Virus record (IMG/VR): IMGVR_UViG_2974594660_000001
Coordinates: 1 to 64,000 of that record
Length of the DNA: 64,000 nucleotides
Source of the DNA: a virus
Lineage: Duplodnaviria; Heunggongvirae; Uroviricota; Caudoviricetes
Reading direction: 5' to 3' (one strand)
Made by a program: the position numbers and the translations under genes. The notes beneath the pieces were generated by a model that saw nothing but the letters and a program-made list of their open reading frames with translations, did not search any database and had not been told where the DNA came from. Of the stretch, positions 1-64,000 are shown one piece after another (the first letter of the stretch is position 1; every line of letters starts with the position of its first letter).

Positions 1-192
1 TAAATCAGGATCAAATTCAACGTCTGGTCTATGGAAAGGTACATTAGCAGATTTACCAGCAATATTTTTTAATGTATTACCAGTGGTTTCTTCTAACATA
101 AACACACCAACTTTCTGGTGATATTTATTAATTAACCAAGCTGTTAGCTCATGTGCTAAGAGTGTCTTACCCTTGATGTTCAACAGTGGTCG
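1..192 (-). CDS. DnaB/T7 gp4-like replicative helicase domain, partial 3' exon of the primase-helicase; continues past the left edge of the window
   Basis: Reverse-strand translation reads ...RPLLNIKGKTLLAHELTAWLINKYHQKVGVFMLEETTGNTLKNIAGK.... This includes a Walker A GKT and the T7 gp4 helicase-like block KVGxxMLEE. The frame opens directly after an in-frame TAA with no start codon or RBS. Confidence 0.6.
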
Positions 193-990
193 TTAATCAC
201 TGCCCGTTCTCTTATGAACTGCTGCATATCCCTATGCAGAACAGACTATCTCTTCACCCTAATATTAGGGGTTGTGCGCTTCCATTTAAGTCTATGTTAA
301 AGACACCACTTGGCTGTACTTCGAGTTTTTATTAAACTCACCCTAGTCGTTACACCTTATCTTAATACTTGAAAATTATACATGTTTCCAAGCTCTACCA
401 ATCCTAACATCCTTAACAAAGGAGATTGTTACATTTGCAATCTCTGCGCATTCTTTTCTTGAAAATCCACGCTTTGTTAAATCTCTGACTAGTAAAACTG
501 TTTCTTCATTATATTTTGCATTGCCGTGTCTTTCTCCTTTAGGATTAAGATTATTATATTCACAATGCTTTCTGTTATCTTCACCAGTTGTCCATTCTAA
601 ATTATCAACATTATTATTTGTCCTGTCTCCATCTAAATGATTTACTTCAGGTAGATTTAGAGGATTATCAATAAAATGTTCTGCTACTAACCTGTGTATA
701 GCAAATTTCTTTGTATACTTACCAAAACTCAAAGTAACACGATAATATGGATTCTTACTGTCTGGTTTTGAATTGTCAAATTTTAAAACTCTTCCTGTTT
801 TCTTATTTCTAACAAAACCTTCAGAGCTTACTTCATAATTTTCATTTATGTTTATACTTTTATACATAGGTCTCTCCCATATGAATCAAGTATTAAGATC
901 TTGGCTCGGTATTATCTGTTCTAGACTTCCACCGAATTCACACAATTTATTTTGAGAGGATTACTCCTCAAAGGTAGCTGGTAAAAATCA
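191..990 (-). mobile_element. putative group I intron (about 0.8 kb) carrying an HNH homing endonuclease ORF and interrupting the primase-helicase gene in the helicase P-loop codons
   Basis: On the minus strand, the helicase N-terminus (which ends in a Gly-rich P-loop start) is separated from the Walker A GKT exon by 800 nt. That segment has P-like TTCGGTGG (rc of 929-936), Q-like ACCGAGCC (rc of 903-910), R-like ACGACTAGG (rc of 341-349) and S-like GATAGTCTG (rc of 241-249), in the correct P-Q-ORF-R-S order. There is also a P9-like hairpin with a GGGA tetraloop (rc of 222-239). Confidence 0.5.
376..867 (-). CDS. HNH homing endonuclease (HNH_3-type with a C-terminal helix-turn-helix-like region), intron-encoded
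   Basis: Motif EVNHLDGDRTNNNVDNLEWTTGEDNRKH (H-N-N/H core). A GGGAGAG RBS precedes the ATG. The ORF lies between the two halves of the helicase P-loop. Confidence 0.75.
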   Translation of the reverse strand: MYKSININENYEVSSEGFVRNKKTGRVLKFDNSKPDSKNPYYRVTLSFGKYTKKFAIHRLVAEHFIDNPLNLPEVNHLDGDRTNNNVDNLEWTTGEDNRKHCEYNNLNPKGERHGNAKYNEETVLLVRDLTKRGFSRKECAEIANVTISFVKDVRIGRAWKHV

Positions 991-2022
991 ACCACCCACA
1001 CCACCACCAACTGCTATCATCTCTCCATATCTAATACCATAAGTTAACTCTGTCAATCCTTTCCAAGGGTAATCCATACCCCATTCAGGTTTCTTCAGAG
1101 CATCCTCTAAACATTCAGACACTGTTGCAGATCCAGCTGGAGATTCTTTAGCTGCATTGAATCTTAAAAGATTATTAAGTTCAATACCACGTCCCTCCAT
1201 CAGCATATCATTTGCATCTTTCATAGGACTGCCGTCTTTCTTTTTACCCTTCGGTATTCTGGCAATCTTAATTCCTGGATACATTGCACGAGCTGCTGTT
1301 ACTGCTTCCTCACCTGCTTCATCATTATCCATACAGATAACAATTTCATCAAATGAATCTAAATATTTCCTACGTCTTGAAAAGGTTGTAGCAATAGATT
1401 TTGAACCATTAGGAAGAGCAACACAAGCTGGTTTGTATGTTGTTTTACCACTACTCACCAATACCTGAAAACCAGACATAGCAGATAATTCATCTTCAAA
1501 GATGAACAGTTTTCGACTGTATACATCACCTAAGATTGATTGGCTTTCACCAAAGAAGTCACATTCCCTACCATTTCCGATAGAGTAGAAATCTTTTGGA
1601 TCTAGGTTTCTAATCTTATATGCAGTGATTACACCATCTTTCTCTTTAGGATAAAAGTGTGAGATTACTTCTCTGTTTGTTGCAGATAAACCAACCCTAA
1701 CACCATACCTCTCTGCTACAGATTTACTAATACCCCTAGAGGTTAACTCCATTATTGGGAGTTCCTCTACCTCTGAAAGAACCTCTTTAAGTTCTTCAGG
1801 GGATAATTCAACCTGAACCTTTCTGATCTTTTCGTACTCTTCCTTGTTAGATTCAGTGATTTCCTCATAGTGACCACATCTATTACATGTAGCCCACTCT
1901 TCACCATTCTCTTCATTTCTCATGTGAATCAAATGGTTGCCCGTCTTATCATGCCCTCTTGAACGGCAAGTAGGACAGGCACTATCACCTAAAATTATTT
2001 TATTTCCATATGGTTTTGACAT
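988..2022 (-). CDS. DNA primase (zinc ribbon plus TOPRIM) fused to the N-terminal part of the helicase; exon 1 of a T7 gp4-like primase-helicase
   Basis: N-terminal CPTCRSRGH...CNRCGH zinc ribbon and an acidic TOPRIM-like core (FIFEDELSAMSG, CMDNDEAGEE). The C-terminus ...EMIAVGGGVGG is the beta-strand and start of a P-loop, followed by TGA. Confidence 0.75.
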   Translation of the reverse strand: MSKPYGNKIILGDSACPTCRSRGHDKTGNHLIHMRNEENGEEWATCNRCGHYEEITESNKEEYEKIRKVQVELSPEELKEVLSEVEELPIMELTSRGISKSVAERYGVRVGLSATNREVISHFYPKEKDGVITAYKIRNLDPKDFYSIGNGRECDFFGESQSILGDVYSRKLFIFEDELSAMSGFQVLVSSGKTTYKPACVALPNGSKSIATTFSRRRKYLDSFDEIVICMDNDEAGEEAVTAARAMYPGIKIARIPKGKKKDGSPMKDANDMLMEGRGIELNNLLRFNAAKESPAGSATVSECLEDALKKPEWGMDYPWKGLTELTYGIRYGEMIAVGGGVGG

Positions 2023-2043
2023 TATTTCTTCCCTGAGATTTAT

Positions 2044-2409
2044 TTAGAGGGTGAAAGGCACCCCACCACCTGTGTAGATTTCTTCTTCTTCGATATCAAA
2101 ACCTAAGTCTAATCCTAAGTCTTTGGTATATTCATATCGATTGATAATTTCTTGGGCTTCTTCTTTAGTATCAAAGAGTCCAGTTTTTGATCGAACTCCA
2201 CTTAAAATAAATACTGGAGAATATTTGATTACGAGTTCTATTTTTGATAAATTGTCTTCCTTGATCCGAAGTGGCGGAGCTCCATCCAGCCATGACACTA
2301 AAACTATCCCTTTTTTGTCAAGTGTTTTTAATACAACACCCTTCGTGCAATAACTTAGTAGATTATTATTTGAAACAACTACTGAATCACCGTTTTTAAA
2401 TAAAGACAT
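2044..2409 (-). CDS. hypothetical protein
   Basis: 121 aa ORF, co-oriented and tightly packed. Confidence 0.4.
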   Translation of the reverse strand: MSLFKNGDSVVVSNNNLLSYCTKGVVLKTLDKKGIVLVSWLDGAPPLRIKEDNLSKIELVIKYSPVFILSGVRSKTGLFDTKEEAQEIINRYEYTKDLGLDLGFDIEEEEIYTGGGVPFTL

Positions 2410-2440
2410 TTTTCACCCTCTGTATTATATTCTCAGTTTA

Positions 2441-2884
2441 TTACTTACGTTTGTACTCAACCCAATCACCAGACTCTACCAGTGTAGGTTGTTCTTCATC
2501 AATATGATAAATCCAAGCATCTAATCGATCACCGTTATCTAATTCAATTTCAATAATTGATCGATTATAGAAGTTTTGGGGACTATCTTTTTCATAGAAA
2601 CCCTCTAATGCATCGTAAGCACCCTCCATACCACTAATAGGTGCCTCGAATACATCAACAACAACTTGTTTATCATTATCATTATGGACTAATGACACAC
2701 TCGGGAAGTATGAACTTGCATAAGCATACAGGTTGAATTTATCAACAGTCTTACCAGTTCCTACATGAACCCCTTCACCACGTGCATTTACTCGGAAGTT
2801 TTCCATTCCTAATCGTAATGAACCGTAAGTTGCGATGAATACGTTGCCTTCTTGTGGAGCTAATTTTGCATTACTTTTTGACAT
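2441..2884 (-). CDS. gamma-glutamyl cyclotransferase-like (AIG2/GGCT fold) protein
   Basis: N-terminal FIATYGSLRLG matches the YGSL motif of GGCT/AIG2-like enzymes. The size is about right for the family. Confidence 0.45.
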   Translation of the reverse strand: MSKSNAKLAPQEGNVFIATYGSLRLGMENFRVNARGEGVHVGTGKTVDKFNLYAYASSYFPSVSLVHNDNDKQVVVDVFEAPISGMEGAYDALEGFYEKDSPQNFYNRSIIEIELDNGDRLDAWIYHIDEEQPTLVESGDWVEYKRK

Positions 2885-2901
2885 AATTTATTACCTTAAA
2901 A

Positions 2902-3474
2902 TTAAAAATCGTAATTAAAGAATCTGTGTTTATCTTTAAGTTTTTCTAAAAGAGTGTTGAAGCTGTTTTCATTCAAGATTAAACGATTTGGGTTATTTGG
3001 AATATAATTTGCTTCAAATATATCCTCACGTGGAGCTGTTACAGTTCTAAAACCAATAACTTGTCGTGATTGTGTTGATAAATCTGAACTATAAAGTCTC
3101 AATTCATTTCCATGATTTTCTTTTATAAATTTGAGATGATCCTCCATATAGCTTTTTTCATAATGGCCATGATAACCTAAGTGATCAGCTTTTAACGAGT
3201 AATAAGAACCATCATCTTTTATATTGCATCCAAAAATGTTTGTCACTTCTTTATTCACGGATGTGTCAAAAACAGTGACTGAACACCTCAAAGATTTTGC
3301 AATAAGCTCTTTCGTTATTGGGTAGTGTTTAAACATATCTTCATAACAAGAAACAAAAGATAAACACGTGCTTAGGTTATTAATTACCAAGTCAAAGTAT
3401 ATACTTGTTAGTTCATTAATATCAAGACTATCTACCCAAACATAATCTCGATTTATACCTCTTAACTGGTACAT
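2902..3474 (-). CDS. hypothetical protein
   Basis: 190 aa ORF. Confidence 0.4.
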   Translation of the reverse strand: MYQLRGINRDYVWVDSLDINELTSIYFDLVINNLSTCLSFVSCYEDMFKHYPITKELIAKSLRCSVTVFDTSVNKEVTNIFGCNIKDDGSYYSLKADHLGYHGHYEKSYMEDHLKFIKENHGNELRLYSSDLSTQSRQVIGFRTVTAPREDIFEANYIPNNPNRLILNENSFNTLLEKLKDKHRFFNYDF

Positions 3475-4019
3475 TTACCTCTACCCTCCAAGTTCAATCT
3501 TTGTGTTCTTGGGTGTTTATAAATACCCTTAAATATCCTACTCATTTGTTCTTCATTAAAGAAAACCATAATACCACCAGTACTAGATCCGCCTTTTACT
3601 GCATCACCATATTCGATAGACTCTACCTTAAAATCTACATGAGTTTTAATAACATCCTCTTGTGTTTGATCAATGTAATATGTTGGTATTCTTACAAACA
3701 GACACCTGTCCCCATCATCTTCCTTAACCAAGAATACATCTTTATATAACCCTTGTTTATACTCTGCTATCGTCAGGAATTCACTTGTTACATCTTTTTT
3801 ATTTAATGTGATTTTTCTAAATTTGGATTTGGATTCAATTATCAGTCGTGTTATATATTTTTTACTTATTAATATATTTGATCTGCTTCTTGTAAAAACT
3901 GAGCTCATGTTATATGTTATATCATCAACAATTTCTGATATTAAAAAATCTTCAACCTCTTTAGGTGAATTTGATTTCATTTTTAAAACACCAAATAAGG
4001 AATGTTCTACTCTATACAT
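3462..4019 (-). CDS. hypothetical protein, paralog of the adjacent gene
   Basis: Shares the KEVEDxxIxxIxDDxxY N-terminal motif with ORF 4021..4581. Confidence 0.45.
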   Translation of the reverse strand: MYRVEHSLFGVLKMKSNSPKEVEDFLISEIVDDITYNMSSVFTRSRSNILISKKYITRLIIESKSKFRKITLNKKDVTSEFLTIAEYKQGLYKDVFLVKEDDGDRCLFVRIPTYYIDQTQEDVIKTHVDFKVESIEYGDAVKGGSSTGGIMVFFNEEQMSRIFKGIYKHPRTQRLNLEGRGKCTS

Positions 4020-4020
4020 A

Positions 4021-4581
4021 TCAACCTCTACTGTTTATAACTTTGTAGATTAAACTATTCTTTATTGTATAAAGAAGTTTATCCAATGTCTCTTTATTTG
4101 GAAATGATAAGTTCAGACTCATGCTACCATTAATCCCAGATACAGATACATCTTCCACACCACCCAGATTGGGGTTTCTTTCATCAAAAATCAGTTTTAT
4201 TCTTTCTAAGAAGTGTTTATCTATAAAGCACTCATGCCAGTTACCATGTGGTATAACTGAGTCATCTTTAAATAAAATACTAACACCTCTATATGCCATA
4301 TTTTTAAAAACAACCCTTTTAGAGTAATTTCCAGTTAGATCCACCATCTTGCCATTATCATCAATGCTGACAATATATCTGCTAACTATTCTGGATCTTA
4401 TAATCATTTTTAAAAGATGTTCATCCGTCACTTTCAGAGTTACCCCTCTATAGGCGTATGAAAGATCATCTAAAACTCCATCACAGATATCTTTTATATA
4501 CCTATCTTCAACTTCTTTTAGATTTTCACTTCTAAAGATACCATTGCTTTCAACAGACGGGTTGGCTGTATATACGAACAT
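4021..4581 (-). CDS. hypothetical protein, paralog of 3462..4019
   Basis: ENLKEVEDRYIKDICDGVLDDLSYAY compared with NSPKEVEDFLISEIVDDITYNM in the neighbouring ORF. Confidence 0.45.
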   Translation of the reverse strand: MFVYTANPSVESNGIFRSENLKEVEDRYIKDICDGVLDDLSYAYRGVTLKVTDEHLLKMIIRSRIVSRYIVSIDDNGKMVDLTGNYSKRVVFKNMAYRGVSILFKDDSVIPHGNWHECFIDKHFLERIKLIFDERNPNLGGVEDVSVSGINGSMSLNLSFPNKETLDKLLYTIKNSLIYKVINSRG

Positions 4582-4604
4582 TTAATATTCCTCTATTTGA
4601 TATG

Positions 4605-4637
4605 TTTATAATATAAAATAGCCCCCGTTAGGAGGCT
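4605..4637 (-). terminator. rho-independent terminator downstream of nrdB
   Basis: Minus strand AGCCTCC-TAAC-GGGGGCT hairpin followed by ATTTTATATTAT. Confidence 0.45.
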
Positions 4638-4642
4638 CGGAA

Positions 4643-5782
4643 CTATAATTCAAAATCTAGTAATGTTGATGTGTCAACTTTAGAATCAATTTGACCAACT
4701 AAATAAGAACTCACTTCAACTTCTTGTGGAGCAACTTGAACATTATCTGACACCAACCAAGAGTTAATCCAAGGGATTGGGTTTGATTTAGATTCGAACA
4801 ATACTGGCAAACCAATAGCCCTCATTCGAATATTTGTGATATACTCTACATATGCAGATAGGATATCATAATTCAAACCAATCATTGAACCTTTAGAGAA
4901 TAAGTATTTAGCCCATTCTTTTTCTTGATTTGCAGAATCCAGGAACATTTTGATACACTCTTCTTGACACTCAGCGGCAATGGATGCCATATCTTCATCA
5001 TCTTTTCCAGATGCTAGAATGTTTAAAGTGTGTTGAGTTCCAGTTAGGTGAAGAGCTTCATCTCGTGCTATAAGTTTAATAATCTTAGCGTTACCTTCCA
5101 TCAACTCACGTTCTGCGAAAGCAAAAGAGCATGCAAAGCTTACATAGAATCGGATTGCTTCTAAAATATTAATACTCATTAAGCATAAGTAAATTAACTT
5201 CTTATGTTCACGTAAAGATAAAGTCTTAACAAGACCCTCTTTATCTTTGTAGTTACCATAACCATGTATACTTACTAAGTTGTTATAATTGATTAACTCA
5301 TCATAATACTTAGAAACACTTGTAGCTCTCTTTTTAATCTCTTCATTCTCGACAATGTCATCAAAGATGATAGATGGATCATTTACAATATTACGAATAA
5401 TATGCGTATAAGAACGAGAGTGAATAGTTTCAGAGAATGACCAAGTCTCAATCCATGTTTCTAACTCTGGAATAGATACAATTGGAAGTAATGCAACGTT
5501 TGGAGATCGACCCTGAACAGAATCCAACAGTGTTTGATATTTAAGGTTACTAATGAAGATATGTTTTTCATGCTCTGGGAGTTTCATGTAATCAATTCGA
5601 TCTTGGCTTACATCAACTTCCTCTGGTCTCCAAAAGAAAGATAACTGTTTCTCTATTAGTTTCTCAAAGATTGGATACTTCTGCTGATCATACCGAGATA
5701 CATTAACATTTTGACCTAAGAACATTGGCTCTTCAAGTTGATTGTTTTTCACTTGTGAGAATGTTGTATATTTTTTAGACAT
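4643..5782 (-). CDS. nrdB: ribonucleoside-diphosphate reductase beta subunit (class Ia R2)
   Basis: [25 protein letters not shown] and other R2 iron and tyrosyl-radical motifs. By my memory it is close to collinear with E. coli NrdB. The probable start is the ATG at 5782, which has a GAGGT RBS; the longest ORF starts at 5812. Confidence 0.95.
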
Positions 5783-5823
5783 TATTACCTCATAATAAAG
5801 AGGGGAATTCACCCCTCTATAAA

Positions 5824-8097
5824 TTAAATCTTACAAGCACCACTTTCACAATCTGAGTCTAAATCTTCTTGAGAATCTTCAGCCCCATCTCGTGTATTTT
5901 GGTAGTACAGAGTTTTGAGTCCAAATTTATAAGCCATTAACAAATCTTTTAATAACTGATTCATTGGAACTTTGTCATCTTGGAATCTCTTAGGATCATA
6001 ATTTGTATTAGCTGAAATTGCTTGGTCAACGAACTTCTGCATAATACCAACAAGTTGTAAATAACCACTATTATTAGGAATACTCCATAATAATTCATAG
6101 TTATCTTTAAGTTTATCAAACTCTGGGACAACTTGTTTTAAGATCCCATCCTTAGAGGTTTTAACACTTACAAAACCCCTAGGAGGCTCAATACCATTAG
6201 TGGCATTTGAAATCTGAGAAGATGTTTCTGATGGCATCAACGCTGTTAAGGTTGAGTTTCTCAAGCCACTTTCAACAATTTCCTTCCTCAAGGTTTCCCA
6301 ATCCATGTGAAGTTTTTCAGTCACAATTGAATCAATATCTTTTTTATAAGTATCGATTGGTAGAACTCCTTTAGAGTAAGTAGTCTCATTGAATAACCCA
6401 CAAGCACCAAACTCTTTTGCCAATTTATTAGAAGCTTTCAATAGGTAGTATTGGATTGCTTCAAAGGTTCGGTGAGTCAGGTTGTTTGCACTACCATCAG
6501 AGTACTTAACACCATTCTTAGCCAAGTAATATGCAAAGTTAATAACACCTACACCTAAAGTTCTTCGTCTCTTAGATGATAACTCAGCTGCAATAATTGG
6601 GTAGTTTTGATAGTCTAAAAGAGAATCAAGCCCACGAACAATTAATTCAGATAAGTATTCTAACTCATCAAGATTGTCAATTTTACCAAGATTAAAAGCA
6701 GACAGAGTACATAATGCAATTTCACCGTCTTCATCTTTTAAATCTTTCATTGGTTTCGTTGGAAGTGCAATCTCTAAACATAAGTTTGATTGCTTAATAG
6801 GTGCTACCTCTGAATCAAACGGACTGTGGGTGTTGCAATGGTCTACGTTCTGGATGTAAATACGACCAGTTGACGCCCGTTCTTGCATTAAGGTTGAGAA
6901 TAAATCCACAGCCCTGACAACTTTCTTCCTAATACTATCATCATTTTCATATTGATGGTACAAGGCTTCAAATTGATTCTGATTACTGAAGAAAGACTCA
7001 TAAAGTCCAGGTACATCAGATGGACTGAACAGTGTAATATTCCCATTCTGGATTAAACGATTATAAAGTGTCTTATTAATTTGAACACCATAATCTAAAT
7101 GTCTAACCCTGTTCTCCTCAACACCCCTATTGTTTCGTAACACAAGTAAGCTCTCAGCTTCTAAATGCCAGAGTGGATAGAACAATGTAGCAGCACCACC
7201 ACGAACACCGCCTTGAGAACAAGATTTTACTGCTGTTTGGAAGTGTTTATAGAAAGGGATTACTCCGGTATGGAAAGCTTCTCCACCTCGAATACGGCTT
7301 CCTAAAGCACGAATTGCTCCAGCATTAATACCTATACCAGCCCTCTGTGATACATACTTAATAATAGCGTTAGATGCAGAGTTAATCTCATCTAAACTAT
7401 CACCAGCTTCAATCAGTACACAAGAACTAAACTGTCGTGTTGGAGTTCTCACACCAGCCATAATAGGCGTCGGTAGTGATAATTTAAAAGTGGATGTTGC
7501 ATCATAGAAATCTCGGATAAACTTCATCCTTTTTTCTCCACTGTATTTAGAGAATAGGCAAGCTGCAACTAACATGTACAAGAACTGAGCGCTCTCATAA
7601 ATCTCACCACTAACACGATCCTGAACAAGATATTTACCCTCTAACTGTTTAACAGCTGCATAGGCAAAATCTAAATCTCGATCATGATCAATGAAATCAT
7701 CCATCATATTAATCTCATTCTCAGAGTAATCCTCAAGAATGTGACTATCATATTTACCCATGTCTACTAATTTTTTAATATGATCATAAAGTTTAGGTGG
7801 TTTATAACCTCCATAAGCTTTCTTTCTCAAATTAAATATAGATAGACGGGCTGCCAAATATTGGTAATCAGGAGACTCTTCACTGATTAAATCCGCCGCA
7901 CTTTTGATAAGTGTTTCATGGATATCTGAAGTCTTCATGTTTGGTGCAAACTGAATCTGCGCCCTTAATTCTACCTGAGACACAGATACATTATTTAAAC
8001 CCTCTGAAGCCCATGTTACTACTTTGTGAATCTTTTCCAGATCCAAAGGCTCTTGACTTCCATCACGTTTAGTAACTAACATTCCTTGTTGTTCCAT
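5824..8097 (-). CDS. nrdA: ribonucleoside-diphosphate reductase alpha subunit (class Ia R1) with N-terminal ATP cone
   Basis: VTKRDGSxE ATP cone, active-site region [10 protein letters not shown], and C-terminal CESGACKI redox tail. Very similar to E. coli NrdA from memory. Confidence 0.95.
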
Positions 8098-8119
8098 TAA
8101 TAATCTCCCTGACTATTTC

Positions 8120-8560
8120 TTACTTGCTTTCTTTGGTGATGTATAAAATTTCAGATGATCGAAAAGCTGCCACGAAATTCTTTTCTTCGTGTCGGTTCTC
8201 ACCATTATAAAAATGAGTCCAAGTTGAATCAGAGATAGATCGTTCTGCTTTTACTGTAAGCAAATCTCCACCTTTTAAACCCACTTTGTATTTATTTAAG
8301 ATTGGCATGTCTTCTCCTAATGGAATACTGATAATATCATTAATTGCGAAGTCTCTAGTTTCATTTTTATCTAAATCTAGAGCTGTTACAAAATACTGCT
8401 CACCTTTGTGGTATTCAGTTTCCCCTTTCCAAATAGATTTTATTTCTATATTCCTAAAGGAAACTACACCTTTCCAGTTCTTGTATAGTATTTTTAATTT
8501 CTTGTTAATAAAAGCAATTAGGACTACTCTTTTAATCCTTTGTTCTAAAATGTTTTTCAT
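8120..8560 (-). CDS. hypothetical protein
   Basis: 146 aa ORF. Confidence 0.4.
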   Translation of the reverse strand: MKNILEQRIKRVVLIAFINKKLKILYKNWKGVVSFRNIEIKSIWKGETEYHKGEQYFVTALDLDKNETRDFAINDIISIPLGEDMPILNKYKVGLKGGDLLTVKAERSISDSTWTHFYNGENRHEEKNFVAAFRSSEILYITKESK

Positions 8561-9102
8561 AATTCTAAATCCTTAGAAAGATGCTTAACAGCATAAGCTA
8601 ATGGGGATTCAATTAAGATTTTTGAATTTTGACAACATGTTTCTAGATTAGAGAGTGTTTTACCAAGTGTGTTAATACTTGATAAGTCATTACCCTCTAA
8701 GTGGACGATAAACACATAGGTTATTGTTGGGACTAAATCTGTATTTATTACCAACTTTCCAATTAATTCAGTGTTTCCGTTGATTTGTAAAGATTTCATA
8801 AGATCCTCTGCTACTTCATAAGGATCTTCTTTATCTTTAGTTTTTGAGTGGGAAGAAAGGATAGGGATATCTAATAGTGCATTCTTCCCCTCTTTTATTA
8901 CAACAAAATTATTTTTTGGATTATCTTGTTGCATAACAGGTATGATAGCTACTTGATCTTTTATAAGTGCAACATCTTGATCTTTATCGGATGTTCTCAC
9001 ATTTACAAGCTCAATGTTTTCTGTTTTTTCAATAATGCTGTATGATATCATCTTTTCCTCAGAATGGAATATCGTCATTAATCCATGCGTTACCAAAAGC
9101 AT
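8557..9102 (-). CDS. hypothetical protein
   Basis: 181 aa ORF. Confidence 0.4.
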   Translation of the reverse strand: MLLVTHGLMTIFHSEEKMISYSIIEKTENIELVNVRTSDKDQDVALIKDQVAIIPVMQQDNPKNNFVVIKEGKNALLDIPILSSHSKTKDKEDPYEVAEDLMKSLQINGNTELIGKLVINTDLVPTITYVFIVHLEGNDLSSINTLGKTLSNLETCCQNSKILIESPLAYAVKHLSKDLEL

Positions 9103-9340
9103 CTTCTTGCTCTTGTAAATACATAGCCACTAGACGTTCATTTTGTTCAGATTTTTGTTTATTTTTATATAAACGTTTCTGAACTTTAATTATGTGCTCA
9201 ACATCAGGTGTTACAGTTATCTTTGGAACTTTACCCTCAAAAGAAAGCCCCTTAAAAGGGGCAATCAGGTAACAAAAAATGGCTGCTTCACTATTAGTTG
9301 ACAACTGTACATCTTCGCCGTTAGTTAGTTTGTAATTCAC
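9059..9340 (-). CDS. hypothetical protein
   Basis: 93 aa ORF overlapping its neighbours. Confidence 0.3.
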   Translation of the reverse strand: MNYKLTNGEDVQLSTNSEAAIFCYLIAPFKGLSFEGKVPKITVTPDVEHIIKVQKRLYKNKQKSEQNERLVAMYLQEQEDAFGNAWINDDIPF

Positions 9341-11186
9341 CTAAAAGATCTCCAACTGTACAATCAGTTAAATCAACAGGGATTTCCCAAGCTACGATTT
9401 CAAAGTGTCTGAACTCTGATTTATAAACACCGACAGAGTTTTCTCCATTGACTGACAATAAGTAAATACCATTATTGGTTAATCCAGAAGATAATCGTTC
9501 AGCCTCAGCTAATTGTCTAGCTCTTTCAGCCTCAGCCTCTAATCGAATACGCTCTTCTTCTGCACGTAATCTTTCTGCTTCAGCCCTTGCTTCTTCTGCG
9601 AAAGTATTGATATTACTTTCGGTTACTCCGACTATTAAATCTGAGACATAGCTGTACATATCAGAGCCATGAACCAGATTATATAAACCTCTACCATTTA
9701 TGGTACTAATCTTCATGATGGTTCCGGAGTTTGCCATTTCAGACATTGCAAATGTTAAACCAATTCTTCTCTGGCTTTCGCTTCGGTTAAGACTATTAGG
9801 ACTAATGAAAACATTACTTCCAACTATTGGTACTGATAAATCTAGTAAACCTGAATCATAAACACTAGTTGGATCAATAATACCTAGATCATGCTCAACT
9901 CCAGAACTCACCCAACCTGTTGCTGGAAGTCTGGTTGATGAAATTTTATCATTTCGTAGTGGCTTGTTGACAATATACTTAACACCATTAACTTCGTATA
10001 CTGATCCTATTCGTAAACCATAAACATTAACTTGTTCTTGTGTTAATGTCCTTGGTGCAACAAAAGATTCGACATCATTTTTATTTATAAGGACGCGATG
10101 CATACTATGTACTACATCACCTCTATGGTTGTATACACAAATAACCAAGTGTTCATTGTCACTTACACCCATTACTAAACCAATGTTTTGGCATAAAGGC
10201 CTAGCATCTACTTCACCATAAGTGTGTGGTTTTATTCGTACGAAACGTCCTGACCAGTTTTCATCTGTTAATGGTAAGTTTTCTGGAGTTTCAGCTTCTG
10301 TCTCGTTGATTTCATCAACTAGCTCTTGCAAATCAACAGAAACACCCTCTGGGCTATCACCGTTCTTTACACGAATAATGTTGTTACAGAATGTTTCCAG
10401 ATTTGTTCCTGTCATTCCGGGGGCTGTATTGACTTCTAAGACCCAGCAATTATCCATTCTGGTGATAACATCAACAGCTCCGTAATCAAGCCCTAAAGCA
10501 CTTACAGACTGAACTGCTGCAACCTTTGCACTATCGATTACATCAGCGTTTTGGGTAGCATAAATCCAACCTGTGTGATAGTTTCGTACAACATTGCTGT
10601 ACTCTTCCATCTCACGATACCCATCACGGCGGCGTTTTTGTTGTACATAAGTAACAACACCATTCATGACATGGATTCGGAATTCACGACGTTGTTCTGT
10701 TAAACCTTTTGTGTACAGGTTTGCATTAACCAAAGATGTGCTTGTTTCAACAGAAGATCCAATATCAGCCAATTGTGATAAAAGATTTTCGTTAGCACAT
10801 ACAACAATACCAGCACCAGAGTGACCTTGCAATTGAGTACGAGCATAAACAACTGAGCCATTATCCATCCATTGTTGTGCTTCTTCACGATCAGTTGTAC
10901 TTTCAACAATTGGAATATTGTTTTCACGGAGAATATTCATTGCTGTTCGTTTGTTTGAAGCGTTAGAAATGGCTTGAGGGTGGTTTAAAATTCTTGCACT
11001 ACCAATAATACTTTCTGGCAAAGAAGAAGAACCATAGTTAACAATCAAATCACCTCTGCGACCTCGGAAAGTTGATCCAGTTGATCGTATTTTAATAATA
11101 CGCTGATCTTCCATTCCATTGATTTGTTCACGGATTAAGTTTACTGTATCGGATGGTGCATGAGAGAAAATTGCTAATCTTGACAT
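9321..11186 (-). CDS. ATP-grasp amidoligase (RimK-like N-terminal half) fused to an uncharacterised C-terminal domain with an Ala/Glu/Arg-rich coiled coil
   Basis: Motifs GHSGAGIVVC, REFRIHVMNGVV and WVLEVNTAPGM (the ATP-grasp E-x-N...PG signature). The C-terminal 300 aa includes AEEARAEAERLRAEEERIRLEAEAERARQLAEAERL. Confidence 0.6.
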   Translation of the reverse strand: MSRLAIFSHAPSDTVNLIREQINGMEDQRIIKIRSTGSTFRGRRGDLIVNYGSSSLPESIIGSARILNHPQAISNASNKRTAMNILRENNIPIVESTTDREEAQQWMDNGSVVYARTQLQGHSGAGIVVCANENLLSQLADIGSSVETSTSLVNANLYTKGLTEQRREFRIHVMNGVVTYVQQKRRRDGYREMEEYSNVVRNYHTGWIYATQNADVIDSAKVAAVQSVSALGLDYGAVDVITRMDNCWVLEVNTAPGMTGTNLETFCNNIIRVKNGDSPEGVSVDLQELVDEINETEAETPENLPLTDENWSGRFVRIKPHTYGEVDARPLCQNIGLVMGVSDNEHLVICVYNHRGDVVHSMHRVLINKNDVESFVAPRTLTQEQVNVYGLRIGSVYEVNGVKYIVNKPLRNDKISSTRLPATGWVSSGVEHDLGIIDPTSVYDSGLLDLSVPIVGSNVFISPNSLNRSESQRRIGLTFAMSEMANSGTIMKISTINGRGLYNLVHGSDMYSYVSDLIVGVTESNINTFAEEARAEAERLRAEEERIRLEAEAERARQLAEAERLSSGLTNNGIYLLSVNGENSVGVYKSEFRHFEIVAWEIPVDLTDCTVGDLLGELQTN

Positions 11187-11187
11187 T

Positions 11188-11421
11188 TTATTTACCTTTA
11201 GTTTGGAGTTTTAGTTCGCTTTCTTTTCTTGATAATCGAATTGTGATCTTGTTAATACTTTCCTCTAGATTTACATACCGATTCATTGCGGCTTCAAATT
11301 CAAGAGGTGTTTTTGCATTTATAACTTCTTTGTACACATAGAATTGGGAGAATAATCTCCCTTCTAATAAACGCTTTAAAGTATTAATATCTCGTTTTAA
11401 CAACTTGCTTTGAGAAACCAT
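11188..11421 (-). CDS. hypothetical small protein
   Basis: 77 aa ORF. Confidence 0.3.
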   Translation of the reverse strand: MVSQSKLLKRDINTLKRLLEGRLFSQFYVYKEVINAKTPLEFEAAMNRYVNLEESINKITIRLSRKESELKLQTKGK

Positions 11422-11642
11422 TATGGTTTAATACCTTTTAAATGACAGTACTCGTTAAGCATCATGTAGATACTAACAGGGAAAGGAATAATTACATCCT
11501 CTCCTTTCTTTTCTTTATACACCTTAACTTGGTATTCACGCACAGCCCTGAGGAGATCACTCCCGTGATCCGTCATTGGCATTTTACGGACTACGACTGG
11601 CTTGTCAAGACGCAATACTTTTGCTTCTTTCATTTCTTCCAT
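11421..11642 (-). CDS. hypothetical small protein
   Basis: 73 aa ORF. Confidence 0.3.
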   Translation of the reverse strand: MEEMKEAKVLRLDKPVVVRKMPMTDHGSDLLRAVREYQVKVYKEKKGEDVIIPFPVSIYMMLNEYCHLKGIKP

Positions 11643-11643
11643 T

Positions 11644-13446
11644 TTAAACTACTCCTTGACAATTAGGACAAATTGGCTTCTGACCTTGGAACGATGTTAG
11701 TGGTGCTTCACTCCAAGGGATCCTGTGAAAACAAGAGCTACACTCATTCATCTTTTCCCAATTACTTTTAGAAACCTTGAAACCATTTCTAAGGGTTTTA
11801 CGAAAAGCTGTGTCACCACCTGTTTGGTTTGATTTGAAGACTTTTTCACACTCTTTGCAACAGGATACATCTGTTGTTGACATTTCTGATGGCTCAAATT
11901 CTTTTGCACAAAATCGGCAAACTTCTTTCTCGACCACCTTATTATCTAAATGTGTACCCATAACTTCAGTATAACACTCATCACAACAGAAAGCAACATC
12001 ATGTACAATAATTGTTTCTGGTACGTCTTCAAAATCAATAGGTGAACTACAATTTGCACAAGTCTGCATATCACCCTTACGAATCCACTGCTGTTCCGTG
12101 AAAGTCTCACCTGTCACAGTAGTAAGCTCCTGTGTTGGTGTATCTTCAGATAGACTATCAATGACTTCTTCAATTGTGTCATCCACGTACTCTGGGATAC
12201 TTGTTAATTTTTTATTTAAATCAACTAGAATTGCAGAAGCATCCATTCGGACTACATCATTAGGATTTTTTAAATCCTTAACCATGATATGAACACAGTG
12301 GTTCATAAAGTAAGCAGATGTGATTTCAGCAGAGTAAGATTTCTCTCTCTCAACTTCTTCAGGACGAATACCGTGGCATTGAATTTCGATATACTCATCT
12401 TCATTATTGATCCAACCAATTAATTGTGCTCTGTCAGAATTTCTTCCGTATGGTCGGATGTCTAATGCTTCGAAGATAATACGATCACCAATCTTCTTGT
12501 TAGGAAGTACAGATTTGATAATCGCATTTACACCAGCATGTGGGTCTTTATTATTTACTTTGTTCGGAAAAGATTTTTTACTATAGTTGCCATAGTTATA
12601 AAGGTTGTCATCATCATAACTCCGGTTCCAGTATGAGTACTTGGGAAAGGTAGGAAGCGTATGCTTCTTTTCCTCCTTTAATGTCATGTTAGTGGCATCA
12701 AAGATATACTGAACACCAACTTCACATTCAAAGTGGCGTTTTACTGTTGGAGAATACTTCTTGCGATTAAGAATCCACATCAACATTTCTTCTTCAGAGG
12801 CACCATACCATTCACCAGTATTAGTCTCTGCTAAATGGAAAGGGCGTTCTTCATTTCGTAGAATGTTTAATGTTTTTTCATTATCATCAAACCACACTAA
12901 TGTGAACGCACCATCCAATTTCTGAACTGTTTCATCGATTCCAATTTTTGCAATAGAGTGACAGATGTTTTCACTATCTACTTCAAAATCTTTACTATCT
13001 GGCAATAAACCTTGGTCAATTAATGTTCCATTATGAACAAGAGTGATATGCCCATGTGTAAATGGATGAGCATTTTTTGCATTAATAGCACCTTGTGTTG
13101 CATAACGGTTATGACCAACCATAATGCTTGGGCGTACTGTTGATTTAGTATATGTTTTACCAGTTGAAGTTACAGTGTACTCTTCACGTTCACTGACCTC
13201 TTTGAACAATGGGGAGCGGGAGAATTGATCACCTGGGATTGCTTCTTTAGCCCAGATTAAATCCATCTCTTTTCCATCTTTAAAGACAGAATAAACACCA
13301 GTAGAATGTTCTCCTCGGAAAGTATCACAGAATAATAATTTCTGGAATACTCCAACTTCATTTGCAGTTAAAGTAGTTTTTGTCCCAGCTAGTACAATAC
13401 CACACATATTTAATAATCCTTGTTTTACATTTAATTTTAAACACAA
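11644..13446 (-). CDS. class-II (Ntn) glutamine amidotransferase fused to a C-terminal multi-CxxC zinc-ribbon region
   Basis: Starts MCGIV, with the catalytic Cys directly after Met as in Ntn GATases. The C-terminal about 170 aa carries six or more CxxC pairs (CANCSS, CCDECY, CRFCAKEF, CCKECEK, CSSCFH, CPNC). Confidence 0.7.
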   Translation of the reverse strand: MCLKLNVKQGLLNMCGIVLAGTKTTLTANEVGVFQKLLFCDTFRGEHSTGVYSVFKDGKEMDLIWAKEAIPGDQFSRSPLFKEVSEREEYTVTSTGKTYTKSTVRPSIMVGHNRYATQGAINAKNAHPFTHGHITLVHNGTLIDQGLLPDSKDFEVDSENICHSIAKIGIDETVQKLDGAFTLVWFDDNEKTLNILRNEERPFHLAETNTGEWYGASEEEMLMWILNRKKYSPTVKRHFECEVGVQYIFDATNMTLKEEKKHTLPTFPKYSYWNRSYDDDNLYNYGNYSKKSFPNKVNNKDPHAGVNAIIKSVLPNKKIGDRIIFEALDIRPYGRNSDRAQLIGWINNEDEYIEIQCHGIRPEEVEREKSYSAEITSAYFMNHCVHIMVKDLKNPNDVVRMDASAILVDLNKKLTSIPEYVDDTIEEVIDSLSEDTPTQELTTVTGETFTEQQWIRKGDMQTCANCSSPIDFEDVPETIIVHDVAFCCDECYTEVMGTHLDNKVVEKEVCRFCAKEFEPSEMSTTDVSCCKECEKVFKSNQTGGDTAFRKTLRNGFKVSKSNWEKMNECSSCFHRIPWSEAPLTSFQGQKPICPNCQGVV

Positions 13447-13477
13447 TTTAAGCCCCTGTTTCTAGGGGGCTTTTACT
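13447..13477. terminator. GC hairpin between two genes; possible terminator of ambiguous strand
   Basis: AGCCCCT-GTTTCT-AGGGGGCT with T-rich flanks. Confidence 0.3.
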
Positions 13478-15052
13478 TTAAATAGTACGTCGCCAGTTTA
13501 GATATTCTTGTAGAACATCCGGATCTCGGAAGAACCAACCAGGCTCAAACGTAGACTCTAATGAGTTCATAACAGTCTGGATTTTATTTACCCAAGAGAA
13601 AGTAGGCAATAATGGCTTACTATCAGGTAGTCGATACTCGGTTCTGGTAGAAAGGACGTTACGTGTATGATCCCAACCAGCTGTGTGATAGGAGCCACGT
13701 GTCATGTTATAAACTCTATCCCCTTGGACTGATGTTTCTTCTGGGATTAAAGTTGTAATAGTTCTGCGTCGAATTTTACTACGAGACAGAATATCATTAC
13801 ATAACTTATAACCAATGCTAAGGTCTTTCGAGAAATCTGGACACTTCTTAGGTAAACCTTTACGGATTACTTTCTCAATAGGTGTACTATTAAGCATTTC
13901 TAAGAACTCTTCGTCAGTCCCCTCAAAACCCTTAGCAACCTCTTTAAGAGATAAGAATCTATTTACCAGTCGAATAAGACGACCTTTACGCCATTTGGCT
14001 TCAGAGATACGGAATTCAATTGAACCAAAAGAAGACATTGGACAAAGGTTCATTGCTGTATACTTATTCCAGTTAACAACAATGTGTGATAAGAAGTTTT
14101 CTTTATTCCAATTATCAGATAAGATATCAATATATTCCTGAGCAAAACCTAAAGCCACACAGAAGTTATTACGATATCGGTGGAAACCAGAGCAACGGAA
14201 TAAAGGACGTTCATAGAATAAATAAGCCAGAATCATCTTCTTGACTTCTTCTTCTGTCATATCACGTACATCGACATGAACATGAGTTGAACAACGCCAT
14301 GTTTCATCTGGTGTGTTATTGAAAAGGAATGAATCGATTTCAATAGCAGCGTTATATAAATCTCGACCTCCCCAAGGAGATGAGCAAACATATTCGATAC
14401 CACCATTACGGAGTGAACCATCTTCTTTCGAAGACCAATACTGGAATCGTGGATGAGAAACTTCACCTAGGTTTTCTAGTTCAATTTCTACACCCGCTAA
14501 ATTAGTACCTACAATCAAAGGATGACTTTCAATTGTTGGATAACTAGCTCTCATTCCAAAAGTGCTAGCAACTGTTGGCATTGTTATAACCTCTGTGTTT
14601 CCTGAAATTGGTTGATTTGGAATTGTTCTTCTTGCTCTTGGTATATTAAAACCAAAAAGACCACTTTGATAATGTTCTGATCTGAATGAATCAGGTTCTT
14701 CATTCTCTTGATCTTCAGGTGTCCCATACCACTCATCAACAATAGCCTCATCTTGTGATGATTCTTCTACTGGAACCTCAATATCGATAGAGTCTTCAAT
14801 AACCTGAGAACTCACATCCTCAACAGATCGTGTTGTCATTCTGCTGACCAACTCATCCCAGTTTATAGGACTTGGAGAAGCATAAATCATAGATGAAATA
14901 TCATGATCAGTTGTTCTCTGATTACTGGAGGTTGGTTCAGGGTGAGGTTCAGTTCTTCTTTGGGTATAAGAAGGGGCAGTGCTCCTGTTTGTCATTGCCC
15001 GTGTTGATGAGTTATTATTAGACCACCTTATTCCTCGATAACTACCTGGCAT
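13478..15052 (-). CDS. GCS2/YbdK-like carboxylate-amine ligase domain with a long acidic, Ser/Thr-rich N-terminal extension
   Basis: GVEIELENL and CSTHVHVDV resemble the GIELE and HVHVG motifs of gamma-glutamyl-cysteine-ligase-2 family amidoligases. The N-terminal 200 aa is low-complexity. Confidence 0.5.
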   Translation of the reverse strand: MPGSYRGIRWSNNNSSTRAMTNRSTAPSYTQRRTEPHPEPTSSNQRTTDHDISSMIYASPSPINWDELVSRMTTRSVEDVSSQVIEDSIDIEVPVEESSQDEAIVDEWYGTPEDQENEEPDSFRSEHYQSGLFGFNIPRARRTIPNQPISGNTEVITMPTVASTFGMRASYPTIESHPLIVGTNLAGVEIELENLGEVSHPRFQYWSSKEDGSLRNGGIEYVCSSPWGGRDLYNAAIEIDSFLFNNTPDETWRCSTHVHVDVRDMTEEEVKKMILAYLFYERPLFRCSGFHRYRNNFCVALGFAQEYIDILSDNWNKENFLSHIVVNWNKYTAMNLCPMSSFGSIEFRISEAKWRKGRLIRLVNRFLSLKEVAKGFEGTDEEFLEMLNSTPIEKVIRKGLPKKCPDFSKDLSIGYKLCNDILSRSKIRRRTITTLIPEETSVQGDRVYNMTRGSYHTAGWDHTRNVLSTRTEYRLPDSKPLLPTFSWVNKIQTVMNSLESTFEPGWFFRDPDVLQEYLNWRRTI

Positions 15053-15627
15053 TCTGGAAATCCTTCATTTAAATAAGGGATAAGATATCTTGCTTCGCTG
15101 AAGATTGTGATGGTTTCACCATCTTTTGTTCCAATCTTAGCACCTTTATAATCGATATCACCATTATCACGTTTAAAGAATACCTCATTGACGATTCTCT
15201 CATCTGTCTGAGGTTGATAAAAAGCATACATAAATCGATGACTAAAAGTAGGATAACCTCTTAGTTTACGATCATTGATACCTTTCTTGGTTGAACGGCA
15301 TGATGAATAAGTAATCCAATATGGCGTGTTATTATAAACCGTGTAATGTGAATCAGGTGGATCAAGAACAAGGTTTTCCGAAGTCATCGGGACTTGTGTA
15401 GAATGTTGTCGCCCATCAGATGTTATACGATATCCAGTGAACACTAAAGCATTTTCTGCTTCAACACTGAATTCCATATCACGTCGTTCAGATCTTGACA
15501 TGTTGTCAAAATCAAGAATGGAATCATCATTGTAGACACTTTCAACATAAAAGGGGACTAGCCCCTCATCTGTTTTTAGTCCAACGTATGTTCCACTATA
15601 ATACATATTGAAATCATCGGCTAACAT
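15028..15627 (-). CDS. hypothetical protein
   Basis: 199 aa ORF inside the amidoligase cluster. Confidence 0.4.
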   Translation of the reverse strand: MLADDFNMYYSGTYVGLKTDEGLVPFYVESVYNDDSILDFDNMSRSERRDMEFSVEAENALVFTGYRITSDGRQHSTQVPMTSENLVLDPPDSHYTVYNNTPYWITYSSCRSTKKGINDRKLRGYPTFSHRFMYAFYQPQTDERIVNEVFFKRDNGDIDYKGAKIGTKDGETITIFSEARYLIPYLNEGFPECQVVIEE

Positions 15628-15630
15628 GTT

Positions 15631-16437
15631 TTACATTACCTTTAATAATTTAATCAATGCTTCTGCTGAACGTTTATCATTTTCATTAATGACACGCTGG
15701 ATTTCTTTTGGGTCAACCTTTGCCACTAGCTCTTTAAATGAGCCCTCTTTAAGGGCACCAAAAGCTTTATGAGATTGATCCCAAGCCCATTTTCGATTCT
15801 CTTCTTTAGCAATCCAGAAGTTCGACAATGTGCGGTATTCGATACCATATGTTTTATAGCGACATGCACCAGCTTTACCATATAGTTCACGACGACGATC
15901 ATCGTTATCTAATAACAAGGATGGTACACCTAAGAAGAAGTCACACATAACACCCAGAATGCTCTGATTCATTTGTGTTACATCTAATTCACCCTCAAAA
16001 CCAATGTGGATATGCCCACCAGCTGTACGAAGACCTGGATCAGCTGCTTTAGGTTTTGGGTTTCGTGTACCAGTTAAGGCATTATAATCTGGCTCACAAC
16101 CAAAGATAAATGCGCTTTTATGGAAACTAGTCAGTTCTGCTTGAGAGAAGATATGAGAACTCACGCCCTCGGCAATTGACATGCCAATTTTATTTGCTTC
16201 CGTGTAACAAGCAGAAATGCCACGAGCCATGTTATCATTGAAACCAGCCCATGTTTCATGTGGGTTGATATCATATTCAATTAGCACGTTATCTTCCTGA
16301 ATACGCACATCTTCAGACAAATGCTTTTTCTCTTCTTTACTGGCACCAAGTCGTCCAGCGAAAGATCCGATTAAACCTGTTTTAATATCAAAACCTAGTA
16401 ACTCTGGATCAGAACCGATAGTTAATTTAAAGCTCAT
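15631..16437 (-). CDS. putative amidoligase (carboxylate-amine ligase-like)
   Basis: IGSDPELLGFD and GGHIHIGFEGE resemble amidoligase and GCS2-type motifs. It is co-clustered with ATP-grasp and GAT-II genes. Confidence 0.45.
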   Translation of the reverse strand: MSFKLTIGSDPELLGFDIKTGLIGSFAGRLGASKEEKKHLSEDVRIQEDNVLIEYDINPHETWAGFNDNMARGISACYTEANKIGMSIAEGVSSHIFSQAELTSFHKSAFIFGCEPDYNALTGTRNPKPKAADPGLRTAGGHIHIGFEGELDVTQMNQSILGVMCDFFLGVPSLLLDNDDRRRELYGKAGACRYKTYGIEYRTLSNFWIAKEENRKWAWDQSHKAFGALKEGSFKELVAKVDPKEIQRVINENDKRSAEALIKLLKVM

Positions 16438-16449
16438 TTTATTTACCTT

Positions 16450-17382
16450 TTAAGCGAATGGGTTAATATTGTTTTCAACCAGAAATGTTTCCATTTCAAC
16501 AACCAGTTTAGGGATTTGGAACCCTCTGTGATTTACGGTAACAACTTCTTCCGTTCCATCACGTCTATGATCCCCAGTAACACTTGGATCAGAGAGGAAA
16601 TGTGTATCGTTCTCAACACTTAGACAATCGATTAACTTTCTTCCACGACCATTGAAACGCGATAATCGTCTACCAAATCCATCATCTCTACGATAATATC
16701 CTTGGTTTTTCCATTCTTCCTGTACGAAACAGTCATCTTGGAAATCACCTGACATCATTCTTATTAAAGATCTTTTACCAAATGAGGCAGGACTTACCCA
16801 GTTCGTTTCACCTACCCATTGTACTGAGTAAGATCTTGAAAAAGCACCAACATTGCTGTGGAGTAGATGGGCAACGATAGCAGAAAAAGATGGTCTATAA
16901 CCCCAACCAATCATGTCGGTGTACATTCTGGATATAGTACTACCAGTGGTTAGGTTTCTTGCCAAGAATAAACCAGTTATGATCTTATCTGCTTTGTTAT
17001 CTTTAATGTGGGCACGAACAACTTTCAAGATAGGGTGTACCGAAATGCACCCATTGTATATTTTAAGATCATCGAAAATAGCTTGAAGATGTTTTATAAC
17101 ACTCTTTTCAGCTCTTTCCCTTTTATTTAAAGAAGTCATTTCTTCTTCTGTTATGAAGTTGAAATTACCAACATTGTTCTCCCAAATACTTGGGTTATTA
17201 ATGTTAGCACTTATAGAAAATTCAATAAAAGAATGAAGATTCTTATTATCATTTCCTACAATAACTCCTGGGTGACGTTGATCTCTTACACCACCCCATC
17301 CAGATGATGCCATTTTACCAAAGCATGGGGCACTTGGTACATGCCCCTTTACCCCAGTCTTCAATGCTACGCTATATTCCAT
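16450..17382 (-). CDS. hypothetical protein
   Basis: 310 aa ORF. Confidence 0.4.
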   Translation of the reverse strand: MEYSVALKTGVKGHVPSAPCFGKMASSGWGGVRDQRHPGVIVGNDNKNLHSFIEFSISANINNPSIWENNVGNFNFITEEEMTSLNKRERAEKSVIKHLQAIFDDLKIYNGCISVHPILKVVRAHIKDNKADKIITGLFLARNLTTGSTISRMYTDMIGWGYRPSFSAIVAHLLHSNVGAFSRSYSVQWVGETNWVSPASFGKRSLIRMMSGDFQDDCFVQEEWKNQGYYRRDDGFGRRLSRFNGRGRKLIDCLSVENDTHFLSDPSVTGDHRRDGTEEVVTVNHRGFQIPKLVVEMETFLVENNINPFA

Positions 17383-18311
17383 TTTTTATACTCCTCGTAA
17401 ATGGTTTTAGCTAAGTCTAAGAAGATTTCAATGGTGATTTGTTTTGATGAGATCTCATTTGGAATTAATAAGTCCCCATTCATTTCATCACTGAGGAATG
17501 TGTGAGTTAATGTTAAACTCTCTTTGTTTCGATCAAATTGACCTGCATCACCGCCATCATAGTGACCAAATCGACCATAACCGTTTTCAGTATCGCCCCA
17601 ATCGCCCTGATAGATTTGTTTAAAATCACCAGTACACATGTTCTTGAAATCTTCCAAAGTGGCATCGTAGTGTGGAAGAATAGTTGAGTCGTAATCAACA
17701 ATATTCAAGTATGTGTTGCCAGAGTAATCTGTACACATATAAAACATCTGAGATATCATGAATGAGAAGTGCCAATCAAACCCTTCATCAGTTAACATTT
17801 TAAACACCCGACCAATGTCAGTATCATTTAAAATATTTCGGATCATCATAGCTGGCAATAATGTCTTCTGCATATTCAAACCTTTAGTTTTTATTTCAAA
17901 ACCATAGACTTTCATCATTGCAGATTCATTATCGATATGATACTCTTCTTCTTCATAATCAGGGACAACATATTCACCAAAGGTGATATGATCAAACATC
18001 CCATTACTCATTGGATTTTTAAGAACCTTATCAGTTAACTGTTTAAGGAATTCTTCTGAATCCATATCCCCACGAACTTGTTTGAATATGTATTTTTCTG
18101 ATGAGAATCGATCACTTGGGTAGTAAATAACGCTTTCAAGATTGCTTGAAGAGATATTATCAAGTGGTACATCTTCCCAGTCTTCATTTTCAACAACACA
18201 GTCTAAATCAGACAGCATACCAAAGCATGGGACGTCTTCTCGGAACATCCAGCCGTTCTCACCTACTAATGTTAGATACATCTTATTCCTCTGTTTCTTC
18301 ACCAATACCAC
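17367..18311 (-). CDS. hypothetical acidic protein
   Basis: 314 aa ORF. Confidence 0.4.
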   Translation of the reverse strand: MVLVKKQRNKMYLTLVGENGWMFREDVPCFGMLSDLDCVVENEDWEDVPLDNISSSNLESVIYYPSDRFSSEKYIFKQVRGDMDSEEFLKQLTDKVLKNPMSNGMFDHITFGEYVVPDYEEEEYHIDNESAMMKVYGFEIKTKGLNMQKTLLPAMMIRNILNDTDIGRVFKMLTDEGFDWHFSFMISQMFYMCTDYSGNTYLNIVDYDSTILPHYDATLEDFKNMCTGDFKQIYQGDWGDTENGYGRFGHYDGGDAGQFDRNKESLTLTHTFLSDEMNGDLLIPNEISSKQITIEIFLDLAKTIYEEYKKWNIA

Positions 18312-18552
18312 GAAGTTGATTTACATACACTTGCTTACCATCTTTTCCAGTAACAGTGCATTGTCCAGTTAAAACTCGGAAAGTTGTATCTCGGCTTAGG
18401 TCGTATTGGGCCAGAACACAGTCTTTAAACTGTATGCCTCTGAAGTAACCGAGAGTAATAACTAGTACCAAGAAAATAAGAAGCGCTAGATAACGCTTCT
18501 TGAAATATTTCTTTGATATTTGATTGTACTTGTCTTTAACAGTAATAATCAT
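18283..18552 (-). CDS. small membrane protein
   Basis: One predicted TM helix (LALLIFLVLVITLGYF). Confidence 0.35.
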   Translation of the reverse strand: MIITVKDKYNQISKKYFKKRYLALLIFLVLVITLGYFRGIQFKDCVLAQYDLSRDTTFRVLTGQCTVTGKDGKQVYVNQLRGIGEETEE

Positions 18553-18941
18553 TTTTGTTCAGCCTTTAATTCTTCAAACATTTTATCCAGATTGCGAACA
18601 TGCTCTTCTGTTTCATGGATAAACTGCTTGATTTGAGCTTGACGGAATTTAATTTCACCTAAAGCTAATAATGATTCACCATAGGAATCAGCAAACATGC
18701 GACGTGAGTACTCAAGAGCGCGGTTGCAACCTTTACCCTTATTATCAATTTGATTTTGTCGAATCTGACTTTTAAGATCAGTCAATACTGATGATAATTG
18801 AATTCGGACGATACGAGCTGCTGCCATTTCACGATTAGTGTTCTTTAAATCTTTTCGGGCTTGGTCTAAATTAGCACCAATTGCTTTCAGAGAAAATTCG
18901 ATAGAAGATAATGTAGTTGTTTTAGCAGTTGCTTTAGTCAT
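18549..18941 (-). CDS. hypothetical protein
   Basis: 130 aa ORF. Confidence 0.35.
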   Translation of the reverse strand: MTKATAKTTTLSSIEFSLKAIGANLDQARKDLKNTNREMAAARIVRIQLSSVLTDLKSQIRQNQIDNKGKGCNRALEYSRRMFADSYGESLLALGEIKFRQAQIKQFIHETEEHVRNLDKMFEELKAEQK

Positions 18942-19006
18942 GATTAAATACCTTTTAATAAACGATTAATTAAGTTAAATTTTTCTTTCAAAGAAGTTTA
19001 CAAATA

Positions 19007-19216
19007 TTACTTGGAGGAGATAATTTCTTCACCAGTGATAGCTTTTACTGCTGTAAGTGCTTTCTCAGCACCTGCCTGTTCCTGCTTCATTGTTTTCAAC
19101 TCTTTTTCAGCAGTTGTGATGTTTTCTTTATTTTCAGATAAGAACAAAACAAGGTCATCACGAACTTTGGTAAAAGAAGAAAGGATAGAAGACAATGATT
19201 TTTTAGATGAGAACAT
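19007..19216 (-). CDS. hypothetical small coiled-coil protein
   Basis: 69 aa ORF. Confidence 0.3.
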   Translation of the reverse strand: MFSSKKSLSSILSSFTKVRDDLVLFLSENKENITTAEKELKTMKQEQAGAEKALTAVKAITGEEIISSK

Positions 19217-19227
19217 TTTGATACCTC

Positions 19228-19650
19228 TTATTTAATGAAATAATGATCTTTATATTTATGAATATCCTTTCCTTGTGCCCAGTAGGGTTTTATGTTCCCA
19301 CTGTAAAAGAATTTATATTCGTACTTTGGTTTATATCCAGGTTTTAGAGTCATTAGTGCAACTCTTCCTGCTGTTTGGAAGTTTTCTAGCTCACCGTAGT
19401 GCTTCAATCTTCCTCTCTCAAGAGTTTTATAATACTCCAAGAATCCTTTCTCGTCTCGGGTCTTTAATACTGTTGACCATGAAAACTGATTCTTTTGAAG
19501 TAGTACACCCATTACGTCATCTGGGAATCTTGGATCTTCAACCCTGTTATGAACTACATCAGCAACTCTGTGCATTCCATCAAAACCTTGATTTCCTGCT
19601 TCCATGTAGGTGTTCATTGTTAGTGCTAACCAGCATACTAAGAATTTCAA
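19228..19650 (-). CDS. SleB-like cell-wall hydrolase (possible secreted endolysin)
   Basis: N-terminal signal-like segment MKFLVCWLALTMN, then the Hydrolase_2/SleB-like block GMHRVADVVHNRVEDPRFPDDVMGVLLQKNQFSW. Confidence 0.5.
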   Translation of the reverse strand: MKFLVCWLALTMNTYMEAGNQGFDGMHRVADVVHNRVEDPRFPDDVMGVLLQKNQFSWSTVLKTRDEKGFLEYYKTLERGRLKHYGELENFQTAGRVALMTLKPGYKPKYEYKFFYSGNIKPYWAQGKDIHKYKDHYFIK

Positions 19651-19710
19651 AACATATAACTCCTTTTAATTAATATCACAAGAAGCCCATAAGACTTCTT
19701 AGGTTATTAA

Positions 19711-20004
19711 TTAACCCATCTTTATGTGGACAAAAATGGTCAACAGAGTACTTATTACTAATCCTGATATGGAGATCATTAACTCTGCTTCCCACAGTTT
19801 GCTACCAATTATTTCTCTCCACTTATATTCAGGTAACATTATTAGTGCTAATAGTGCGAACATCAATGTTGAAAATAAATACATAAATATTAAAAGATTA
19901 TCCCATCTATTTTTAATAGTATCTATGATATATGGAAAACATGTTAATATTAATAAGAATTCTGCTATTGGTATGAAAAGGATCGGTCTTTTAAATATAG
20001 ACAT
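19711..20004 (-). CDS. small multi-pass membrane protein (holin-like candidate)
   Basis: Three hydrophobic segments in 97 aa, adjacent to the hydrolase. Confidence 0.4.
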   Translation of the reverse strand: MSIFKRPILFIPIAEFLLILTCFPYIIDTIKNRWDNLLIFMYLFSTLMFALLALIMLPEYKWREIIGSKLWEAELMISISGLVISTLLTIFVHIKMG

Positions 20005-20375
20005 TAATATCTCCTAAGAATTACATCCACATTATACTTATCTTTAAATGAATCTTTGGCAGAGTACATATAATCAACAGCCGAAGAGTTATGTGAGTGT
20101 ATATAAATTGTTTTCAGATTATTAAGATTGTTAGAATATAAAAGGGCTTCAATTATCAGGAAAGCATCTTTCCCTTCAAAATCTTTTATACCTAAATCAT
20201 TATCTAAGGAGACTTCTTTTATTTCTTTCATGTGATTGTTGATACATTTCATGAAAGTGTCTCGATCATGTGCCCAGTATGTCTTGCCCGTAGATATTAC
20301 ATACTCAGGCGGTTTTCTATTATCATCAAGCCAAAGAAACATAAAAACCTCCAGTAAATTTAAGATAAGGTACAC
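20004..20375 (-). CDS. hypothetical protein
   Basis: 123 aa ORF. Confidence 0.35.
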   Translation of the reverse strand: MYLILNLLEVFMFLWLDDNRKPPEYVISTGKTYWAHDRDTFMKCINNHMKEIKEVSLDNDLGIKDFEGKDAFLIIEALLYSNNLNNLKTIYIHSHNSSAVDYMYSAKDSFKDKYNVDVILRRY

Positions 20376-20398
20376 ACTAGGTATACCTTAGGTTTAAA

Positions 20399-20614
20399 TC
20401 AACTGATAATTTTATACTTAGTGTTTCTTGTTTTAAGTATTAAATCACCATCTTCATCAGTCATTAAAGATTCAACTCTTGATGTAAGAACAGGGGTTCC
20501 ATCTTTGAATGGATGATTCCCGTGTGTTGATGTATCATTCTTAATTAATCCAGACACAACCCTTTCTTCAATAAAGAATGCTTCAATTTTTAATTCAGCA
20601 TTATACTTACTCAT
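20399..20614 (-). CDS. hypothetical small protein
   Basis: 71 aa ORF. Confidence 0.3.
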   Translation of the reverse strand: MSKYNAELKIEAFFIEERVVSGLIKNDTSTHGNHPFKDGTPVLTSRVESLMTDEDGDLILKTRNTKYKIIS

Positions 20615-20624
20615 AAGTACCTAC

Positions 20625-21563
20625 TTAGTTTTTACTTCGCATATCCATGATCATTTGACCATCATAGGTTGCACCAACAACTGTTTGTGGTACATCACCT
20701 TTATATGCCTTAGCACGTAACATATCAACATCTAATTGCTTCCATTTAAGCATCTCAGGTGTGATTGTTTGTTGTAAAGCTTTATTGGCTTCAGCCTCTT
20801 TCTGTGCTGCATATAACCGAGCATCTGCATCACGCTCATTAGCTTGGGCTTCATTATTACGAGCTTCACGTTCAGCTTCTGCCTGCTTAACTTTCTGTTG
20901 TGCAACGGCTTCTGCCTTTTTAAGGTTTGCAAGTTCGGCATTGACTTGTTCTTCACGAACCTTAGTATTAGTTACCTGTGTCATAATCACTTCGGGAAGT
21001 GTGATATCTTGCAGAAATACCTGCTTAACAGTGTAACCGTAAGGACGTGCATATTCCTCTACTTCCTGCTGGATTGCAATCTGCAACTCATTCTGAATTT
21101 TGGAATCAAACAAATCCTGTGCTTTAGGAACAGATTTACCGAATTCTCGGATTGTACTTAACAGCTTCTCTGTTACATAACGATCAAGCGCTTGGTCTTG
21201 ATTACCAGCATTGACTTTGTTTACAGGGGCTTTGTTACCATCAAACTGTAGCATTACAGTAATATCAACAGTAGATTTAAACTTATCTTGGGATGGGACT
21301 TGAAGTGCTTCAAACTTCATTGCAATATCTTTTGTACTAAAAGTATCATAGCTTGCAATTGGATTAACAAAATGAAAACCTGGGGTAATAATGTTTGGAT
21401 TGACCTTACCCAAGAATGTTTGAGTAACGACAGACCCATCTTGAACGACAATGTAAGAATTAAGACCAACGATAAGAATACCTAATCCAATGGCTAATTG
21501 AGTTAGGTATTTCTTTGGCTTTTCCATAACTTTTTCAATAAAATTCATATTTTCTTTTTTCAA
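20625..21563 (-). CDS. SPFH/band-7 (prohibitin/HflK-like) membrane protein
   Basis: N-terminal TM anchor, SPFH-like core (VVTQTFLGKVNPNIITPGFHFVNP...VDITVMLQFDG) and a C-terminal Ala/Glu/Gln-rich coiled coil. Confidence 0.6.
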   Translation of the reverse strand: MKKENMNFIEKVMEKPKKYLTQLAIGLGILIVGLNSYIVVQDGSVVTQTFLGKVNPNIITPGFHFVNPIASYDTFSTKDIAMKFEALQVPSQDKFKSTVDITVMLQFDGNKAPVNKVNAGNQDQALDRYVTEKLLSTIREFGKSVPKAQDLFDSKIQNELQIAIQQEVEEYARPYGYTVKQVFLQDITLPEVIMTQVTNTKVREEQVNAELANLKKAEAVAQQKVKQAEAEREARNNEAQANERDADARLYAAQKEAEANKALQQTITPEMLKWKQLDVDMLRAKAYKGDVPQTVVGATYDGQMIMDMRSKN

Positions 21564-21606
21564 AATTAAACCTTACTTTTAAGGGGAGGTAACTCCCCAT
21601 TGTTTT

Positions 21607-22851
21607 TTAGGAGAAGATTACATCAATCAGATCAATTTCTTTGGCTTGATCTAATCGTGCATATAAAGGCTGTCCAAACAATTCTAAATGAACTTCAATT
21701 GTATCCTTTTTAACTGATACAAAAGCTGGATCATCACTTCCAACATGGAAGGATAAAGAAAAGTGTTCCTTTTCATTTCCTTCATAATCCTTGTATCGAC
21801 GGTAATCCATTCCATTGTTTCTTACACATGGGATATCATCTAAATGATTTTCGATATCTGAATAAACCTTATAAGACTCTTCCCCATCTTTCAGTTCAAA
21901 AAACTCAGGATGGTTTTGTTTTGCAATTTTCAGGAGTGCTTCATTGTCAAAAGCAATATAGATTTGTTGTTTTCCTTTAGATACAACATGTGGAATCAGG
22001 TTATACTCACGATCATAACCTTTGACATTAATTCCACCAAGCGTTAGCTCTGTCATTTTATATTTCTTTTCAACACTGTCTAGTCGAATAGACAAACCCA
22101 TCATTTTAACAGAGTCAACAAAAGGTCGATCTGGGAAACGATTAACTTCTGCTGTTAGGTTTTGCAGAATATCAAAGTTCATGTTTGAGTTTTCAGACAT
22201 GATTTTAAAGTATTCAGCTTTTGTTTTATCATCCAATTTATCATTTAGATAATCTTGGATAATATCCCAACCTAAGTGGTCATATTTAAATGTATAGTGG
22301 ATACGATTAGGGCGATCAATCATATATTCACTTACACTTTTAACATTCGCTGATAATAAGAACACATTACCAGTGTTAATGCCACCATCCATGATTGTTA
22401 GTAAATCATTTTGCTGATCTTTATGTTGGTATTTCTTTTCAAATTCATCGATAAAGAATACCAAAGGTCGTCCAGCTAATTCAATCATGCTTGTGATTGT
22501 TGCTGCATCATAAGGTGCATCAAAGTGAATAACTGGGAACCCCATTTTACTTGCTAATTCATTATTTAAAATGTTTAGCATCATAGTTTTACCAGAGCCT
22601 TTCTCTCCAACAGCCAATACACCTGTGTTGTTTTGTGGAGAACGATCATGGATTGTTTTCATAACATCCATAACTTTAGCCGATGGATCACCGTAAATCT
22701 TGCTAGGAACACTTGGCTCAGACACCTTTTTAAAATAAGGAGGTGTTGTCATTGTCGCTGGAGAGTATGTGTAATGACCGCCCTCTAGTACTTCAAAACG
22801 TTTATCTGCATTCGAAGCTCTTGATACGATTCCATCTTTTTCTTGTAACAT
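21607..22851 (-). CDS. P-loop NTPase of unknown function
   Basis: Walker A GEKGSGKTMM and Walker B-like VFFIDEFE. Confidence 0.5.
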   Translation of the reverse strand: MLQEKDGIVSRASNADKRFEVLEGGHYTYSPATMTTPPYFKKVSEPSVPSKIYGDPSAKVMDVMKTIHDRSPQNNTGVLAVGEKGSGKTMMLNILNNELASKMGFPVIHFDAPYDAATITSMIELAGRPLVFFIDEFEKKYQHKDQQNDLLTIMDGGINTGNVFLLSANVKSVSEYMIDRPNRIHYTFKYDHLGWDIIQDYLNDKLDDKTKAEYFKIMSENSNMNFDILQNLTAEVNRFPDRPFVDSVKMMGLSIRLDSVEKKYKMTELTLGGINVKGYDREYNLIPHVVSKGKQQIYIAFDNEALLKIAKQNHPEFFELKDGEESYKVYSDIENHLDDIPCVRNNGMDYRRYKDYEGNEKEHFSLSFHVGSDDPAFVSVKKDTIEVHLELFGQPLYARLDQAKEIDLIDVIFS

Positions 22852-22855
22852 TTTG

Positions 22856-23983
22856 TTATCCTTTTACATTAACAACAGGTTTAATATAGTGTAAAACTTC
22901 TACAAGATCTTCTTGAAGTCTCATAACATCAAAAATATCTTTGTAGGCAAAAGGTGATTCATCTATCGTTGATTCACCAACAGTAGCACCTGGGATATCT
23001 TTCATAGACTCTTTAAAGGATTCTAGTGTTACCTCTTTCTTAGCCTTAGAACGACTCATAACACGACCAGCACCATGAGAGGAGCTGTTCATGCTTTCTG
23101 GATTACCTTTACCACGAACAATGAAACAACCATCACGCATATTTCCAGGAATAACTCCCATCATTCCTTCATCAGCATGTGTTGCTCCTTTTCGGTGAAT
23201 CCATAAATTATCTTTGAATTCAGCATGGTTATGGTTCCTATTAATAATAGAATTACCATCCATAGTGAACCCATTAACAGAGCATACACGCTGTGCAATA
23301 TATTCACGATTCGCCAGTGCAAACTGAAGACCATATTCTAAATCTAGGATATAATCTCTGCCCTCTTCAGAAGTCTCTAATAGATGGCATGCACTTTCAG
23401 CTTTCCCATCATCTCCAGAAGCCATTTTCATATAGAGAGATGCAATTCCATGACCAATAGAACGACTACCAGAGTGGATAGTCAACCAAACTTGATCTTC
23501 TTCATCATATCCAATTTCAATGAAATGATTTCCTCCACCAAGAGTTCCAATACAATTTGGAGCATGACCAAGGATATCATTAATTCTGCTGGAGTGCTTA
23601 GGTAGTAATTTTTGAGATAACCACTTACTTGCTTCTTGAAGATTTTCATTTTTAGAGAAACCTACAGGAACCACTGAAAATATTTTATCTCTGATAGTTT
23701 CAGCATTATTAATTAATTCTTCTTTTGTTACACCAAGAAGTTTTACAGAGAACATACCACATCCAATATCGTATCCAACAAATGATGGGTATATTGTCCC
23801 AGCTGTTGAGACAACTGCACCAATTGGAAGTACATATCCAGAGTGGGCGTCAGGCATTAATGCACCTTGGACTACATCAGGAAGTGACATAACATTAACA
23901 AATTGATCTATTGCACCTGATTCTAAATACTCTGCATAAATTTTATAAGGTTTATTTAATTCTTCTAGTTTTTTAAGTTTCAT
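22856..23983 (-). CDS. rtcB: RtcB-family RNA 3'-phosphate ligase
   Basis: MPDAHSGYVLPIG, GGGNHFIEIG, HSGSRSIGH and NHNHAEF match the conserved RtcB metal-binding and active-site motifs. Confidence 0.8.
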   Translation of the reverse strand: MKLKKLEELNKPYKIYAEYLESGAIDQFVNVMSLPDVVQGALMPDAHSGYVLPIGAVVSTAGTIYPSFVGYDIGCGMFSVKLLGVTKEELINNAETIRDKIFSVVPVGFSKNENLQEASKWLSQKLLPKHSSRINDILGHAPNCIGTLGGGNHFIEIGYDEEDQVWLTIHSGSRSIGHGIASLYMKMASGDDGKAESACHLLETSEEGRDYILDLEYGLQFALANREYIAQRVCSVNGFTMDGNSIINRNHNHAEFKDNLWIHRKGATHADEGMMGVIPGNMRDGCFIVRGKGNPESMNSSSHGAGRVMSRSKAKKEVTLESFKESMKDIPGATVGESTIDESPFAYKDIFDVMRLQEDLVEVLHYIKPVVNVKG

Positions 23984-24195
23984 TATAAATCTTTTATGAT
24001 TAGTTCTGAAGATTTCAGTTCTACACGATCTTCTGGGTGAAAATAAGCAGGTTTCATATCTGTAATTGATATAGCATTTATTGTATGGTTTATAGTAATT
24101 TTCAAATAAACTTTATCTTTGAATAGGAAGACATCACCATATCTTAATACAGTGAATTCTTTTAATTGTTTATCTTTGTCAAATTTAATTTTCAT
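23983..24195 (-). CDS. hypothetical small protein, tandem paralog
   Basis: Shares the FGDxFxFKxxxYLKI...MFHP pattern with ORF 24192..24425. Confidence 0.35.
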   Translation of the reverse strand: MKIKFDKDKQLKEFTVLRYGDVFLFKDKVYLKITINHTINAISITDMKPAYFHPEDRVELKSSELIIKDL

Positions 24196-24425
24196 CTTAT
24201 CACCAGTACTGTTGTCTTCACTTTTTCTACATGTGTATTCGTTGGGTGGAACATTGCTAATCTATTTTCAGATAAGTTAACTGAATTGATATTATCTTCT
24301 ACAACGTCCTTTATTTTTAAATAAATATTACCTTTAAACTGAAAAGTATCACCAAAATTTAAATCACAAAACTTTACAAACTTCCGACCTTTCTCAGTTA
24401 TTTCAATATTCATTTTAGACCTCAT
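24192..24425 (-). CDS. hypothetical small protein, tandem paralog
   Basis: See 23983..24195. Confidence 0.35.
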   Translation of the reverse strand: MRSKMNIEITEKGRKFVKFCDLNFGDTFQFKGNIYLKIKDVVEDNINSVNLSENRLAMFHPTNTHVEKVKTTVLVIR

Positions 24426-24699
24426 AAAAAGAGTTTGAGATTATAATTTCAACAGATTCTAATCTTTGGAAATAATCATGGCTCCAGAAGTTTGCTACTG
24501 GTTGAACCGAGCCATCATCTAATTCAACATCAATAGTACTATCCCTATGGCTTGAATTAACAACAGCGTCAAAAGCTTTCTTAGCTTTACTGAAATCTGA
24601 CCACACATAAGGTAGTGTATCATAGTCTTTATATGTGTTGAAAGAGTTTCCATCTTCGTAACACACTTTTACTTCAAACTTTGGTATTATGTCACTCAT
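24415..24699 (-). CDS. hypothetical protein
   Basis: 94 aa ORF. Confidence 0.35.
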   Translation of the reverse strand: MSDIIPKFEVKVCYEDGNSFNTYKDYDTLPYVWSDFSKAKKAFDAVVNSSHRDSTIDVELDDGSVQPVANFWSHDYFQRLESVEIIISNSFYEV

Positions 24700-24967
24700 A
24701 GCATTTTAACTCAACAATATTATCTTTATTAACCCATCCACCAACAATTTTTAAGTTCATATTATTGTGTGCATACCTGTATGTAGTTTTGTAAGAGGTT
24801 TCTCTCATTTTATCAAACTTTACATACACATATTTTGGTTTTCCTGTGTATGGAAGATCATAAACAACAAACTGTCCATCACAATTAACACTTCTAGAAT
24901 TATCTAGGTTTGGAAAAGAGTTGCAACCACAAAGAACCATTGTCAATACTAATAGTAGTTTCTTCAT
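24692..24967 (-). CDS. putative lipoprotein
   Basis: MKKLLLVLTMVLCGCNS is a signal peptidase II lipobox. Confidence 0.45.
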   Translation of the reverse strand: MKKLLLVLTMVLCGCNSFPNLDNSRSVNCDGQFVVYDLPYTGKPKYVYVKFDKMRETSYKTTYRYAHNNMNLKIVGGWVNKDNIVELKCYE

Positions 24968-25093
24968 AATAACTCACTTTGTTTGTGGAGAATGGTGGAT
25001 TCCAACCACCCACCCCACCTTGGGTAGCGAACTATCGGATGTTTGATAGACATACGCCCAAGGTAGAGTTGCCGCATGCATCCCCATAGAATT

Positions 25094-25168
25094 GGCACCC
25101 TGTACAGGATTCGAACCTGTGACCTACGATTTAGAAGATCGTTGCTCTCTCCACTGAGCTAACAAGGT
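25094..25168 (-). tRNA. tRNA-Arg (anticodon TCT)
   Basis: Cloverleaf read off the minus strand: acceptor ACCTTGT/ACAGGGT, T-arm ACAGGTTCGAATCCTGT, anticodon loop CTTCTAA, and encoded CCA. Confidence 0.75.
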
Positions 25169-25175
25169 TAATTGG

Positions 25176-25249
25176 TGGCCCTTGCTGGACTTGAACCAGC
25201 GACCAATCAGTTATGAGCTGATCGCTCTAACCATCTGAGCTAAAGGGCC
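25176..25249 (-). tRNA. tRNA-Met or tRNA-Ile2 (anticodon CAT)
   Basis: GGCCCTTTAGCTCAGATGG... with anticodon loop CTCATAA, T-arm TGGTTCAAGTCCAGC, and encoded CCA. Confidence 0.75.
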
Positions 25250-25255
25250 ATTTTA

Positions 25256-25486
25256 TTAACAGGATTCATCACAAGGTGCATCACCGCATGTTTCACAAAC
25301 TACTTTTGAATAGAAACACCCCTCTACTGAATCCCCGTCTAAAGTATCTACACCACAATCAGGGCAAACACCATTAGGTTTACTTCCATCACTTAAAAGG
25401 TTCCAACCATCACAACAAGCCATACTATATACCTTATGAAAAATAAACAACACACTTACAATATGGACATTTCTTTTCCATAACAT
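25256..25486 (-). CDS. small Cys-rich protein
   Basis: 76 aa with ten Cys, including CPDCG and CETCG pairs. Confidence 0.35.
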   Translation of the reverse strand: MLWKRNVHIVSVLFIFHKVYSMACCDGWNLLSDGSKPNGVCPDCGVDTLDGDSVEGCFYSKVVCETCGDAPCDESC

Positions 25487-25558
25487 CTTTGTGTCTTTTG
25501 TTCCTTGTTAATTCAATTTTATTGATATCATAAACTTTCAAGCATCTATAACATAGTT

Positions 25559-26089
25559 TCATAATAACCAGCCATATCTATCATCTGGTGATTTATTATA
25601 ATCCCGTTTCAAAATATCCACAGACTCATCATCAATAGAATATGTTTTATTTTTACCATTTATAAAACATATCTGAATAAGCTTCTGTATTTCTGAATAA
25701 TTAATAACTATGCCATATTCATTCTCGATGTGTACAGAGTCGCCTAATAATAAATCTTTGAAGCTTTTTACTTTAGAATATAGACTTATATAATCTGAAC
25801 ATACATCTGACTCTAAATGCTCTGGTATATTTATTTTTAGTCCATCTTCATTTTTATTAATGGAGTTATTAATATAGTGAAACATTTCTAGTGTTGCACC
25901 ATTTTTAATTGATTTTGAAGTCAATTCTTCTGGTGAAACATAATCTAAAACACCATCAATTTTACTTTCTACGAGAAGACAATGTGCAATATCTGATTCA
26001 TTATGTTCAAATATTAACTTCTGTAACAATTCAACGTTTCTCATTGAGATCTCCTTTTTCTTCACACTCATCAGATAATATTGTACCAC
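25559..26089 (-). CDS. hypothetical protein
   Basis: 176 aa ORF. Confidence 0.4.
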   Translation of the reverse strand: MVQYYLMSVKKKEISMRNVELLQKLIFEHNESDIAHCLLVESKIDGVLDYVSPEELTSKSIKNGATLEMFHYINNSINKNEDGLKINIPEHLESDVCSDYISLYSKVKSFKDLLLGDSVHIENEYGIVINYSEIQKLIQICFINGKNKTYSIDDESVDILKRDYNKSPDDRYGWLL

Positions 26090-26261
26090 CAGAAATTACA
26101 ATTAAAACAAATGCTAAGAAACCCCAAATAATACCACCTATTGGGTATACCAAATATAGTTGCTCTCCTCTAAAACCAATATCATACCTTAGTTTTACAA
26201 AGAATGTGCAAATAATAATTGTTAATATCATAGATAAGATAATCCATGTTCTTTTTTTCAT
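26031..26261 (-). CDS. small membrane protein
   Basis: Two hydrophobic helices in 76 aa. Confidence 0.3.
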   Translation of the reverse strand: MKKRTWIILSMILTIIICTFFVKLRYDIGFRGEQLYLVYPIGGIIWGFLAFVLIVISGGTILSDECEEKGDLNEKR

Positions 26262-26276
26262 ATTATACCTTTTATC

Positions 26277-26348
26277 GCTCCGTGTAGGAATCGAACCTAC
26301 AACTATCTCTTAGGAGGAGATTATTATATCCATTTAACTAACAGAGCA
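26277..26348 (-). tRNA. tRNA-Arg (anticodon CCT), no encoded CCA
   Basis: GCTCTGT acceptor, anticodon arm ATCTC-CTCCTAA-GAGAT, T-arm GTAGGTTCGATTCCTAC. Confidence 0.6.
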
Positions 26349-26352
26349 TCGA

Positions 26353-26568
26353 TTATTTTTTAAAAAATGGATGTGCAACTGCAATAGTCCAACCAATCGT
26401 CACAGTAGTCATAACTATATAAAACAATGTTGCCTCATTGTCACCAATTTGAGTATAACGACCTAAGTTATATGACTGAACCGCTGTGATTAAAACAGCT
26501 ACAAATGTTTTAAACATAATTAACTCCAGTAAAAAGGTAGCACCTAAGTGCCACCTATCACTTATCAA
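26353..26568 (-). CDS. small membrane protein
   Basis: 71 aa with two TM helices. Confidence 0.3.
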   Translation of the reverse strand: MISDRWHLGATFLLELIMFKTFVAVLITAVQSYNLGRYTQIGDNEATLFYIVMTTVTIGWTIAVAHPFFKK

Positions 26569-27221
26569 TAATTACGGAGAACTGTTCGGGTTAAGTCGGT
26601 TAATGTTTTATCAGTAGTATTTTCACCAATAACAGTAACTTCCCAACCAGAACCAGTTCGATCAAGTCGAGCAAGAATAGCGCATTCTTTTCCTGCGAAC
26701 TTCTTGTCATTTTCCATGTTAAACTCAGCAATCTTCATACCTTTTCCGTCTTTAACAAGACCATCATAGATGTTAATTCCAATATATGGAATCTCATCAA
26801 ACTTCTGATGTGAGTATGAATTCAGAACTGCATACATATGCTTAACATTACTTGGAACTTTCAGACCTTTGATAGTGATGATTTCATTATCCATTCCATC
26901 ATCTTCATCATCGCCTGAACGATCATCGCCAGTGTGAGTTACAGAGCCACACGAGGAACGTAACTTGCCAAAGTAAACAATGTCAACTTTCTTTTTATCA
27001 CCATCAGCTAAGATTAATGATAAGTCCAAATCAACATCTTCTAAGATAGCTTTCTCTGCACCAACAAAAGATAAAGCTTTACCTAATAAACCAGAAGCTT
27101 TTGATGTTCCAGCACGATTGATTTTACCCCAGTTAACACCAAAGGAGATATCAATAACTGGTGTACCTTTCTCGTTTAAAAGGCGAGTTGTTTCATTTTT
27201 ATTTAATACTAAAGTTGACAT
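26565..27221 (-). CDS. TerD-domain protein
   Basis: GVNWGK, DLDLSLIL and GDDRSGDDEDDGMDNEIITI resemble TerD calcium-binding motifs. Confidence 0.6.
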   Translation of the reverse strand: MSTLVLNKNETTRLLNEKGTPVIDISFGVNWGKINRAGTSKASGLLGKALSFVGAEKAILEDVDLDLSLILADGDKKKVDIVYFGKLRSSCGSVTHTGDDRSGDDEDDGMDNEIITIKGLKVPSNVKHMYAVLNSYSHQKFDEIPYIGINIYDGLVKDGKGMKIAEFNMENDKKFAGKECAILARLDRTGSGWEVTVIGENTTDKTLTDLTRTVLRNY

Positions 27222-27230
27222 TATTTATCC

Positions 27231-28880
27231 TTAAATATAGAGCTTTAAATTATTTTTAATACGAGATTCAATCTCAGACCAATCAGTTGTTGTTACTTCA
27301 CCATCCTTAAAAATGGTTAACAGTGAAGTGTTCTCTTCTTCTTCAACTGTTGCTTTGTCCTTGAATTTCAGGACTCCATCTTCATAGTAATGGTAAATGA
27401 GACCAGTTAATGATTTCTTACCAGGATCAGTAATTGGATCTTTCATTACTTCACGTGCTTCACCATTAACAACACCGTATGTTGCTTTGATTGCAAAACC
27501 AAAGGTATCACGGGTAATGTACTGATATGTGAATGCACCTACACCAAATACTACCGCAGACGATGCATATCCTTTATCATGTAAACGTTCCATGATTTCA
27601 TTAGCACGCTGTTTAGTGATTGAATCACCATAAAGAACGCCAACATGTGGATCAAGAACTTTGAAACCTTTTGAGTTTACAGAGTGACCAAAGATTTCAT
27701 CAAGTAACTGAACAACACCCTTCATTTCTGGAGTTAGTTTATCAATTTGAGACCATTTGAAATCAAATCCAACATCTTTATCTTCTAAATAAGATGCAAT
27801 ATATTTCTTCCCATTGATGGTTTCAATAATGAAATCGGTAATTTCTCGATCATAACGCTGACATAAAATATCATGAACATCATCAACAGTGTGATAATCA
27901 AGTTTTGTAACGTTACAGCAAATAACTGGCAAACCGCAAAGAATATCAGCTGGATCACCTGAATCAGGACGTGTTACCACTTTACCATCTCTGGAAAGAA
28001 TGACATCTTTTAACTCACGTAAGATATTATCAACATGGTTCCATGTATCCCAAGTATCATTTACGATTGATACAATACCTGTTGGCGTTGTTTCTGTGAT
28101 AAGACGACGAACAGTATCAAGTTCACCATCTTTCATCCCCATGCACATTACAGAGTGTTCTGTTGCATCTACCGAACCACCACGTTCTGTTTTGTAAACG
28201 TGCTCAAACATCTCACGACCAAAAACAGAATCAGTACCTTGGAACACAGATAAATGAGCCATGCCAGCAATTGCTGATGCATAGATACCATAGTCACCAC
28301 GACTACTGAAATCATGACCTTGCCAATCAACATGTGAGTTATCATCACAATTTCGAATTGCCCATTGTTCACAGAGTAATCGGAAATGGAATGCTGTTGT
28401 TGCAGAAGTGATGATAGGCCACATCTCTGCACTGATTAAGGTTTCAAGATAATTAACAAGCCAGAAGAAATCTGGATGAGTATTCTTGATGGTTAACATT
28501 GGTGTTCCAACATCAACAACCTCACCCTCTGGAACAACTTTAATTTCCAGTGGCAGATACCCAAGTTTATGAAGCGCCTTAATTCGACTTATATCGTAAT
28601 CTTTACCTAAGTAACGATCAACAGAACGTTTCATTTCTTCGCAGATGCTTTCATCTTTTTGGAAGAATTCAGAATCAAATTCTTCTTTAATCCAATTAAC
28701 AACAAAAGCTTGGAAGCCAAAGCTGAGGATTTTTGGATCATCAGTTACTTGTCTTTCTGAAAAACGTCTTGCATTACGTGGAACAAAGTTGCCATAAATA
28801 AGGCTTGTACCCTCTGGGTATTGATTTGCATGGGCTAGTTTATAACCATCAATTGCAAAAATAGGAGAAAGTCTTTTCAT
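27231..28880 (-). CDS. nadV: nicotinamide phosphoribosyltransferase (NAMPT/NadV)
   Basis: 549 aa. N-terminal AIDGYKLAHANQYPEGT and the overall length and motif pattern are typical of NAMPT-family type II PRTases. Confidence 0.8.
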   Translation of the reverse strand: MKRLSPIFAIDGYKLAHANQYPEGTSLIYGNFVPRNARRFSERQVTDDPKILSFGFQAFVVNWIKEEFDSEFFQKDESICEEMKRSVDRYLGKDYDISRIKALHKLGYLPLEIKVVPEGEVVDVGTPMLTIKNTHPDFFWLVNYLETLISAEMWPIITSATTAFHFRLLCEQWAIRNCDDNSHVDWQGHDFSSRGDYGIYASAIAGMAHLSVFQGTDSVFGREMFEHVYKTERGGSVDATEHSVMCMGMKDGELDTVRRLITETTPTGIVSIVNDTWDTWNHVDNILRELKDVILSRDGKVVTRPDSGDPADILCGLPVICCNVTKLDYHTVDDVHDILCQRYDREITDFIIETINGKKYIASYLEDKDVGFDFKWSQIDKLTPEMKGVVQLLDEIFGHSVNSKGFKVLDPHVGVLYGDSITKQRANEIMERLHDKGYASSAVVFGVGAFTYQYITRDTFGFAIKATYGVVNGEAREVMKDPITDPGKKSLTGLIYHYYEDGVLKFKDKATVEEEENTSLLTIFKDGEVTTTDWSEIESRIKNNLKLYI

Positions 28881-29173
28881 TATTCGTCCAGTTCTATTTC
28901 GATTGTTTTAATTTTACCGATAACTCTAACGTTTGATCCTGGCTTGACTATAACTGTCATGGCATCTTCAAGTCTTAGATACATATTATCCCCAAGAGAG
29001 AAAGATGCTACTCTAATAAAACTTGCTTTATCCCAACTAGCCAGTTCATACACAAGACCATCATTGGGTTTGGTCATACGTGATAGAATATAAGGCTTTT
29101 TTCTATCAGATGTTATTTTCTTTAGGAATTCAGGTGTTTTCAATTGTAACCTCAATTTTGTCAATTTTACCAA
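28880..29173 (-). CDS. hypothetical protein, member of a tandem paralog trio
   Basis: About 95 aa. Shares the GSELLxK...L..LE...L pattern with the next two ORFs. Confidence 0.35.
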   Translation of the reverse strand: MVKLTKLRLQLKTPEFLKKITSDRKKPYILSRMTKPNDGLVYELASWDKASFIRVASFSLGDNMYLRLEDAMTVIVKPGSNVRVIGKIKTIEIELDE

Positions 29174-29408
29174 TACTTTTCAATAAAATCCCGTATGGTA
29201 AGTGTACACTTTCGAGGTTCCTGAGATTTAAAAAAGAGATATGGTTATTATCTTCAATTTTATCTTGAGTTTTAATTAGCAACTCACTACCATCAAAAAT
29301 TGTTGATGATCCATATAGTTTATAAACAATAGATCCATCAAACTTAACTTCACCAGATTGTATTGGTTTTTCAGACTCTATGTTTACCTTTAGAACTGAT
29401 GTTTTCAA
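29130..29408 (-). CDS. hypothetical protein, member of a tandem paralog trio
   Basis: See 28880..29173. Confidence 0.35.
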   Translation of the reverse strand: MKTSVLKVNIESEKPIQSGEVKFDGSIVYKLYGSSTIFDGSELLIKTQDKIEDNNHISFLNLRNLESVHLPYGILLKSIGKIDKIEVTIENT

Positions 29409-29670
29409 GAACCACCTCCACTTTATCTAAATAACCAACTTCTTCTAGTTTGAAGTCATTTTGTATATATACAAATTCCATGTTTGATAAATCAATGAAA
29501 GATGATGATCCAAGTTTCTCTCTATGATTTTTCGCTCTTAATAGTAATTCACTTCCATTAAAAGCTGGAGAATCATTATAAGACTTGTAGACTGTTTTAT
29601 AATCAAGCTTTACGTCGCAAGCCCTTGTTGATTTATTTTTGTTTTCTTTTACTACTAAATAACCACTCAT
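29371..29670 (-). CDS. hypothetical protein, member of a tandem paralog trio
   Basis: See 28880..29173. Confidence 0.35.
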   Translation of the reverse strand: MSGYLVVKENKNKSTRACDVKLDYKTVYKSYNDSPAFNGSELLLRAKNHREKLGSSSFIDLSNMEFVYIQNDFKLEEVGYLDKVEVVLENISSKGKHRV

Positions 29671-29672
29671 TG

Positions 29673-30473
29673 CTACTTACTCCAATCATAAACAGCATGA
29701 ACATGATCAATAACACCATCAAAAACTTCTTTACCTTTTGAAAAGATACCGTTTGTAACAAACAGTGATATTGACTCAGGATTACCTTTTTCTCTTAAAG
29801 CTTTGGCGACTTCAATAAAGGTTCGACCGCCATCACAGATATCATCAACAATGATTAAATTAGCGTCACAGTAGTCAAGAGAAGTATTAACCTCTACGCC
29901 TGTAATCTCACCAGTTGATGTATCACGAATCTTGCTTGCATGTATTACAGGCTTATTATAGATTTTTGATAACTCATGAATCTTTTTATCAGCCCCTGCA
30001 TCGGGTGATACAAAAATTGTTTTACCTTTAAACATCTCGCCGATTGGAAGAGCGTGTCTGTGTTGCATAAATACTTGAGATTGCGTAATTACACTGGATT
30101 TATTAATAAGTGCAGGGGCAACATCAGAGTGTGGATCAATTAGTATAACTTCATCTGCATTCATTGAGTTCACAATGTTTGCAAACACTTTTAAAGAGAA
30201 ACACTCTTTCTTAGATGTTACTCGATCTTGTCTGGCAAATGGCAAGTATTCAAAGATAATTCTTAGGCTACCATTTCTAACCTGCATTCGACTGACAACA
30301 TCATGAATTAATAGCATATCAATTACTTCATCAGAGGATCGCAAGGAGCAAATGATTTCTACATCAATTACAGATACAGGAGGTGTAGATAAGAGTTTAG
30401 CGTGACGTTCACCACCATTGAATGAGAATAAATCAAACTCTTGAGGTATACCATTCATTGTTACATGAATCAT
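29673..30473 (-). CDS. prs: ribose-phosphate pyrophosphokinase (PRPP synthetase)-like
   Basis: PRPP-binding loop LIIVDDICDGGRTF. It lies beside NAMPT, whose substrate is PRPP. Confidence 0.7.
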   Translation of the reverse strand: MIHVTMNGIPQEFDLFSFNGGERHAKLLSTPPVSVIDVEIICSLRSSDEVIDMLLIHDVVSRMQVRNGSLRIIFEYLPFARQDRVTSKKECFSLKVFANIVNSMNADEVILIDPHSDVAPALINKSSVITQSQVFMQHRHALPIGEMFKGKTIFVSPDAGADKKIHELSKIYNKPVIHASKIRDTSTGEITGVEVNTSLDYCDANLIIVDDICDGGRTFIEVAKALREKGNPESISLFVTNGIFSKGKEVFDGVIDHVHAVYDWSK

Positions 30474-30787
30474 TCTAAATCCTCCACATATTTTTTATAC
30501 CACTTATCAACCTTTTTACTGATTGAATCTTCCAGTAAAGAGATGAAGTTTTCTTTAGTAATGAACCCTTTGCTACGAGCATAAAGAAAAGCGCAATCAA
30601 CAGAAGAAATAATAATGTCAGCAGTTTCATTGGCTACATTCTCCATTGGTTCACTGTATAAAACAGCAGATTGAAGTTCTCCTGATTCTTCTCCAACCTT
30701 TAATGCTACATCTTTTGGATCTCTTGCCAGACCAGCAACAAATGATGTATCTAATATTTTATTTAGAGATTCCATACTTATCTTCAT
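30470..30787 (-). CDS. MazG-like nucleoside triphosphate pyrophosphohydrolase
   Basis: VGEESGELQSAV is an EExxE metal-binding helix. Size is about 100 aa. Confidence 0.5.
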   Translation of the reverse strand: MKISMESLNKILDTSFVAGLARDPKDVALKVGEESGELQSAVLYSEPMENVANETADIIISSVDCAFLYARSKGFITKENFISLLEDSISKKVDKWYKKYVEDLE

Positions 30788-31019
30788 CCCCTTTATGGAA
30801 ACTATTATTCACAGAATATGTTTCATCAATTTCTGATTGAATCAATGTTTCGACTACAACATTATCTAATTTCTTAGCCTCAGAATTTTTATCTGACTTA
30901 TTTGCCATATAGATAAATATAAAAGTAATGACAAAGATTAAAATAACACCACCTATCATTTGACCACTACTTCCACTTCCAGTGATTCTTGGATCACCTA
31001 GGTTGTCATCATCAATCAT
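30759..31019 (-). CDS. small membrane protein
   Basis: One TM segment (GGVILIFVITFIFIYMA). Confidence 0.3.
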   Translation of the reverse strand: MIDDDNLGDPRITGSGSSGQMIGGVILIFVITFIFIYMANKSDKNSEAKKLDNVVVETLIQSEIDETYSVNNSFHKGDEDKYGISK

Positions 31020-31111
31020 TAGCTTTCATACCAGTGTATTATTAAAATGATAAGGTATATAACTAAGAAAAAATGATACATCATATACCTCCTTATATTA
31101 TGTGCAATAAC

Positions 31112-31678
31112 TTATCGACCAATTTTTGTGCAATTTGGCATATCTTTTAATCCAATCTTAACCTCTGGGATTAAATCAACTGCCAGTTTTAAGAAGCTTA
31201 CTGGTACTCTATCACATGATGGTCGATCTCTGTTTATCTTAACCAATTCATCAAACTGTTTTTCAAATAGTTTGTAGCAGAACTGCATACCATAGTAATC
31301 AGCTAGAATTTTCCACTCACTGATCGTTTTGAGGTTAAAGTTAGTATTACAGATAATGATTTCTTTTATCTGTTTTTGTTTGGACAAGGAGATGACTTGT
31401 GCTTCCATCATACTCTTCATAAGAGCTAATGTTTCTTTGTCATTTAATTTGGAAAAGAATTCTTTCTTATCCATATCACCAAACAAAGTAGTACGCAAAT
31501 TATCTAAACTAACAACTGCAACTTTTCCAATGTTATCTTTACAACGCTTATTAGTCCAAGTTGTTTTACCTGCACCAGCAGATCCAATTGTTAAAATAAG
31601 TTTAATCATTTTTAATATCCCAATAACAGTAAACTGCACTGCCAATAATACATACAGATAAGAATAAGACATGACCAA
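31112..31678 (-). CDS. P-loop kinase (AAA_33/polynucleotide-kinase-like or nucleotide kinase)
   Basis: Walker A GSAGAGKTTW near the N-terminus. Confidence 0.45.
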   Translation of the reverse strand: MVMSYSYLYVLLAVQFTVIGILKMIKLILTIGSAGAGKTTWTNKRCKDNIGKVAVVSLDNLRTTLFGDMDKKEFFSKLNDKETLALMKSMMEAQVISLSKQKQIKEIIICNTNFNLKTISEWKILADYYGMQFCYKLFEKQFDELVKINRDRPSCDRVPVSFLKLAVDLIPEVKIGLKDMPNCTKIGR

Positions 31679-31717
31679 TTATTAGGTAGATTAATTTAGT
31701 TACTTGATAATCCATAA

Positions 31718-31990
31718 TTACCTCAACTGAGAGTCTTTAGAACCTCTTCTGTTGTAACCAGAGAATGTCTTGACATCTTTTAATGATTGACACTCTATGC
31801 AGAACTTAACACCTTTTAAAGCTTTTCTACGAGCTTCTGGTATAGGTTCACCACACTCTAAGCAGAACATTTCACTCTCACCTTTTGGTAAGTTTGCTCT
31901 TGCTCTTAAAATGCCATCATCAATAGTGGCTTTAATAGTATCTTGGAAATTGTCTATATTTCCGAAGCCAACTGCCATATTACACCTCAA
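31718..31990 (-). CDS. DksA/TraR-family C4 zinc-finger protein
   Basis: CLECGEPIPEARRKALKGVKFCIECQ. Confidence 0.55.
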   Translation of the reverse strand: MRCNMAVGFGNIDNFQDTIKATIDDGILRARANLPKGESEMFCLECGEPIPEARRKALKGVKFCIECQSLKDVKTFSGYNRRGSKDSQLR

Positions 31991-32362
31991 TAAAAATTGC
32001 CTACTTGTGATACCAGCCCAGACCTATCATTTGGTAACATACTAACCATTAAAGTTGAACCCAGGGTTTAATAATGGTTACTGTTTATTGAATATTTTAT
32101 AAAGCATATTAAAACTATTATATAAGCTTTATTATCTAACTTTTAATTTTTAAACTCTTATGTTAAATAAGATGATTCCTGTGTGGGAGGTACATCGCCC
32201 TCTCCACTATGGAGTCGAACCATATCATCTCATTATTTTTTGAATTTTCAAATTATCAGTTTGATACAACATTTATTTATTCTACCAGTTCAAAATGTTG
32301 TCAAAACTATAGGAGTATGTTTTATATAATATCGGTACTACAAGTAGGACTTTTAATTTATA

Positions 32363-32992
32363 TTACAAAGTAATCATTGTCACGGAATTGATTTCATTGA
32401 TTGCAACATCAACTTCCATTGCAAAATCATTCAAATCTGTTTCCATTTCCTTAAGCTTGGTACTTACTTTCAACGGATCAATCAATGATGCATATCCAGA
32501 CTTCTCTTCTGAAACACGAACTGCTTCAACCATTTCTGCTGTAGCACTTGTAAGGTTTTTAGTTTTCTCAGCAATACTATCAGAGAGTTTGGTATTGATG
32601 AGATTAACACGAGAAGACTCAGTTAATACATTAGCTTTCCAGTGAGCGATCATATTTAACTGATGACTACACATGTTTTTCAAATCTATCGCTTCTGCAA
32701 TTGTATAGTTTTTACCTGAAATAGTAACAACAGTTGTTGCATTAGATAAGTTTACAAGTTGCTTAAGGTGTGAACGTTCTTTAATCAAATCAATAATAGA
32801 TTGGAAATTAGATGTTACAGCTTTTTCAGCATCTTCAATTGTTTTGTAAACTGGATTACGTGGCTTGGCTTGTTGATCTTTACCAATGGCAACTTCAACA
32901 ATATTACCATCAGCGCCTTTACTTAAACGATCAGTTATAGTTTTAATCCGAACAAGAGCACGAGCAATTGAGATTTTAACTTCTTCTGACAT
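32363..32992 (-). CDS. hypothetical protein
   Basis: 209 aa ORF. Confidence 0.4.
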   Translation of the reverse strand: MSEEVKISIARALVRIKTITDRLSKGADGNIVEVAIGKDQQAKPRNPVYKTIEDAEKAVTSNFQSIIDLIKERSHLKQLVNLSNATTVVTISGKNYTIAEAIDLKNMCSHQLNMIAHWKANVLTESSRVNLINTKLSDSIAEKTKNLTSATAEMVEAVRVSEEKSGYASLIDPLKVSTKLKEMETDLNDFAMEVDVAINEINSVTMITL

Positions 32993-33060
32993 TTTGATTA
33001 CCTTTTAATTTTTAAAGTTTAATAAAGTGGCAACTTTGTGTTACCACTTATGATAAATAC

Positions 33061-33276
33061 TTAAACGTTCTTCCATTCAGTAATACCTGATAGGATTTCA
33101 ACCCCATCAAGTTTACGGTCTTTGTGGTTTTTAAGCTCACGAGTGAACACTGGGTTTTTAACATCTGAACCCTCTACCACTTCTTCAGAGTAAACAGCCT
33201 TGGTGAAAGCACCTTTATTTTTAACAATAACAACAGCACCAACTTCAGGACGTTTTTCTGAGATATTTAAGAACAT
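33061..33276 (-). CDS. hypothetical small protein
   Basis: 71 aa ORF. Confidence 0.3.
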   Translation of the reverse strand: MFLNISEKRPEVGAVVIVKNKGAFTKAVYSEEVVEGSDVKNPVFTRELKNHKDRKLDGVEILSGITEWKNV

Positions 33277-33355
33277 ATTAATTTTACCTTTAATTTAAAT
33301 TAAGATTAGGAGTCGCTCAAGCTCCCTCAAGCGACTTATTACTAATGGTAGATAC

Positions 33356-33940
33356 TTATGCTTTACGTGACTCTAAAATGTCAGCCAGACCGTTCTTAGA
33401 GCTTTCACCAACTGGTTCTGCTAGGTTGGTAACTTGCCACTCACCATTAGCATCTTTTTCAAGCATTACGAATTCAACAGCAGTAGAGAATGCCGCATTT
33501 TCATCAAGTTTAGCTTCAAATAAAACCTTATCATCATCACCATATAAACGGGCAACTGGATTTGTTGAAGCTGCAAAAGGAATCGCATCACCTGCACTGT
33601 AAGATGTAACAGCGATTAGTAATTTATTAGCTTGTACTTTTGTTAAGTCAATTTCGATTGTTTCATCGTCACCATCAGCTGCACCATCACGAGCGTCACC
33701 GTAGTGAACAACACCAGCAACAGGGTTTTCTTTGTTGCCATGCTCATTGCCAGTACAATTACCATAATAGGCAATGTTGTCTGTATCAGGCTGTTTGATT
33801 TTACCGTTATCATCTAACGCAACAAGTACAGCATCTAAGTCTGCACTCTCATCCCAAGCTAAACCAAAGCGTAACTTTGTTAGAGATTTTGCTGCTTTTG
33901 ACATGTTGATAGTTTGGTTTTTGCTTAATACGATAGACAT
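33356..33940 (-). CDS. terD: TerD-family stress protein
   Basis: Canonical TerD blocks: GLAWDE, DLDAVLVALDDNGK, GDARDGAADGDDETIEIDL. Confidence 0.8.
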   Translation of the reverse strand: MSIVLSKNQTINMSKAAKSLTKLRFGLAWDESADLDAVLVALDDNGKIKQPDTDNIAYYGNCTGNEHGNKENPVAGVVHYGDARDGAADGDDETIEIDLTKVQANKLLIAVTSYSAGDAIPFAASTNPVARLYGDDDKVLFEAKLDENAAFSTAVEFVMLEKDANGEWQVTNLAEPVGESSKNGLADILESRKA

Positions 33941-34043
33941 ATATTAACTTCCTTATGAACGTTAAGGCATTATTGCCAGACATAATATTTACTACACAAT
34001 AAAATATGTTAGGGGTCTTGAACTAACAACCCCTAAAGGTATT

Positions 34044-34352
34044 TTATCGGATTTGCATGCTTGTGATATCAATGCTACCAATAACAATCAAACGTGGTTT
34101 TGCTTGAGGGTTATGCATTTTATTTGAACGATAACCACTACAACCAGTGCGAAGATTAGATACATATAACCCACGACTAGTTTTTCCAGTAACAGCGTAT
34201 AAATCACCGTTGTTACCTTTATAAACATCACCATTAATTAACATTGACGCTGATTTAATTTGTGACTTCTTGAATTTCTTAACTTGATATTTTAAAGTTG
34301 CCATCTGTCTGTACCTTTTACAGTTGTTTGATTTTAATGGATAGTTAAACAT
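34044..34352 (-). CDS. hypothetical basic protein
   Basis: 102 aa ORF. Confidence 0.35.
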   Translation of the reverse strand: MFNYPLKSNNCKRYRQMATLKYQVKKFKKSQIKSASMLINGDVYKGNNGDLYAVTGKTSRGLYVSNLRTGCSGYRSNKMHNPQAKPRLIVIGSIDITSMQIR

Positions 34353-34405
34353 TAATATAAATGCTTAATAATAGAGCTACAATAAGTAGCCCTATGGTTA
34401 AGAAC

Positions 34406-35317
34406 TTATTTCTTGTTCAATGATTTAATAACACCCATACCAAGTAGTGATAGGACTATAATCAAAGATAAGACTGGATTTACATGTAAACCAATTGTTG
34501 ATGCAATTAATTTTAGACCAACAAAAATTAACACATAACCAACATATGTTTCCAGCTCACTTAGCTTCTTAATCAAAGTATCTAGTATAAAGAACAACGC
34601 CCTTAATCCAAGAATTGCCATGATTATAGCTGCATACACTAAGGTTGGTTCCTCAGTGATTGAAATGACAGCAGGTACACTATCGAACGAGAACATGATA
34701 TCACTGAACTCGATAGCCACCATACAAAGGAAAACAGGAGTAACATATTTAATACCATTAACGAAATGGAAGAAACGATCACCAGATGAAGTACCTGTGT
34801 AAACAGGGTAAAACTTCTTGACCATCTTGATGAACCATTTGTCATCATAATTGACAACTTCTTCTTCATCACCGCCACCTTTTAAAATTGCGTAAGCAGA
34901 CCATAGAACAATAAGTCCGAATACAACCTGAACTAATGGGTGTAGGTTAAACAACGATGTACCAAGGCTAACAAAGATTCCACGGAAAATTAATGCACCT
35001 GCAATACCCCATAAGAGTATTCGATGTTTTGTATGTGCATCTTTAATACCGAAGTAAGAAAAGATTGCAATGAATACAACCAAGTTATCAATTGATAAAA
35101 CCTTTTCCATAACATAGCCACTATAATAGTGAACCATACTTGTTGTGCCCATTAACATCCACACAATAATACCAAAGGCAATACCAATACCAACCCAGAA
35201 TACAGACCACATACAACTTTCACGGAAAGTCATTTCTTTCTTGTTTCCATGACCAATAAAATCAAAGAAAATAGAAACTGAAATGACCATAGCCATTGCA
35301 ATGTAAATACCAATCAT
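34406..35317 (-). CDS. terC: TerC-family integral membrane protein
   Basis: Multi-pass membrane protein of about 300 aa with TerC-like helices and repeated SxDNxxV-type segments. Confidence 0.65.
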   Translation of the reverse strand: MIGIYIAMAMVISVSIFFDFIGHGNKKEMTFRESCMWSVFWVGIGIAFGIIVWMLMGTTSMVHYYSGYVMEKVLSIDNLVVFIAIFSYFGIKDAHTKHRILLWGIAGALIFRGIFVSLGTSLFNLHPLVQVVFGLIVLWSAYAILKGGGDEEEVVNYDDKWFIKMVKKFYPVYTGTSSGDRFFHFVNGIKYVTPVFLCMVAIEFSDIMFSFDSVPAVISITEEPTLVYAAIIMAILGLRALFFILDTLIKKLSELETYVGYVLIFVGLKLIASTIGLHVNPVLSLIIVLSLLGMGVIKSLNKK

Positions 35318-35511
35318 TAGATAACCTTTTTAATCATTTTAACTTCTGAGCAAGGGAATTCAGCAACAATTTCATCGCCTACAAGGAACACATATACACC
35401 CATCATTCGATGGTTGTGTGGGTTATCTCTCTTAATTGAAAGATATAAATCTGCTTCAACTTCAACACCTGAGTTATCATTGTAACCCAATCTAACTTCA
35501 TACTTATTCAT
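35317..35511 (-). CDS. hypothetical small protein
   Basis: 64 aa ORF. Confidence 0.3.
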   Translation of the reverse strand: MNKYEVRLGYNDNSGVEVEADLYLSIKRDNPHNHRMMGVYVFLVGDEIVAEFPCSEVKMIKKVI

Positions 35512-35572
35512 TTTATAACCTCTAATAAGTAGTCTCGGTTTTAAAGAGATCCGAAAACTCCATCGATGGGTA

Positions 35573-36157
35573 TTAGAACCCTACCGCAAAGCCAGCACCA
35601 ATCGCATGATCTTGTTCTGAGTTATGGCTAAATGATAACCGAACAGCAGTTGACCGTGTAGGTTTAATTTGAGCACCAACCGCTACTGCATTTTCGCCAT
35701 TATACCAACCGCCACCAACACCAACACTGAATGTATCTCCGTCAACATAAGGGATATTAGACATAGCTGCTACGCCAGAGATACCAGCAGACATTTTCTT
35801 TTCGCTTGTACGCATCCACTTCTGAACATCACCACGCAAGGCACCAACCTGATTGTCGGTGTAAGCAACACCACTTGATGAGGTAGCGACTAATTGATCA
35901 CCAAAATATTGTTCTGTTTGGTGTAATTTGTCGTCAGTGTACTTGTTAGAAACCTTAATGGCTTCACTTTTACGAACATCAGTGTAATCATTAGAGCGTT
36001 GCTCTGCATCTAATGTTTCTTGATGACTTGTTAGGTACAACTCATAAGCATGTGCCTGCTCATAGGAAAGATCAGGATACTTCTCTTCCAATGTTTGGGC
36101 AAACGCAGTAGAGGCAAGCAATAAGCCAGATACTAAGGCAATGATTTGTTTTTTCAT
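35573..36157 (-). CDS. outer-membrane beta-barrel protein (Ail/Lom/OmpX-like)
   Basis: Signal peptide MKKQIIALVSGLLLASTAFA, alternating aromatic/Gly strands, and a C-terminal ...GFAVGF with terminal Phe. Confidence 0.5.
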   Translation of the reverse strand: MKKQIIALVSGLLLASTAFAQTLEEKYPDLSYEQAHAYELYLTSHQETLDAEQRSNDYTDVRKSEAIKVSNKYTDDKLHQTEQYFGDQLVATSSSGVAYTDNQVGALRGDVQKWMRTSEKKMSAGISGVAAMSNIPYVDGDTFSVGVGGGWYNGENAVAVGAQIKPTRSTAVRLSFSHNSEQDHAIGAGFAVGF

Positions 36158-36245
36158 GATTCATCTCTTAGAACAATGTGAATTAAAACGAACGATAGTA
36201 AAATAAAAGCTAAATCAGGACTCATAGCCCCTCCCTAGCACGACG

Positions 36246-36542
36246 TCACAGTAGTAAGTTTGATTTCTCACCACTATGTAACTTGATTTGCATACCTTTT
36301 AAGTTTTCAAAAGTATGTCGGATTGCACCATACAATTTGTGCATGTTATTGTTTTTGGAATCAAAGCGGAAGTTTTCAAGATACTTAACTTCTTTTTGTT
36401 TACCGTAAAGTTTGACAGTTACTTGCAGGCAATTACGCTTTGCTTTACGTTTAACATAAATTTTACCTACTACTTCAGGTAATTTTATAGATGTTGCCTT
36501 ATCAAAATAAACATTGTTTACATTCAACACGACCATTGACAT
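36246..36542 (-). CDS. hypothetical protein
   Basis: 98 aa ORF. Confidence 0.35.
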   Translation of the reverse strand: MSMVVLNVNNVYFDKATSIKLPEVVGKIYVKRKAKRNCLQVTVKLYGKQKEVKYLENFRFDSKNNNMHKLYGAIRHTFENLKGMQIKLHSGEKSNLLL

Positions 36543-36612
36543 TTTGATAACCTCTTATGGTTGAATAAATATTAACTAGTCCTCAATATTGAAGACTAGG
36601 TGATATCTACTT

Positions 36613-37161
36613 TTATTTTAATCCCCGCATTGCCTTGGTCATTTCAGCTAATCTTGAAGTTCGAGTTGCATCATTCTCGACTCTTCTCTCTTCTTCAATA
36701 GCTTTATCTTTTATTTCCTGTCTGACCATTTTAAGGGAGAGTTTTAATATCTTTTCTTTAGTTTCTAAATCAACTAAATCTGAGTGCATTAATGTATCAA
36801 CATGAGCCTTAGCACAATTGGCATTAGCTTTAACTAGACACACATTACCGCGCACATATCCTTTTAAAGGGTTGATACGTTCAATGGTTATATCTGGGGC
36901 ATTTTTAAATTCTTCCCCAGAGTAGGCGCAAAGACCATTACCTTTATTAAAAAGATCATGTACATCTTTTAATGTCAAGTCAAACTCAACACCCTTAGAG
37001 CTAGCATTGTTAATTTTATCTAGCATTTTTCTTAGAATAATATAAGGGCTTAGGCTTGTATATTTCATCGAAGATCCTTTAACTTCCTTGATTGTCGTAG
37101 AATTTACTGAACATTGCAGTGATAGGGTGTACTTTTTCAGACTCTTTTCTTTTTCTATCAC
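36613..37161 (-). CDS. hypothetical protein, possibly a degenerate HNH-like nuclease
   Basis: CAYSGEEF...ITIERINPLKGYVRGNVCLVKANANCAKAH is HNH-like, but the first His is missing. Confidence 0.3.
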   Translation of the reverse strand: MIEKEKSLKKYTLSLQCSVNSTTIKEVKGSSMKYTSLSPYIILRKMLDKINNASSKGVEFDLTLKDVHDLFNKGNGLCAYSGEEFKNAPDITIERINPLKGYVRGNVCLVKANANCAKAHVDTLMHSDLVDLETKEKILKLSLKMVRQEIKDKAIEEERRVENDATRTSRLAEMTKAMRGLK

Positions 37162-37242
37162 GCTCCTCTTTCTCTGCTATTAATCTTTCACGTCTATCTA
37201 ATGCAGATTCAGACAAACCAATTGTTACAACTTCTGGCGCAC

Positions 37243-37677
37243 TCATAGTGATGATAACTCGCTAACTGAATAACCAATACCAAAATAAACAGCCTGATTC
37301 AGAGAATGATCAGCGCATATTTTATCTTTTCCACATTTGTTTTCTTTAATGAAAAAATCGTAAGCCTTTTTAACATCAGGTCGAACACCAAAAACTTCTT
37401 GATAATCCATACCTAACATAAGAGAATCAACATAATCCTCTGCCACTGTATTAATGCAATCATTCATTGTTTGATTAGATGGCATTGGTTTATTCTTTGC
37501 AAATCTTTTGCAAATATTCGTTGCATCTTTTTCAATAGCATTAAAAGTTTGCTGGGTTTCTGGTAAATACTTAGAGCGATCTAAATCTAAAAACTTATCA
37601 GAAGCTAATACTGGATGACATGCGGAAAGTGTCACCGTAGTGACAATTGCAATTGCTACTGCTTTTAAAGGTTTCAT
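37243..37677 (-). CDS. putative lipoprotein
   Basis: MKPLKAVAIAIVTTVTLSAC lipobox. Confidence 0.45.
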   Translation of the reverse strand: MKPLKAVAIAIVTTVTLSACHPVLASDKFLDLDRSKYLPETQQTFNAIEKDATNICKRFAKNKPMPSNQTMNDCINTVAEDYVDSLMLGMDYQEVFGVRPDVKKAYDFFIKENKCGKDKICADHSLNQAVYFGIGYSVSELSSL

Positions 37678-37899
37678 CTTTTACCCCATTTATTTTCATT
37701 AGCTTTGTTTGTTACCAACTTTTTATAAATAGTTGGCTCTCTATCTGGGTGACGTTTGGTGTTCTCATACAAGTAAGATTGTTCAAAAGCTTTCTTTCTC
37801 ACTTTCATGATAGCCTTTTTTAAGGCTTGTCCTCTCAACCGTTCCATTTTTCACCTTATGATAATACATTAATAAACCATCAGCTTATTAATATACAAT

Positions 37900-37930
37900 C
37901 AGGAAAACCCCTGTGACTACGACAGGGGGC
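37900..37930 (-). terminator. rho-independent terminator
   Basis: Minus strand CCCCCTGT-CGTAGTC-ACAGGGG followed by TTTTCCTGATT. Confidence 0.5.
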
Positions 37931-38133
37931 TTTCTAAACTAACTCCGACTCACATTATCATATTCTCAAATTAAAGATTATATCTAGTAATATTTACTAC
38001 CCATCTAATCACCTCGAAAGGTGTTCTTTGTATTAGATGCCTAACAAAGGTTTATTTGTCTACTTTGTTTCTTCGGTGTTGATAGTCGTCGAGATTACCA
38101 GTCTCTAACCACCACAAGGGGTTAACCTCCTGA

Positions 38134-38415
38134 TTAACAAGTTAATCTTTTATTCAAAGATTCCTCAAGTCTCTCAATATAATAGAGAGCTGGGCTAAAC
38201 TGTTTAGTAACTAAGGTTTCTTTAGCCAGTTTAACATCATGCAAGATTTCATCTTTGAGGTAAGATATAATAGTTTCTCGTAAACTATCCATCTCATTCT
38301 CAAGACGCAATCTTAAACTTTTCTCAAACTTAGACAGTGCATCTTTCGACTCTTTTAGAGATTTAATCTCATCTCTAAGTTGATCTATTTCATAGGATTC
38401 TTTAATTGTTTTCAC
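38134..38415 (-). CDS. hypothetical coiled-coil protein
   Basis: 93 aa ORF. Confidence 0.35.
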   Translation of the reverse strand: MKTIKESYEIDQLRDEIKSLKESKDALSKFEKSLRLRLENEMDSLRETIISYLKDEILHDVKLAKETLVTKQFSPALYYIERLEESLNKRLTC

Positions 38416-38798
38416 AGAACCACCTTATAATTAATCAGATTAAGATTAACATCAATCGCAATTTGTTTACCATCTTCAAAGATGGCAACACCATTACAAT
38501 CAATTTTAGCAGTGTAAACGTGACCTAAACGTAACCCCTTGTAAGACCAAATAGGATTAACAGCAGTGAGTTTAAAGTCGAAAGATCCGCCAGCATTGAT
38601 GCCAGTTTCTTTTAACCAATTCAAGACGGATTTAACGCTATCATTAAGGCTGTAAGACTGACCAGAACGACACAGTAGTGTACACGTTCCATTCTTAGCG
38701 ATAGAGATGTAGTCAACCTTTGAGGTCATGAAAGAAACGCTACCATTTTTTAACTCGATAGCTTTATTTGTTACATCAATTGCGGTTATCTTATTCAC
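38412..38798 (-). CDS. hypothetical protein
   Basis: 128 aa ORF. Confidence 0.35.
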   Translation of the reverse strand: MNKITAIDVTNKAIELKNGSVSFMTSKVDYISIAKNGTCTLLCRSGQSYSLNDSVKSVLNWLKETGINAGGSFDFKLTAVNPIWSYKGLRLGHVYTAKIDCNGVAIFEDGKQIAIDVNLNLINYKVVL

Positions 38799-38965
38799 TG
38801 CATATTCCTTAATATGGTGTATGAATTATAATGATAGGATTCTTTTGTGAATGGGAGTAGACAGGGAATCCTATGGTTATAATCACACTGGAAAGGCTTA
38901 AGAGGTAAACCCGTATGACTATTAAGAGGCACTCATTGAATGCCCCTCTGTTAGTTACACGGCTG

Positions 38966-39565
38966 TTATGCTTCTTGTGTATACTTAGCTTCAAGTGCTT
39001 TGATAGCTTCAGCTTTCTCGGCTTCAAGTGCTTCTGTTCGTGCTACTTCTAACACTAGGTTGATTGCATCACGCATTTCTTGAGATAGTGAAGCATTTTC
39101 TTTCTCTAACTTTTTAGATAAAGTTGAAGTTAAAGTATTGTTCAACCATACAGCAGGGATGAACGCTTTCTTGGCTGTCTCTTCTTTTTCTGGTACAAAA
39201 TCCATGAATTCAGTTGAGAGGCACTCACGACCTAAATCACTATCTAAGAAGTTAACATCTGGTTTATTCTTAGCCACTTTTACAGTGAAGTTGATAACCT
39301 TGCCAACTTTTTCCTGATTAACTTTTACAGGAGCGAATTTCTTTAAGAAAGCCAGCATTGCTTTTTGTTCCGTGCCCCCATCTTTAGCCATTTTTAAGAT
39401 TGGCTCGATGAAAGTGCAGTCACCGTGTTGGTGAGTGTGAACGATAGCAGACACTAACAGTAAATTTGTTTGCGCTTGCGCTTCTTTACGTGATGCAGAA
39501 AGAGTTGCGATAGCGTTTTGAATGTTAGATTGACCAAAGATTAAGTTAGTTACTTGAATAGCCAT
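38966..39565 (-). CDS. hypothetical protein
   Basis: 199 aa ORF. Confidence 0.4.
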   Translation of the reverse strand: MAIQVTNLIFGQSNIQNAIATLSASRKEAQAQTNLLLVSAIVHTHQHGDCTFIEPILKMAKDGGTEQKAMLAFLKKFAPVKVNQEKVGKVINFTVKVAKNKPDVNFLDSDLGRECLSTEFMDFVPEKEETAKKAFIPAVWLNNTLTSTLSKKLEKENASLSQEMRDAINLVLEVARTEALEAEKAEAIKALEAKYTQEA

Positions 39566-39602
39566 GATATTTCACCTTTTATATACATTTAAGAAATTAG
39601 AA

Positions 39603-40001
39603 TTAACGTGCTGGATTGAATGACTTGCCTTTCTTAGACTCACGCCAATCATTCTTGTTCATCGTTGTTGCCCCGCCAGTTGTGGCGAAAGTTCTAGCGT
39701 AGATTTTACGCAAGTGGTTTTTAGCTTGGTTAACTTGTAAAGTAGTGAATGGCTTTTCCCATTCCCCAGTTAACTCATTTAAGCTAGGTTTATTGTCGAT
39801 AACCTCGTTTAAGTTTTTAACAACCTCATGACGACGTAAAGCAATATCATTCATGAAATCAGGTTGTTCCTTTTGTAGTCTTGCTCTTCTGGCTATCATT
39901 TTGTTTAGCCTTTTAAAGTTTCTAGACATTACATTTACACCTTTGTTAAATGACCTTTGACGGGCTAGGGATTCGATAGTATAAGTTAAATTAATAACCA
40001 C
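39603..40001 (-). CDS. hypothetical basic protein
   Basis: 132 aa ORF. Confidence 0.4.
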   Translation of the reverse strand: MVINLTYTIESLARQRSFNKGVNVMSRNFKRLNKMIARRARLQKEQPDFMNDIALRRHEVVKNLNEVIDNKPSLNELTGEWEKPFTTLQVNQAKNHLRKIYARTFATTGGATTMNKNDWRESKKGKSFNPAR

Positions 40002-40690
40002 TCTAACTAAATCCCCAGCTCAAAGCGTCACTTGCGCAGTGCTTGCAAGTTTAGCTTGGTAGCGGGAAATCATGTATACGGATTCCCAAACCCTATATTT
40101 ATAGCTACCTTGTTTTTATAACCGCCCTATAATCTGCGGTTTCAGAACGTTGCATTGTCGCCAATGTTATCAACTAAACTGATTTAGGCTTTTTCCCCCG
40201 TTTACGGCTGGGGACGCTTTCACCTGATACGCTCGATCCGATTTGGCACGCTTTGGATCTCAACCTGCGTTATGTTTTTATGGTCATTCATTACTCGCCA
40301 TTTATAAACCGACTCCATTTATAAACGCTTTCACGGTTGCCAGACCCGACAAACGGTGCTTTGTTTGTCATAGCTTTTAACATTCCTTTACTCACCTACT
40401 CAAAAACGCTTAGCATCTACTTGAGAGCTATAAAACCGATTTACAATGAGAGCTTTCGAGTGCAATCAGGGCGCTATCGAATCCCTTACTACTTGCCGAT
40501 TATCTTATATTAAGTTAATCAGCTTGTCAATCCCTTTTATTATCGTCTACTTTTTAAGCAGATTGTACAATAAAACTACAAATCATTATTGCACATAATA
40601 TATATAGGGGTTAACTCTAATCACTGTTACCTATGATAAACTAACCAATTATGAAAGTCAATCTTTATAACTGATTAATCTATCTAGTTG

Positions 40691-40978
40691 CTACACTAAC
40701 AACTTAATGGAAATTCTAAACCCATCTTGTTTAAAGGGAATCACTATCTTTTTCCCTTGCTTACCATTGTATAACTTTTTAACCTTGCCTGTCAATAGCT
40801 GATTTAATCTTGTACCGCCAGCCATTAATGACAAAGGATAGTTTATATTGATATACGCTTGTAAATGATTTAAAGATTTAAACTTCTTATTGAGATAATT
40901 GCCGTTCTCATTAAGAACTCTTTCATCTAATAAACGATATTCAATAACGTCTACTCTTTTTGGCTTGTCTTTTCTCAT
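40691..40978 (-). CDS. hypothetical basic protein, first gene of the leftward arm
   Basis: 95 aa ORF next to the control region. Confidence 0.35.
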   Translation of the reverse strand: MRKDKPKRVDVIEYRLLDERVLNENGNYLNKKFKSLNHLQAYININYPLSLMAGGTRLNQLLTGKVKKLYNGKQGKKIVIPFKQDGFRISIKLLV

Positions 40979-41787
40979 GATAGTTACCTTTTTAATTTAC
41001 ACTTTTAACAGTGCTATAAAATGATTAGTTTATCATAAGCAACAATGATTAGATTTTTAAAGAGCAATATATCTTGTAACTATGCTCACTATACAGATAA
41101 CCTTTTAAGTTGTCAATAACTATCTTTCGCTTTTCTTAATAATCTTCTCACTAAACACTTTACAGTGTAGACTAAACGCTTGCCCGATTATTCTTACTAA
41201 CTACTTGCTAGTAACTAACTAGGTTATCCATATTGTTAAAGAGCATTACTTCTTATTGCTTGGGATACATAATATAACACTTGTATCACCTTGTAAAGCG
41301 TTAATTTGCATTAACCAATACAATCTATCTACTTGCTTTCTTGCTTTCGATATGGTGCATTACATACTATTTTAATTTATCTGTCAAACATATTTTTAAA
41401 CTATTTTACTATTATCTTATAACTTATTGATTTATATACTAATTTACTTGATCTATTAATATATCTAATCTATTCTTTCTTTTACTATATATCACACGAT
41501 TAACATACATTAATAATATTGTAAAGTTATTATCACGGATATAGTAACTTGTGACAAGTCATTGAAACCGTGTATTGTTATCCTATCAAATACTATAATA
41601 CTCTATACACTGAAAGAAAAAGAAAAGAAAATGCTATGTTTATCAATACATAATTATCAAGATAATAACTCTTATGTAAGCGTGCCAGATTGATAGCTTA
41701 TGAATAAGCCTGCAATCTATCAACCAACGATTGAGTGAGCAAGAATAACGGATATATGCCTTGCCATACATATCCTAATGACTACCC

Positions 41788-42326
41788 ACTATGGAACTAT
41801 TAACACGGTAAACAATGACTATGGAATGAATATCTATGCACTGTTACGTGAATGTTTATGCACACTGATATGATATGGCATACAAGGAACGTGAGAACGT
41901 GAACACTATCTACTATGGAATATTATATTAATCAATGGGTTACGTGAATGATACACTAGTTTACTATGGGATGTGATTATGATTAATGAGATGGCATGAT
42001 TATTTATACAGTGTGATAAATTAATTAGATAAATCAATGACTTACTATGGAATAATATATTGTCTACTATTTAGGATAATTCCTATTTACTATTGGATTG
42101 TGAAGTGATACAATGTTAACCCCTTTCCCCCTTTTACGAAAACGAGAGAGCGTGCTAGCATCCCGTACCACGAAAAGGAAGTATAATAATGAGGATATCC
42201 CTATATTAATAGTGACTATGAAACTATTTACTATGTTATTAATGACTATGAGGGAATGACCTGACATCAAGGACTATGAGGTGGCATCAACCATTTTATC
42301 AGAGTTATATGACATGGCATCAACCT
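41788..42326. repeat. iteron-like array of at least 9 ACTATG(G/A)(A/G)(A/G) direct repeats plus two CATGGCATCAACC copies in an AT-rich ORF-free control region
   Basis: ACTATGGAA at 41788, 41818, 41912 and 42045; ACTATGGGA at 41963; ACTATTGGA at 42089; ACTATGAAA at 42215; ACTATGAGG at 42245 and 42273; GGCATCAACC at 42283 and 42317. Confidence 0.6.
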
Positions 42327-42709
42327 TGTTTCAACTATTTATTTTATTTCCAGTGTAAGGCGTAAGCTTTTAAGAAAAAGTGTACTAACGTACATGTGAC
42401 TATAAGAAATAACCTCTTAGGAATAATACTCTTATAATCTTTCTCTGAATTAAGAGAGATTAGAAATTTATTAACCTCTTAATTCTTTTTCTATTAACTC
42501 TTCCTTACTTTCATTGCTTCCTTTATGACCTCCCATCTAGCAGTGTCTATATGACATCCCATCAATCTTTACCTTCCTTTCTTCAGAGTAAAATAAATTT
42601 ATTTGTAATGATTTCTTTTATCAGAGACTAGAATAGGTTGAAGAGCTTCCAAGGTTTGTATCAGAGGGAAGTAGCGGAGGTGGAGGGAAATGTTTTAAGG
42701 AGTGATGTA

Positions 42710-43078
42710 ATGACAGACAATGTAAATGAAAATGGTCGTAACATCCAAACTGGTAAGTTCTTAAAAGGTAACAGTTTTGGTAAAGGTCGTCCTAAAGGTT
42801 CTCGGAATAAAATGACACAACGAATGCTTGATAGAGTTTGTGAACGAAGTGAAGATGGTTTGTCCATGGAAGAGATTATGATGGATATTGCACAAGATCC
42901 TAATATGCCTGCTGAGTTAAGATTCAAAGCTGCTGCCAAGGTTGCAGATATTGTTTATCCTAAAGCTTCTTCAGTTGAAGTTAAGATGGATGATAAAGAG
43001 CAAATGACTAAGACACAGATTGATGACCGACTGAAGATGTTACTAGCTGAAACAGTTAAACGAGATAAAAAAGAATAA
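42710..43078 (+). CDS. small basic protein upstream of terL; candidate small terminase subunit or DNA-binding protein
   Basis: ATG at 42710 preceded by an AAGGAG RBS. The TTG-extended ORF from 42638 is less likely. Basic GKGRPKGSRNK segment. Confidence 0.3.
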   Translation: MTDNVNENGRNIQTGKFLKGNSFGKGRPKGSRNKMTQRMLDRVCERSEDGLSMEEIMMDIAQDPNMPAELRFKAAAKVADIVYPKASSVEVKMDDKEQMTKTQIDDRLKMLLAETVKRDKKE

Positions 43079-43133
43079 CCCCGACATGGAGAGCGAAGTC
43101 CCCGCTCTTTAAATTATAGGGACTCTTATCTAT

Positions 43134-43207
43134 AGGGGATTAGTATATTGGTATTATAATTGCCTCCAAAGCTAGAGAAGAGGGTTCGATTCCTTCATCC
43201 CCTGCCA
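43134..43207 (+). tRNA. tRNA-like gene (possibly tRNA-Trp, anticodon CCA) with an imperfect anticodon stem
   Basis: Acceptor AGGGGAT/ATCCCCT plus discriminator G and encoded CCA. T-arm GAGGGTTCGATTCCTTC. Candidate anticodon loop CTCCAAA; the anticodon stem has two mismatches. Confidence 0.5.
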
Positions 43208-43270
43208 ATTAGTCATGCTTACTGGGGCGGACGTTAAACTAAGAATCCAGTCTTAATAAGGTAAGGAGAA

Positions 43271-43303
43271 GGCCTCGCAGGAGGCCGTTTCTTTTTTGTT
43301 TGT
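43271..43303 (+). terminator. rho-independent terminator
   Basis: GGCCTC-GCAG-GAGGCC followed by GTTTCTTTTTTGTTTG. Confidence 0.6.
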
Positions 43304-43351
43304 AAAATTTTTCGTCGATAGACGTATTCAATGAGGATATCCGGAGGAACT

Positions 43352-44842
43352 ATGGATTTCGATTTAGATAATATTGACATCGATAGTCTCCCAGAATCTG
43401 TGAAATGGGAAATAATTGATTTACTTGAAGAAAGAGAACGAGTAATAATGTATAATCAAGTAGATAAATTTAAACCATATCCATTTCAAAAAGAGTTTTA
43501 TGCTGCCAGTAAGAAGTATAAAAGGCGTTTCCTATGTGCGGCTAACCGTGTTGGTAAGTCGTTCTCGGAAGCAGTAGAGGTGTACTATCATTTGTCAGGA
43601 CTTTATCCAGATTGGTGGGAAGGCCATCGCTTTAACAAACCCATTCTTCTATGGGCTGTAGGTATTACAGGTGATTCAACAAGGAAGGTACTACAAAAGG
43701 AACTATTTGGAACACCGATGGGGAAAGATAAGGATGCATTGGGAACAGGCGCAATCCCTAGAGAACTGATTGACATTGAGAGCTTAGAAAAAGACGGGAA
43801 CATCATCAAGATTGCTAAGATCAAGCATTTTGACTCGAATGGTGATTTCGACGGTTGGTCTACGCTGGAATTCCGCTCAACGCAACAGGGCGAGCACGTC
43901 CTTATGGGAGCCACGGTTGATTACATTTGGCTAGATGAAGAAGACCCGTTTAAGTCCATGCAAATTTATGCTCAGTGTGTTACTCGTACAGCTACTACAG
44001 GTGGTTTGATTACGATTACTGCAACACCTGAGAATGGACTTACATCGCTTGTTGATCTATTTATGAAGAATGACAAAGGTTATTTATATTTTCAGAATGC
44101 TACTTGGGACGATGCACCGCACTTAGATGAAGAAACTAAAAAAGAGTTGCTTGCAAGTATTCCAGAATGGCAACATGAAATGAGGAGCAGAGGTATTCCT
44201 ATGATGGGTGAAGGTTTAATTTATGACGTAAATGAGGCTGAAATTACTGTACCACCGTTTGAAATTCCTTCACATTGGAAGAGAGTTTGTGCAGTGGATA
44301 TTGGTATTAGTCACGATACAGCAGCAGTTTGGTCGGCATATGATGCCGCAGCTGATACAGTTTATATCTATGACTGTTATCATGCACAAGCAGGTGTACC
44401 ATCATTACATGCAACAGCAATAAATTCTAGAGGAACGTGGATACCTGTTATTTTACCACACGATGCTGACAATACTGAAAGAGGTTCAGGACGTTCAGTT
44501 GCTTCATACTATAGAGAAGCTTCTGTAAATGTTATGCCAGAAACATTCTATAATCCAATTGACTGGGATGGAAACAAGAATAACTTTGTTGAACCAGGGA
44601 TTATGAATATTTTACAAAGAATGAAGACTGGACGTTTAAAAGTGTTTAGCACATGTGGTCGGTTCTTCGAAGAGATGAGAAGATACCATAGAAAAGATGG
44701 TAAGATAGTTAAGAAGTTTGATGACACCATGGACGCAGCTAGATACTCTGTCTTATCAGTGGTTCATCGTGGTGTAAGTGAAGGTGAAGCTAACGCTGGA
44801 TACAAAGCATCCTTTAATGATGGATGGAATTGGAACTACTAA
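43352..44842 (+). CDS. terL: terminase large subunit
   Basis: Walker A-like CAANRVGKS, an ATPase coupling region, and a C-terminal RNaseH-like nuclease motif (VCAVDIGISHDTAA). The start is set at ATG 43352, which has a GGAGGA RBS. Confidence 0.85.
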   Translation: MDFDLDNIDIDSLPESVKWEIIDLLEERERVIMYNQVDKFKPYPFQKEFYAASKKYKRRFLCAANRVGKSFSEAVEVYYHLSGLYPDWWEGHRFNKPILLWAVGITGDSTRKVLQKELFGTPMGKDKDALGTGAIPRELIDIESLEKDGNIIKIAKIKHFDSNGDFDGWSTLEFRSTQQGEHVLMGATVDYIWLDEEDPFKSMQIYAQCVTRTATTGGLITITATPENGLTSLVDLFMKNDKGYLYFQNATWDDAPHLDEETKKELLASIPEWQHEMRSRGIPMMGEGLIYDVNEAEITVPPFEIPSHWKRVCAVDIGISHDTAAVWSAYDAAADTVYIYDCYHAQAGVPSLHATAINSRGTWIPVILPHDADNTERGSGRSVASYYREASVNVMPETFYNPIDWDGNKNNFVEPGIMNILQRMKTGRLKVFSTCGRFFEEMRRYHRKDGKIVKKFDDTMDAARYSVLSVVHRGVSEGEANAGYKASFNDGWNWNY

Positions 44843-44859
44843 AGATAAGGGGTTTACTT

Positions 44860-47040
44860 ATGACTTATGATGTCATCACAGGAAATGTGCAATTAGACGA
44901 AGATACGTTGTCAACACTACAGGCACAGCTTTCTATATACTTTAATTCCGCTATAGGATATCACGAAGGAGAATTAGGTGTTAGGGCTCGTACTGGGTGG
45001 GAATATTATTATGGTAATCTACCAGAGCCAGTAACCATTGGCTCTTCTAAATGGGTAGATCGTAGTGTATGGGAGAGTTGTAACGGGGTACTACAAGAAT
45101 TAATTAGTGTTTTCACTAGTTCAGAAAATGCTGTACGCTTCTCTCCTATGTATGCTAAAGATGCTGTTCATGCTATGGCATCTACAAAGATGGTTAATCA
45201 AATTTTGTTACGAGATAACGAAGGTTATAACGTTCTCCACGACGCTTTTAAAGAGTGTCTAGTTACTCGTAACTCTTTTATTAAAAGATATTGGAAAACT
45301 ACAAAACATATGTTCACTGAAGAATTTGAAGGTATGACTAAGGATGAATTAGATACATACTTAGCAGGTTTGGATGGCGACATTATAGAATTCTCTTCTG
45401 AAGTAGTCAAAGATGTAAAAATAAAAGAAGATGGATCAGAACAAGAAGTCGAAGACTCTGAAGAGGGTGAATTCGAAGAAGAGCAGGATTATTTTAAAGG
45501 TTATGTAGTTTATGAAAAAACTAAAGAGGGTGTTTGTGTAGAGTACGTTCCTTTTGAGCAGATTCTTATTGAACCAACTGCTAAATCTCTGCACGATGCT
45601 AACTTTATTGCACATCGTGTTCGTAAAACTAAAGATGAATTGTTAATTATGGGTTTCGATGAAGATGTTGTAGAAGAAATTACTTCTGCTTCTTCTGATA
45701 TTGATGCTGGTGTTATTGCTAACTCACGTGTTAATAATATGAACCCAATTAACGTAAGTGATGTCGTAATGACTGGTGATAGCAAGGCTGATAAGCTTTG
45801 GTTACATGAGAATTACATTAAGACATCATTAAGTGATAATAGATTACAAATTTTACAAGTGTTTACTTTGAATGGTCAGATTTTAGAAGTCAATAGGGTT
45901 AATGAGTTCCCATTTGACACATTTACACCATTCCCTGTACCTGGTTCTATTTGGGGTGAGTCTGTTTTTGATATCACTAAAGATATTCAAGATTTAAACA
46001 CTTCACTTATCCGTGGTATGATTGATAACATTATGAATGCCAACTTCCGTAGGTATGAAGCAGTTAAAGGTCAGTATGATCGTGAATCTTTACTTAACAA
46101 CAGACCTGGTGCTGTTATTGAAGTAATGACACAAGGTGCAGTAACACCTTTTCAACACCACCAATTACCGAATGGTATTGAGGGCTTACTAGAGTATGTT
46201 AATTCTAAGAAAGAAGAAAGAACAGGTGTTAGTAGGGTTGGTCAAGGTTTAGATCCTAATGTATTTAAGAATGACAACTCAACAGCCACTGTTAATATGG
46301 TTATGTCTGCTGCTCAAAATAGATTGAGAATGGTTGCTAGGAATATCGCGCAACGTGGTATGATGTCTTTAATGATGTCAATCTATAACCTTGTTCGTAT
46401 GAATGGTACAGAATCTATCTATATTGAAACTGCAACTGGCCCTGTAGAATTAGACCCTAGAAAACTTCCAGTTCGTAATGAAATGATTGTTAGTGTTGCT
46501 GTTGGTGATGGTGAGAGAAAAGAAAGAGCTGCTGCTTTACAGAGTGTCCTTATGGCAATGACTTCAGTTCCACAACTTTCACAATTCATGCAACCACAGA
46601 ATGCTTATTATCTTGCAACCCAGTTGTTTGAGTCTATGGGTATTTATGATACAGAGAATTATATAACACCTCTGGATCAGATCCCACCTCCACAACCTGA
46701 CCCAATTCAAGAGTTAACAATTGACCAGATGAAGAAATCAAATGAACAGATTGCTGTACAGACTCAGAAGATTCTTACTGAGGTTACTGAAGGTTTGAAA
46801 CGTTTAGAGTTTGAACAGATGAAGACTGCTGATGAAATCTCAATTCGTAAAGAGGAATCTAGATCTAATCAAGATGCTCAAGCGGATAAGATGGATCTGG
46901 AAGCGCAGAAGGTTTCATTAGAACGTGCTAAGATTGAACTTGAAAGGGAGAGGTTAGAGTTAGAAAAACAAAGACTTCTACTTGAGGCTCAGATGGAAGC
47001 AAGACAAGAAAGAGCTGTTGCTCTAGATAGGAGACACTAA
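44860..47040 (+). CDS. portal protein
   Basis: About 726 aa protein immediately after terL, with a C-terminal coiled coil. The start at ATG 44860 has an AAGGGG RBS. Confidence 0.6.
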   Translation: MTYDVITGNVQLDEDTLSTLQAQLSIYFNSAIGYHEGELGVRARTGWEYYYGNLPEPVTIGSSKWVDRSVWESCNGVLQELISVFTSSENAVRFSPMYAKDAVHAMASTKMVNQILLRDNEGYNVLHDAFKECLVTRNSFIKRYWKTTKHMFTEEFEGMTKDELDTYLAGLDGDIIEFSSEVVKDVKIKEDGSEQEVEDSEEGEFEEEQDYFKGYVVYEKTKEGVCVEYVPFEQILIEPTAKSLHDANFIAHRVRKTKDELLIMGFDEDVVEEITSASSDIDAGVIANSRVNNMNPINVSDVVMTGDSKADKLWLHENYIKTSLSDNRLQILQVFTLNGQILEVNRVNEFPFDTFTPFPVPGSIWGESVFDITKDIQDLNTSLIRGMIDNIMNANFRRYEAVKGQYDRESLLNNRPGAVIEVMTQGAVTPFQHHQLPNGIEGLLEYVNSKKEERTGVSRVGQGLDPNVFKNDNSTATVNMVMSAAQNRLRMVARNIAQRGMMSLMMSIYNLVRMNGTESIYIETATGPVELDPRKLPVRNEMIVSVAVGDGERKERAAALQSVLMAMTSVPQLSQFMQPQNAYYLATQLFESMGIYDTENYITPLDQIPPPQPDPIQELTIDQMKKSNEQIAVQTQKILTEVTEGLKRLEFEQMKTADEISIRKEESRSNQDAQADKMDLEAQKVSLERAKIELERERLELEKQRLLLEAQMEARQERAVALDRRH

Positions 47041-47276
47041 TGAGTAAGGAAATTAACATTGGTCTACTAAAACAATTACATGGGGGAGGACATCTCTCCC
47101 AAATTATTGAAGATATAAAAACTGATATAATTAAACAGATGATGGCTACTAGAGTTGAAGATACTAATAAAAGAGAGGAACTCTATCAATTAAACCGTGC
47201 TATGGATAAAGTTGAAGCCCAAGTTATCAGTTATATAAATGATGAAATTAGGAAGCAGGAGAACGTTAATGGATAA
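47040..47276 (+). CDS. hypothetical small protein
   Basis: 78 aa ORF. Confidence 0.35.
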   Translation: MSKEINIGLLKQLHGGGHLSQIIEDIKTDIIKQMMATRVEDTNKREELYQLNRAMDKVEAQVISYINDEIRKQENVNG

Positions 47277-48333
47277 TGTAGAACAAGTAGCACAAACAGA
47301 AGATATGTTTATTGACACTGAGAATTTTGATTTTACTCAACTGGATGATATTGTTTCTGATTCTAATGAATTAGGTTACAACACAAAGCAGACTGGTAAA
47401 GATTTAATGAGTAAAGAAGAAATCTCTGACTTAGAATCTGAGGGTGAAGAAGAGGTTGATGACTTACCTGATTATGAAGATGATGAAGGTGAAGAAGATA
47501 CTGATGATTTACCACCTGAAGATGAAGACGAAGATGAAAGTGATGAATCAGATGAAGATGAACAAGATGAAAGCGAAGGTGAATCTGAAGAGCAAACTGA
47601 TGAAGAAGTTGATTATGAAAATTATGAATTAACACTTCCAACAGGTGAAACAGTTGTCCTTAGTGAACTTGTTACTGGTTATAAAGATCGAAAAGCTTTG
47701 GAAGAAGAACGTGCTCAGTTTGAACAAGTTCGAGAAGAGTTTACAGCTAAGTCAGCTGATATTACTTCCAAGCTTGAGTTATCAATTCTAGAAGCTGATA
47801 AAGTAATTGAAGATTATAAAGATTTTGATTGGGAAGACTATCGTAAGAATGACCCAGTTGGTTATGTTGAAAACCGTGAATTCTTAGACCGTTATATCAA
47901 ACGTCGTGAAGAGATTGTTAATGAGTATAATGAAACTAAGAAAGCTGAAGAAGAACGAGCTACTGCTGAGTTCCAAGCTAAAGCTAAAGAAGCAAACACG
48001 ATTCTAGCACGTGATATTCCAGGCTGGAGTAATGAACTCTATCAACAACTTATGATGTACGCTGTTGAGAATGGTGCAGAAGCCAGTGACATTGCTAATA
48101 CTGTTGATCCAATGGTATTTAAATTACTTCACAAAGCTATGCAGTTTGATAAAGGTAAGAGTGTGGTCAAGGCTAAGGTACGTAAACTTGGTGCTCCTAA
48201 GAAAGTTGTTAAGGCTGAAGGCAAGGCTACAACGTCTGTTAAACCTGGTAAAACTGCTTTAATTAAGAGATTAGACTCTGCGGACGTGTCAGAACGTGAT
48301 ATTTCTAATGCGTTTTCTTTCTTAGAAGACTAA
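47269..48333 (+). CDS. scaffolding protein (highly acidic)
   Basis: The Asp/Glu-rich low-complexity N-terminal half and its position between portal and capsid fit a scaffold. GGAGAA RBS before ATG 47269. Confidence 0.5.
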   Translation: MDNVEQVAQTEDMFIDTENFDFTQLDDIVSDSNELGYNTKQTGKDLMSKEEISDLESEGEEEVDDLPDYEDDEGEEDTDDLPPEDEDEDESDESDEDEQDESEGESEEQTDEEVDYENYELTLPTGETVVLSELVTGYKDRKALEEERAQFEQVREEFTAKSADITSKLELSILEADKVIEDYKDFDWEDYRKNDPVGYVENREFLDRYIKRREEIVNEYNETKKAEEERATAEFQAKAKEANTILARDIPGWSNELYQQLMMYAVENGAEASDIANTVDPMVFKLLHKAMQFDKGKSVVKAKVRKLGAPKKVVKAEGKATTSVKPGKTALIKRLDSADVSERDISNAFSFLED

Positions 48334-48468
48334 TAATGGTTAAATAGTGTAATGTAAATTAACACATTGCACTATAATAATATGTTGACACAAAATGATT
48401 GACCTTGAGATTACAAGGTCTTGGGGTCAATAAATAAAATATGTTTAATTACAGAGGGGAATTCTCTA

Positions 48469-49425
48469 ATGGCTGATAATACTTTAATTTCTTATGATTT
48501 GAATGGTAAAAAACTATCATTCGCTAACTGGATTTCTAACCTGTCTCCAACTGAAACACCTTTCGTTTCAATGACTGGTAAAGAAGCAATCAATCAGACT
48601 CTGTTCCAATGGCAGACTGATACGCTAGGTCAGGTAGACCTTGATAACGCAGTAGCAGAAGGCTCACCTGCTGAAGATAAAGAACGCAAATCAACAACTG
48701 TGTTAAGTAACATTACACAGATTCTTCGTAAGGTAGTAAAAGTTTCTGATACAGCTAACGCACTAGCTAACTATGGTCGTGGTAAAGAACTTCAATACCA
48801 AATGGAAAAAGCTGGTAAAGAAATCAAGCGTGACTTAGAAGCAATCTTTCTGAACAACGGTGCTCGTGTTGATGGTACTGGCCCAGGTTTAGGTGATGCA
48901 GGTACAGCTCGTAAGACTGCTGGTTTCAAAGCATTAGTTGCTGCTAAAGATGCTGCTGATACTGATACTGGTGCAGTGGTTCATAAAGAAGCTGAGTTAG
49001 GTGAAGAAGCATTGTTTGATTTAACTTATAACCTGTACTTATCTGGTTCTAATGCTAACATCATCATGTTCCACCCTAAACACGCTAGCTTCTTCGCTTC
49101 GTTGATGGAAACATCTGCTGCTGGTTCAAACCGTATGAAGATGTTTGATGGCCCAGAAACACGTTTCAAAAAATATGTTTCTAGTATTGTAGACCCATTA
49201 GGTCAGGAATATAAATTAATTCCTAACCGTTTCATGCCACAAGATGCGATTTACTTCTTCGCTCCAAGTGACTGGACTCAAATGGTGTTACGTGCTCCAC
49301 AACGTACTAAATTAGCTAAAGATGGTTCATATGAGAAATGGATGGTTGAGATGGAAGTTGGTCTTCGTCATCGTAACCCATATGCTTCTGGTATCTTAGC
49401 TGTTAAAGCTGGTGCGGGAAAGTAA
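48469..49425 (+). CDS. major capsid protein
   Basis: About 318 aa, with AGAGGGGA RBS. Its position before a strong terminator, its HK97-like size and the -1 frameshift extension (next feature) support the call. Confidence 0.65.
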   Translation: MADNTLISYDLNGKKLSFANWISNLSPTETPFVSMTGKEAINQTLFQWQTDTLGQVDLDNAVAEGSPAEDKERKSTTVLSNITQILRKVVKVSDTANALANYGRGKELQYQMEKAGKEIKRDLEAIFLNNGARVDGTGPGLGDAGTARKTAGFKALVAAKDAADTDTGAVVHKEAELGEEALFDLTYNLYLSGSNANIIMFHPKHASFFASLMETSAAGSNRMKMFDGPETRFKKYVSSIVDPLGQEYKLIPNRFMPQDAIYFFAPSDWTQMVLRAPQRTKLAKDGSYEKWMVEMEVGLRHRNPYASGILAVKAGAGK

Positions 49426-49931
49426 CAAGCCAGCCCAAGGACGTAACGATTGAGGTTGGTGACTCACTCACTCTGAGTGCAGACGCTGATAAGTATAACA
49501 GTGTTCAGTGGTTCAAGGATGACAAGGAAGTCTCCGGTGCCACTGGCACTACTTATACAAAAGAGAACGTTACTCTCGGTGACGCAGGTAAATACAAAGC
49601 TGTGTTTACAGGCTCCTATGGTAAGTTAGAAACCAATACTGCTACTGTAACGGTTAACGAAAAAACTGTAGAAGTTGAATCAGTTGAGTTAGATACGATT
49701 ACGGCTGAGGTTAAGATTGGTGAAACCATTGATTTAAAAGCAACTGTTAAACCAGATGGTGCAACTGATAAGAAACTTACTTGGAAGTCCTCTGACACTG
49801 AACTAGCTACTGTAACACAGACTGGTAAAGTTAAGGGCGTTTCTGAAGGCGAGGTTAAGATTACTGCTACAAGCTCAAACGGTAAATCCGCAGAAGCTAC
49901 TGTAACAGTTAGTAAACCAGATACAGAGTAA
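49416..49931 (+). CDS. C-terminal extension of the major capsid protein made by -1 programmed ribosomal frameshifting, adding two Ig-like domains (I-set-like and Big_2-like)
   Basis: The slippery heptamer G_GGA_AAG at 49416-49422 sits immediately before the capsid stop. The -1 frame is open from 49407 to 49931 with no start codon. It encodes QWFKDDKEVSGATGTTYTKENVTLGDAGKYKAVFT (Ig I-set signature) and a Big_2-like domain. Confidence 0.65.
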   Translation, partial: GKVTSQPKDVTIEVGDSLTLSADADKYNSVQWFKDDKEVSGATGTTYTKENVTLGDAGKYKAVFTGSYGKLETNTATVTVNEKTVEVESVELDTITAEVKIGETIDLKATVKPDGATDKKLTWKSSDTELATVTQTGKVKGVSEGEVKITATSSNGKSAEATVTVSKPDTE

Positions 49932-49956
49932 TTTGAAATACTCTTTCTGATAAATG

Positions 49957-49991
49957 CCGATAAGCTCGAAAGGGTTTATCGGTTTTTTTTT
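49957..49991 (+). terminator. rho-independent terminator after the capsid gene
   Basis: CCGATAA-GCTCGAAAGGGT-TTATCGG followed by TTTTTTTTT. Confidence 0.7.
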
Positions 49992-50014
49992 GATCAAAAT
50001 ATAAGGGGTATCTT

Positions 50015-50287
50015 ATGTTCAAACTAAACTACCCAATTGAGACAGAAGAGGCTCAAAAGTTTTGGGCTTCTAATCACAAATGCAATAGGGTAAAATCTAT
50101 AGTGGCTTTCTCATTAAATGAAAAGAACGCTAATGATAATCTTCGTAGGTTTGGTTATCCTAGGGCTTTTAGGAAAAGAGTTTTAGATAATTTTTCACAA
50201 TACATAAACCAACCAGATATGAAGAACATCCCAATGAGTGATATGAAAGATTTCTGGTGGGAGGAAATGCCTTATAAAGGAGAGTAG
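50015..50287 (+). CDS. hypothetical protein
   Basis: 90 aa ORF with an RBS. Confidence 0.35.
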   Translation: MFKLNYPIETEEAQKFWASNHKCNRVKSIVAFSLNEKNANDNLRRFGYPRAFRKRVLDNFSQYINQPDMKNIPMSDMKDFWWEEMPYKGE

Positions 50288-50289
50288 TT

Positions 50290-50481
50290 ATGTGGGGATT
50301 AATTATAAAAGGTATAACATTGTTCTTCTCTAATCTTATGATTGTTCTTTTTGGAGAACCTATGGTTAGGTGGATCTTCTTTAAGTTCATGAATTGGTTT
50401 GTTAATATAACACCAACAGATATTGATAACAAAATATTGAGTAAAATAGAAGAAGAATATAAAAAGAAACACGGAGAATAG
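50290..50481 (+). CDS. small membrane protein
   Basis: 63 aa, one TM helix. Confidence 0.3.
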   Translation: MWGLIIKGITLFFSNLMIVLFGEPMVRWIFFKFMNWFVNITPTDIDNKILSKIEEEYKKKHGE

Positions 50482-50505
50482 TGTAAATTAATCTCAGGAG
50501 GATTT

Positions 50506-51201
50506 ATGCAATTTATTAAGAATTATAAAGATTTGAAAGATTCTGTAAAGCTATGGCTTAATCGTAGGGATAATGCCACATTAGACAATATTCCAATGTT
50601 TATAAACTTTGCAGAAAAACAATTTACAAGATTAGTCCCTATGCCATATTATGAAGCTAATCTGGAATATAAAGTAGAAGAAGGTAATGGTACACTAATA
50701 ATTCCAAAGAATTTGTTAAAGATAAAACACATCATGGTGAACGGTCAACCCTATAACAGATCTGATGTTGAGACGTTTATGAGGATGACAAAAAGTGTTA
50801 GTTCCAAGAATTCTAAGAATGAGCACTCAGTTGATAAAGATGATGCTATAGCTCTTTCTAACCAATCAGGGTCAACTAGTACAAAGAGTTATTTCTTTAC
50901 TAGGATTGGAAGTATACTGCACTTTACACCAACCCCTGTTGATGGCGATATTATTCAACTTATCTATTATCAAGATATTCCAGAGATGAAAGATGATGAA
51001 GATCAACCTTATTCATTACTTATTGCACCTGATGTAATGTTATACTTATCCTTAAGACATGCTTCTATTTGGTTAAGAGATAATGAACAGGAACAATATT
51101 GGATGGCTAAAGCACAGGAAGCTTCTGATTCACTTAAATCACAACTTGATGATGCTGAGTGGTCTGGTTCTGCTCTTGTTGTACCTTACTTTGGAGAATA
51201 A
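50506..51201 (+). CDS. virion structural protein (head-tail adaptor or tail tube candidate)
   Basis: 231 aa with a GGAGGA RBS. Called from position in the structural module. Confidence 0.35.
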   Translation: MQFIKNYKDLKDSVKLWLNRRDNATLDNIPMFINFAEKQFTRLVPMPYYEANLEYKVEEGNGTLIIPKNLLKIKHIMVNGQPYNRSDVETFMRMTKSVSSKNSKNEHSVDKDDAIALSNQSGSTSTKSYFFTRIGSILHFTPTPVDGDIIQLIYYQDIPEMKDDEDQPYSLLIAPDVMLYLSLRHASIWLRDNEQEQYWMAKAQEASDSLKSQLDDAEWSGSALVVPYFGE

Positions 51202-51203
51202 TT

Positions 51204-51623
51204 ATGGATGAGTTACAAGATTATGAATTGAATAAATCAGGTATACCTAATGTTGGTCAGTTTGGATGGACTTCAACTGATTTAACTGGTGTTACCGATA
51301 TGATGGTATGGGTTCTTGAGTCACAAAAAGCCGCTAAATCAGCAAGTGACGATGCACAAGTTTGCCAAGATATTTCTAAAAACATATCTGATATTGAAAC
51401 TGTGTTTAATTCTAAGATAGATGAAGTTGATATGAAAATTGCGTTATTAAATCAAACCATATCTAATTTACAACCACAGTTAGATTCGTTCAGTAAAAAG
51501 TATGATGATTTTAATGTTAAGTATTCTGACTTCTTGTTTAAGTATGATCAGTTCCTACAGAAACTTCAGGAGTTCCTAGACAAATTGGATGAAGATTTTC
51601 CAGAGGGTTTTCCAGAACAATAA
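51204..51623 (+). CDS. hypothetical structural protein
   Basis: ATG at 51204 after a GGAGAA RBS; the ORF track's 51159 start is less likely. Confidence 0.35.
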   Translation: MDELQDYELNKSGIPNVGQFGWTSTDLTGVTDMMVWVLESQKAAKSASDDAQVCQDISKNISDIETVFNSKIDEVDMKIALLNQTISNLQPQLDSFSKKYDDFNVKYSDFLFKYDQFLQKLQEFLDKLDEDFPEGFPEQ

Positions 51624-51787
51624 ACTATTCCCCACTTAATGTGGGGTTTGTTTTTATACTTAACCACATTTTAAATGTAAACTATCCCTATAGTGTTAAT
51701 AGTTATGTATGATTACAATTCTTACGTAAGTTTTAAGTCTCTAGAGAACTATTATAAATTGTACTGTTATTTTAAAGGGGTATTAAA

Positions 51788-52024
51788 ATGGGGGAAATCG
51801 CAAGGAATGTTATTTCAACACTAGCTGGTACTATTTCCATGGCTGCTTTAGGTTTATGTATAAATACTTATGTTGACGTACAGATCCTAAAACAAAATCA
51901 AATAGAGCTATCTACTATAGTTAAGACTTCTCAGGACTTACTAACTAGGATAGATAAAACACAAGCGGTTCAGGAAGAGGTTGTTAAAACCTTATCTGAA
52001 ATAGTTAATGATTTAAGGAGGTAA
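51788..52024 (+). CDS. small membrane-associated protein
   Basis: 78 aa with one hydrophobic helix. Confidence 0.3.
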   Translation: MGEIARNVISTLAGTISMAALGLCINTYVDVQILKQNQIELSTIVKTSQDLLTRIDKTQAVQEEVVKTLSEIVNDLRR

Positions 52025-52026
52025 TA

Positions 52027-52920
52027 ATGGCTGTTGAGACAGTAGCACAATTTATAACACAGCTAGAACCTTCTTACCCTAGAAAGAATGACTTATTAAA
52101 AGAAGGTGATGATCACATTAGACTTATTAAACGTATTATTCAAAATACTTTTCCTAAGTTTAATAGTTTTCTGTCTATTACCTCTGATAAGTTAAACGAT
52201 TTAGATAAGAAGTTGGAGGTTGATGAAACTACACTGAAGGTGACTTCTAGTTTATCATTGACTGGTAAAAAGAAAACTATAAATTTTAATCCACAAGGTG
52301 TTTCAACAAATCAAAACATTGTAACCGGTATTCCAGATCCAAGAAAAGGAAGTGATGGTTTATATGACGCTGTTAATGTTAACTGGTTAACTACTTCTGG
52401 TGTCATACTTGATAAAGCTTATCCTGTAGATTCTATTTATATTACAGTTTCTGACTTGAATCCAAAAGATTCACTTGGTTTTGGTAAGTGGGAACCTTTT
52501 GGCGAAGGAAGAGTACTAATGGGAGTTGGTACTGGTAATGATGGAACTAATGTCCGTAAGTTTGATAAACCCCTTGTTAAAGGTGGTGAGTATATGCACA
52601 AACTTACAGAGAAAGAATTACCACCACATAACCATAAGACAGAGTTTTCAGTTGAAATGAAAGAAGCGGGTGATCACTATCACGGTTTTGGAGGGGATGA
52701 CCAGTTAGTCTGGGGTAATGAGTTATATAATGATGAACATTTTGGTTATGATGCTCAATCTAAACCGAATGGTAGATCTAATTATTATAAGACAACCTCA
52801 GATGGTAGACATAAGCATGAAATGAATATTAAGTATGAGATGGAAAAAACAGGAAGCGGAGAAGCTCATAATGTAATCCAACCTTATATAACTGTGTTCA
52901 TGTGGAGACGAATTTCATAA
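52027..52920 (+). CDS. tail collar domain protein (tail fiber or collar)
   Basis: C-terminal EAHNVIQPYITVFMW is the N-x-QPY signature of phage tail-collar domains. HxH-rich. Confidence 0.45.
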   Translation: MAVETVAQFITQLEPSYPRKNDLLKEGDDHIRLIKRIIQNTFPKFNSFLSITSDKLNDLDKKLEVDETTLKVTSSLSLTGKKKTINFNPQGVSTNQNIVTGIPDPRKGSDGLYDAVNVNWLTTSGVILDKAYPVDSIYITVSDLNPKDSLGFGKWEPFGEGRVLMGVGTGNDGTNVRKFDKPLVKGGEYMHKLTEKELPPHNHKTEFSVEMKEAGDHYHGFGGDDQLVWGNELYNDEHFGYDAQSKPNGRSNYYKTTSDGRHKHEMNIKYEMEKTGSGEAHNVIQPYITVFMWRRIS

Positions 52921-52926
52921 GGAGTA

Positions 52927-54693
52927 ATGATGGCTATTTTTCATTTAAGAGGGGTTGGTAATAAGGGGGTTATATCTGATATACCCCCATTTGACTTATC
53001 CCCTGATACTTGGTCTAATGCTAATAATGTTAGGTTCCAAGCTAATAGAGTCCAGAAGATAGGTGGTAACAACCCAACTATAATGGAAGGTATGCCTAAT
53101 GTTAAACCATTGGCTGTTGTTCAAAGACCTATGAAATCTGAAATGATTTATGGAACAGGGGATCCTTTTACTACAAAGGGCAAATTATACAGAACTGAGG
53201 GTGGTGTTCATGAAGATATAAGTAGGTGGATTGATCCAGATGATCATGACAAAGGTACAGTTGATTATAATAGTAGTCCAACTACCCCTTGGAGTTATTC
53301 TATTTTATCAAACACTATAGTTATGAGCACTAAGTTTGAAGATCCACAGGGGATAACACCATTTACTGACAGGTTTGATACAATTCCTGGGTGGGGTAAA
53401 CCAAAGAAAGATAGTGATGTTACTGTTAACTGGAAAACTAACAGGATTAGAGCTTATAAAAACTACTTAATTTGTTTAGGTATGATTGAGAATGGTGTTG
53501 AATATGCTCAACGTGTAAGATGGTCTGATATTGCATTCGTTGATGAGTTACCTCAGAACTGGTGGGAGGATAGTGAAGATCATGACGGTGGTTTTAACGA
53601 TTTATCTGATTCTCTTTCTTATATTATTGATGGTGCTCCTCTTCGAGATTCATTCGTAATATATACGAATAGGGACACATTCTTAATGGACTATGTTGGT
53701 GGTGCTTTGGTTTTCAATTTCAGAAAGATATTCTCTGATTCTGGTATTTTATCTGATGGTTGTTGCGTTGAGTTTGAAGGTAAGCATTTCGTTATCAGTG
53801 AAGACGATATTTTCGTACATAATGGCTCTACAAGAAAATCTATTGTTACTGGTAGGGTAAAAGATAAATTAATACAAGAGATATCTTCTGTAAATCCAAA
53901 TGCAACAAAGGTATATAGCTACCCAACTAGAAAAGAGATATGGGTAACATATGTCAGACCTGGTTCTACAAATCCAGATGGTTTAGATAACTATGCATGT
54001 AATAGAGCTGCAGTTTGGTCTTGGGAGTATGATACTTGGTCTTTCTATGATATACCAGACATCTATGATATAGGTCTTGGTGTCCCTCCTGATGTTGATA
54101 ATCGTAGATGGGACACAATGTGTGGTACAGAAGGTGAACCAGTTCCAGAGGGTTGTGATGACACTTGGGATGGTGAATCTCACTCTGAAGAAACTTGGGA
54201 ACCTTATTCTAAGACTTTTAATAAGTTATATATGTATGCGGCTTCTGATGATAATTGTTTCTATACACTTGATACTGGTTTCTTCTTCTATCGATGGAAT
54301 CATAAAAAATATTGGGAAGATTTTAAATCAGATGAAACAATAAAGAAAACAGATCCTAAATACTTAAGTAAGTATCCAGTAGTTTGTGAAGTTGAAAGAT
54401 TATCTTTAGATTTTGATGAACAAGAACAAGACATATCATTCTATAAATGGTGGAGATCTATCTATCCACAAATGACTGGTGAAGGAACAGCTAGGTTCTT
54501 TGTTGGTGGATCGGATAACCCATATAAAGCTCCTATTTGGACTGAGGTTCAGGATTTTGTTATTGGTGAGGATTGGAAAGTTGATTGCTTTAATAATTTT
54601 CGTTATCCTGCAATAAAGATACAGAATTTTTCTGAAGGAGAATGGGATTTCACTGGATTTGATATAGAGTACTTCAAGGAGGGTAATAGATAA
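52927..54693 (+). CDS. tail structural protein (tail tube B or nozzle candidate)
   Basis: 588 aa. Called from position. Confidence 0.35.
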   Translation: MMAIFHLRGVGNKGVISDIPPFDLSPDTWSNANNVRFQANRVQKIGGNNPTIMEGMPNVKPLAVVQRPMKSEMIYGTGDPFTTKGKLYRTEGGVHEDISRWIDPDDHDKGTVDYNSSPTTPWSYSILSNTIVMSTKFEDPQGITPFTDRFDTIPGWGKPKKDSDVTVNWKTNRIRAYKNYLICLGMIENGVEYAQRVRWSDIAFVDELPQNWWEDSEDHDGGFNDLSDSLSYIIDGAPLRDSFVIYTNRDTFLMDYVGGALVFNFRKIFSDSGILSDGCCVEFEGKHFVISEDDIFVHNGSTRKSIVTGRVKDKLIQEISSVNPNATKVYSYPTRKEIWVTYVRPGSTNPDGLDNYACNRAAVWSWEYDTWSFYDIPDIYDIGLGVPPDVDNRRWDTMCGTEGEPVPEGCDDTWDGESHSEETWEPYSKTFNKLYMYAASDDNCFYTLDTGFFFYRWNHKKYWEDFKSDETIKKTDPKYLSKYPVVCEVERLSLDFDEQEQDISFYKWWRSIYPQMTGEGTARFFVGGSDNPYKAPIWTEVQDFVIGEDWKVDCFNNFRYPAIKIQNFSEGEWDFTGFDIEYFKEGNR

Positions 54694-56201
54694 TGGCTAC
54701 TACTGATGCTAGGAACAGAATAAGACAACCTTATCGTTTCTATAAGCCTCAGTTTCTAGATGAAAACAGATTGAAGATGGATCTTGATAGGGAGTTTGAG
54801 GATATTTCTCAAGCTCTCTTGAAAGTATCAGAAAAGTTCAACATGATTGATCTTAATCTAGATTTTGATGCTGGTGAGGTTATGGATGAGTTGAATAAGA
54901 TTAAATCAACCATCGAAGTTACAATAAAAAGATTAGGTAATTTAGAAGAGGCTAACTCAGAGTTATCTTTTAAATTAACTGCCCAATATAATGAGATGCT
55001 TGGTTCATTAAGACACATTAACAGGGTTATCTCAAATGCACAAAGAGCCTTAGCAGAAGCTACATTACAATTAGATGCAGAAACAATCTCTATCCAGAAT
55101 GATAATGCAAGGATGTCTGCTCATATTTCCAGACAAGATATTGTTATCACTGATCATGAACAAGCTATTGCAAGAACTAATGAGAAGTTGGATGCAGCCG
55201 TTGAGACTATTAATAATGATATCATGGCATCTATCGAAACAACTAAAGAAGCAATAGCAACGTTAGAAGAGTCTGTAGCTAGTGTTGAAACTAACATGAA
55301 TAGTAAATATGACTCACTAAGTAAGGTGGTTGATGGTAACAAAAAAGATGCTGATGGTAAGTTAGCCGGACTAGATGGGCGTATGGTTACAGCAGAAGCT
55401 AATATCAAAACTGTACAGAAAACATCTGCTGATAACACTAAAGCCATTTCAGAAATGAGTACTGAAATGAGTTCTAAGTTTACATCAGTAAATAATAGTA
55501 TAAATTCTACCAATCAAACAGTATCATCAAACAAAAAAGATGCAGATGGAAAAATAAGTAATGTTAATGGCAGAGTAGACACTATAGAAGGTAGGGTCAA
55601 CACTGCTGAAGCTAATATTAAGACGAACGCAAAAACTGGTGCAGATAATAAACAAGCCATAGCTTCTATGGAAACAAAGATGAATGCAAAGTTCAATGAA
55701 CAGGAAGCTAAGATTAACACAAAAGCTGTTACACAGTTTGATCACTCAGGAACAGGTTCTGCTACATATGAAGTAAATGCTGGTATTAAATGGAATGGTA
55801 AAGTAACATCTGCTGGTATGAGAATTGAAGCTTCTGTGTCTGGTGGTGTTATGCATTCAGGTGTTATTTTTGACGCTGATAAGTTCAAAGTCAGAAACCC
55901 ATCCAATGGAACATTTCAAACAGCTTTTGAGATCAAAGGTGGTAAGACATATATAAGATCAGCATTAATAGATAGTGCTGAGGTTGTGACTGAGTTTAAA
56001 TCTCAAAATTTCGTTTCTGGTAAATCAGGGTTTAGGTTTGATGCCAAAACTGGTAATGCTGAAATGAATGATGCAACTTTTAGAGGTACACTTGATGTGA
56101 AGTCTGGTACTACTGGTGGCAGAATGTCAATATCAAATAATCAAATTTTAGTTTATGATGAAAATAACAGACTTGTTGTTAAAATAGGATACTTGGGGTG
56201 A
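54693..56201 (+). CDS. tail fiber or needle-like coiled-coil protein with an internal tandem duplication
   Basis: A repeated segment of about 65 aa: NKKDADGKxxxxxGRxxTxEANIKTxxKTxADN. Confidence 0.4.
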   Translation: MATTDARNRIRQPYRFYKPQFLDENRLKMDLDREFEDISQALLKVSEKFNMIDLNLDFDAGEVMDELNKIKSTIEVTIKRLGNLEEANSELSFKLTAQYNEMLGSLRHINRVISNAQRALAEATLQLDAETISIQNDNARMSAHISRQDIVITDHEQAIARTNEKLDAAVETINNDIMASIETTKEAIATLEESVASVETNMNSKYDSLSKVVDGNKKDADGKLAGLDGRMVTAEANIKTVQKTSADNTKAISEMSTEMSSKFTSVNNSINSTNQTVSSNKKDADGKISNVNGRVDTIEGRVNTAEANIKTNAKTGADNKQAIASMETKMNAKFNEQEAKINTKAVTQFDHSGTGSATYEVNAGIKWNGKVTSAGMRIEASVSGGVMHSGVIFDADKFKVRNPSNGTFQTAFEIKGGKTYIRSALIDSAEVVTEFKSQNFVSGKSGFRFDAKTGNAEMNDATFRGTLDVKSGTTGGRMSISNNQILVYDENNRLVVKIGYLG

Positions 56202-56204
56202 TTT

Positions 56205-56468
56205 ATGAAATGGGGATTACAAACTTTACAGAACGGCAAACTAGTGTCTTCAATAAATACTACTTATATTATCGACTATTTATATGTTGATAAGAAATTC
56301 TCAAAAACATATAGTGACATTGGTGATGATGTTACTATTTACCCATTTATAAATAACTCAAGATATGGATCATTGATATCTGTTAATGGGAGTGTTGTTA
56401 CCTTTGGGTATGATCAATGGTCTTCTCCATATAACGCAATAATCATGGGGATTTCTAAAAATGTCTAA
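56205..56468 (+). CDS. hypothetical protein
   Basis: 87 aa ORF. Confidence 0.3.
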   Translation: MKWGLQTLQNGKLVSSINTTYIIDYLYVDKKFSKTYSDIGDDVTIYPFINNSRYGSLISVNGSVVTFGYDQWSSPYNAIIMGISKNV

Positions 56469-57081
56469 ATACGGGATAATTTCTTTAGAAAGTGGAACAC
56501 CTGTTTCACTTCTCCAATATAGTACAATGTCTTTCTTTAAGAAAATAAGAGTTAGTGGAACCACTAATACTGGGTGGTCAGATAAAAATAATCCACCCCT
56601 TCTTTTTAATAGACATATATCTGGAGATCAATCTATGCCATTTTTGATATGGGAAAGTAATACTTGGAGAATTTCAGGTGTATCTAATAATAGTGTAGTA
56701 GATTGTTATTTGTTTTTAAAAAGTTCCCTAGTAAGTAAAGATAAGTGGGGTGTCGAAATCTATAATAATAAAGGTGAGGTTGTTCAGAGATCTGGTACTA
56801 GTTTATTAAATATAAAAACAATTGATAGAGAAGTAAGTGCAACAAATGGTTTAACCTCTGTTGATGTTGGTTTTCCTTGTGCTGTTTTAGAGAGAGTTAA
56901 TGGGATGCATGGTCGTCCTAATGGGAGTGTTGGTGGTATCGATATTTTCCAAGTTAAATCAATAGGTCATGGAAATGAAATAAGGTTATTCTTATTACAA
57001 GTATCTAGAAACCAGGGTCAGGCTTTTCAGGAAATTTACAATAGATTGCACCTATGTATAGATGTTCGTGATTATGATTAG
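56461..57081 (+). CDS. hypothetical tail-associated protein, paralog of the next ORF
   Basis: Shares the RPNGSVGGIDIFQ motif with ORF 57087..57569. Confidence 0.35.
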   Translation: MSKYGIISLESGTPVSLLQYSTMSFFKKIRVSGTTNTGWSDKNNPPLLFNRHISGDQSMPFLIWESNTWRISGVSNNSVVDCYLFLKSSLVSKDKWGVEIYNNKGEVVQRSGTSLLNIKTIDREVSATNGLTSVDVGFPCAVLERVNGMHGRPNGSVGGIDIFQVKSIGHGNEIRLFLLQVSRNQGQAFQEIYNRLHLCIDVRDYD

Positions 57082-57086
57082 GGGGT

Positions 57087-57569
57087 ATGGTTATGAAATT
57101 ATTAAAAGTCATAAATTTTGTTGGGTCTACTTCAATATCTACTGGTGTTTTTGGTAATAAACCAAAAGTTTATATGAAAGCTGACTTTTCTAGAGAAAAT
57201 ATGCCAAGGTTGGAGAAATCTGGAGACGAGTGGTTTTTAAAGGGTGTTCCAGGATCTGATATTTATTGTTATGTTTTTTCAGAATCTGGTACTGGTTTAA
57301 ATTTGATTGAATATGAAACCATAGGAACTATATCGCCATCAAGTCCTGAATTAAAAGTAGATTTTAATTGTGCAACAATTATAGAACCTATTGGTCTTTG
57401 GTACAGGCCAAATGGGAGTGTTGGTGGTGTTGATTTCTTACAACTAGCTACAGTCGGTGTTAAAGATAAAATACAATTAACTATACACCAAATGGGTAGA
57501 GGTTCTGGTGGCCCAAATCAAGTCATTTATACTACAAATCAGAAATATATTAAAATAAGTGATTATTAA
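57087..57569 (+). CDS. hypothetical tail-associated protein, paralog of the previous ORF
   Basis: RPNGSVGGVDFLQ. Confidence 0.35.
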   Translation: MVMKLLKVINFVGSTSISTGVFGNKPKVYMKADFSRENMPRLEKSGDEWFLKGVPGSDIYCYVFSESGTGLNLIEYETIGTISPSSPELKVDFNCATIIEPIGLWYRPNGSVGGVDFLQLATVGVKDKIQLTIHQMGRGSGGPNQVIYTTNQKYIKISDY

Positions 57570-57609
57570 TTTTATGAGGGACTTGTTCCCTCTTTTAAGG
57601 AGATATTAA

Positions 57610-60018
57610 ATGTCAATGATTTATAAAGAAGGTACAGCCTCTTTAACAAAAGGGTCACCTGTACTAAAAGGTAAGGATACTTATTTCCTTAATCCTATAT
57701 TTAATGTTGGTGTCGGTCAAATTGTTCAAGTTAAAACAGGTGATAATGTATATGTAAACTCTATTAAGGAAGTTGTAGATAATGAAACATTAATACTTTC
57801 TTTTGACTCTATCTCAGATGTTAAAGATGGTGAAATTGTTATTATGATCACAATGGTTGATTCTATCTCTGATACTGCTAATAAGTTATTGGGTATGACT
57901 AGGGGTTTAGTTCAGTTTGAAACAGAGATGACCAAATGGTTCACATCAATGGATAAGAAAATAATTATAACACTTCCTGATGGAACCAAAAAAGAAGTTT
58001 ATACTTTACAAGCTATCATGGAACAAGTAGCTCAGAATGAGAAAGAAATGCAAGAATTACTACAAAATTCTGAGAAGAAAGTAAATGACATGGTTGACAA
58101 AGCCCAAACAGATGTGAATAATGTTGTTACTGATGGTACTAATAAGATTAACCAAGCAGTTGACAAAGCTGATAAAGAAATCAATGAAGCAATCACATCT
58201 GGTACTGGTAAGATCGACACAATGCTTACTGAGAGTCAGAAAAAGATTGACAAAACAATCGAAGATACTGAAGTAAAGGTTGACACAGAACTCGGTAAGA
58301 TTGATGAGAAGATTGGTAACCGTATAGATGGTAAGGTTGATAAAACCGGTGACACTATGACTGGAAGTTTAATTACTAGTGGATATTTTAAAAGCACTGG
58401 TGGTGAGGTTAATGTAACTGGGGATGGAGCAACTGCAAGTTTGATGGTTCAGGACAAAATACCTCAGATAGTTAGCCGAATTGGTGACGGTAAATGGATA
58501 AGAAACCAATTACCTACAGATACTGGTAAATTAATGGTTCCTGGTGATTTTGGTTTAGGGGCATCACCTACATCTGCTGGTATAGCCCCTCCTTACCCAT
58601 TAAATGCTAATGAAGCAACTTTCAATGGTTTTTATTCAGGTGGAGGTACTAATGCTACAAATTATTATGACAAATACTCACCTTTATGGACTGGTGTAAG
58701 ACAAGGTGGGGATGGTAGTGGTACAGTTATCCAATATCAGTTTGGTGCAGATGCTAAATCTTTAGCTGCTAGGGTAAGGGATAGAAATACTTGGAGTCCT
58801 TGGTATAACTATATGGTTTTAAATGCTGGAGGTTTACAAAAACTTGATGGCAGTCTTGTTGCACAAAACCATAGAATAGGTGCAAACCCAATTTCAGCTA
58901 CAAAAGATGGGGTTGATTATCTAAACATGTATCCTCCAAAAGCAGGTGGTGGTAAGGATTTAGGTTTTTTCCAATATAGTTATTCCGGACAGTTTGATGG
59001 TCAGTTATATATACCAAGACCTGCGTCTGGAAGTAGAGATCACCTGATATCTAGTGGTATTAACCCATTAGCAAATAGATTAATGACATTTAAACCCACT
59101 CTTGATGGACAGGCAGCTTATATAGAAGTACAGAAGTATGACGGCTCTCAGAGGTGGAGAGTTGGGTCTATGGGGAATAATACTAACATAGCATTAACCA
59201 CTGGTGGTGGTGGTTCTCTTGTATTAGATTCTGATGGATGTATAGTTAATGGTGGGGAAGTTTTAACAAATATTACACCAAATACTGTTAGAAAGCAAAA
59301 TATTAATAGAAATGGTTTTTATCAGTCTCAAGATATTGAACCTTACAATGTGATGTTTATGGGTATGGCATCTACCCATGTATCAAATGATGATTATGTG
59401 TTTTCTATATGGGGTAGGGGGAATAGGTTCCTGTTCAGTACTAAAGATGCTGGTAACTGGTTTGGTACTTGGGAAGTGTGGACTACTGCAAATGCAAAAC
59501 CAGATACAAATGGTTTCCTGAAAAAAGCCTCTCCTATATTAGACATTTTCAGTGATGGATCTTTTTCCACTAATGAAGAGTCATATGGGGCTAAAGTTGA
59601 AAGAATTTCTACGGGTGTTTACAAGATATCTGAAGTACTTGGTTTAAACTCAGATAAATCATGGGGTGGGAGTAGTGGTGGTTTTGAAATCCCTATAGAT
59701 AATAATAAACTTCCAATGATCTGGATTGATTATGAAGTTGAACATGATGGATCTATAATATTAAAAACTTACCACAGAGAGCATAAGGATGTTCCTCCTT
59801 TCGCTCGTAACCTAAAACGTGGCTATAAAGATGGAGATCCTTGTGATATACCAAATGGAAGGTTTGTTTCAATTAGGGTTAATATGCCGGAATCATCTGT
59901 TTTTAATAAACTAGAAAAAGAGTCATCAGATTTAATAAAAGAAATGGAATCTAATCCTTTCTATAAAGAGGAAAGGGCTTTTCCAAATATAATCTTTAAT
60001 AAGAAAGGAGATTTGTAA
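57610..60018 (+). CDS. tail fiber or tailspike protein
   Basis: 802 aa with an N-terminal coiled-coil (Lys/Asp-rich heptads) and a Gly/Ser-rich beta-rich C-terminal domain. Confidence 0.45.
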   Translation: MSMIYKEGTASLTKGSPVLKGKDTYFLNPIFNVGVGQIVQVKTGDNVYVNSIKEVVDNETLILSFDSISDVKDGEIVIMITMVDSISDTANKLLGMTRGLVQFETEMTKWFTSMDKKIIITLPDGTKKEVYTLQAIMEQVAQNEKEMQELLQNSEKKVNDMVDKAQTDVNNVVTDGTNKINQAVDKADKEINEAITSGTGKIDTMLTESQKKIDKTIEDTEVKVDTELGKIDEKIGNRIDGKVDKTGDTMTGSLITSGYFKSTGGEVNVTGDGATASLMVQDKIPQIVSRIGDGKWIRNQLPTDTGKLMVPGDFGLGASPTSAGIAPPYPLNANEATFNGFYSGGGTNATNYYDKYSPLWTGVRQGGDGSGTVIQYQFGADAKSLAARVRDRNTWSPWYNYMVLNAGGLQKLDGSLVAQNHRIGANPISATKDGVDYLNMYPPKAGGGKDLGFFQYSYSGQFDGQLYIPRPASGSRDHLISSGINPLANRLMTFKPTLDGQAAYIEVQKYDGSQRWRVGSMGNNTNIALTTGGGGSLVLDSDGCIVNGGEVLTNITPNTVRKQNINRNGFYQSQDIEPYNVMFMGMASTHVSNDDYVFSIWGRGNRFLFSTKDAGNWFGTWEVWTTANAKPDTNGFLKKASPILDIFSDGSFSTNEESYGAKVERISTGVYKISEVLGLNSDKSWGGSSGGFEIPIDNNKLPMIWIDYEVEHDGSIILKTYHREHKDVPPFARNLKRGYKDGDPCDIPNGRFVSIRVNMPESSVFNKLEKESSDLIKEMESNPFYKEERAFPNIIFNKKGDL

Positions 60019-61247
60019 TGGGTAAGAATAAGAATGAAAGCAAAACTAATTCTACAACTGAATCTAGTCCTTGGGCTCCAGCCCAGGGGCAACTAAAAGA
60101 TATTTTAAAACTCGCTCAAGAGCAGTTTGAGAAGACTGGTGGGTTAGATGGGAATTGGTTTGATAGAGAGTTACCTGATTTGTCACAAGATATGCGAGAT
60201 GCATTGTCTAGCATGGCAGAGTCTGGTAAACTTGGTGATGTTGCTGGTAAACTGGATCAAATGACAGATTCTGGTATGAGAGACACAGATCAGGCATCCA
60301 AGAATTTAGGTCAACTAGCGCAAGGTGGTATCTCTGGTGAAGATATTACTGGACTTGCTTCACAGTTATATGATAATAAACTAGTTGATTCTCAGAAAGA
60401 TCAACTAGCTAAGGATATCAATAAGCAATATGAAGGACAAGTCCACGGATTAAACCAACAAGCTGGTGCTACTGGTAATATGGGATCTTCTAGGGCTGGT
60501 GTTACCCAAGGTGTTATGGCTGGTAAAGCAAATGAAGCAATGGCTAGAGGTGGTGCAGAGATTGAGAATGCAGCTCGTCAGAACGCATATAATCAATCCC
60601 TAGCCACTTTACAGGGTAATCAGGGTACTAACCTTTCTGCTTCACAAGGGCTTGGACAATTAGGTATGGGTCAATCTGGTCTTGGTGCAACCAGTGGTAA
60701 TCTATATCAACAAATGCTTGGTAATAAATTAAATGCAGCTGGTATTGATCAAAGTAGACAAGATCAACAAGCCGCTAATAATTGGTTTAACCAAATGGGT
60801 AATGCCAATGCTGGCTGGGATAATTTATCTAAATATTTAGGTATGACAGGTGCTATTGGTGGGATGGGTGGTACATCTCATACTCAAGGTACTGTTTCAC
60901 AAGGTGGTGGCGGTGGTATGATGGGTGGTTTAAATACTGCTCTAGGTATGGGTGCCACTATTGCTGGTATGGGTGGACAAGGTGGTTTTGGTTGGTGGTC
61001 TGATGCTTCTATGAAGAAAAAAGTCAAGAAGAAAGGTAAAACCAAAGGTGGTGTATCTAAGTACGATTGGGAGTGGAATGAGAAAGGTAAAGAGAGGGGT
61101 ATGAAAGGTAAAGCCTCTGGTGTACTAGCTCAACAAGTTGAAAAAGAGAAACCTGGAAGTTCTAAGACTGATTCTAAATCCGGAGCACTGATGGTTGATT
61201 ATGATAAAGCTGGTGTAAAACCAACTAACAGCAAGAAAAAGAAATAA
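60018..61247 (+). CDS. Gly/Gln/Met/Asn-rich low-complexity virion protein (internal or ejection protein candidate)
   Basis: GMGGTSHTQGTVSQGGGGGMMGGLNTALGMGATIAGMGGQGGFGWW and a Lys-rich tail. Confidence 0.35.
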   Translation: MGKNKNESKTNSTTESSPWAPAQGQLKDILKLAQEQFEKTGGLDGNWFDRELPDLSQDMRDALSSMAESGKLGDVAGKLDQMTDSGMRDTDQASKNLGQLAQGGISGEDITGLASQLYDNKLVDSQKDQLAKDINKQYEGQVHGLNQQAGATGNMGSSRAGVTQGVMAGKANEAMARGGAEIENAARQNAYNQSLATLQGNQGTNLSASQGLGQLGMGQSGLGATSGNLYQQMLGNKLNAAGIDQSRQDQQAANNWFNQMGNANAGWDNLSKYLGMTGAIGGMGGTSHTQGTVSQGGGGGMMGGLNTALGMGATIAGMGGQGGFGWWSDASMKKKVKKKGKTKGGVSKYDWEWNEKGKERGMKGKASGVLAQQVEKEKPGSSKTDSKSGALMVDYDKAGVKPTNSKKKK

Positions 61248-61256
61248 GGAGACACT

Positions 61257-61733
61257 ATGGCTGGTAATAGAGACACAACAAACTCAGGTTCAAGTTCTAT
61301 TACTGGAGCAGGTATTAGTACAGCGATTGCCCCCTCTTCTGTGGGGGTTAATCCTACATCTCGTGGTGAACTAATATTAAATGGTGCTCTTGGTAATGCA
61401 GCTATGGGTGGTATGAGTGGCCCAAATATGATTGGATCAACCGGTGCTGGATATAATGCCCCAAGTTTTGGAGGATCTGGTGGAGGTGGTATGCCATCTC
61501 AAAGAGATAGGATTCATGCATATATGGGCGGATCTTTATTTGATGAAAATGAAGATGAAGAAGAACTGATGAAAAAATTCAAACAAATGATGGAGATGAT
61601 GCAAGGTAAACTAGGTTCTATGCAACCTCAAGCCACTATTCAACTTCCAAATCAACAAAACATGTTTGGTTCTGTACAAAGTCCAAATCTTTTCAACCAA
61701 TCTGGTGTTTTAAATATGAATAAAACTTTATAA
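61257..61733 (+). CDS. Gly/Met-rich low-complexity protein
   Basis: 158 aa. Confidence 0.3.
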   Translation: MAGNRDTTNSGSSSITGAGISTAIAPSSVGVNPTSRGELILNGALGNAAMGGMSGPNMIGSTGAGYNAPSFGGSGGGGMPSQRDRIHAYMGGSLFDENEDEEELMKKFKQMMEMMQGKLGSMQPQATIQLPNQQNMFGSVQSPNLFNQSGVLNMNKTL

Positions 61734-61742
61734 GGGGTTACA

Positions 61743-62606
61743 ATGGCTAATTTTTTAGGAAGTCTATGGGATTCTGCTATGGTTCCCGTTAACAGTGCTG
61801 TAGATGCTACAAAGGATTTGTTTAAAGGGGACACCAAAGGTGCTTTAGGAAATATTAAACACCTTCCTGGTGATTCAGAAAGAGCTAATAGTAAGTTATT
61901 AAATAGTATGGGTGTTAGAGGTTGGGTTGGTGATCATCCTAATGAAACAGCGGCGGCTGTTATAGCAGCTACTTTAGGTGGGCCTGCTTTATTGGGTGGT
62001 TCGGCAGGGGCTGGAGGTACTGGTGCTTCTACAGTTGGTGGTACAGGAATGAGTGCCTACTTGGGGCCTAGTGTTGGCTCAGGAGCTCCTACAACAGCTT
62101 TTCCAGGTCTTTTGAATGCTGGTACAGCTTCTAGTACCCAAGCCGCCTCAATGGCTCCTGCGGCTTCTTTTGCCTCACCACAAGCAGCTTATGCAGCTGG
62201 TCAAAGTCAAGGTTTGGGTGCTACTAACGCTATTTTAAACGCTGGTAATGCTGGGGTTGGTAATCCTCTGAGTACTGGTGGGGCTTCCAAATTCACACCT
62301 GCTATGTTACAAAGATCTGGTGCAGAGGCAGCAGCTAATGCTGGGCCTGGTATGCAATCTGTTTCACCTGAAGGTTTTGGTAATCTTCCAAAAGAAGCTG
62401 AAGAGTCTGGTAAACCTTTTAATTATGAATTACTAATGAAAACACTACAATCTGTTGTACCGAATGAGCAGAAAGCACCCGCTGGTATGCCTGTTTCTGG
62501 TGGTGGGGTTAGAACTGGTTTTAACTTTGACCGTAAGATTTACGAAAATCCACTACTAACTAGAGCATATGGGGAGCTTTATATGAACCCTACTAGTTAT
62601 AAATAA
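61743..62606 (+). CDS. Gly/Ala/Ser-rich low-complexity protein
   Basis: 287 aa. Confidence 0.3.
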   Translation: MANFLGSLWDSAMVPVNSAVDATKDLFKGDTKGALGNIKHLPGDSERANSKLLNSMGVRGWVGDHPNETAAAVIAATLGGPALLGGSAGAGGTGASTVGGTGMSAYLGPSVGSGAPTTAFPGLLNAGTASSTQAASMAPAASFASPQAAYAAGQSQGLGATNAILNAGNAGVGNPLSTGGASKFTPAMLQRSGAEAAANAGPGMQSVSPEGFGNLPKEAEESGKPFNYELLMKTLQSVVPNEQKAPAGMPVSGGGVRTGFNFDRKIYENPLLTRAYGELYMNPTSYK

Positions 62607-62619
62607 CAAGGAGAATTAG

Positions 62620-63135
62620 ATGGCCACTAATACTTACTTGGAACGAATGAAAGAATTAGAAATGGAGAACAATCCAAATAGGGGAATCCAAGAATCCCCT
62701 TCTTTACCTCTTCATCGTCCTCAAGAAAATAAAGGAAACATACTGGCAAAAGGCCTTAATGAAGGTCAGCCAGAAGAAGATAATTCTTACCAAGATTCAT
62801 TCTTTTATCAGAATGTAAAAAACTTCCAAGATAATGATGAACATTTTGGTGGAATGTTTAATGAATTAGTTGATTTAGCTTCTGCACTAAGAGCACAGGT
62901 TGAACAAGGTTTTATGCCTCAACCAATCGCTGAACAAAGAATTAAGTCTTTTATAGAAGATAGCAATCAACAGTATATGAGAGAGTTGCCTAAGATTAAA
63001 AAACAAAAAGAACAACAAGAAACTGAACAACAGATGTTAGCACTTCTGGGAGCTTTAGGTCAAGAAGAACAAGCACCACAAGAAGGTCTTGATGTTCCAG
63101 AAGAAATGATGGGAGGTCAAGATGGCAGTTACTAA
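62620..63135 (+). CDS. hypothetical Gln/Glu-rich protein
   Basis: 171 aa. Confidence 0.3.
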   Translation: MATNTYLERMKELEMENNPNRGIQESPSLPLHRPQENKGNILAKGLNEGQPEEDNSYQDSFFYQNVKNFQDNDEHFGGMFNELVDLASALRAQVEQGFMPQPIAEQRIKSFIEDSNQQYMRELPKIKKQKEQQETEQQMLALLGALGQEEQAPQEGLDVPEEMMGGQDGSY

Positions 63136-64000
63136 GTTCCAACAAGATTACTGGGGTAATCAGTTTGATAATATACCAGCTCCTGCTGACAGTGATATTC
63201 CATATGGAACCGGTGTGGGTTTTAAATCTACCCCAGAATTTAAGCAGGGTATTGACAGAGATACTTACATAAGATTAATGGCTGAGAAAAATCCTAATGT
63301 TGATGCCAAGACACCACAAGCTAGGCAAATAGAAGGGGCTCTAATGAATAGGGGTGGTTCTTCTTCTGGTGATGATAGCTTCTTATCCTATGCTACAGCA
63401 CCTTTCTTAGCACCGATTAAGGGAGCAATTGGAATGGCTGCAGATGCTTACGTAGATAGCGAAGTTGAAGATCAATATTTTAGAGAGACAGGTGAGTATT
63501 TACCAGCTCAACAAATATATCAAATGATGGATAACAAAAACCCATCTATGGATACTAATCAGGCTTTAGGTCTCGAACGAACTGAAGAACAACTCAGAGA
63601 GGGTGCAGAACCAATTGGTGATCCATCAGTTTCCCCTTCTGGTACACTGGCTACCATGAATAAGAATATTATTTCTGGTGTTGGTACAAGTACTGGCTCT
63701 GTTAGTCAGCCAACTCTTCCTAAGCCACCTGATCCTAAACAAGTAGAGAAGAAAGCTTTTTCAGAATATGGTAAAGCAGTTTCTTTTGATCAGAATAAAA
63801 TACCTGAGTGGTATAACTCTCACTCTTTCAGTGCTGGATTAGTTTCTTTTGGTTTAAATCTACTAAGCGGTAATGATTTAGCAACTTCATTTAATGCTGC
63901 ATCTAACCTCTTTATGAACACTTATGGTGAAGAGAAAAGGGGTATCTGGGCTCAAGATTTAGCAGCTCAAGGTTTCGATGCCACTGAGATTGAGCAATGG
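63122..64000 (+). CDS. hypothetical virion protein, partial; runs off the right edge of the window
   Basis: ATG at 63122 (MAVTKFQQDYWGNQF...). The frame appears open to the window end. Confidence 0.3.
   Translation, partial: MAVTKFQQDYWGNQFDNIPAPADSDIPYGTGVGFKSTPEFKQGIDRDTYIRLMAEKNPNVDAKTPQARQIEGALMNRGGSSSGDDSFLSYATAPFLAPIKGAIGMAADAYVDSEVEDQYFRETGEYLPAQQIYQMMDNKNPSMDTNQALGLERTEEQLREGAEPIGDPSVSPSGTLATMNKNIISGVGTSTGSVSQPTLPKPPDPKQVEKKAFSEYGKAVSFDQNKIPEWYNSHSFSAGLVSFGLNLLSGNDLATSFNAASNLFMNTYGEEKRGIWAQDLAAQGFDATEIEQW

Follow-up and report, generated by a model that had tools for sequence, protein, structure and literature searches.

The window analysed here, a 64-kb stretch (64,000 nt) of the genome of Cronobacter phage vB_CsaP_009 (NC_048664.1), covers the start of a gp4-like primase-helicase gene. 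This gene is on the minus strand, as are all features described below, and it is interrupted by an 819-nt insertion at window positions 990..172. The phage belongs to the Grimontviridae and was isolated as a lytic phage. In the GenBank/RefSeq annotation the region appears as three separate pieces: ORF02 (primase/helicase), ORF01 (HNH), and ORF140 (primase/helicase fragment). The HNH ORF is labelled 'major capsid protein' in one version of the record.

Upstream of the insertion, exon 1 (991..2022) encodes a zinc-finger and Toprim primase, a linker, and the first part of the helicase as far as ...GGGVGG, with U991 as its last base. As an open reading frame it is a 344-aa primase (2022..988) with a Toprim_2 match of 28.1 bits (Pfam cut-off 22.1) and the C-terminal end ...EMIAVGGGVGG-TGA. 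Downstream of the insertion, the start of exon 2 (1..171) encodes GKTLLAHEL... and the helicase motifs H1 and H1a, then leaves the window and resumes at the opposite end of the GenBank entry. The frame to which it belongs opens after a TAA, has no start codon, and reads RPLLNIKGKTLLAHEL..KVGVFMLEE. A preliminary description of this DNA had pointed to both this primase end and the start-less frame after a TAA, and both are present as described.

Comparison with the closest relatives showed where the insertion lies. In Proteus phages J3S, Privateer, and YP1 it is absent and the primase-helicase gene is a single uninterrupted CDS of 1812 nt, and alignment to these intron-less genes placed the insertion between ...GTGGGTGGT and GGTAAGACA... 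The segment 172..990 is exactly the one absent from J3S and Privateer; it begins with UGA, an in-frame stop, and ends in ...UUGAACAUCAAG with the terminal G172. Exon 2 starts at 171, with GGT (171..169) as its first codon. The preliminary description had located the element correctly but gave its extent as 1000..178, which is corrected here to 990..172, and its tentative start of exon 2 at AAC (180..178), with the product GG-NIKGKT, was 9 nt too far upstream. The codons AAC ATC AAG are the final nine bases of the intron, ending at G172.

When the exons are joined, the junction reads ...GGU GGU/GGU AAG ACA... (the slash marks the splice site) and encodes the Walker A motif GGGVGGGKT, as in the intron-less homologs. 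The joined exons total 1812 nt, the sequence at the junction is the same as in Privateer, and the 603-aa protein is 97.5% identical to that of Privateer and 98.7% identical to that of J3S. The collinearity of the exons with a single CDS, a check that the preliminary description had proposed, was thus found in full. T7 gp4 aligned to the spliced peptide without gaps through the Walker A junction (GEVIMVTSGSGMGKS), with an E value of 5e-4 to T7 gp4 structures, and a DnaB_C match (20.3 bits for the fragment within the window) was found only in the joined exons, where it spans the junction. Judged by these sequence matches, the predicted product fits a T7 gp4-type bifunctional primase-helicase, with an N-terminal zinc-finger/Toprim primase and a DnaB-like helicase, including its Walker A motif, in one polypeptide. 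The intron-less target site, GGTGTGGGTGGTGGTAAGACAC, is intact in Privateer and J3S, and the target is also intact in YP1. The other relatives of the gene within the top 60 are all uninterrupted as well, as expected for a sporadic mobile element.

A truly split gene, in which no splicing occurs, a 344-aa primase and a helicase are produced separately, and the spacer contains a free-standing HNH gene, would agree with the annotation of three separate ORFs. It would also agree with the in-frame UGA at the start of the intron, through which unspliced RNA would give the 344-aa primase. However, the 5' end of exon 2 has neither a start codon nor a ribosome-binding site, and the break falls between GGGVGG and GKT, directly 5' of the Gly-Lys-Thr codons of the ATP-binding loop, which leaves both pieces without a Walker A loop. 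Relatives at 98% protein identity have one fused gene, and the spacer has the covarying structure of a group I ribozyme, including the correct P1, P10, U·G pair, and terminal G, as described below. A gene split in this way is considered very improbable.

The insertion contains the helices of a group I intron in order. The region of the P1/P10 substrate helix (973..996) was read from the sequence, and P1 forms in the single-sequence fold of an ORF-deleted construct. In P1 the 5' exon bases GGUGGU (996..991) and U990 are paired with AGCUACC (979..973), with a U991·G wobble at the 5' splice site. In P10 the guide UUACC (984..980), immediately beside the P1 guide, is paired with the first bases of the 3' exon, GGUAA (171..167). 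The P1 geometry is kept in related introns by different exon and guide sequences. The P2 hairpin (956..969, GAGGA-GUAA-UCCUC) was found both by the Rfam match and by folding. P3 is formed by UUGUGUG (939..945) and CGCACAA (278..272) and was recovered by RNAalifold. P4 pairs UCGGU (935..931) with ACCGA (910..906) and encloses the P5 hairpin (926..914), so that the two together occupy 906..935. The elements P (TTCGGTGG, 936..929) and Q (ACCGAGCC, 910..903) that had been picked out by eye in the preliminary description are present and pair as P4.

P6 and P6a are divided between two distant segments, with the P6 strand GCC and the P6a arm AUCUUAAUACUUGA (899..886) in 886..905, and the P6a arm UCAAGUAUUAAGAU (372..359) and the P6 strand GGU in 353..372. 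The two arms of P6a are perfect 14-bp complements and close the loop that bears the ORF. Both P6 and P6a covary in related introns. The two strands of P7, GACUA (344..348) and UAGUC (248..244), are invariant and complementary in all 11 of the homologous introns that were compared, and the 3' strand (244..248) was placed by covariation and by the covariance model. They lie within the R (ACGACTAGG, 350..342) and S (GATAGTCTG, 250..242) elements of the preliminary description, which do pair as P7.

Between the 5' strand of P7 and the 3' strand of P3 (272..278) is a set of peripheral hairpins (290..339), consisting of P7.1 (339..323), P7.2 (317..303), which covaries across the homologous introns, and an extra hairpin (304..290) common to the introns of YP1 and O18-011. 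P8 (257..270) was found by RNAalifold, covariation, and the covariance model. The 3' end of the intron (184..238) contains P9 (238..223), P9.1 (219..206), and P9.2 (202..184), and P9 is the GGGA-loop hairpin that had been described as P9-like. The presence of P7.1 and P7.2 in the interval from P7 to P3' makes the predicted architecture one of the phage IA type (IA2-like).

Searches with covariance models identified the same RNA. The Rfam group I model, RF00028, matched both halves of the intron beside the ORF, at 995..851 (21.2 bits, E 0.0087) and at 387..222 (30.9 bits, E 1e-5). The preliminary description had suggested this search, and the expected matches were obtained, but each is below the gathering score of 50 bits, and the window yields none at the threshold. 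The half-matches are each sub-threshold because the 492-nt ORF splits the RNA; the homologous, ORF-less intron of Klebsiella phage RCIP0089 scored 75.8 bits on the same model. A custom covariance model, R1, was built from seven relatives in other phages with the window left out. R1 matched 355..172, the 3' half of the intron, at 118.9 bits (E 7e-34), the match ended exactly at G172, and there were no further R1 matches in the 64-kb window. The Rfam and R1 matches go well beyond what chance would give.

Covariation was assessed in the 11 homologous introns after their ORFs were removed. RNAalifold recovered P3 to P9.2 unaided from this set, 97.2% of cells pair, and compensatory changes were found in 29 of the 55 pairs, including five of the seven pairs in P3 and six of the seven in P9.2. 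None of 500 shuffles reached the real level, and slid controls paired at 32-44%. The vB_CsaP_009 intron itself forms 54 of the 55 consensus pairs. P1/P2, P6a, and P7.1 have variable lengths and were poorly aligned by MAFFT, so these helices were verified in each sequence individually instead of being scored by column.

The loop closed by P6a contains an ORF of 163 aa (376..867) with its own start codon, preceded by a GGAG-type ribosome-binding site. This is the HNH ORF with its own ribosome-binding site that had been assigned to the P6 loop. Its Pfam matches are HNH_3 (27.0, cut-off 24.8) and NUMOD4 (24.4, cut-off 23.4), and it matched I-HmuI (PDB 1U3E) with an E value of 6.8e-12 over residues 9-158 of 163. 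These matches identify it as a putative homing endonuclease of the I-HmuI HNH/NUMOD4 type, predicted to be full length relative to I-HmuI, and homologous ORFs occupy the P6a loop in related introns too. A scan of 1..2200 for promoters and terminators gave counts not above those of shuffled sequence, and no internal promoter is claimed for the HNH ORF.

An intein or other protein-level element was also considered, as the P-loops of helicases and terminases are generally known as intein sites, as was a group II intron. The first three bases of the insertion are an in-frame TGA, and there are more stops in the exon frame, so the segment cannot be translated through; the HNH ORF is free-standing, with a start codon of its own. 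Rfam matches were to group I only, with none to group II. The probability of either kind of element is negligible.

The exons are free of lesions with a single exception. There is an in-frame TAA in the deposited exon 2 just outside the window, at the junction between the end and the start of the record, and if it were real the gene would be broken whether or not the intron is spliced. This TAA lies in a +5/-5 nt anomaly whose position matches the two ends of the linear record precisely, which is typical of an assembly join, and the two together look like an assembly artefact. If taken at face value, the TAA would fit a decayed remnant of an intron that no longer splices, in a primase-helicase pseudogene for which the replication machinery of the host substitutes, and splicing of the intron is itself predicted from sequence. 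Against such decay, the core helices are all intact, as are the invariant P7 and both P1 and P10, the endonuclease ORF has kept its length, and the exons are as similar to functional-looking relatives as noted above (97.5-98.7% protein identity). vB_CsaP_009 is, in addition, a lytic isolate; T7-like replication modules need their own primase-helicase, and vB_CsaP_009 probably does as well. Decay of the intron is very unlikely.

The same RNA family was found, unannotated, in the primase-helicase genes of the T7-like Klebsiella phages RCIP0089, Roth32, and vB_Kp_Z1. These introns share with that of vB_CsaP_009 the conserved core, P7.1/P7.2, the 3' tail, the host gene, and the Walker A motif (WGAGTGV/GKT). 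The introns of RCIP0089 and Roth32 are ORF-less, while that of vB_Kp_Z1 carries an HNH ORF, also in the P6a loop, that is 43% identical to the ORF of vB_CsaP_009. However, the insertion in the Klebsiella phages is 1 nt upstream (GGC GU/A GGU AAG, as opposed to GGU GGU/GGU AAG in vB_CsaP_009), the guide is UAGCGCC rather than AGCUACC, fitting their different exon, and the host phages are Autographiviridae rather than Grimontviridae. For its 3' half, the vB_CsaP_009 intron has nearer relatives than these, in the DNA polymerase gene of Proteus phage YP1 (84.8% identity) and in E. coli phage O18-011. No counterpart of the intron-bearing DNA polymerase of YP1 was found in the window.

Several known systems are similar in part. 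Introns in the DNA polymerase genes of T7-like, G7C-like, and kuravirus-like coliphages (PhAPEC5/7, VTCCBPA_211) have 77-91% identity in the 3' core (blastn), carry an HNH ORF, and are likewise from enterobacterial podophages, but their host gene is not the primase-helicase; the annotation of PhAPEC5/7 includes an 'HNH endonuclease inducing intron mobility'. The intron of Bacillus phage SPO1, which encodes I-HmuI, is also a group I intron in an essential replication gene with an endonuclease of the same HNH family, but the gene is DNA polymerase and the host is Gram-positive. I-HmuI is a strand-specific nickase. P7.1/P7.2 also lie between P7 and P3' in the classic phage IA2 introns, those in td, nrdB, and sunY of T4 and in Twort-like phages of Staphylococcus, and a peripheral loop of these introns likewise contains an ORF. 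They too have an in-frame stop near their start and interrupt genes for nucleotide or DNA metabolism at conserved codons, though these genes are other than the primase-helicase. Introns of Staphylococcus phages were among the blastn matches to the 3' core of the vB_CsaP_009 intron. The endonucleases of the T4 introns are GIY-YIG enzymes (I-TevI, I-TevII) or a different HNH enzyme (I-TevIII).

Taken together, the collinear exons, the Rfam and custom models, the covariation, and the homology to I-HmuI bear out the central proposal of the preliminary description, an HNH-encoding group I intron within the Walker A codons of the primase-helicase. Very probably, the gp4-like primase-helicase gene of vB_CsaP_009 is interrupted at 990..172 by a phage IA-type group I intron that is mobile and self-splices. 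The gene would be transcribed as a single pre-mRNA, in which the intron guide UUACC·AGCUACC would pair with the end of exon 1 to form P1, with the U·G wobble at U991, and would form P10 by pairing with the start of exon 2. Splicing would begin when an exogenous guanosine, bound at P7, attacks after U991, and the freed 3'-OH of exon 1 would then attack after the terminal G172, joining the exons and restoring both the Walker A motif and the 603-aa primase-helicase. In a mixed infection, by analogy, the HNH endonuclease would nick or cut the allele that lacks the intron, within these highly conserved codons, and the intron would be copied in during repair (homing).

A further, two-part reading is speculative and, taken jointly, rather unlikely: that the intron sets the ratio of primase to primase-helicase and that I-HmuI-like endonucleases have homed to the helicase GKT codons repeatedly and across phage families. 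Since the intron starts with an in-frame UGA, unspliced RNA would give a stand-alone primase and spliced RNA the full primase-helicase. If so, splicing efficiency would set the ratio of the 344-aa to the full product, in loose analogy to the two forms of T7 gp4. The second part follows from the Klebsiella introns, which are of the same family and lie, in unrelated T7-like phages, 1 nt from this position in the Walker A codons; the GKT codons would on this view be a homing hotspot.

The element is of a known kind, a selfish mobile group I intron, here at an unannotated site, and it leaves the understanding of group I introns unchanged. Searches of the open-access literature found no report of an intron at a gp4-like Walker A site or in vB_CsaP_009 or Privateer-like phages, which does not by itself prove that the intron is unpublished. 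The annotation of an essential replication gene is corrected, from two 'primase/helicase' fragments and an HNH gene to one intron-split gene, and the Walker A loop of gp4-type primase-helicases becomes one more conserved site at which phage group I introns are inserted. One intron family is spread over several phage families and more than one gene (primase-helicase and DNA polymerase), mostly unannotated. The HNH endonuclease could find use as a site-specific enzyme, and it may favour vB_CsaP_009 when a cell is also infected by one of the related Proteus phages that lack the intron.

The first 2100 bases of the window were a 100% match to positions 1..2100 of the Cronobacter phage vB_CsaP_009 (LC519601.1 / NC_048664.1), which is classified in the Grimontviridae, genus Privateervirus. 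Its nearest relatives were the Proteus phages YP1, J3S, and Privateer, which covered only 1281 bases of the query, with 92-98% exon DNA identity, and in which the primase/helicase was a single continuous 1812-nt CDS. A three-way alignment revealed an 819-nt insertion in the window, at 990..172 on the minus strand, between ...GTGGGTGGT and GGTAAGACA.... The last base of exon 1 was U991 and the last base of the insertion was G172, both of which are canonical group I splice-site nucleotides. When exon 1 (2022..991) was joined to 171..1 and to the remaining exon 2 from the end of the record, the exons were collinear with the uninterrupted J3S and Privateer genes, their length was exactly 1812 nt, the junction was GGGVGG followed directly by GKT as in both relatives, and the protein was 97.5% identical to Privateer and 98.7% identical to J3S. 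The preliminary description had noted a primase ORF on the minus strand ending in ...EMIAVGGGVGG before a TGA, and a frame after a TAA that lacks a start codon and reads RPLLNIKGKTLLAHEL...KVGVFMLEE; both were present. Its tentative suggestion that exon 2 begins at AAC (180..178), giving GG-NIKGKT, was 9 nt too far upstream, because the junction matches Privateer and J3S with the 1812-nt total; AAC AUC AAG still belongs to the intron, making up its final nine bases.

The joined peptide aligned without gaps to the helicase domain of T7 gp4 (GEMIAVGGGVGGGKTLL versus GEVIMVTSGSGMGKSTF), and a Pfam DnaB_C match spanning the junction was seen only with the exons joined. Therefore, the intron directly precedes the invariant Gly-Lys-Thr/Ser codons of Walker A. 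In a tblastn search with the protein, vB_CsaP_009 alone had an interrupted gene among the 60 best relatives, a distribution that fits a sporadic, recently acquired mobile element. NC_048664.1 is a linear record that starts within this gene, and the deposited exon 2 had an in-frame TAA at the end-to-start junction of the record, outside the window (NC_048664.1 92114..92122 joined to window 1; 3115..3123 in the retrieved piece L004), where window 1 joined to the last base of the record reads ...DPDLIY-stop-NLKF... versus ...DPDLLKSEILKY... in the relatives. Compared to J3S and Privateer, there were five extra bases (ATTTA) precisely at this junction and five missing bases about 20 nt beyond it, leaving the total length unaltered. 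With the length unchanged and the anomaly lying at the contig ends, the probable explanation is an artefact of assembly or linearisation; a genuine TAA would truncate the helicase whether the RNA is spliced or not.

Helix assignments P1-P9.2 and P10, all on the minus strand, were read directly from the sequence. P1 pairs GGUGGU of the 5' exon and intron U990 with AGCUACC (979..973), placing U991·G at the splice site, and directly 5' of this guide strand UUACC (984..980) pairs in P10 with GGUAA, the five bases that open exon 2. These are followed by P2 (969..956), P3 (UUGUGUG, 945..939, with CGCACAA, 278..272), P4 and P5 (935..906), a short P6, and P6a, a perfect 14-bp helix (899..886 with 372..359) whose loop contains the HNH ORF. 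P7 is formed by GACUA (348..344) and UAGUC (248..244), and between P7 and P3' are P7.1, P7.2, and one extra hairpin, which is the arrangement found in subgroup IA phage introns. The 3' domain contains P8 (270..257), P9 with a GGGA loop (238..223), P9.1, and P9.2. The P, Q, R, and S strings recognized earlier were present on the minus strand in the order given, with P/Q pairing in P4 and R/S pairing in P7, and the GGGA-loop hairpin recognized with them is P9. A search with Rfam group I covariance models, proposed as a check, gave RF00028 matches to both the 5' flank of the ORF (995..851, P1 to P6, 21.2 bits, E 0.0087) and the 3' flank (387..222, P7 to P9, 30.9 bits, E 1e-5), neither of which alone reached the 50-bit gathering score because the ORF splits the RNA. 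The first three bases of the intron (988..990) are an in-frame UGA, and therefore ribosomes from exon 1 stop ahead of the ribozyme core; unspliced RNA would encode a primase-only protein of 344 aa. An intein was excluded by this first-codon TGA.

RNAalifold, run without prior structure on an alignment of 11 introns with ORF loops removed, found P3, P4, P5, P6/P6a, P7.2, P8, P9, P9.1, and P9.2, with double compensatory changes in 28 of the 50 pairs. With P7 added as a pseudoknot (55 pairs), standard pairs occupied 97.2% of cells and 29 pairs showed compensatory changes. None of 500 shuffles reached any of the five measures, and pairing fell to 32-44% when the 3' partners were slid as a control. 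A 3'-half covariance model built from seven relatives, leaving out the window itself and the two relatives closest to it in that half, matched the window once (355..172, minus strand, 118.9 bits, E 7e-34), stopping precisely at G172. It is unlikely that the primase-helicase gene is truly split into two genes, since the spacer is a covarying ribozyme, exon 2 lacks a start signal, and the Walker A loop would be cut in two. A dead intron within a pseudogene is also unlikely: the core pairs are intact (the window's own intron forms 54 of the 55), as is the ORF, and the protein sequence encoded by the exons is about 98% identical to that of the relatives.

The HNH ORF, described earlier as having its own ribosome-binding site, encodes 163 aa behind a GGAG-type site and contains Pfam HNH_3 and NUMOD4 above cut-offs. 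The protein matched I-HmuI (PDB 1U3E), the HNH homing endonuclease encoded by the intron in the SPO1 DNA polymerase gene, with an E value of 6.8e-12; the matching region, residues 9-158, takes in the HNH motif. The protein was also 32-43% identical to the P6a-loop ORFs of the Z1, O18-011, YP1, and VL73 introns. Near the start of the ORF is a weak hairpin (882..862, minus strand, CAUAUGG...CCUAUG, about -5.6 kcal/mol), which might conceivably hide the start codon and part of the ribosome-binding site, a speculative resemblance to the way translation of some T4 intron ORFs is controlled.

In blastn searches, with the intron and its core without the ORF as queries, hundreds of phage records proved to have parts of the core in common, and ten intron relatives were retrieved for comparison (coordinates are internal to the retrieved pieces). 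Three Klebsiella phages carried introns of this family within the same Walker A motif, in T7-like primase-helicase genes: the ORF-less RCIP0089 (L007 1456..1715; 75.8 bits on RF00028) and Roth32 (L010 about 660..930), and vB_Kp_Z1, which has an HNH ORF (L006 about 1470..2240). Their insertion point is 1 nt upstream of that in vB_CsaP_009, after GGC GU in GGC GUA GGU AAG, and their guide, UAGCGCC, is changed to suit their different exon. These introns were unannotated, with the exons entered as separate proteins. Erwinia phage VL73 had an intron at another, second site in the primase-helicase gene (L005 about 1487..2207), Proteus phage YP1 in DNA polymerase A between ...TFIYAFL and YGAGD... (L008 about 1400..2182), E. 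coli phage VTCCBPA_211 in DNA polymerase (L013 about 700..1368), and E. coli phage O18-011 directly after the primase/helicase CDS (L014 about 900..1688); these four were unannotated or partly annotated. Introns from RCIP0099, RCIP0053, and Pseudoalteromonas phage H101 were also retrieved.

RefSeq features at the vB_CsaP_009 locus, all on the minus strand, were ORF02 'primase/helicase' (988..2022), ORF01 'HNH endonuclease' (376..867), and, at the opposite end of the record, ORF140 'primase/helicase' (91514..91906), with no intron annotated there; no intron was mentioned in the papers found by literature search that mention this phage. ORF 376..867 is called 'major capsid protein' in DDBJ LC519601.1, likely a mislabel of the original record. 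Elsewhere in the window, Rfam RF00005 identified four tRNA genes (51-71 bits), at 25096..25168, 25176..25249, and 26276..26347 on the minus strand and 43134..43204 on the plus strand.

The observations in the preliminary description are thus confirmed, and its interpretation, an HNH-encoding group I intron in the Walker A motif of the primase-helicase, is supported by the alignment of relatives, Rfam, covariation, and I-HmuI homology, with the junctions corrected to 991/990 and 172/171. These findings fit a mobile group I intron of the standard kind, with splicing, cleavage, and homing inferred: splicing would follow the two-step guanosine-initiated pathway, guided by P1/P10, and for homing the HNH enzyme would act on the Walker A sequence that lacks the intron. 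The intron follows the general rules that P/Q pair in P4 and R/S in P7, that intron ORFs are located in peripheral loops, that phage introns occupy conserved protein-coding genes, and that homing sites frequently span codons critical to function (PMC3984707). It is a new, unannotated case of a well-known type of element, and is mildly notable for its insertion in Walker A of a gp4-type primase-helicase and for the fact that unrelated T7-like phages have introns of this family at a near-coincident site.

Follow-up and report, generated by a model that had tools for sequence, protein, structure and literature searches.

A phage cassette of carboxylate-amine ligases and a class-II amidotransferase in a Privateervirus genome, with a tentative gamma-glutamyl model of its chemistry

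In putrescine use, the GS-like ligase PuuA is paired with PuuD, a C26 enzyme; butirosin side-chain deprotection pairs the ATP-grasp enzyme BtrJ with the GGCT-like BtrG, and ergothioneine synthesis pairs EgtA (GCS2) with the GAT-II-like hydrolase EgtC. According to the Pfam entry for Amidoligase_2 (PF12224), the neighbours of that family are of two alternative kinds, GATase-like thiol peptidases and AIG2 cyclotransferases. Iyer et al. (2009) predicted a phage cassette of such enzymes, which is labelled a "putative peptidoglycan modification module" in phage papers as late as 2025. As the original prediction for the present locus had supposed, the full-text literature yields predictions only, with no experimentally shown product, substrate, target or phenotype for any copy.

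The window analysed here corresponds, at 100% identity, to the opening 64 kb of the genome of Cronobacter phage vB_CsaP_009 (Privateervirus), and we are nearly certain that its cluster is the Privateervirus copy of this known cassette. The novelty first claimed for it was therefore overstated, the cassette being that of Iyer et al. and the phage genome public and annotated; the cluster raises a long-standing question rather than marking a new discovery. Our analysis of 126 loci adds a five-gene core, a slot occupied by either the A/B family or a C26 hydrolase, the pattern of GGCT and C26, and restriction to phages.

Layout and proteins of the Privateervirus copy

All cluster ORFs lie on the minus strand, in gene-for-gene agreement with RefSeq NC_048664.1 (Table 1). 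The cluster had been placed at 9321-18311; its ORFs are present, although RefSeq starts ORF21 at 18281 and not at 18311. The genes encode a RimK-like ATP-grasp protein, a class-II (Ntn) glutamine amidotransferase (GAT), an Amidoligase_2 protein, a phiEco32-type COOH-NH2 ligase, three proteins of unknown family (ORF18, ORF20 and ORF21, anticipated as uncharacterised) and, beyond those anticipated, the small ORF14 and ORF15. Neighbouring genes overlap or abut, with spacings of -25 to +16 nt (25 nt are shared between the 3' end of ORF18 and the start of ORF17, and 16 nt between ORF20 and ORF21); the single exception is the 70-nt gap containing a hairpin, which is followed by no clean T-run on the coding (minus) strand. 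No transmembrane-like segment was found in any of the nine cassette proteins. The products are soluble cytoplasmic enzymes, their genes set among replication and nucleotide-metabolism genes, with ribonucleotide reductase, NAD-salvage and nucleotide genes as neighbours in the window.

Table 1. Cassette genes and associated features in the window
Feature	Coordinates	Strand	Length	Description	Family match
ORF04	2441..2884	-	147 aa	Gamma-glutamyl(amine) cyclotransferase, AIG2/GGACT-like (predicted)	PF06094
ORF13	9321..11186	-	621 aa	RimK-like ATP-grasp ligase (residues 1-300) plus 320-aa tail	PF08443
ORF14	11188..11421	-	77 aa	Small protein restricted to close relatives (1 locus only)	
ORF15	11421..11642	-	73 aa	DUF7195 small protein	PF23825 (1.3e-36)
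ORF16	11644..13407	-	587 aa	Class-II (Ntn) glutamine amidotransferase	PF13522
Hairpin	13450..13472	.		GC-rich; in the ORF17/ORF16 gap, the only sizeable intergenic gap of the cassette	
ORF17	13478..15052	-	524 aa	Amidoligase_2, "L1" (residues 158-524), plus 157-aa N-terminal extension	PF12224, PHROG
ORF18	15028..15627	-	199 aa	"D" family, near-universal cassette partner, fold not recognised	phrog_4877
ORF19	15631..16437	-	268 aa	phiEco32-type COOH-NH2 ligase type 2, "L2"; GS/GCS-like carboxylate-amine ligase	PF14395, phrog_3815
ORF20	16450..17382	-	310 aa	A/B family paralogue 2	phrog_19161
ORF21	17367..18281	-	304 aa	A/B family paralogue 1, fold not recognised	phrog_24882

Profile searches backed the ATP-grasp, GAT-II, carboxylate-amine ligase and GGCT assignments, and the cassette encodes three ATP-dependent carboxylate-amine ligases: the GS/GCS-like ORF19 and ORF17 and the RimK-like ORF13. 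ORF19 matches PF14395 (COOH-NH2_lig) at 34.7 bits against a cut-off of 25 and phrog_3815 at 8e-104, and residues D10, E12, Q47, D49, E54, H142, H144, E200 and R202 are invariant over 12 lineages of L2. ORF17 reaches 19 bits against Amidoligase_2, under the cut-off of 22; the same model is matched by all 8 aligned orthologues (best 1.6e-12), and ORF17 itself matches phrog_38711 (9e-144) and phrog_7469 ("amidoligase", 2e-83). Both of the motifs singled out earlier, GVEIELE (residue 187) and HVHV (257), are located in ORF17, together with IEFR (345), and G-x-E-x-E-x-E, H-x-H and E-F-R are invariant in the L1 alignment. Two carboxylate-amine ligases are thus present, but the Pfam GCS2 model matches neither, so that their description as GCS2/YbdK-like is valid at the superfamily level only. 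The N-terminal extension of ORF17 is low-complexity and, as expected, acidic (pI 4.5), but shorter than the 200 aa attributed to it; it is lineage-specific, with a detectable copy in only one other locus.

The ATP-grasp region of ORF13 (PF08443, E=4e-8, residues 76-263) retains the metal motif D-x(11)-E-x-N as "VDV...LEVN" at residue 250, and its closest solved relative is RimK (structures 5zct and 4iwx, E=3e-4). The fusion to a long C-terminal region holds; that region, described as a 300-aa coiled-coil domain, proves to be a lineage-specific tail seen in 5 loci only, with a coiled coil of about 35 residues (531-566). ORF16 was correctly recognised as an Ntn class-II GATase with a zinc ribbon: its true start at 13407 gives the N-terminus M-C-G-I-V, it matches GATase_6 at E=1.8e-15, and alignment to GlmS (1xff) shows Cys2, the Arg of "HNRYAT" and "HNG" all kept. 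After the GAT domain (~1-240), residues ~240-470 form a middle domain of no recognised family, and the C-terminal part (450-583) carries three CxxC...CxxC zinc ribbons; both the middle domain and the zinc region are limited to 18 loci each. No SIS, synthase or PRTase domain was detected in ORF16 or nine orthologues, and the protein is a GAT without a recognisable acceptor domain; it also has a weak EgtC match (TIGR03442, E=0.0034).

ORF18 has conserved residues R111, G116 and G166, no match in Pfam and PDB searches and a poor AF2 model (pLDDT 51). The ORF20 model is also poor (pLDDT 45.5), and only 54 cluster representatives of ORF20 were found among 1.84 billion proteins. Reciprocal profile matches in iterative HMM searches with orthologues link the ORF20 and ORF21 families. 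ORF21, which has no match in Pfam or PDB, belongs to a family with an invariant cysteine (C20) in a CFG motif near the N-terminus and conserved R142, Q221 and G229-Y230-x-R232. DUF7195 lies directly after the GAT-II gene in 25 loci (enterobacterial and Pseudomonas phages), its alignment showing no conserved C-terminal tail. ORF14 has no family match in Pfam or PHROG.

Conservation across phages and gamma-glutamyl cleavage

The cassette occurs in the same gene order in Kuravirus (phiEco32/NJ01), Bruynoghevirus (PaP3/LUZ24), Grimontviridae, Lahexavirus, Zobellviridae and metagenomic phages. Across the 126 loci the order is AB-L2-D-L1-G2-(s)-AG-GG or C26-L2-D-L1-G2-AG-primase/helicase, around a near-constant five-gene core made up of the two GS-like ligases, the ORF18 family, the GAT-II and the ATP-grasp enzyme; in 82 of 91 phage loci the D family separates L2 from L1. 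Since the same genes recur in the same order in more than 100 independent phage loci, the arrangement is far beyond chance; the synteny shows one functional unit, in keeping with the self-contained pathway originally suggested. Homologues of L2 were found in 308 phage records and 544 IMG/VR contigs, against 35 matches among 185,579 species of cellular genomes, almost all on phage-like contigs: the cassette is essentially phage-restricted. Zobellviridae carry minimal cassettes in which the ATP-grasp protein has ~250 aa and the appendages are absent.

ORF04 retains the YGSL motif and the LEG glutamate and matches PF06094 at E=1.4e-14, as foreseen for a GGCT-like gene further along the same arm (6.4 kb downstream of the cluster). 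GGCT and ATP-grasp genes are immediate neighbours in most lineages, PaP3 among them, and lie near each other in NJ01, CW02 and BUCT695; ORF04 is accordingly the detached last gene of the cassette, separated from it in the window by nothing more than a ~6.4-kb insertion in which the ribonucleotide reductase genes lie. The slot upstream of the core holds either the ORF20/21 family or a peptidase-C26 hydrolase, the two together in 0 of the 102 loci that hold all four enzymes. GGCT is present in 46 of the 52 such loci without C26 and in 9 of the 50 with it; this alternation is confounded by lineage, with Zobellviridae-like phages on one side and those of enterobacteria and Pseudomonas on the other, and both genes occur together in those 9 loci. 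Four A/B loci apparently without GGCT are Grimontviridae, in which the gene lies beyond the fetched flank, as it does in the window. Family calls come from our own iterative HMMs (E<1e-5), which may drift or miss divergent members; they did not detect PaP3 orf49/50, for instance, which are A/B equivalents by position. The C26 proteins retain the full Cys-His-Glu triad (GxCRGxQ...QxHPE), and two chemically different cleavages of gamma-glutamyl amides thus seem to substitute for each other. In the present phage, cleavage is likely assigned to GGCT and the cysteine-bearing ORF20/21 family, in whose place C26 stands elsewhere.

Candidate chemistry and competing readings

We tentatively suggest, with rather less than even confidence, that the cassette assembles amides in the cytoplasm on a small acceptor carrying a transient gamma-glutamyl handle. 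One GS-like ligase would gamma-glutamylate the amine of a small acceptor common to most bacteria, after which the second GS-like ligase and the ATP-grasp enzyme, the latter with glutamate as its likely donor, would form further amide bonds. ORF16 could either feed glutamine-derived ammonia for amidation of an activated carboxylate or act as an EgtC-like gamma-glutamyl amidohydrolase. Finally, the handle would be removed by GGCT, as 5-oxoproline, or by C26, as glutamate, freeing the finished product. As acceptor we favour a small molecule, a class that could include a cell-wall precursor, over a protein. However, the large lineage-specific appendages (the GAT-II zinc ribbons, the acidic tail of L1 and ATP-grasp tails of 100-450 aa) look more like macromolecule-binding modules, and through ORF18 and ORF20/21 the key step may differ greatly from this proposal.

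Those same zinc ribbons and acidic disordered tail, with the coiled coil, suggest macromolecular partners and thus a second reading, to which we give about one chance in four: glutamate or short peptides would be put on a protein of phage or host, in the manner of RimK on ribosomal protein S6 and of PafA with Pup, ORF18 or ORF20/21 being the target or adaptor and GGCT or C26 trimming or erasing the tag. The kinship of ORF13 with RimK fits this, the Pup ligase belongs to the GS-like ligases, and the conserved, non-enzymatic-looking ORF18 is encoded between two ligase genes, overlapping one. Peptide tags were suggested for related systems by Iyer et al. (2009). ORF13 nevertheless scores far below the RimK-family cut-offs (51 versus 143 bits for TIGR00768 rimK_fam; 25.7 versus 331 for the S6 ligase equivalog), the appendages are missing from the minimal cassettes, and none of the cassette proteins ends in a conserved acidic or Gly-Gly tail, the C-termini of DUF7195, ORF18 and A/B being variable. 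Moreover, the known substrates of GGCT-family enzymes are free gamma-glutamyl amines, not protein-bound tags.

The standing hypothesis of the literature goes back to Iyer et al. (2009) and to Hardies et al. (2013), as cited in four phage papers (PMC5498523, PMC6256558, PMC10580990, PMC11945000). It amounts to the small-acceptor model with one particular acceptor specified, and appears to us improbable in that specific form. The ligases would build or remodel unusual peptide linkages on cytoplasmic murein precursors and the GAT-II would amidate them, altering the cell surface and blocking superinfection. Murein stem peptides do contain a gamma-D-Glu link and glutamine-dependent amidations, and ORF13 has weak D-Ala-D-Ala ligase matches (PF07478, E=0.0011, below cut-off; NF002378, 26 versus 243 bits). 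Yet the free alpha-amino gamma-glutamyl group needed by GGCT is not exposed in these peptides, the conserved core has no Mur-ligase fold, racemase, membrane or exported protein, and the literature found holds no experimental test. The hosts with which cassette-bearing phage contigs are binned differ widely in wall chemistry (Proteobacteria, Bacteroidota, Firmicutes, Actinobacteria, Cyanobacteria, Saccharibacteria and one Altiarchaeales MAG), a hint only, since binning of phage contigs is unreliable.

Decoration of a phage DNA base or nucleotide precursor by the ligases and amidotransferase, for restriction evasion, is very improbable: the cassette adjoins primase/helicase and polymerase genes in nearly all lineages, and amidoligase and amidotransferase genes of unassigned role occur in metagenomic thymidine-hypermodification clusters (Lee et al. 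2021, PMC8989533), but the annotation of the 92-kb genome, whose only modification-related entries are a DNA methyltransferase and a dCTP deaminase, lists no dUMP/dCMP hydroxymethylase, 5-hmU DNA kinase, aGPT-pyrophosphorylase, TET/JBP or DpdA, and the surroundings of the cassette in 91 loci show no recurrent family of this kind. Equally remote is nitrogen or glutamate scavenging, in which auxiliary metabolic genes would turn host gamma-glutamyl compounds (glutathione, glutamine, polyamine conjugates) over for nucleotide synthesis with no dedicated end product: PMC5498523 terms the region "host material recycling genes", the cassette is set among the ribonucleotide reductase, NAD-salvage and nucleotide genes of the window, and GAT-II, GGCT and C26 all release glutamate or 5-oxoproline, but catabolism needs no set of three ATP-consuming ligases, the near-absence of L2 from cellular genomes indicates that these are not borrowed host metabolic genes, and the strict five-gene order and two orphan families favour a dedicated pathway.

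Layout and protein families of the cassette

The 8,991-base region singled out by the original prediction as an amidoligase-type gene cluster is 100% identical to Cronobacter phage vB_CsaP_009 (LC519601/NC_048664, 92,122 bp, Grimontviridae, Privateervirus), record and window coordinates being the same, and 84-96% identical to Proteus phages YP1, J3S, Privateer, P59 and 3H10_20. Every ORF described there was found, on the minus strand; the observation was correct and its interpretation sound, but the object is a long-described cassette in a public genome. The cassette is placed among genes for replication and nucleotides, with the structural genes on the other strand. Its genes are packed tightly, as in an operon, and their junctions abut or overlap (-25 to +16 nt), with the sole exception of a 70-nt gap between ORF17 and ORF16. 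A GC-rich hairpin with an 8-bp stem sits in this gap, with no clean T-run after the stem on the coding strand; in relatives, gaps at the same junction measure 55-420 nt. None of the nine cassette proteins (0/9) has a transmembrane-like segment. The small ORF22, which abuts the start of ORF21 and contains one strongly hydrophobic segment (KD19 2.36), is kept in close relatives only.

Gene families and order are those of the cassette of phiEco32/NJ01 (Kuravirus), PaP3/LUZ24/tf (Bruynoghevirus) and RIO-1/PA11/CW02 (Zobellviridae): two members of one orphan family (ORF21 and ORF20, A/B), a COOH-NH2 ligase (ORF19, L2), the ORF18 family (D), an Amidoligase_2 protein (ORF17, L1), a class-II glutamine amidotransferase (GAT-II; ORF16, G2), a DUF7195 protein (ORF15, s), an ATP-grasp protein (ORF13, AG) and an AIG2-like cyclotransferase (GGCT; ORF04, GG). 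The order AB-AB-L2-D-L1-G2-s-AG is common to the window and to Kuravirus, Grimontviridae and Lahexavirus loci, and the position upstream of the primase/helicase gene is shared with the phiEco32, PaP3 and Zobellviridae cassettes. ORF19 shares 50% identity with NJ01 gp102 and 45% with PaP3 orf48. The window differs in that a block of ~6.4 kb, including ribonucleotide reductase genes, parts the GGCT gene from the others, in agreement with the detached position on the same arm originally noted for it; PaP3 has this gene adjacent, and in NJ01, CW02 and BUCT695 it lies close by. It differs also by a 320-aa tail on the ATP-grasp protein, three zinc ribbons on the GAT-II and a 157-aa acidic N-terminus on the Amidoligase_2 protein, all three found in close relatives only. 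Apart from these lineage-specific domain extensions and the ~6.4 kb distance of GGCT, nothing sets the window instance apart from the known cassette.

Coordinates of the features discussed (window positions)
Feature	Coordinates	Strand	Remark
HNH endonuclease gene	376-867		between ORF02 and ORF140
ORF02, primase/helicase fragment	988-2022		other fragment (ORF140) at far end of record
Predicted gene cluster	9321-18311	minus	
ORF13, ATP-grasp	9321-11186	minus	RefSeq: ribosomal protein S6 glutaminyl transferase
ORF15, DUF7195	11421-11642	minus	
ORF16, GAT-II	11644-13407	minus	RefSeq: L-glutamine-D-fructose-6-phosphate aminotransferase
Hairpin	13450-13472		ORF17/ORF16 gap
ORF22	18283-18552		
RtcB ligase, short RNA-ligase-like ORF, polynucleotide kinase/phosphatase	22856-23983, 24415-24699, 31112-31609		RNA-repair set
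tRNA-Arg(TCT), tRNA-Met(CAT), tRNA-Arg(CCT)	25093-25249, 26275-26348		
Nicotinamide phosphoribosyltransferase gene	27231-28880		
Ribose-phosphate pyrophosphokinase-like gene	29673-30473		
MazG-like gene	30470-30775		
Stretch of ~1.7 kb	40978-42710		no annotated genes
Coding-strand switch	~41000-43300		GC-skew sign change
tRNA-Trp	43134-43207		just upstream of terminase gene

Residues 76-263 of ORF13 match the RimK-type ATP-grasp domain (PF08443, E=4e-8; 33.5 bits against a cut-off of 21), the closest solved structures are those of RimK (5zct and 4iwx, E=3e-4) and the VDV...LEVN metal motif is kept; the predicted ATP-grasp assignment is thus backed by both domain match and structures. For residues 1-300, the best relatives in Pfam, NCBIfam and PDB belong to the RimK family, MptN and CofF included; metal-binding motifs are kept, but ORF13 scores far under the family cut-offs, the Pfam domain-level match alone passing. 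Identity as a RimK/S6 L-glutamate ligase is not supported (TIGR00768, 51 bits versus 143.4), and the RefSeq name of ORF13 is over-specific (equivalog NF007764, 25.7 versus 331).

ORF17 is, by family matches, an Amidoligase_2 protein: its own PF12224 score is sub-threshold (19 versus 22 bits), it matches the PHROG amidoligase at 2e-83, PF12224 is matched by 8/8 aligned orthologues, and the motifs G-x-E-x-E-x-E, H-x-H and E-F-R are invariant in ORF17 and its orthologues. The N-terminal extension ascribed to one of the ligases belongs to this protein and is indeed acidic and of low complexity, but spans 157 residues rather than 200. ORF19 matches the phiEco32-type COOH-NH2 ligase type 2 (PF14395, 34.7 bits, cut-off 25), and its catalytic acidic, His and Arg residues do not vary among 12 lineages. 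The proposal that both are GCS2/YbdK-like holds for the superfamily only, by way of PF12224 and PF14395, and not for the GCS2 profile itself (PF04107), which matched neither at E<=0.1; no solved relative of either was found by sequence or profile. As hhalign did not link L1 to L2, their common superfamily rests on Pfam family definitions and shared motifs.

The N-terminus of ORF16 (M-C-G-I-V) places the nucleophile Cys directly after Met, GATase_6 (PF13522) is matched at 1.8e-15 (57.5 bits, cut-off 27), and 'HNRYAT', with the glutamine-binding Arg, and 'VHNG', with the oxyanion Asn-Gly, align to GlmS 1xff; with Cys, Arg and Asn-Gly in place, the class-II (Ntn) assignment was borne out. Three CxxC...CxxC pairs follow at the C-terminus, and SIS, synthase and PRTase domains are absent from ORF16 and 9 orthologues. 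Identity with GlmS, which needs two SIS domains, is not supported (NF001484, 43.5 bits versus 381), the RefSeq name being again over-specific; the database labels 'S6 glutaminyl transferase' and 'GlmS' mislead. In NJ01 (L002 14001-16111), alignment of the GAT-II ORF to ORF16 starts only at residue 129, the N-terminal Cys is missing and a 420-nt unannotated gap lies upstream; the gene may be split or interrupted, or there may be an annotation or sequence error. ORF04 matches PF06094 (55.1 bits, cut-off 22.8) and has the motif Y20-G-S-L and the catalytic Glu E94 in 'ALEGF', consistent with the predicted GGCT/AIG2-like identity.

ORF18, ORF20 and ORF21 match solely PHROGs of unknown function. BLASTP relates ORF20 to ORF21 at E=0.18 only, and each profile retrieves the other's orthologues; we consider them, by profile, distant paralogues, in a family with an invariant Cys. 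The ORF18 and A/B family profiles had no credible match in PDB or Pfam, and hhalign was negative throughout against all other cassette families. The comparisons of A/B with the peptidase-C26 hydrolase (C26) found in other lineages and with GAT-II, which probed for a hidden thiol-hydrolase or Ntn relationship, were among these negatives. Run with HMMER in full against 1.84 billion proteins, the A/B profile returned only 54 single-domain representatives and no informative fusions. Few homologues were found for structure prediction, even with alignment seeding (2, 7 and 22 matches), and due to these shallow alignments the AF2 models of ORF18 and ORF20 are poor (pLDDT 51 and 45.5), with no significant Foldseek match in PDB (best E=1.7 and 0.12; TM <0.25). 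A Tudor/PWWP-like small barrel in ORF18, indicated by weak Foldseek matches to this poor model, was discarded as untrustworthy. No ubiquitin-, Pup- or LysW-like carrier was found among the small cassette proteins, DUF7195 having no conserved C-terminus. Its alignment has a conserved 'R-K/R-x-P-M/F-T/S' strand, then two helix-like segments, and on a reading of the alignment only it resembles a ribbon-helix-helix regulator.

Distribution of the cassette and alternation of C26 with GGCT

ORF19 homologues occur in at least 308 phage records and 544 IMG/VR contigs, and among the carriers are phages relevant to therapy that infect E. coli, Pseudomonas, Proteus, Cronobacter, Salmonella, Vibrio and Aeromonas. 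Using iterative HMMs seeded from the window (E<1e-5), we classified the ORFs of 91 loci (11 from annotated phages, 80 from IMG/VR), in which many family absences reflect contig ends. The COOH-NH2 ligase is present in 91/91 loci, Amidoligase_2 in 89, GAT-II in 88, and ATP-grasp and the ORF18 family in 82 each; GGCT is found in 52, A/B in 37-39, C26, a class-I amidotransferase-like protein, in 36 and DUF7195 in 25. The gene-neighbourhood comparison suggested at the outset thus finds the genes recurring together, in the same order, across phage genomes. There are two main architectures, AB-L2-D-L1-G2-(s)-AG-GG and C26-L2-D-L1-G2-AG-primase/helicase, and beyond lineage-specific ORFs no further neighbour recurs in the 91 loci. 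PADLOC defence models had no matches. Among 185,579 species genomes, 35 loci encode L2; nearly all are MAG contigs with the same cassette, many of phage-genome size and many with a phage primase/helicase, and the module is therefore essentially phage-restricted.

The alternation was quantified in 102 loci with L2, L1, G2 and AG all present. A/B and C26 never occur together (0/102). GGCT accompanies A/B in 32/36 loci, the remaining four being Grimontviridae in which GGCT lies beyond the fetched flank, as in the window; it is found in 14/16 loci lacking both A/B and C26, and in just 9/50 C26 loci. The C26 proteins have a complete Cys-His-Glu triad. Two different enzymes predicted to cut gamma-glutamyl amides thus tend to replace each other, with A/B going with GGCT: a correlation, not proof, and one confounded by phylogeny. 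The Pfam entry for PF12224 reportedly gives the same two options for neighbours in bacteria, either a GATase-like thiol peptidase or else an AIG2 cyclotransferase. This comparative pattern (five-gene core, C26 alternating with GGCT and A/B, phage restriction) narrows the chemistry to consider.

Candidate chemistry and rival explanations

Judged by domains and motifs, the cassette encodes three intact ATP-dependent carboxylate-amine ligases, an intact GGCT and soluble proteins, with an intact Ntn amidotransferase domain in ORF16 and no recognisable acceptor domain there. Three known pathways are similar in part. In the Puu pathway of E. coli, PuuA is a GS-like gamma-glutamylputrescine synthetase and PuuD a peptidase C26 hydrolase; Zobellviridae-type cassettes likewise pair a GS-like ATP-dependent ligase with a Cys-His-Glu C26 hydrolase, a likeness at superfamily level only, whose logic is to add and later remove a gamma-glutamyl group. 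Unlike that pair, the phage cassette has a second GS-like ligase, an ATP-grasp ligase, a GAT-II and orphan proteins, and the window has GGCT and the A/B family instead of C26. In assembly of the butirosin side chain, BtrJ is an ATP-grasp gamma-glutamyl ligase and BtrG a GGCT/AIG2-like cyclotransferase that deprotects by releasing 5-oxoproline. The cassette joins the same two families (likened by family, not by direct sequence comparison; ORF04 keeps its motifs), but is without the acyl carrier protein, PLP decarboxylase and acyltransferase. In ergothioneine synthesis, EgtA is a GCS2 ligase and EgtC a class-II GATase-like gamma-glutamyl hydrolase, resembling our combination of a GCS-like ligase with an Ntn amidotransferase-fold protein devoid of a synthase domain; ORF16 matches EgtC weakly (E=0.0034, 16.7 bits, far under the cut-off of 219), and equivalents of EgtB, EgtD and EgtE are absent.

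We suggest that the cassette would form as many as three amide bonds on its acceptor, with glutamine serving as ammonia donor or as the model substrate for gamma-glutamyl hydrolysis. A gamma-glutamyl group may be put on and later taken off, an idea based on the alternation of C26 and GGCT and on the PuuA/PuuD, BtrJ/BtrG and EgtA/EgtC precedents. Because the cassette is found on phage contigs tied to very diverse bacteria, the acceptor should be nearly universal. It is possible, if somewhat doubtful, that the cassette is unrelated to peptidoglycan and makes a phage-specific amide or peptide metabolite or tag via a transient gamma-glutamyl intermediate, with ORF18 and ORF20/21 catalysing or templating unprecedented steps and the product targeting something common to nearly all bacteria. 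ORF20/21, paired with GGCT, would then be interchangeable with the C26 hydrolase. If true, the target could belong, say, to host takeover, to counter-defence or to the shutting out of rival phages, and few phage pathways of unknown chemistry would be more widespread (>500 viral contigs, >300 isolated phages).

Tagging of a protein is a plausible alternative, suggested by the relationship to RimK and by appendages particular to some lineages (zinc ribbons, coiled coil, acidic tail); minimal cassettes, however, lack these appendages, and no cassette protein has a conserved tag-like C-terminus. The peptidoglycan hypothesis amounts to the small-molecule model with its acceptor named. [quoted passage not shown] A seven-gene 'peptidoglycan modification cassette' is described as kept in RIO-1, phiEco32, 7-11, PA11, tf, LUZ24, PaP3 and CW02 (PMC5498523), and PMC10580990 raises cell-wall modification and prevention of superinfection as possible roles; the module was still 'putative' in 2025 (PMC11945000), and of the cassette genes the Privateer genome paper mentions the amidotransferase homologue only. 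Full-text searches found no experimental product, target or phenotype for the cassette, the peptidoglycan or superinfection role appearing as hypothesis only, and the cassette itself has no Mur-type ligases, racemases or envelope proteins. Hypermodification of DNA is unlikely: by annotation, the enzymes that would enable it (dUMP hydroxymethylase, TET/JBP, 5-hmU DNA kinase and aGPT-pyrophosphorylase) are all missing from the 92-kb record, and none of these families recurs near the cassette in the 91 loci. Simple scavenging leaves the three ligases and the phage restriction unaccounted for.

If the cassette were solved, seven to nine genes in each phage, two orphan families among them, would gain a function, and a previously unseen phage-made metabolite or modification could come to light. 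The underlying question, some fifteen years old since the prediction, is widespread and experimentally tractable; the window instance adds little to it.

Other genes in the window

Phage NAD+ reconstitution pairs have been reported to counter NAD-depleting defences, and the nicotinamide phosphoribosyltransferase and ribose-phosphate pyrophosphokinase-like genes of the window resemble such pairs; a MazG-like gene is also present. The same two genes accompany the cassette in phages A24, SeKF_80 and LAh_9. An RNA-repair set adjoins three tRNA genes. As an HNH endonuclease gene sits between the primase/helicase fragments ORF02 and ORF140 of this linear record, the replicative primase/helicase appears to be interrupted both by the HNH gene and by the ends of the record. 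Further along, the coding strand switches together with the sign of the GC skew, near a stretch devoid of annotated genes and a tRNA-Trp gene.

Follow-up and report, generated by a model that had tools for sequence, protein, structure and literature searches.

The RtcB RNA ligase of Cronobacter phage vB_CsaP_009 is best interpreted as an enzyme of RNA repair, above all of tRNAs, acting in counter-defence, an unproven reading to which we assign a probability of about 0.6. The window, that is the whole stretch of 64,000 nucleotides analyzed, corresponds to this phage (NC_048664.1), and its coordinates are identical to those of the record. The features relevant to the interpretation of rtcB are the following:

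20004..20375, minus strand, cREC domain protein (gp026); Pfam PF20274 cREC_REC, E 1.4e-14; PHROG 1479
20625..21563, minus strand, SPFH/Band-7 protein (gp028) with an N-terminal hydrophobic segment; Pfam Band_7, E 6.7e-16; PHROG 200
21607..22851, minus strand, AAA+ ATPase (gp029), 414 aa; Pfam AAA, E 5e-07; PHROG 2376
22856..23983, minus strand, rtcB (gp030), 375-aa short-form RtcB, predicted 3'-phosphate/5'-OH RNA ligase by Pfam, PHROG, motifs and model
23983..24967, minus strand, gp031-gp034, four small abutting ORFs of 70, 77, 94 and 91 aa, located between rtcB and the tRNAs
25093..25168, minus strand, tRNA-Arg(UCU), argU-like AGA decoder with encoded CCA; ARAGORN, Rfam 69.6 bits
25173..25249, minus strand, tRNA-Ile2(CAU), ileY/ileX-like decoder of AUA after lysidine modification; ARAGORN, Rfam 71.2 bits
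26276..26347, minus strand, tRNA-Arg(CCU), argW-like AGG decoder, CCA not encoded; Rfam 60.5 bits (ARAGORN 26275-26348)
27231-28880, minus strand, Nampt-like gene
29673-30473, minus strand, PRPS-like gene, paired with the former (27231..30473; Pfam, NCBIfam, PHROG 448 and 619 for the pair)
31112..31609, minus strand, gp049, 165 aa, kinase-only homologue of the N-terminal part of T4 Pnk; phmmer, Pfam AAA_33, PHROG 505

The gp030 protein matched Pfam PF01139 over profile positions 1-426 of 426 (E 3.7e-85) and PHROG 1075, ‘tRNA splicing ligase’ (E 1e-113). Alignment with the RtcB proteins of P. horikoshii and T. thermophilus placed residues D72/C75, N152/H153, H170, H251 and H303 opposite P. horikoshii Asp95/Cys98, Asn202/His203, His234, His329 and His404, and these catalytic residues were unchanged across 24 members of the clade. 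D72, C75, H153, H170 and H251 are the predicted metal ligands, and His303, in the motif SSSHGAGR, is the predicted acceptor of GMP. The AlphaFold (AF2) model of gp030 (pLDDT 94.9) had structural matches to RtcB only, with a TMq of 0.82 to 4dwq, an RtcB-GMP/Mn2+ complex. An earlier note on this DNA had described a compact RtcB with all hallmark motifs and proposed a check of the metal-binding histidines by alignment; the full-length family match, the catalytic residues and the fold confirmed the former, and H153, H170 and H251 were present and invariant in the 24 homologues. gp030 is a catalytically intact, compact, active-looking short-form RtcB, the activity of which we infer from these traits.

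In fold (TMq 0.8) and in metal-binding and GMP-accepting residues gp030 resembles cellular RtcBs (P. horikoshii, T. thermophilus, human RTCB and the E. coli RtcBA/RtcR operon), and its chemistry is presumably theirs, the GTP/Mn2+-dependent joining of a 5'-OH end with a 3'-P or 2',3'>P end. By contrast, it is shorter (375 aa versus 481-505 aa in solved cellular structures), and RtcA, RtcR and archease were not found among the neighbours scanned. Judging from the family, His303 would be guanylylated with GTP and Mn2+, a 2',3'-cyclic phosphate end would be opened to a 3'-phosphate, transfer of GMP would generate RNA-3'pp5'G, and attack by the 5'-OH end would reseal the RNA. The likeliest substrates would be RNAs of the translation machinery, tRNAs foremost, cut in infection by metal-independent host RNases such as anticodon nucleases, toxin-antitoxin RNases and HEPN-type effectors. 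RtcB would then sustain translation, doing with one enzyme what T4 does with Pnkp plus Rnl1, and the phage tRNAs beside rtcB would themselves merit such repair.

Like the T4 pair, which acts on PrrC-cleaved tRNA-Lys, RtcB is predicted to reseal 2',3'>P/5'-OH cuts in tRNAs, but the T4 pathway heals the ends first, whereas RtcB joins them directly. Unlike T4, which has Rnl1, vB_CsaP_009 contained neither Rnl1 nor Rnl2 by Pfam/NCBIfam. Its gp049, however, is homologous to the kinase domain of T4 Pnk; the protein matched T4 PNK (1ly1, 1ltq) by phmmer with an E of about 1e-11 (residues 1-142 against 1-138) but lacks the 3'-phosphatase domain, Pfam giving AAA_33 only. The product of the kinase, a 5'-phosphate end, is not a substrate of RtcB, and gp049 counts against repair by RtcB.

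The rtcB gene, its arrangement with tRNAs and the tRNA-repair hypothesis were all in the literature before and are not novel. The gene is already named ‘tRNA splicing ligase’ in RefSeq, in a record that lists no tRNA features for the rtcB region. The paper on the Proteus phage Privateer (PeerJ 2021, PMC7881722) described tRNA-Arg(TCT), Met/Ile2(CAT) and Arg(CCT) with RtcB following about 1 kb downstream, and stated that vB_CsaP_009 has a homologue of it, and phage RtcBs in general have been proposed as ligases for cleaved tRNAs (PMC7824862). A search of the literature found no experiments that test a phage RtcB, which counts against the repair reading. The RtcBs of Privateer (genus Privateervirus) and vB_CsaP_009 are 97% identical, and both phages have the order kinase, MazG, PRPS-like, Nampt-like, TerD, three tRNAs, small ORFs, RtcB, ATPase, SPFH, cREC, endolysin; they differ only in host (Proteus versus Cronobacter) and by about 9% nucleotide divergence across the segment.

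gp030 is one of many short RtcBs, about 365-400 aa long, that form a clade found mostly in phage-like contigs. Its nearest cellular homologues were at most 55% identical, with none from enterobacteria among the best 80, and its closest relatives lay in accessory regions of other phages, near genes for Acb1, NUDIX, Macro, Metallophos or an Rnl2-like ligase, which favours the repair reading; no conserved protein partner of RtcB emerged among 131 neighbouring ORFs, which counts against it. The corresponding loci of SE131 and L101 had no rtcB. The gene is dispensable in the lineage, as cargo for host range or counter-defence typically is, and in the genus Privateervirus it is an accessory gene within a long co-oriented accessory block.

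The nearest NCBIfam models were short RtcB types, including the PrfH-coupled rRNA-repair type TIGR03073 release_rtcB, but gp030 scored below every curated cut-off, so that the sequence does not tell which class of substrate it acts on, a point against the repair reading. Cellular precedents exist for repair of the 3' end of 16S rRNA, by RtcB2-PrfH or by RtcB after MazF. A rival explanation, which we consider unlikely, is that rtcB lies beside the tRNAs without any relation to them, the tRNAs serving codon supply only and RtcB repairing other RNAs, such as 16S rRNA with a cut close to the 3' end, or phage and host mRNAs. gp030 resembles RtcB2 in its short length and aligned with TIGR03073 over the full length of the model, and ribosome repair by RtcB2 is documented (PMC9304027). 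Yet gp030 scored 141.8 bits, whereas the curated cut-off of the model is 271.8, and no PrfH-like, release-factor-like gene occurred among the neighbours scanned or annotated.

In favour of this rival, codon statistics account fully for the tRNA set. tRNA-Arg(UCU) has the anticodon loop of K-12 argU (CTTCTAA); tRNA-Ile2(CAU) has an acceptor stem and T arm identical to those of K-12 ileY and of a prophage tRNA-Ile, with one extra base in the D arm relative to ileY; and tRNA-Arg(CCU) has in common with K-12 argW an unusual D arm and a variable loop that is short. The three are orthologues of enterobacterial argU, ileY and argW, so that, of the earlier designation tRNA-Met/Ile(CAT), Ile (as Ile2) was retained and Met rejected. 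Relative to an E. coli sample the phage over-uses AGA 4.7-fold, AUA 3.4-fold and AGG 2.3-fold (ranks first, second and tenth), and its GC content is 35.6%. Decoding of AGA, AGG and AUA in an AT-rich phage of a GC-rich host is mainly what accounts for the tRNAs. A similar rare-codon cluster, tRNA-Ile and two tRNA-Arg downstream of Q, occurs in a lambdoid (Stx-type) prophage; it has tRNA-Arg(UCU) and a tRNA-Ile(CAU) whose acceptor stem and T arm match those of the phage tRNA, and it likewise fits codon supply, but RtcB is not nearby and its second Arg tRNA has the anticodon TCG instead of CCT. The close relative L101 also kept tRNA-Arg(CCU) without RtcB. Because the anticodon loops are identical to those of the K-12 genes, nothing suggests nuclease resistance, and no trace of selection by anticodon nucleases was seen, which counts against the repair reading too. 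All this speaks against the earlier suggestion that the encoded Arg tRNAs replace cleaved host species.

What weighs against unrelated neighbours, and for the repair reading, is the linkage of rtcB to tRNAs across the clade. In vB_CsaP_009 rtcB, the ATPase gene and the three tRNAs are co-oriented on the minus strand. The earlier statement that rtcB lies immediately upstream of the tRNAs holds as to the co-oriented block, but since all these genes lie on the minus strand, it is the tRNAs that are upstream in the direction of transcription, by 1.1-2.3 kb, and tRNA-Arg(UCU) is separated from rtcB by 1,109 bp with five small annotated ORFs (gp031-gp035). No convincing terminator was found between the tRNAs and rtcB, and the tight one-strand packing, with the gp031 stop and rtcB start overlapping as TAATG and gp029 starting 4 nt past the rtcB stop codon, counts for the repair reading. 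Among 69 de-duplicated viral loci of the clade, 32 contained tRNAs, and 17 of these had one within 500 bp of rtcB, against 7.3 ± 1.9 expected from random placement. tRNA density on viral contigs was 0.39 per kb up to 1 kb from rtcB versus 0.05-0.16 per kb at 3-10 kb, and a tRNA lay within 1.5 kb of rtcB at 25 of 80 viral loci versus 7 of 80 cellular ones. Adjacency is above chance, and the position of the vB_CsaP_009 tRNAs fits the clade-wide trend.

Such strong local linkage could also mean that RtcB serves the phage's own tRNAs, rejoining them after cleavage by a phage or host processing nuclease or maintaining one particular tRNA, and not general counter-defence. In 8 of 15 single-tRNA loci the sole tRNA was a tRNA-Pro(UGG) within 1.3 kb of rtcB. 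However, the vB_CsaP_009 tRNAs are uninterrupted and standard (Rfam 60-71 bits), and half of the viral loci had no tRNA within 10 kb of rtcB, making this explanation hardly probable.

A further alternative, very doubtful in our view, is a membrane-tethered complex of RtcB, AAA+ ATPase, SPFH/Band-7 protein and cREC, a phage version of the RtcB-Band-7-‘b7a-tRNA’ system with a neighbouring tRNA as cofactor or scaffold. That system was predicted by Burroughs and Aravind (2016), whose RtcB/Band-7/tRNA-like association is quoted in bioRxiv 10.1101/312249, and the phage likewise has RtcB, a Band-7 protein and tRNA genes, all components lying within one co-oriented 6.3-kb block (20004-26347). Two distant viral contigs, L052 and L097, also have the ATPase directly after RtcB (RtcB 46-53%, ATPase 33% identical). 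Against this, the phage Band-7 gene is two genes from rtcB and, compared with the system as quoted, the RNAs are genuine argU, argW and ileY orthologues at least about 3.5 kb from it, a search of Rfam revealing no further tRNA-like RNA. The association is not conserved across the clade either: the 131 neighbouring ORFs included only two AAA matches and one Band_7 match, and no ATPase or SPFH homologue was near 80 cellular RtcB loci.

The ATPase itself, correctly noticed earlier as a P-loop NTPase beside RtcB, has an AF2 model (pLDDT 86) whose top folds were the protein unfoldases Bcs1, FtsH, Mpa/PAN/Rpt and Msp1. It occurs without RtcB in SE131, LAh_9, L006-L012, L101 and L102; the SPFH gene adjoins it in SE131 and lies within about 3 kb in LAh_9 and L102, and none of eight non-Privateer ATPase loci had RtcB within 10 kb. 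gp029 is an unfoldase-like backbone gene and a neighbour, probably not a dedicated partner of RtcB, and together with SPFH it probably forms a separate module directed at proteins.

The repair reading gains from other genes for RNA ends or anti-defence near rtcB, and the interpretation in the earlier note is, overall, partly supported. cREC domains are predicted to process cyclic phosphates and have operonic links to RNA ligases (PMC7824862, PMC9503650). cREC accompanies RtcB in Privateer, and none was found at the loci of SE131 or L101, both devoid of RtcB; gp026 is a possible accessory to RNA-end repair that may process cyclic-phosphate ends beforehand. The Nampt-like and PRPS-like genes, 3-6 kb upstream of rtcB, are probably the NARP1 Namat/Adps pair for NAD+ reconstitution and provide an anti-defence context.

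As to the small ORFs, gp031-gp034 had no matches in Pfam/NCBIfam or, at E<=10, in PDB, and their homologues are annotated as hypothetical; there is no support for calling the 94-aa gp033 ‘RNA ligase 1’. The cREC gene, the kinase-only T4 Pnk homologue and the NARP1-like pair had been overlooked at first reading.

The stretch 21607-26348 matched Cronobacter phage vB_CsaP_009 (LC519601.1 / NC_048664.1; 92,122 bp; Grimontviridae, Privateervirus) by megablast at 100% and with the same coordinates, and five Proteus phages of Privateervirus at 91–94%. The window has a GC content of 35.6%, and all genes from about 13.5 to 41 kb lie on the minus strand. In RefSeq, the product of the open reading frame (ORF) at 22856-23983 is named "tRNA splicing ligase" and that of the next ORF "ATPase". 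The RNA ligase gene and the tRNA genes, the latter found with ARAGORN and Rfam (in agreement for the three on the minus strand), are:

22856-23983, minus strand: gp030, RtcB protein of 375 amino acids (Pfam PF01139, PHROG 1075)
25093-25168, minus strand: tRNA-Arg(UCU)
25173-25249, minus strand: tRNA-Ile2 with anticodon CAU
26276-26347, minus strand: tRNA-Arg(CCU)
43134-43207, plus strand: tRNA-Trp

An earlier note, made from the sequence alone, had placed a compact RtcB beside a P-loop NTPase and immediately upstream of the tRNA cluster. These features are all present, but rtcB does not directly adjoin the tRNA genes, from which it is separated by 1.1 kb and five small annotated ORFs; since all are on the minus strand, it is the tRNAs that are transcriptionally upstream of rtcB. 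No convincing minus-strand terminator between the two was returned by a promoter and terminator scan, which was uninformative, promoter-like sites being rarer than in shuffled sequences. The RefSeq table of NC_048664.1 contains no tRNA features in the 25093-25249 and 26276-26347 (minus strand) region, around which small hypothetical coding sequences are annotated; tRNAs of the 25093-26347 region are annotated in sister phages.

The gp030 protein belongs to the RtcB family. It matched PF01139 over profile positions 1-426 of 426 with 287.1 bits (cut-off 27; E 3.7e-85), and PHROG 1075 with an E-value of 1e-113. HMMER alignments to the Thermus thermophilus and Pyrococcus horikoshii RtcB structures showed that motifs MPDAHSGY, GYDIGCG, GGGNHF, HSGSRSIGH, NHNHA and SSSHGAGR match known metal-binding and GMP-accepting motifs. 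Residues D72, C75, N152/H153, H170, H251 and H303 aligned with D95, C98, N202/H203, H234, H329 and H404 of the P. horikoshii enzyme and were invariant in 24 homologues with 52–66% identity. Among them are the predicted ligands of the two-metal site (Asp, Cys and three His) and, in the HGAGR motif, the predicted GMP-accepting His (H303). The hallmark motifs that the earlier note had read in the protein were thus borne out, as were, on alignment, the metal-binding histidines (H153, H170 and H251) on which it had made its proposal depend. The AlphaFold model (pLDDT 94.9, pTM 0.92) gave 16 matches in the PDB at E ≤ 1e-3, all of them RtcB, with a TMq of 0.82 to 4dwq_A, an RtcB-GMP/Mn2+ complex. Because of this family membership, gp030 is predicted to use GTP and Mn2+ in sealing 3'-phosphate or 2',3'-cyclic-phosphate ends to 5'-OH ends; it would reseal 2',3'-cyclic-phosphate and 5'-OH ends of RNAs of the translation apparatus, with tRNAs as its most likely substrates. 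An accessory ligase for the repair of such RNAs is the best-supported reading of gp030.

gp030 falls outside three known arrangements of RNA repair genes. It is not part of the PrfH-coupled RtcB2 system: it scored 141.8 bits against TIGR03073, whose cut-off is 271.8, and it is flanked by small ORFs and an AAA ATPase instead of prfH. Nor does it belong to an Rtc operon of the E. coli type (rtcBA with rtcR), in which the RtcA cyclase and the sigma54/CARF regulator RtcR are adjacent; a domain scan of some 20 ORFs in the interval 13.5-31.6 kb found neither RtcA nor RtcR, and none is annotated from 13.5 to 85.6 kb of the record. T4-type heal-and-seal repair (Pnkp plus Rnl1), which combines a bifunctional 5'-kinase/3'-phosphatase with an ATP-dependent RNA ligase, is also not what the locus encodes. 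The candidate for the first activity, gp049 (31112-31609, minus strand; 165 amino acids), is annotated as "polynucleotide 5'-kinase and 3'-phosphatase", yet has no phosphatase domain and was rejected as a full Pnkp; residues 1-142 are homologous to residues 1-138 of the T4 kinase domain (1ltq). As a second ligase, the 94-residue gp033 (24415-24699, minus strand) was likewise rejected. It is labelled "RNA ligase 1" in RefSeq and GenBank, showed no similarity in Pfam, NCBIfam or PDB and has homologues annotated as hypothetical in other phages; the label is probably a misannotation. Apart from a DNA ligase and a COOH.NH2 ligase, no further ligase is annotated from 13.5 to 85.6 kb, the part of the record that the comparison covered.

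A fourth arrangement is the predicted RtcB-Band-7-b7a-tRNA system, defined by a conserved association of RtcB with a neighbouring Band-7 protein and a tRNA-like non-coding RNA. The prediction of this system reportedly goes back to Burroughs and Aravind 2016, as quoted in bioRxiv 10.1101/312249. The window has RtcB, Band-7 and tRNA genes within 6.3 kb. However, Band-7 accompanies the ATPase in relatives that lack RtcB, the window RNAs are authentic tRNAs, Band_7 accounted for one of 131 ORFs neighbouring RtcB, and no further tRNA-like RNA was found. As far as the quoting paper describes the system, the comparison leans against membership of gp030. Rfam scans of the window at gathering and E-value thresholds, covering further non-coding RNAs such as Y RNA and tRNA-like RNAs, returned tRNAs only.

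The three tRNAs of the cluster are clear orthologues, by alignment, of E. coli K-12 argU, argW and ileY. The CAU tRNA, which the earlier note had left as Met or Ile, has the same acceptor stem and T arm as ileY, with one extra base in the D arm; hence it is an AUA-reading tRNA-Ile2 and not a tRNA-Met. The same note had proposed that the Arg tRNAs might replace host species that had been cleaved. Anticodon-loop variants have been put forward as a signature of nuclease-evading phage tRNAs (eLife 2023, PMC10264068); the window tRNAs lack this signature, as their loops (CTTCTAA, CTCCTAA and CTCATAA) are identical to those of K-12 argU, argW and ileY, E. coli having been compared in place of the natural host, and the differences from the K-12 genes lie in the stems. 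Codon usage accounted for the tRNAs better. Across 68 long ORFs of the phage, AGA and AGG make up 36 and 13% of Arg codons (together 49%), and ATA 20% of Ile codons. Relative to a 50-kb sample of E. coli K-12 processed in the same way and used as a stand-in for Cronobacter, AGA was the most over-used codon (4.7-fold), ATA the second (3.4-fold) and AGG the tenth (2.3-fold). The tRNAs therefore decode codons that the phage uses far more than the stand-in host, and codon supply is their most economical explanation. A similar cluster of Ile, Arg and Arg tRNAs lies downstream of Q, without RtcB, in a lambdoid prophage of E. coli, and in the nearest relative outside the genus (locus L101), which likewise lacks RtcB, tRNA-Arg(CCU) is retained on the upstream side of the ATPase.

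The ATPase gp029, the P-loop NTPase of the earlier note, and the nearby gp028 were identified with Pfam as an AAA+ and an SPFH/Band-7 protein, respectively. The closest folds to the gp029 model (pLDDT 86) were the classical protein unfoldases Bcs1, FtsH, Mpa/PAN/Rpt, Msp1 and Cdc48. Homologues of gp029 occurred in 370 phage records. The ATPase of Salmonella phage SE131, like that of Aeromonas phage LAh_9, is encoded close to an SPFH/Band-7 gene, and neither phage has RtcB; in L101 it is followed by an endolysin gene; in another locus, L102, a Band-7 gene is found 3 kb upstream; and five large viral contigs carry a gp029-like ATPase directly upstream of a pair of PRPS-like and Nampt-like genes. 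RtcB was found within 10 kb of the ATPase in none of eight loci from outside Privateervirus. Given the unfoldase-like fold, the relatives without RtcB and these eight loci, gp029 was rejected as a general partner of RtcB; it is thus a backbone gene with rtcB as its chance neighbour. A residual signal of a possible looser link remains: L052 and L097, both distant viral contigs, again have a homologous ATPase directly downstream of rtcB.

An AAA+ ATPase of the classical clade and a membrane-anchored SPFH/Band-7 protein co-occur in several groups of phages, a pairing that recalls FtsH with HflK/C:

20625-22851, minus strand: the pair in the window
5965-8179: the pair in viral locus L002
4929-9828: the pair in viral locus L003

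In LAh_9, tRNA-Cys(GCA) and a DUF2828 protein gene lie between the two, and in SE131 tRNA-Cys(GCA) lies 2.3 kb upstream.

RtcB was matched by tblastn in at least 708 phage records. Protein searches returned thousands of short RtcBs of about 365–400 amino acids, the closest to gp030 (60–66% identity) on phage-like contigs. The best 80 cellular loci came from Desulfuromonadales-type bacteria, Campylobacterota and DPANN archaea, with identities up to 55%; none was enterobacterial, which gives no support to rtcB having been acquired recently from the host, and none had homologues of gp026, gp028 or gp029 nearby. Neighbours of the closest relatives of gp030 vary (Acb1, NUDIX, Metallophos, Macro and an Rnl2-like ligase), and among 131 flanking ORFs at 79 viral loci, Pfam revealed no dominant protein neighbour (Metallophos three, AAA two, Band_7 one). 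tRNA genes, by contrast, were concentrated beside rtcB in viral loci, at 0.39 per kb within 1 kb versus 0.05–0.16 per kb at 3–10 kb. After de-duplication, a tRNA lay within 500 bp of rtcB in 17 of 32 tRNA-bearing loci, whereas random placement gave 7.3 ± 1.9 (2000 trials, maximum 13). Among the best 80 cellular loci, seven had a tRNA within 1.5 kb.

In viral contigs other than the window, eight of the 15 single-tRNA loci of the short-RtcB clade carry a lone tRNA-Pro(UGG), 8–1221 bp from rtcB:

L064, 11104-11180: tRNA-Pro(UGG)
L043, 11118-11194: tRNA-Pro(UGG)
L081, 1909-1986: tRNA-Pro(UGG)
L067, 8100-8177: tRNA-Pro(UGG)
L082, 9845-9920: tRNA-Pro(UGG)
L017, 9470-9546: tRNA-Pro(UGG)
L079, 6480-6557: tRNA-Pro(UGG)
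L069, 8703-8780: tRNA-Pro(UGG)

Their sequences are diverged, with C1-G72 and A73 kept, and most have the anticodon loop TTTGGAA or CTTGGAA, that is, A37 instead of the usual G37 of tRNA-Pro. No description of lone, rtcB-adjacent A37 tRNA-Pro(UGG) was found in the literature. What remains new is the linkage of RtcB and tRNA genes across the clade, above all these, and rtcB adjoining phage tRNA genes, especially the lone tRNA-Pro(UGG), could open a new question. One reading, which we consider improbable, is that short phage RtcBs and adjacent tRNA genes form a conserved two-part module, mostly with the atypical A37 tRNA-Pro(UGG) and with Arg and Ile2 tRNAs in the window. The tRNA could serve as dedicated substrate, as cofactor or scaffold, a role resembling those proposed for YrlA and b7a-tRNA, or as target of an undescribed tRNase defence, and the Privateervirus module would have recruited AAA+, SPFH and cREC proteins into a membrane-associated repair complex.

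The cREC protein is gp026 (20004-20375, minus strand; PF20274, E 1.4e-14), annotated as hypothetical and overlooked by the earlier note, as were gp028, gp049 and the gp042 and gp046 pair. cREC is a predicted cyclic-phosphate-processing, receiver-like enzyme with reported operonic links to RNA ligases in phages (PMC7824862, PMC9503650). A homologue accompanies RtcB in Proteus phage Privateer, and none was found by tblastn at the SE131 and L101 loci, both without RtcB.

Returning to gp030 as an accessory repair ligase, we infer a counter-defence role from its clade's phage-specific spread and frequent adjacency to tRNA genes, its dispensability in close relatives and the surrounding anti-defence and RNA-end genes. 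Counting against this role are the window tRNA loops, which lack the nuclease signature, the kinase-only Pnk, which makes ends unusable by RtcB, and the want of a known host RNase; also counted against it was the lack of an experimental test of any phage RtcB in the searchable literature. The proposal itself has precedents. The Privateer paper (PMC7881722) places an RtcB-like ligase some 1 kb downstream of three tRNAs, Arg(TCT), Met/Ile2(CAT) and Arg(CCT), mentions the homologue in vB_CsaP_009 and refers to Pope et al. 2014, whose idea of tRNA maintenance is cited here through that paper. According to Iyer et al. 2021 (PMC7824862), phage RtcBs ligate cleaved tRNAs. Annotation, arrangement and hypothesis were therefore already known. 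The tRNA-repair countermeasure of the earlier note is accordingly plausible and founded on a real feature, but it is not original, and for two of its elements another explanation fits better: codon supply for the tRNAs, and a place among the backbone genes for the ATPase. Beyond the annotation of and publications on Privateervirus, the window contributes nothing to the question of tRNA repair by RtcB. Were a phage RtcB shown to reverse tRNA cleavage, the T4 Pnkp/Rnl1 pathway would have its first demonstrated counterpart in a single enzyme, and the presence of rtcB in at least 708 sequenced phages would be explained. The practical value of the window is that of an enterobacterial model that is tractable: the phage is about 90 kb long, its hosts can be cultured and it has close relatives without rtcB.

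Further along the minus strand, gp042 (27231-28880; Nampt-like, NCBIfam PRK09198, 495 bits) and gp046 (29673-30473; PRPS-like, 103 bits, below the ribP_PPkin cut-off of 113) look, from sequence, like the Namat/Adps pair of NARP1, a published phage pathway of NAD+ reconstitution. Between the tRNA cluster and gp042 lies the gene for a TerD-domain protein (26565-27221, minus strand; Pfam E 9.8e-20); in L101 the matching region contains TerC and a pair of TerD genes, and a gp049 homologue sits between the two TerD genes. Downstream of the endolysin gene, 13478-16437 (minus strand) encodes gp017, amidoligase-like by a weak Pfam match, and gp019, a phiEco32-type COOH.NH2 ligase, of which L101 has a homologous COOH-NH2_lig gene in the same relative position.
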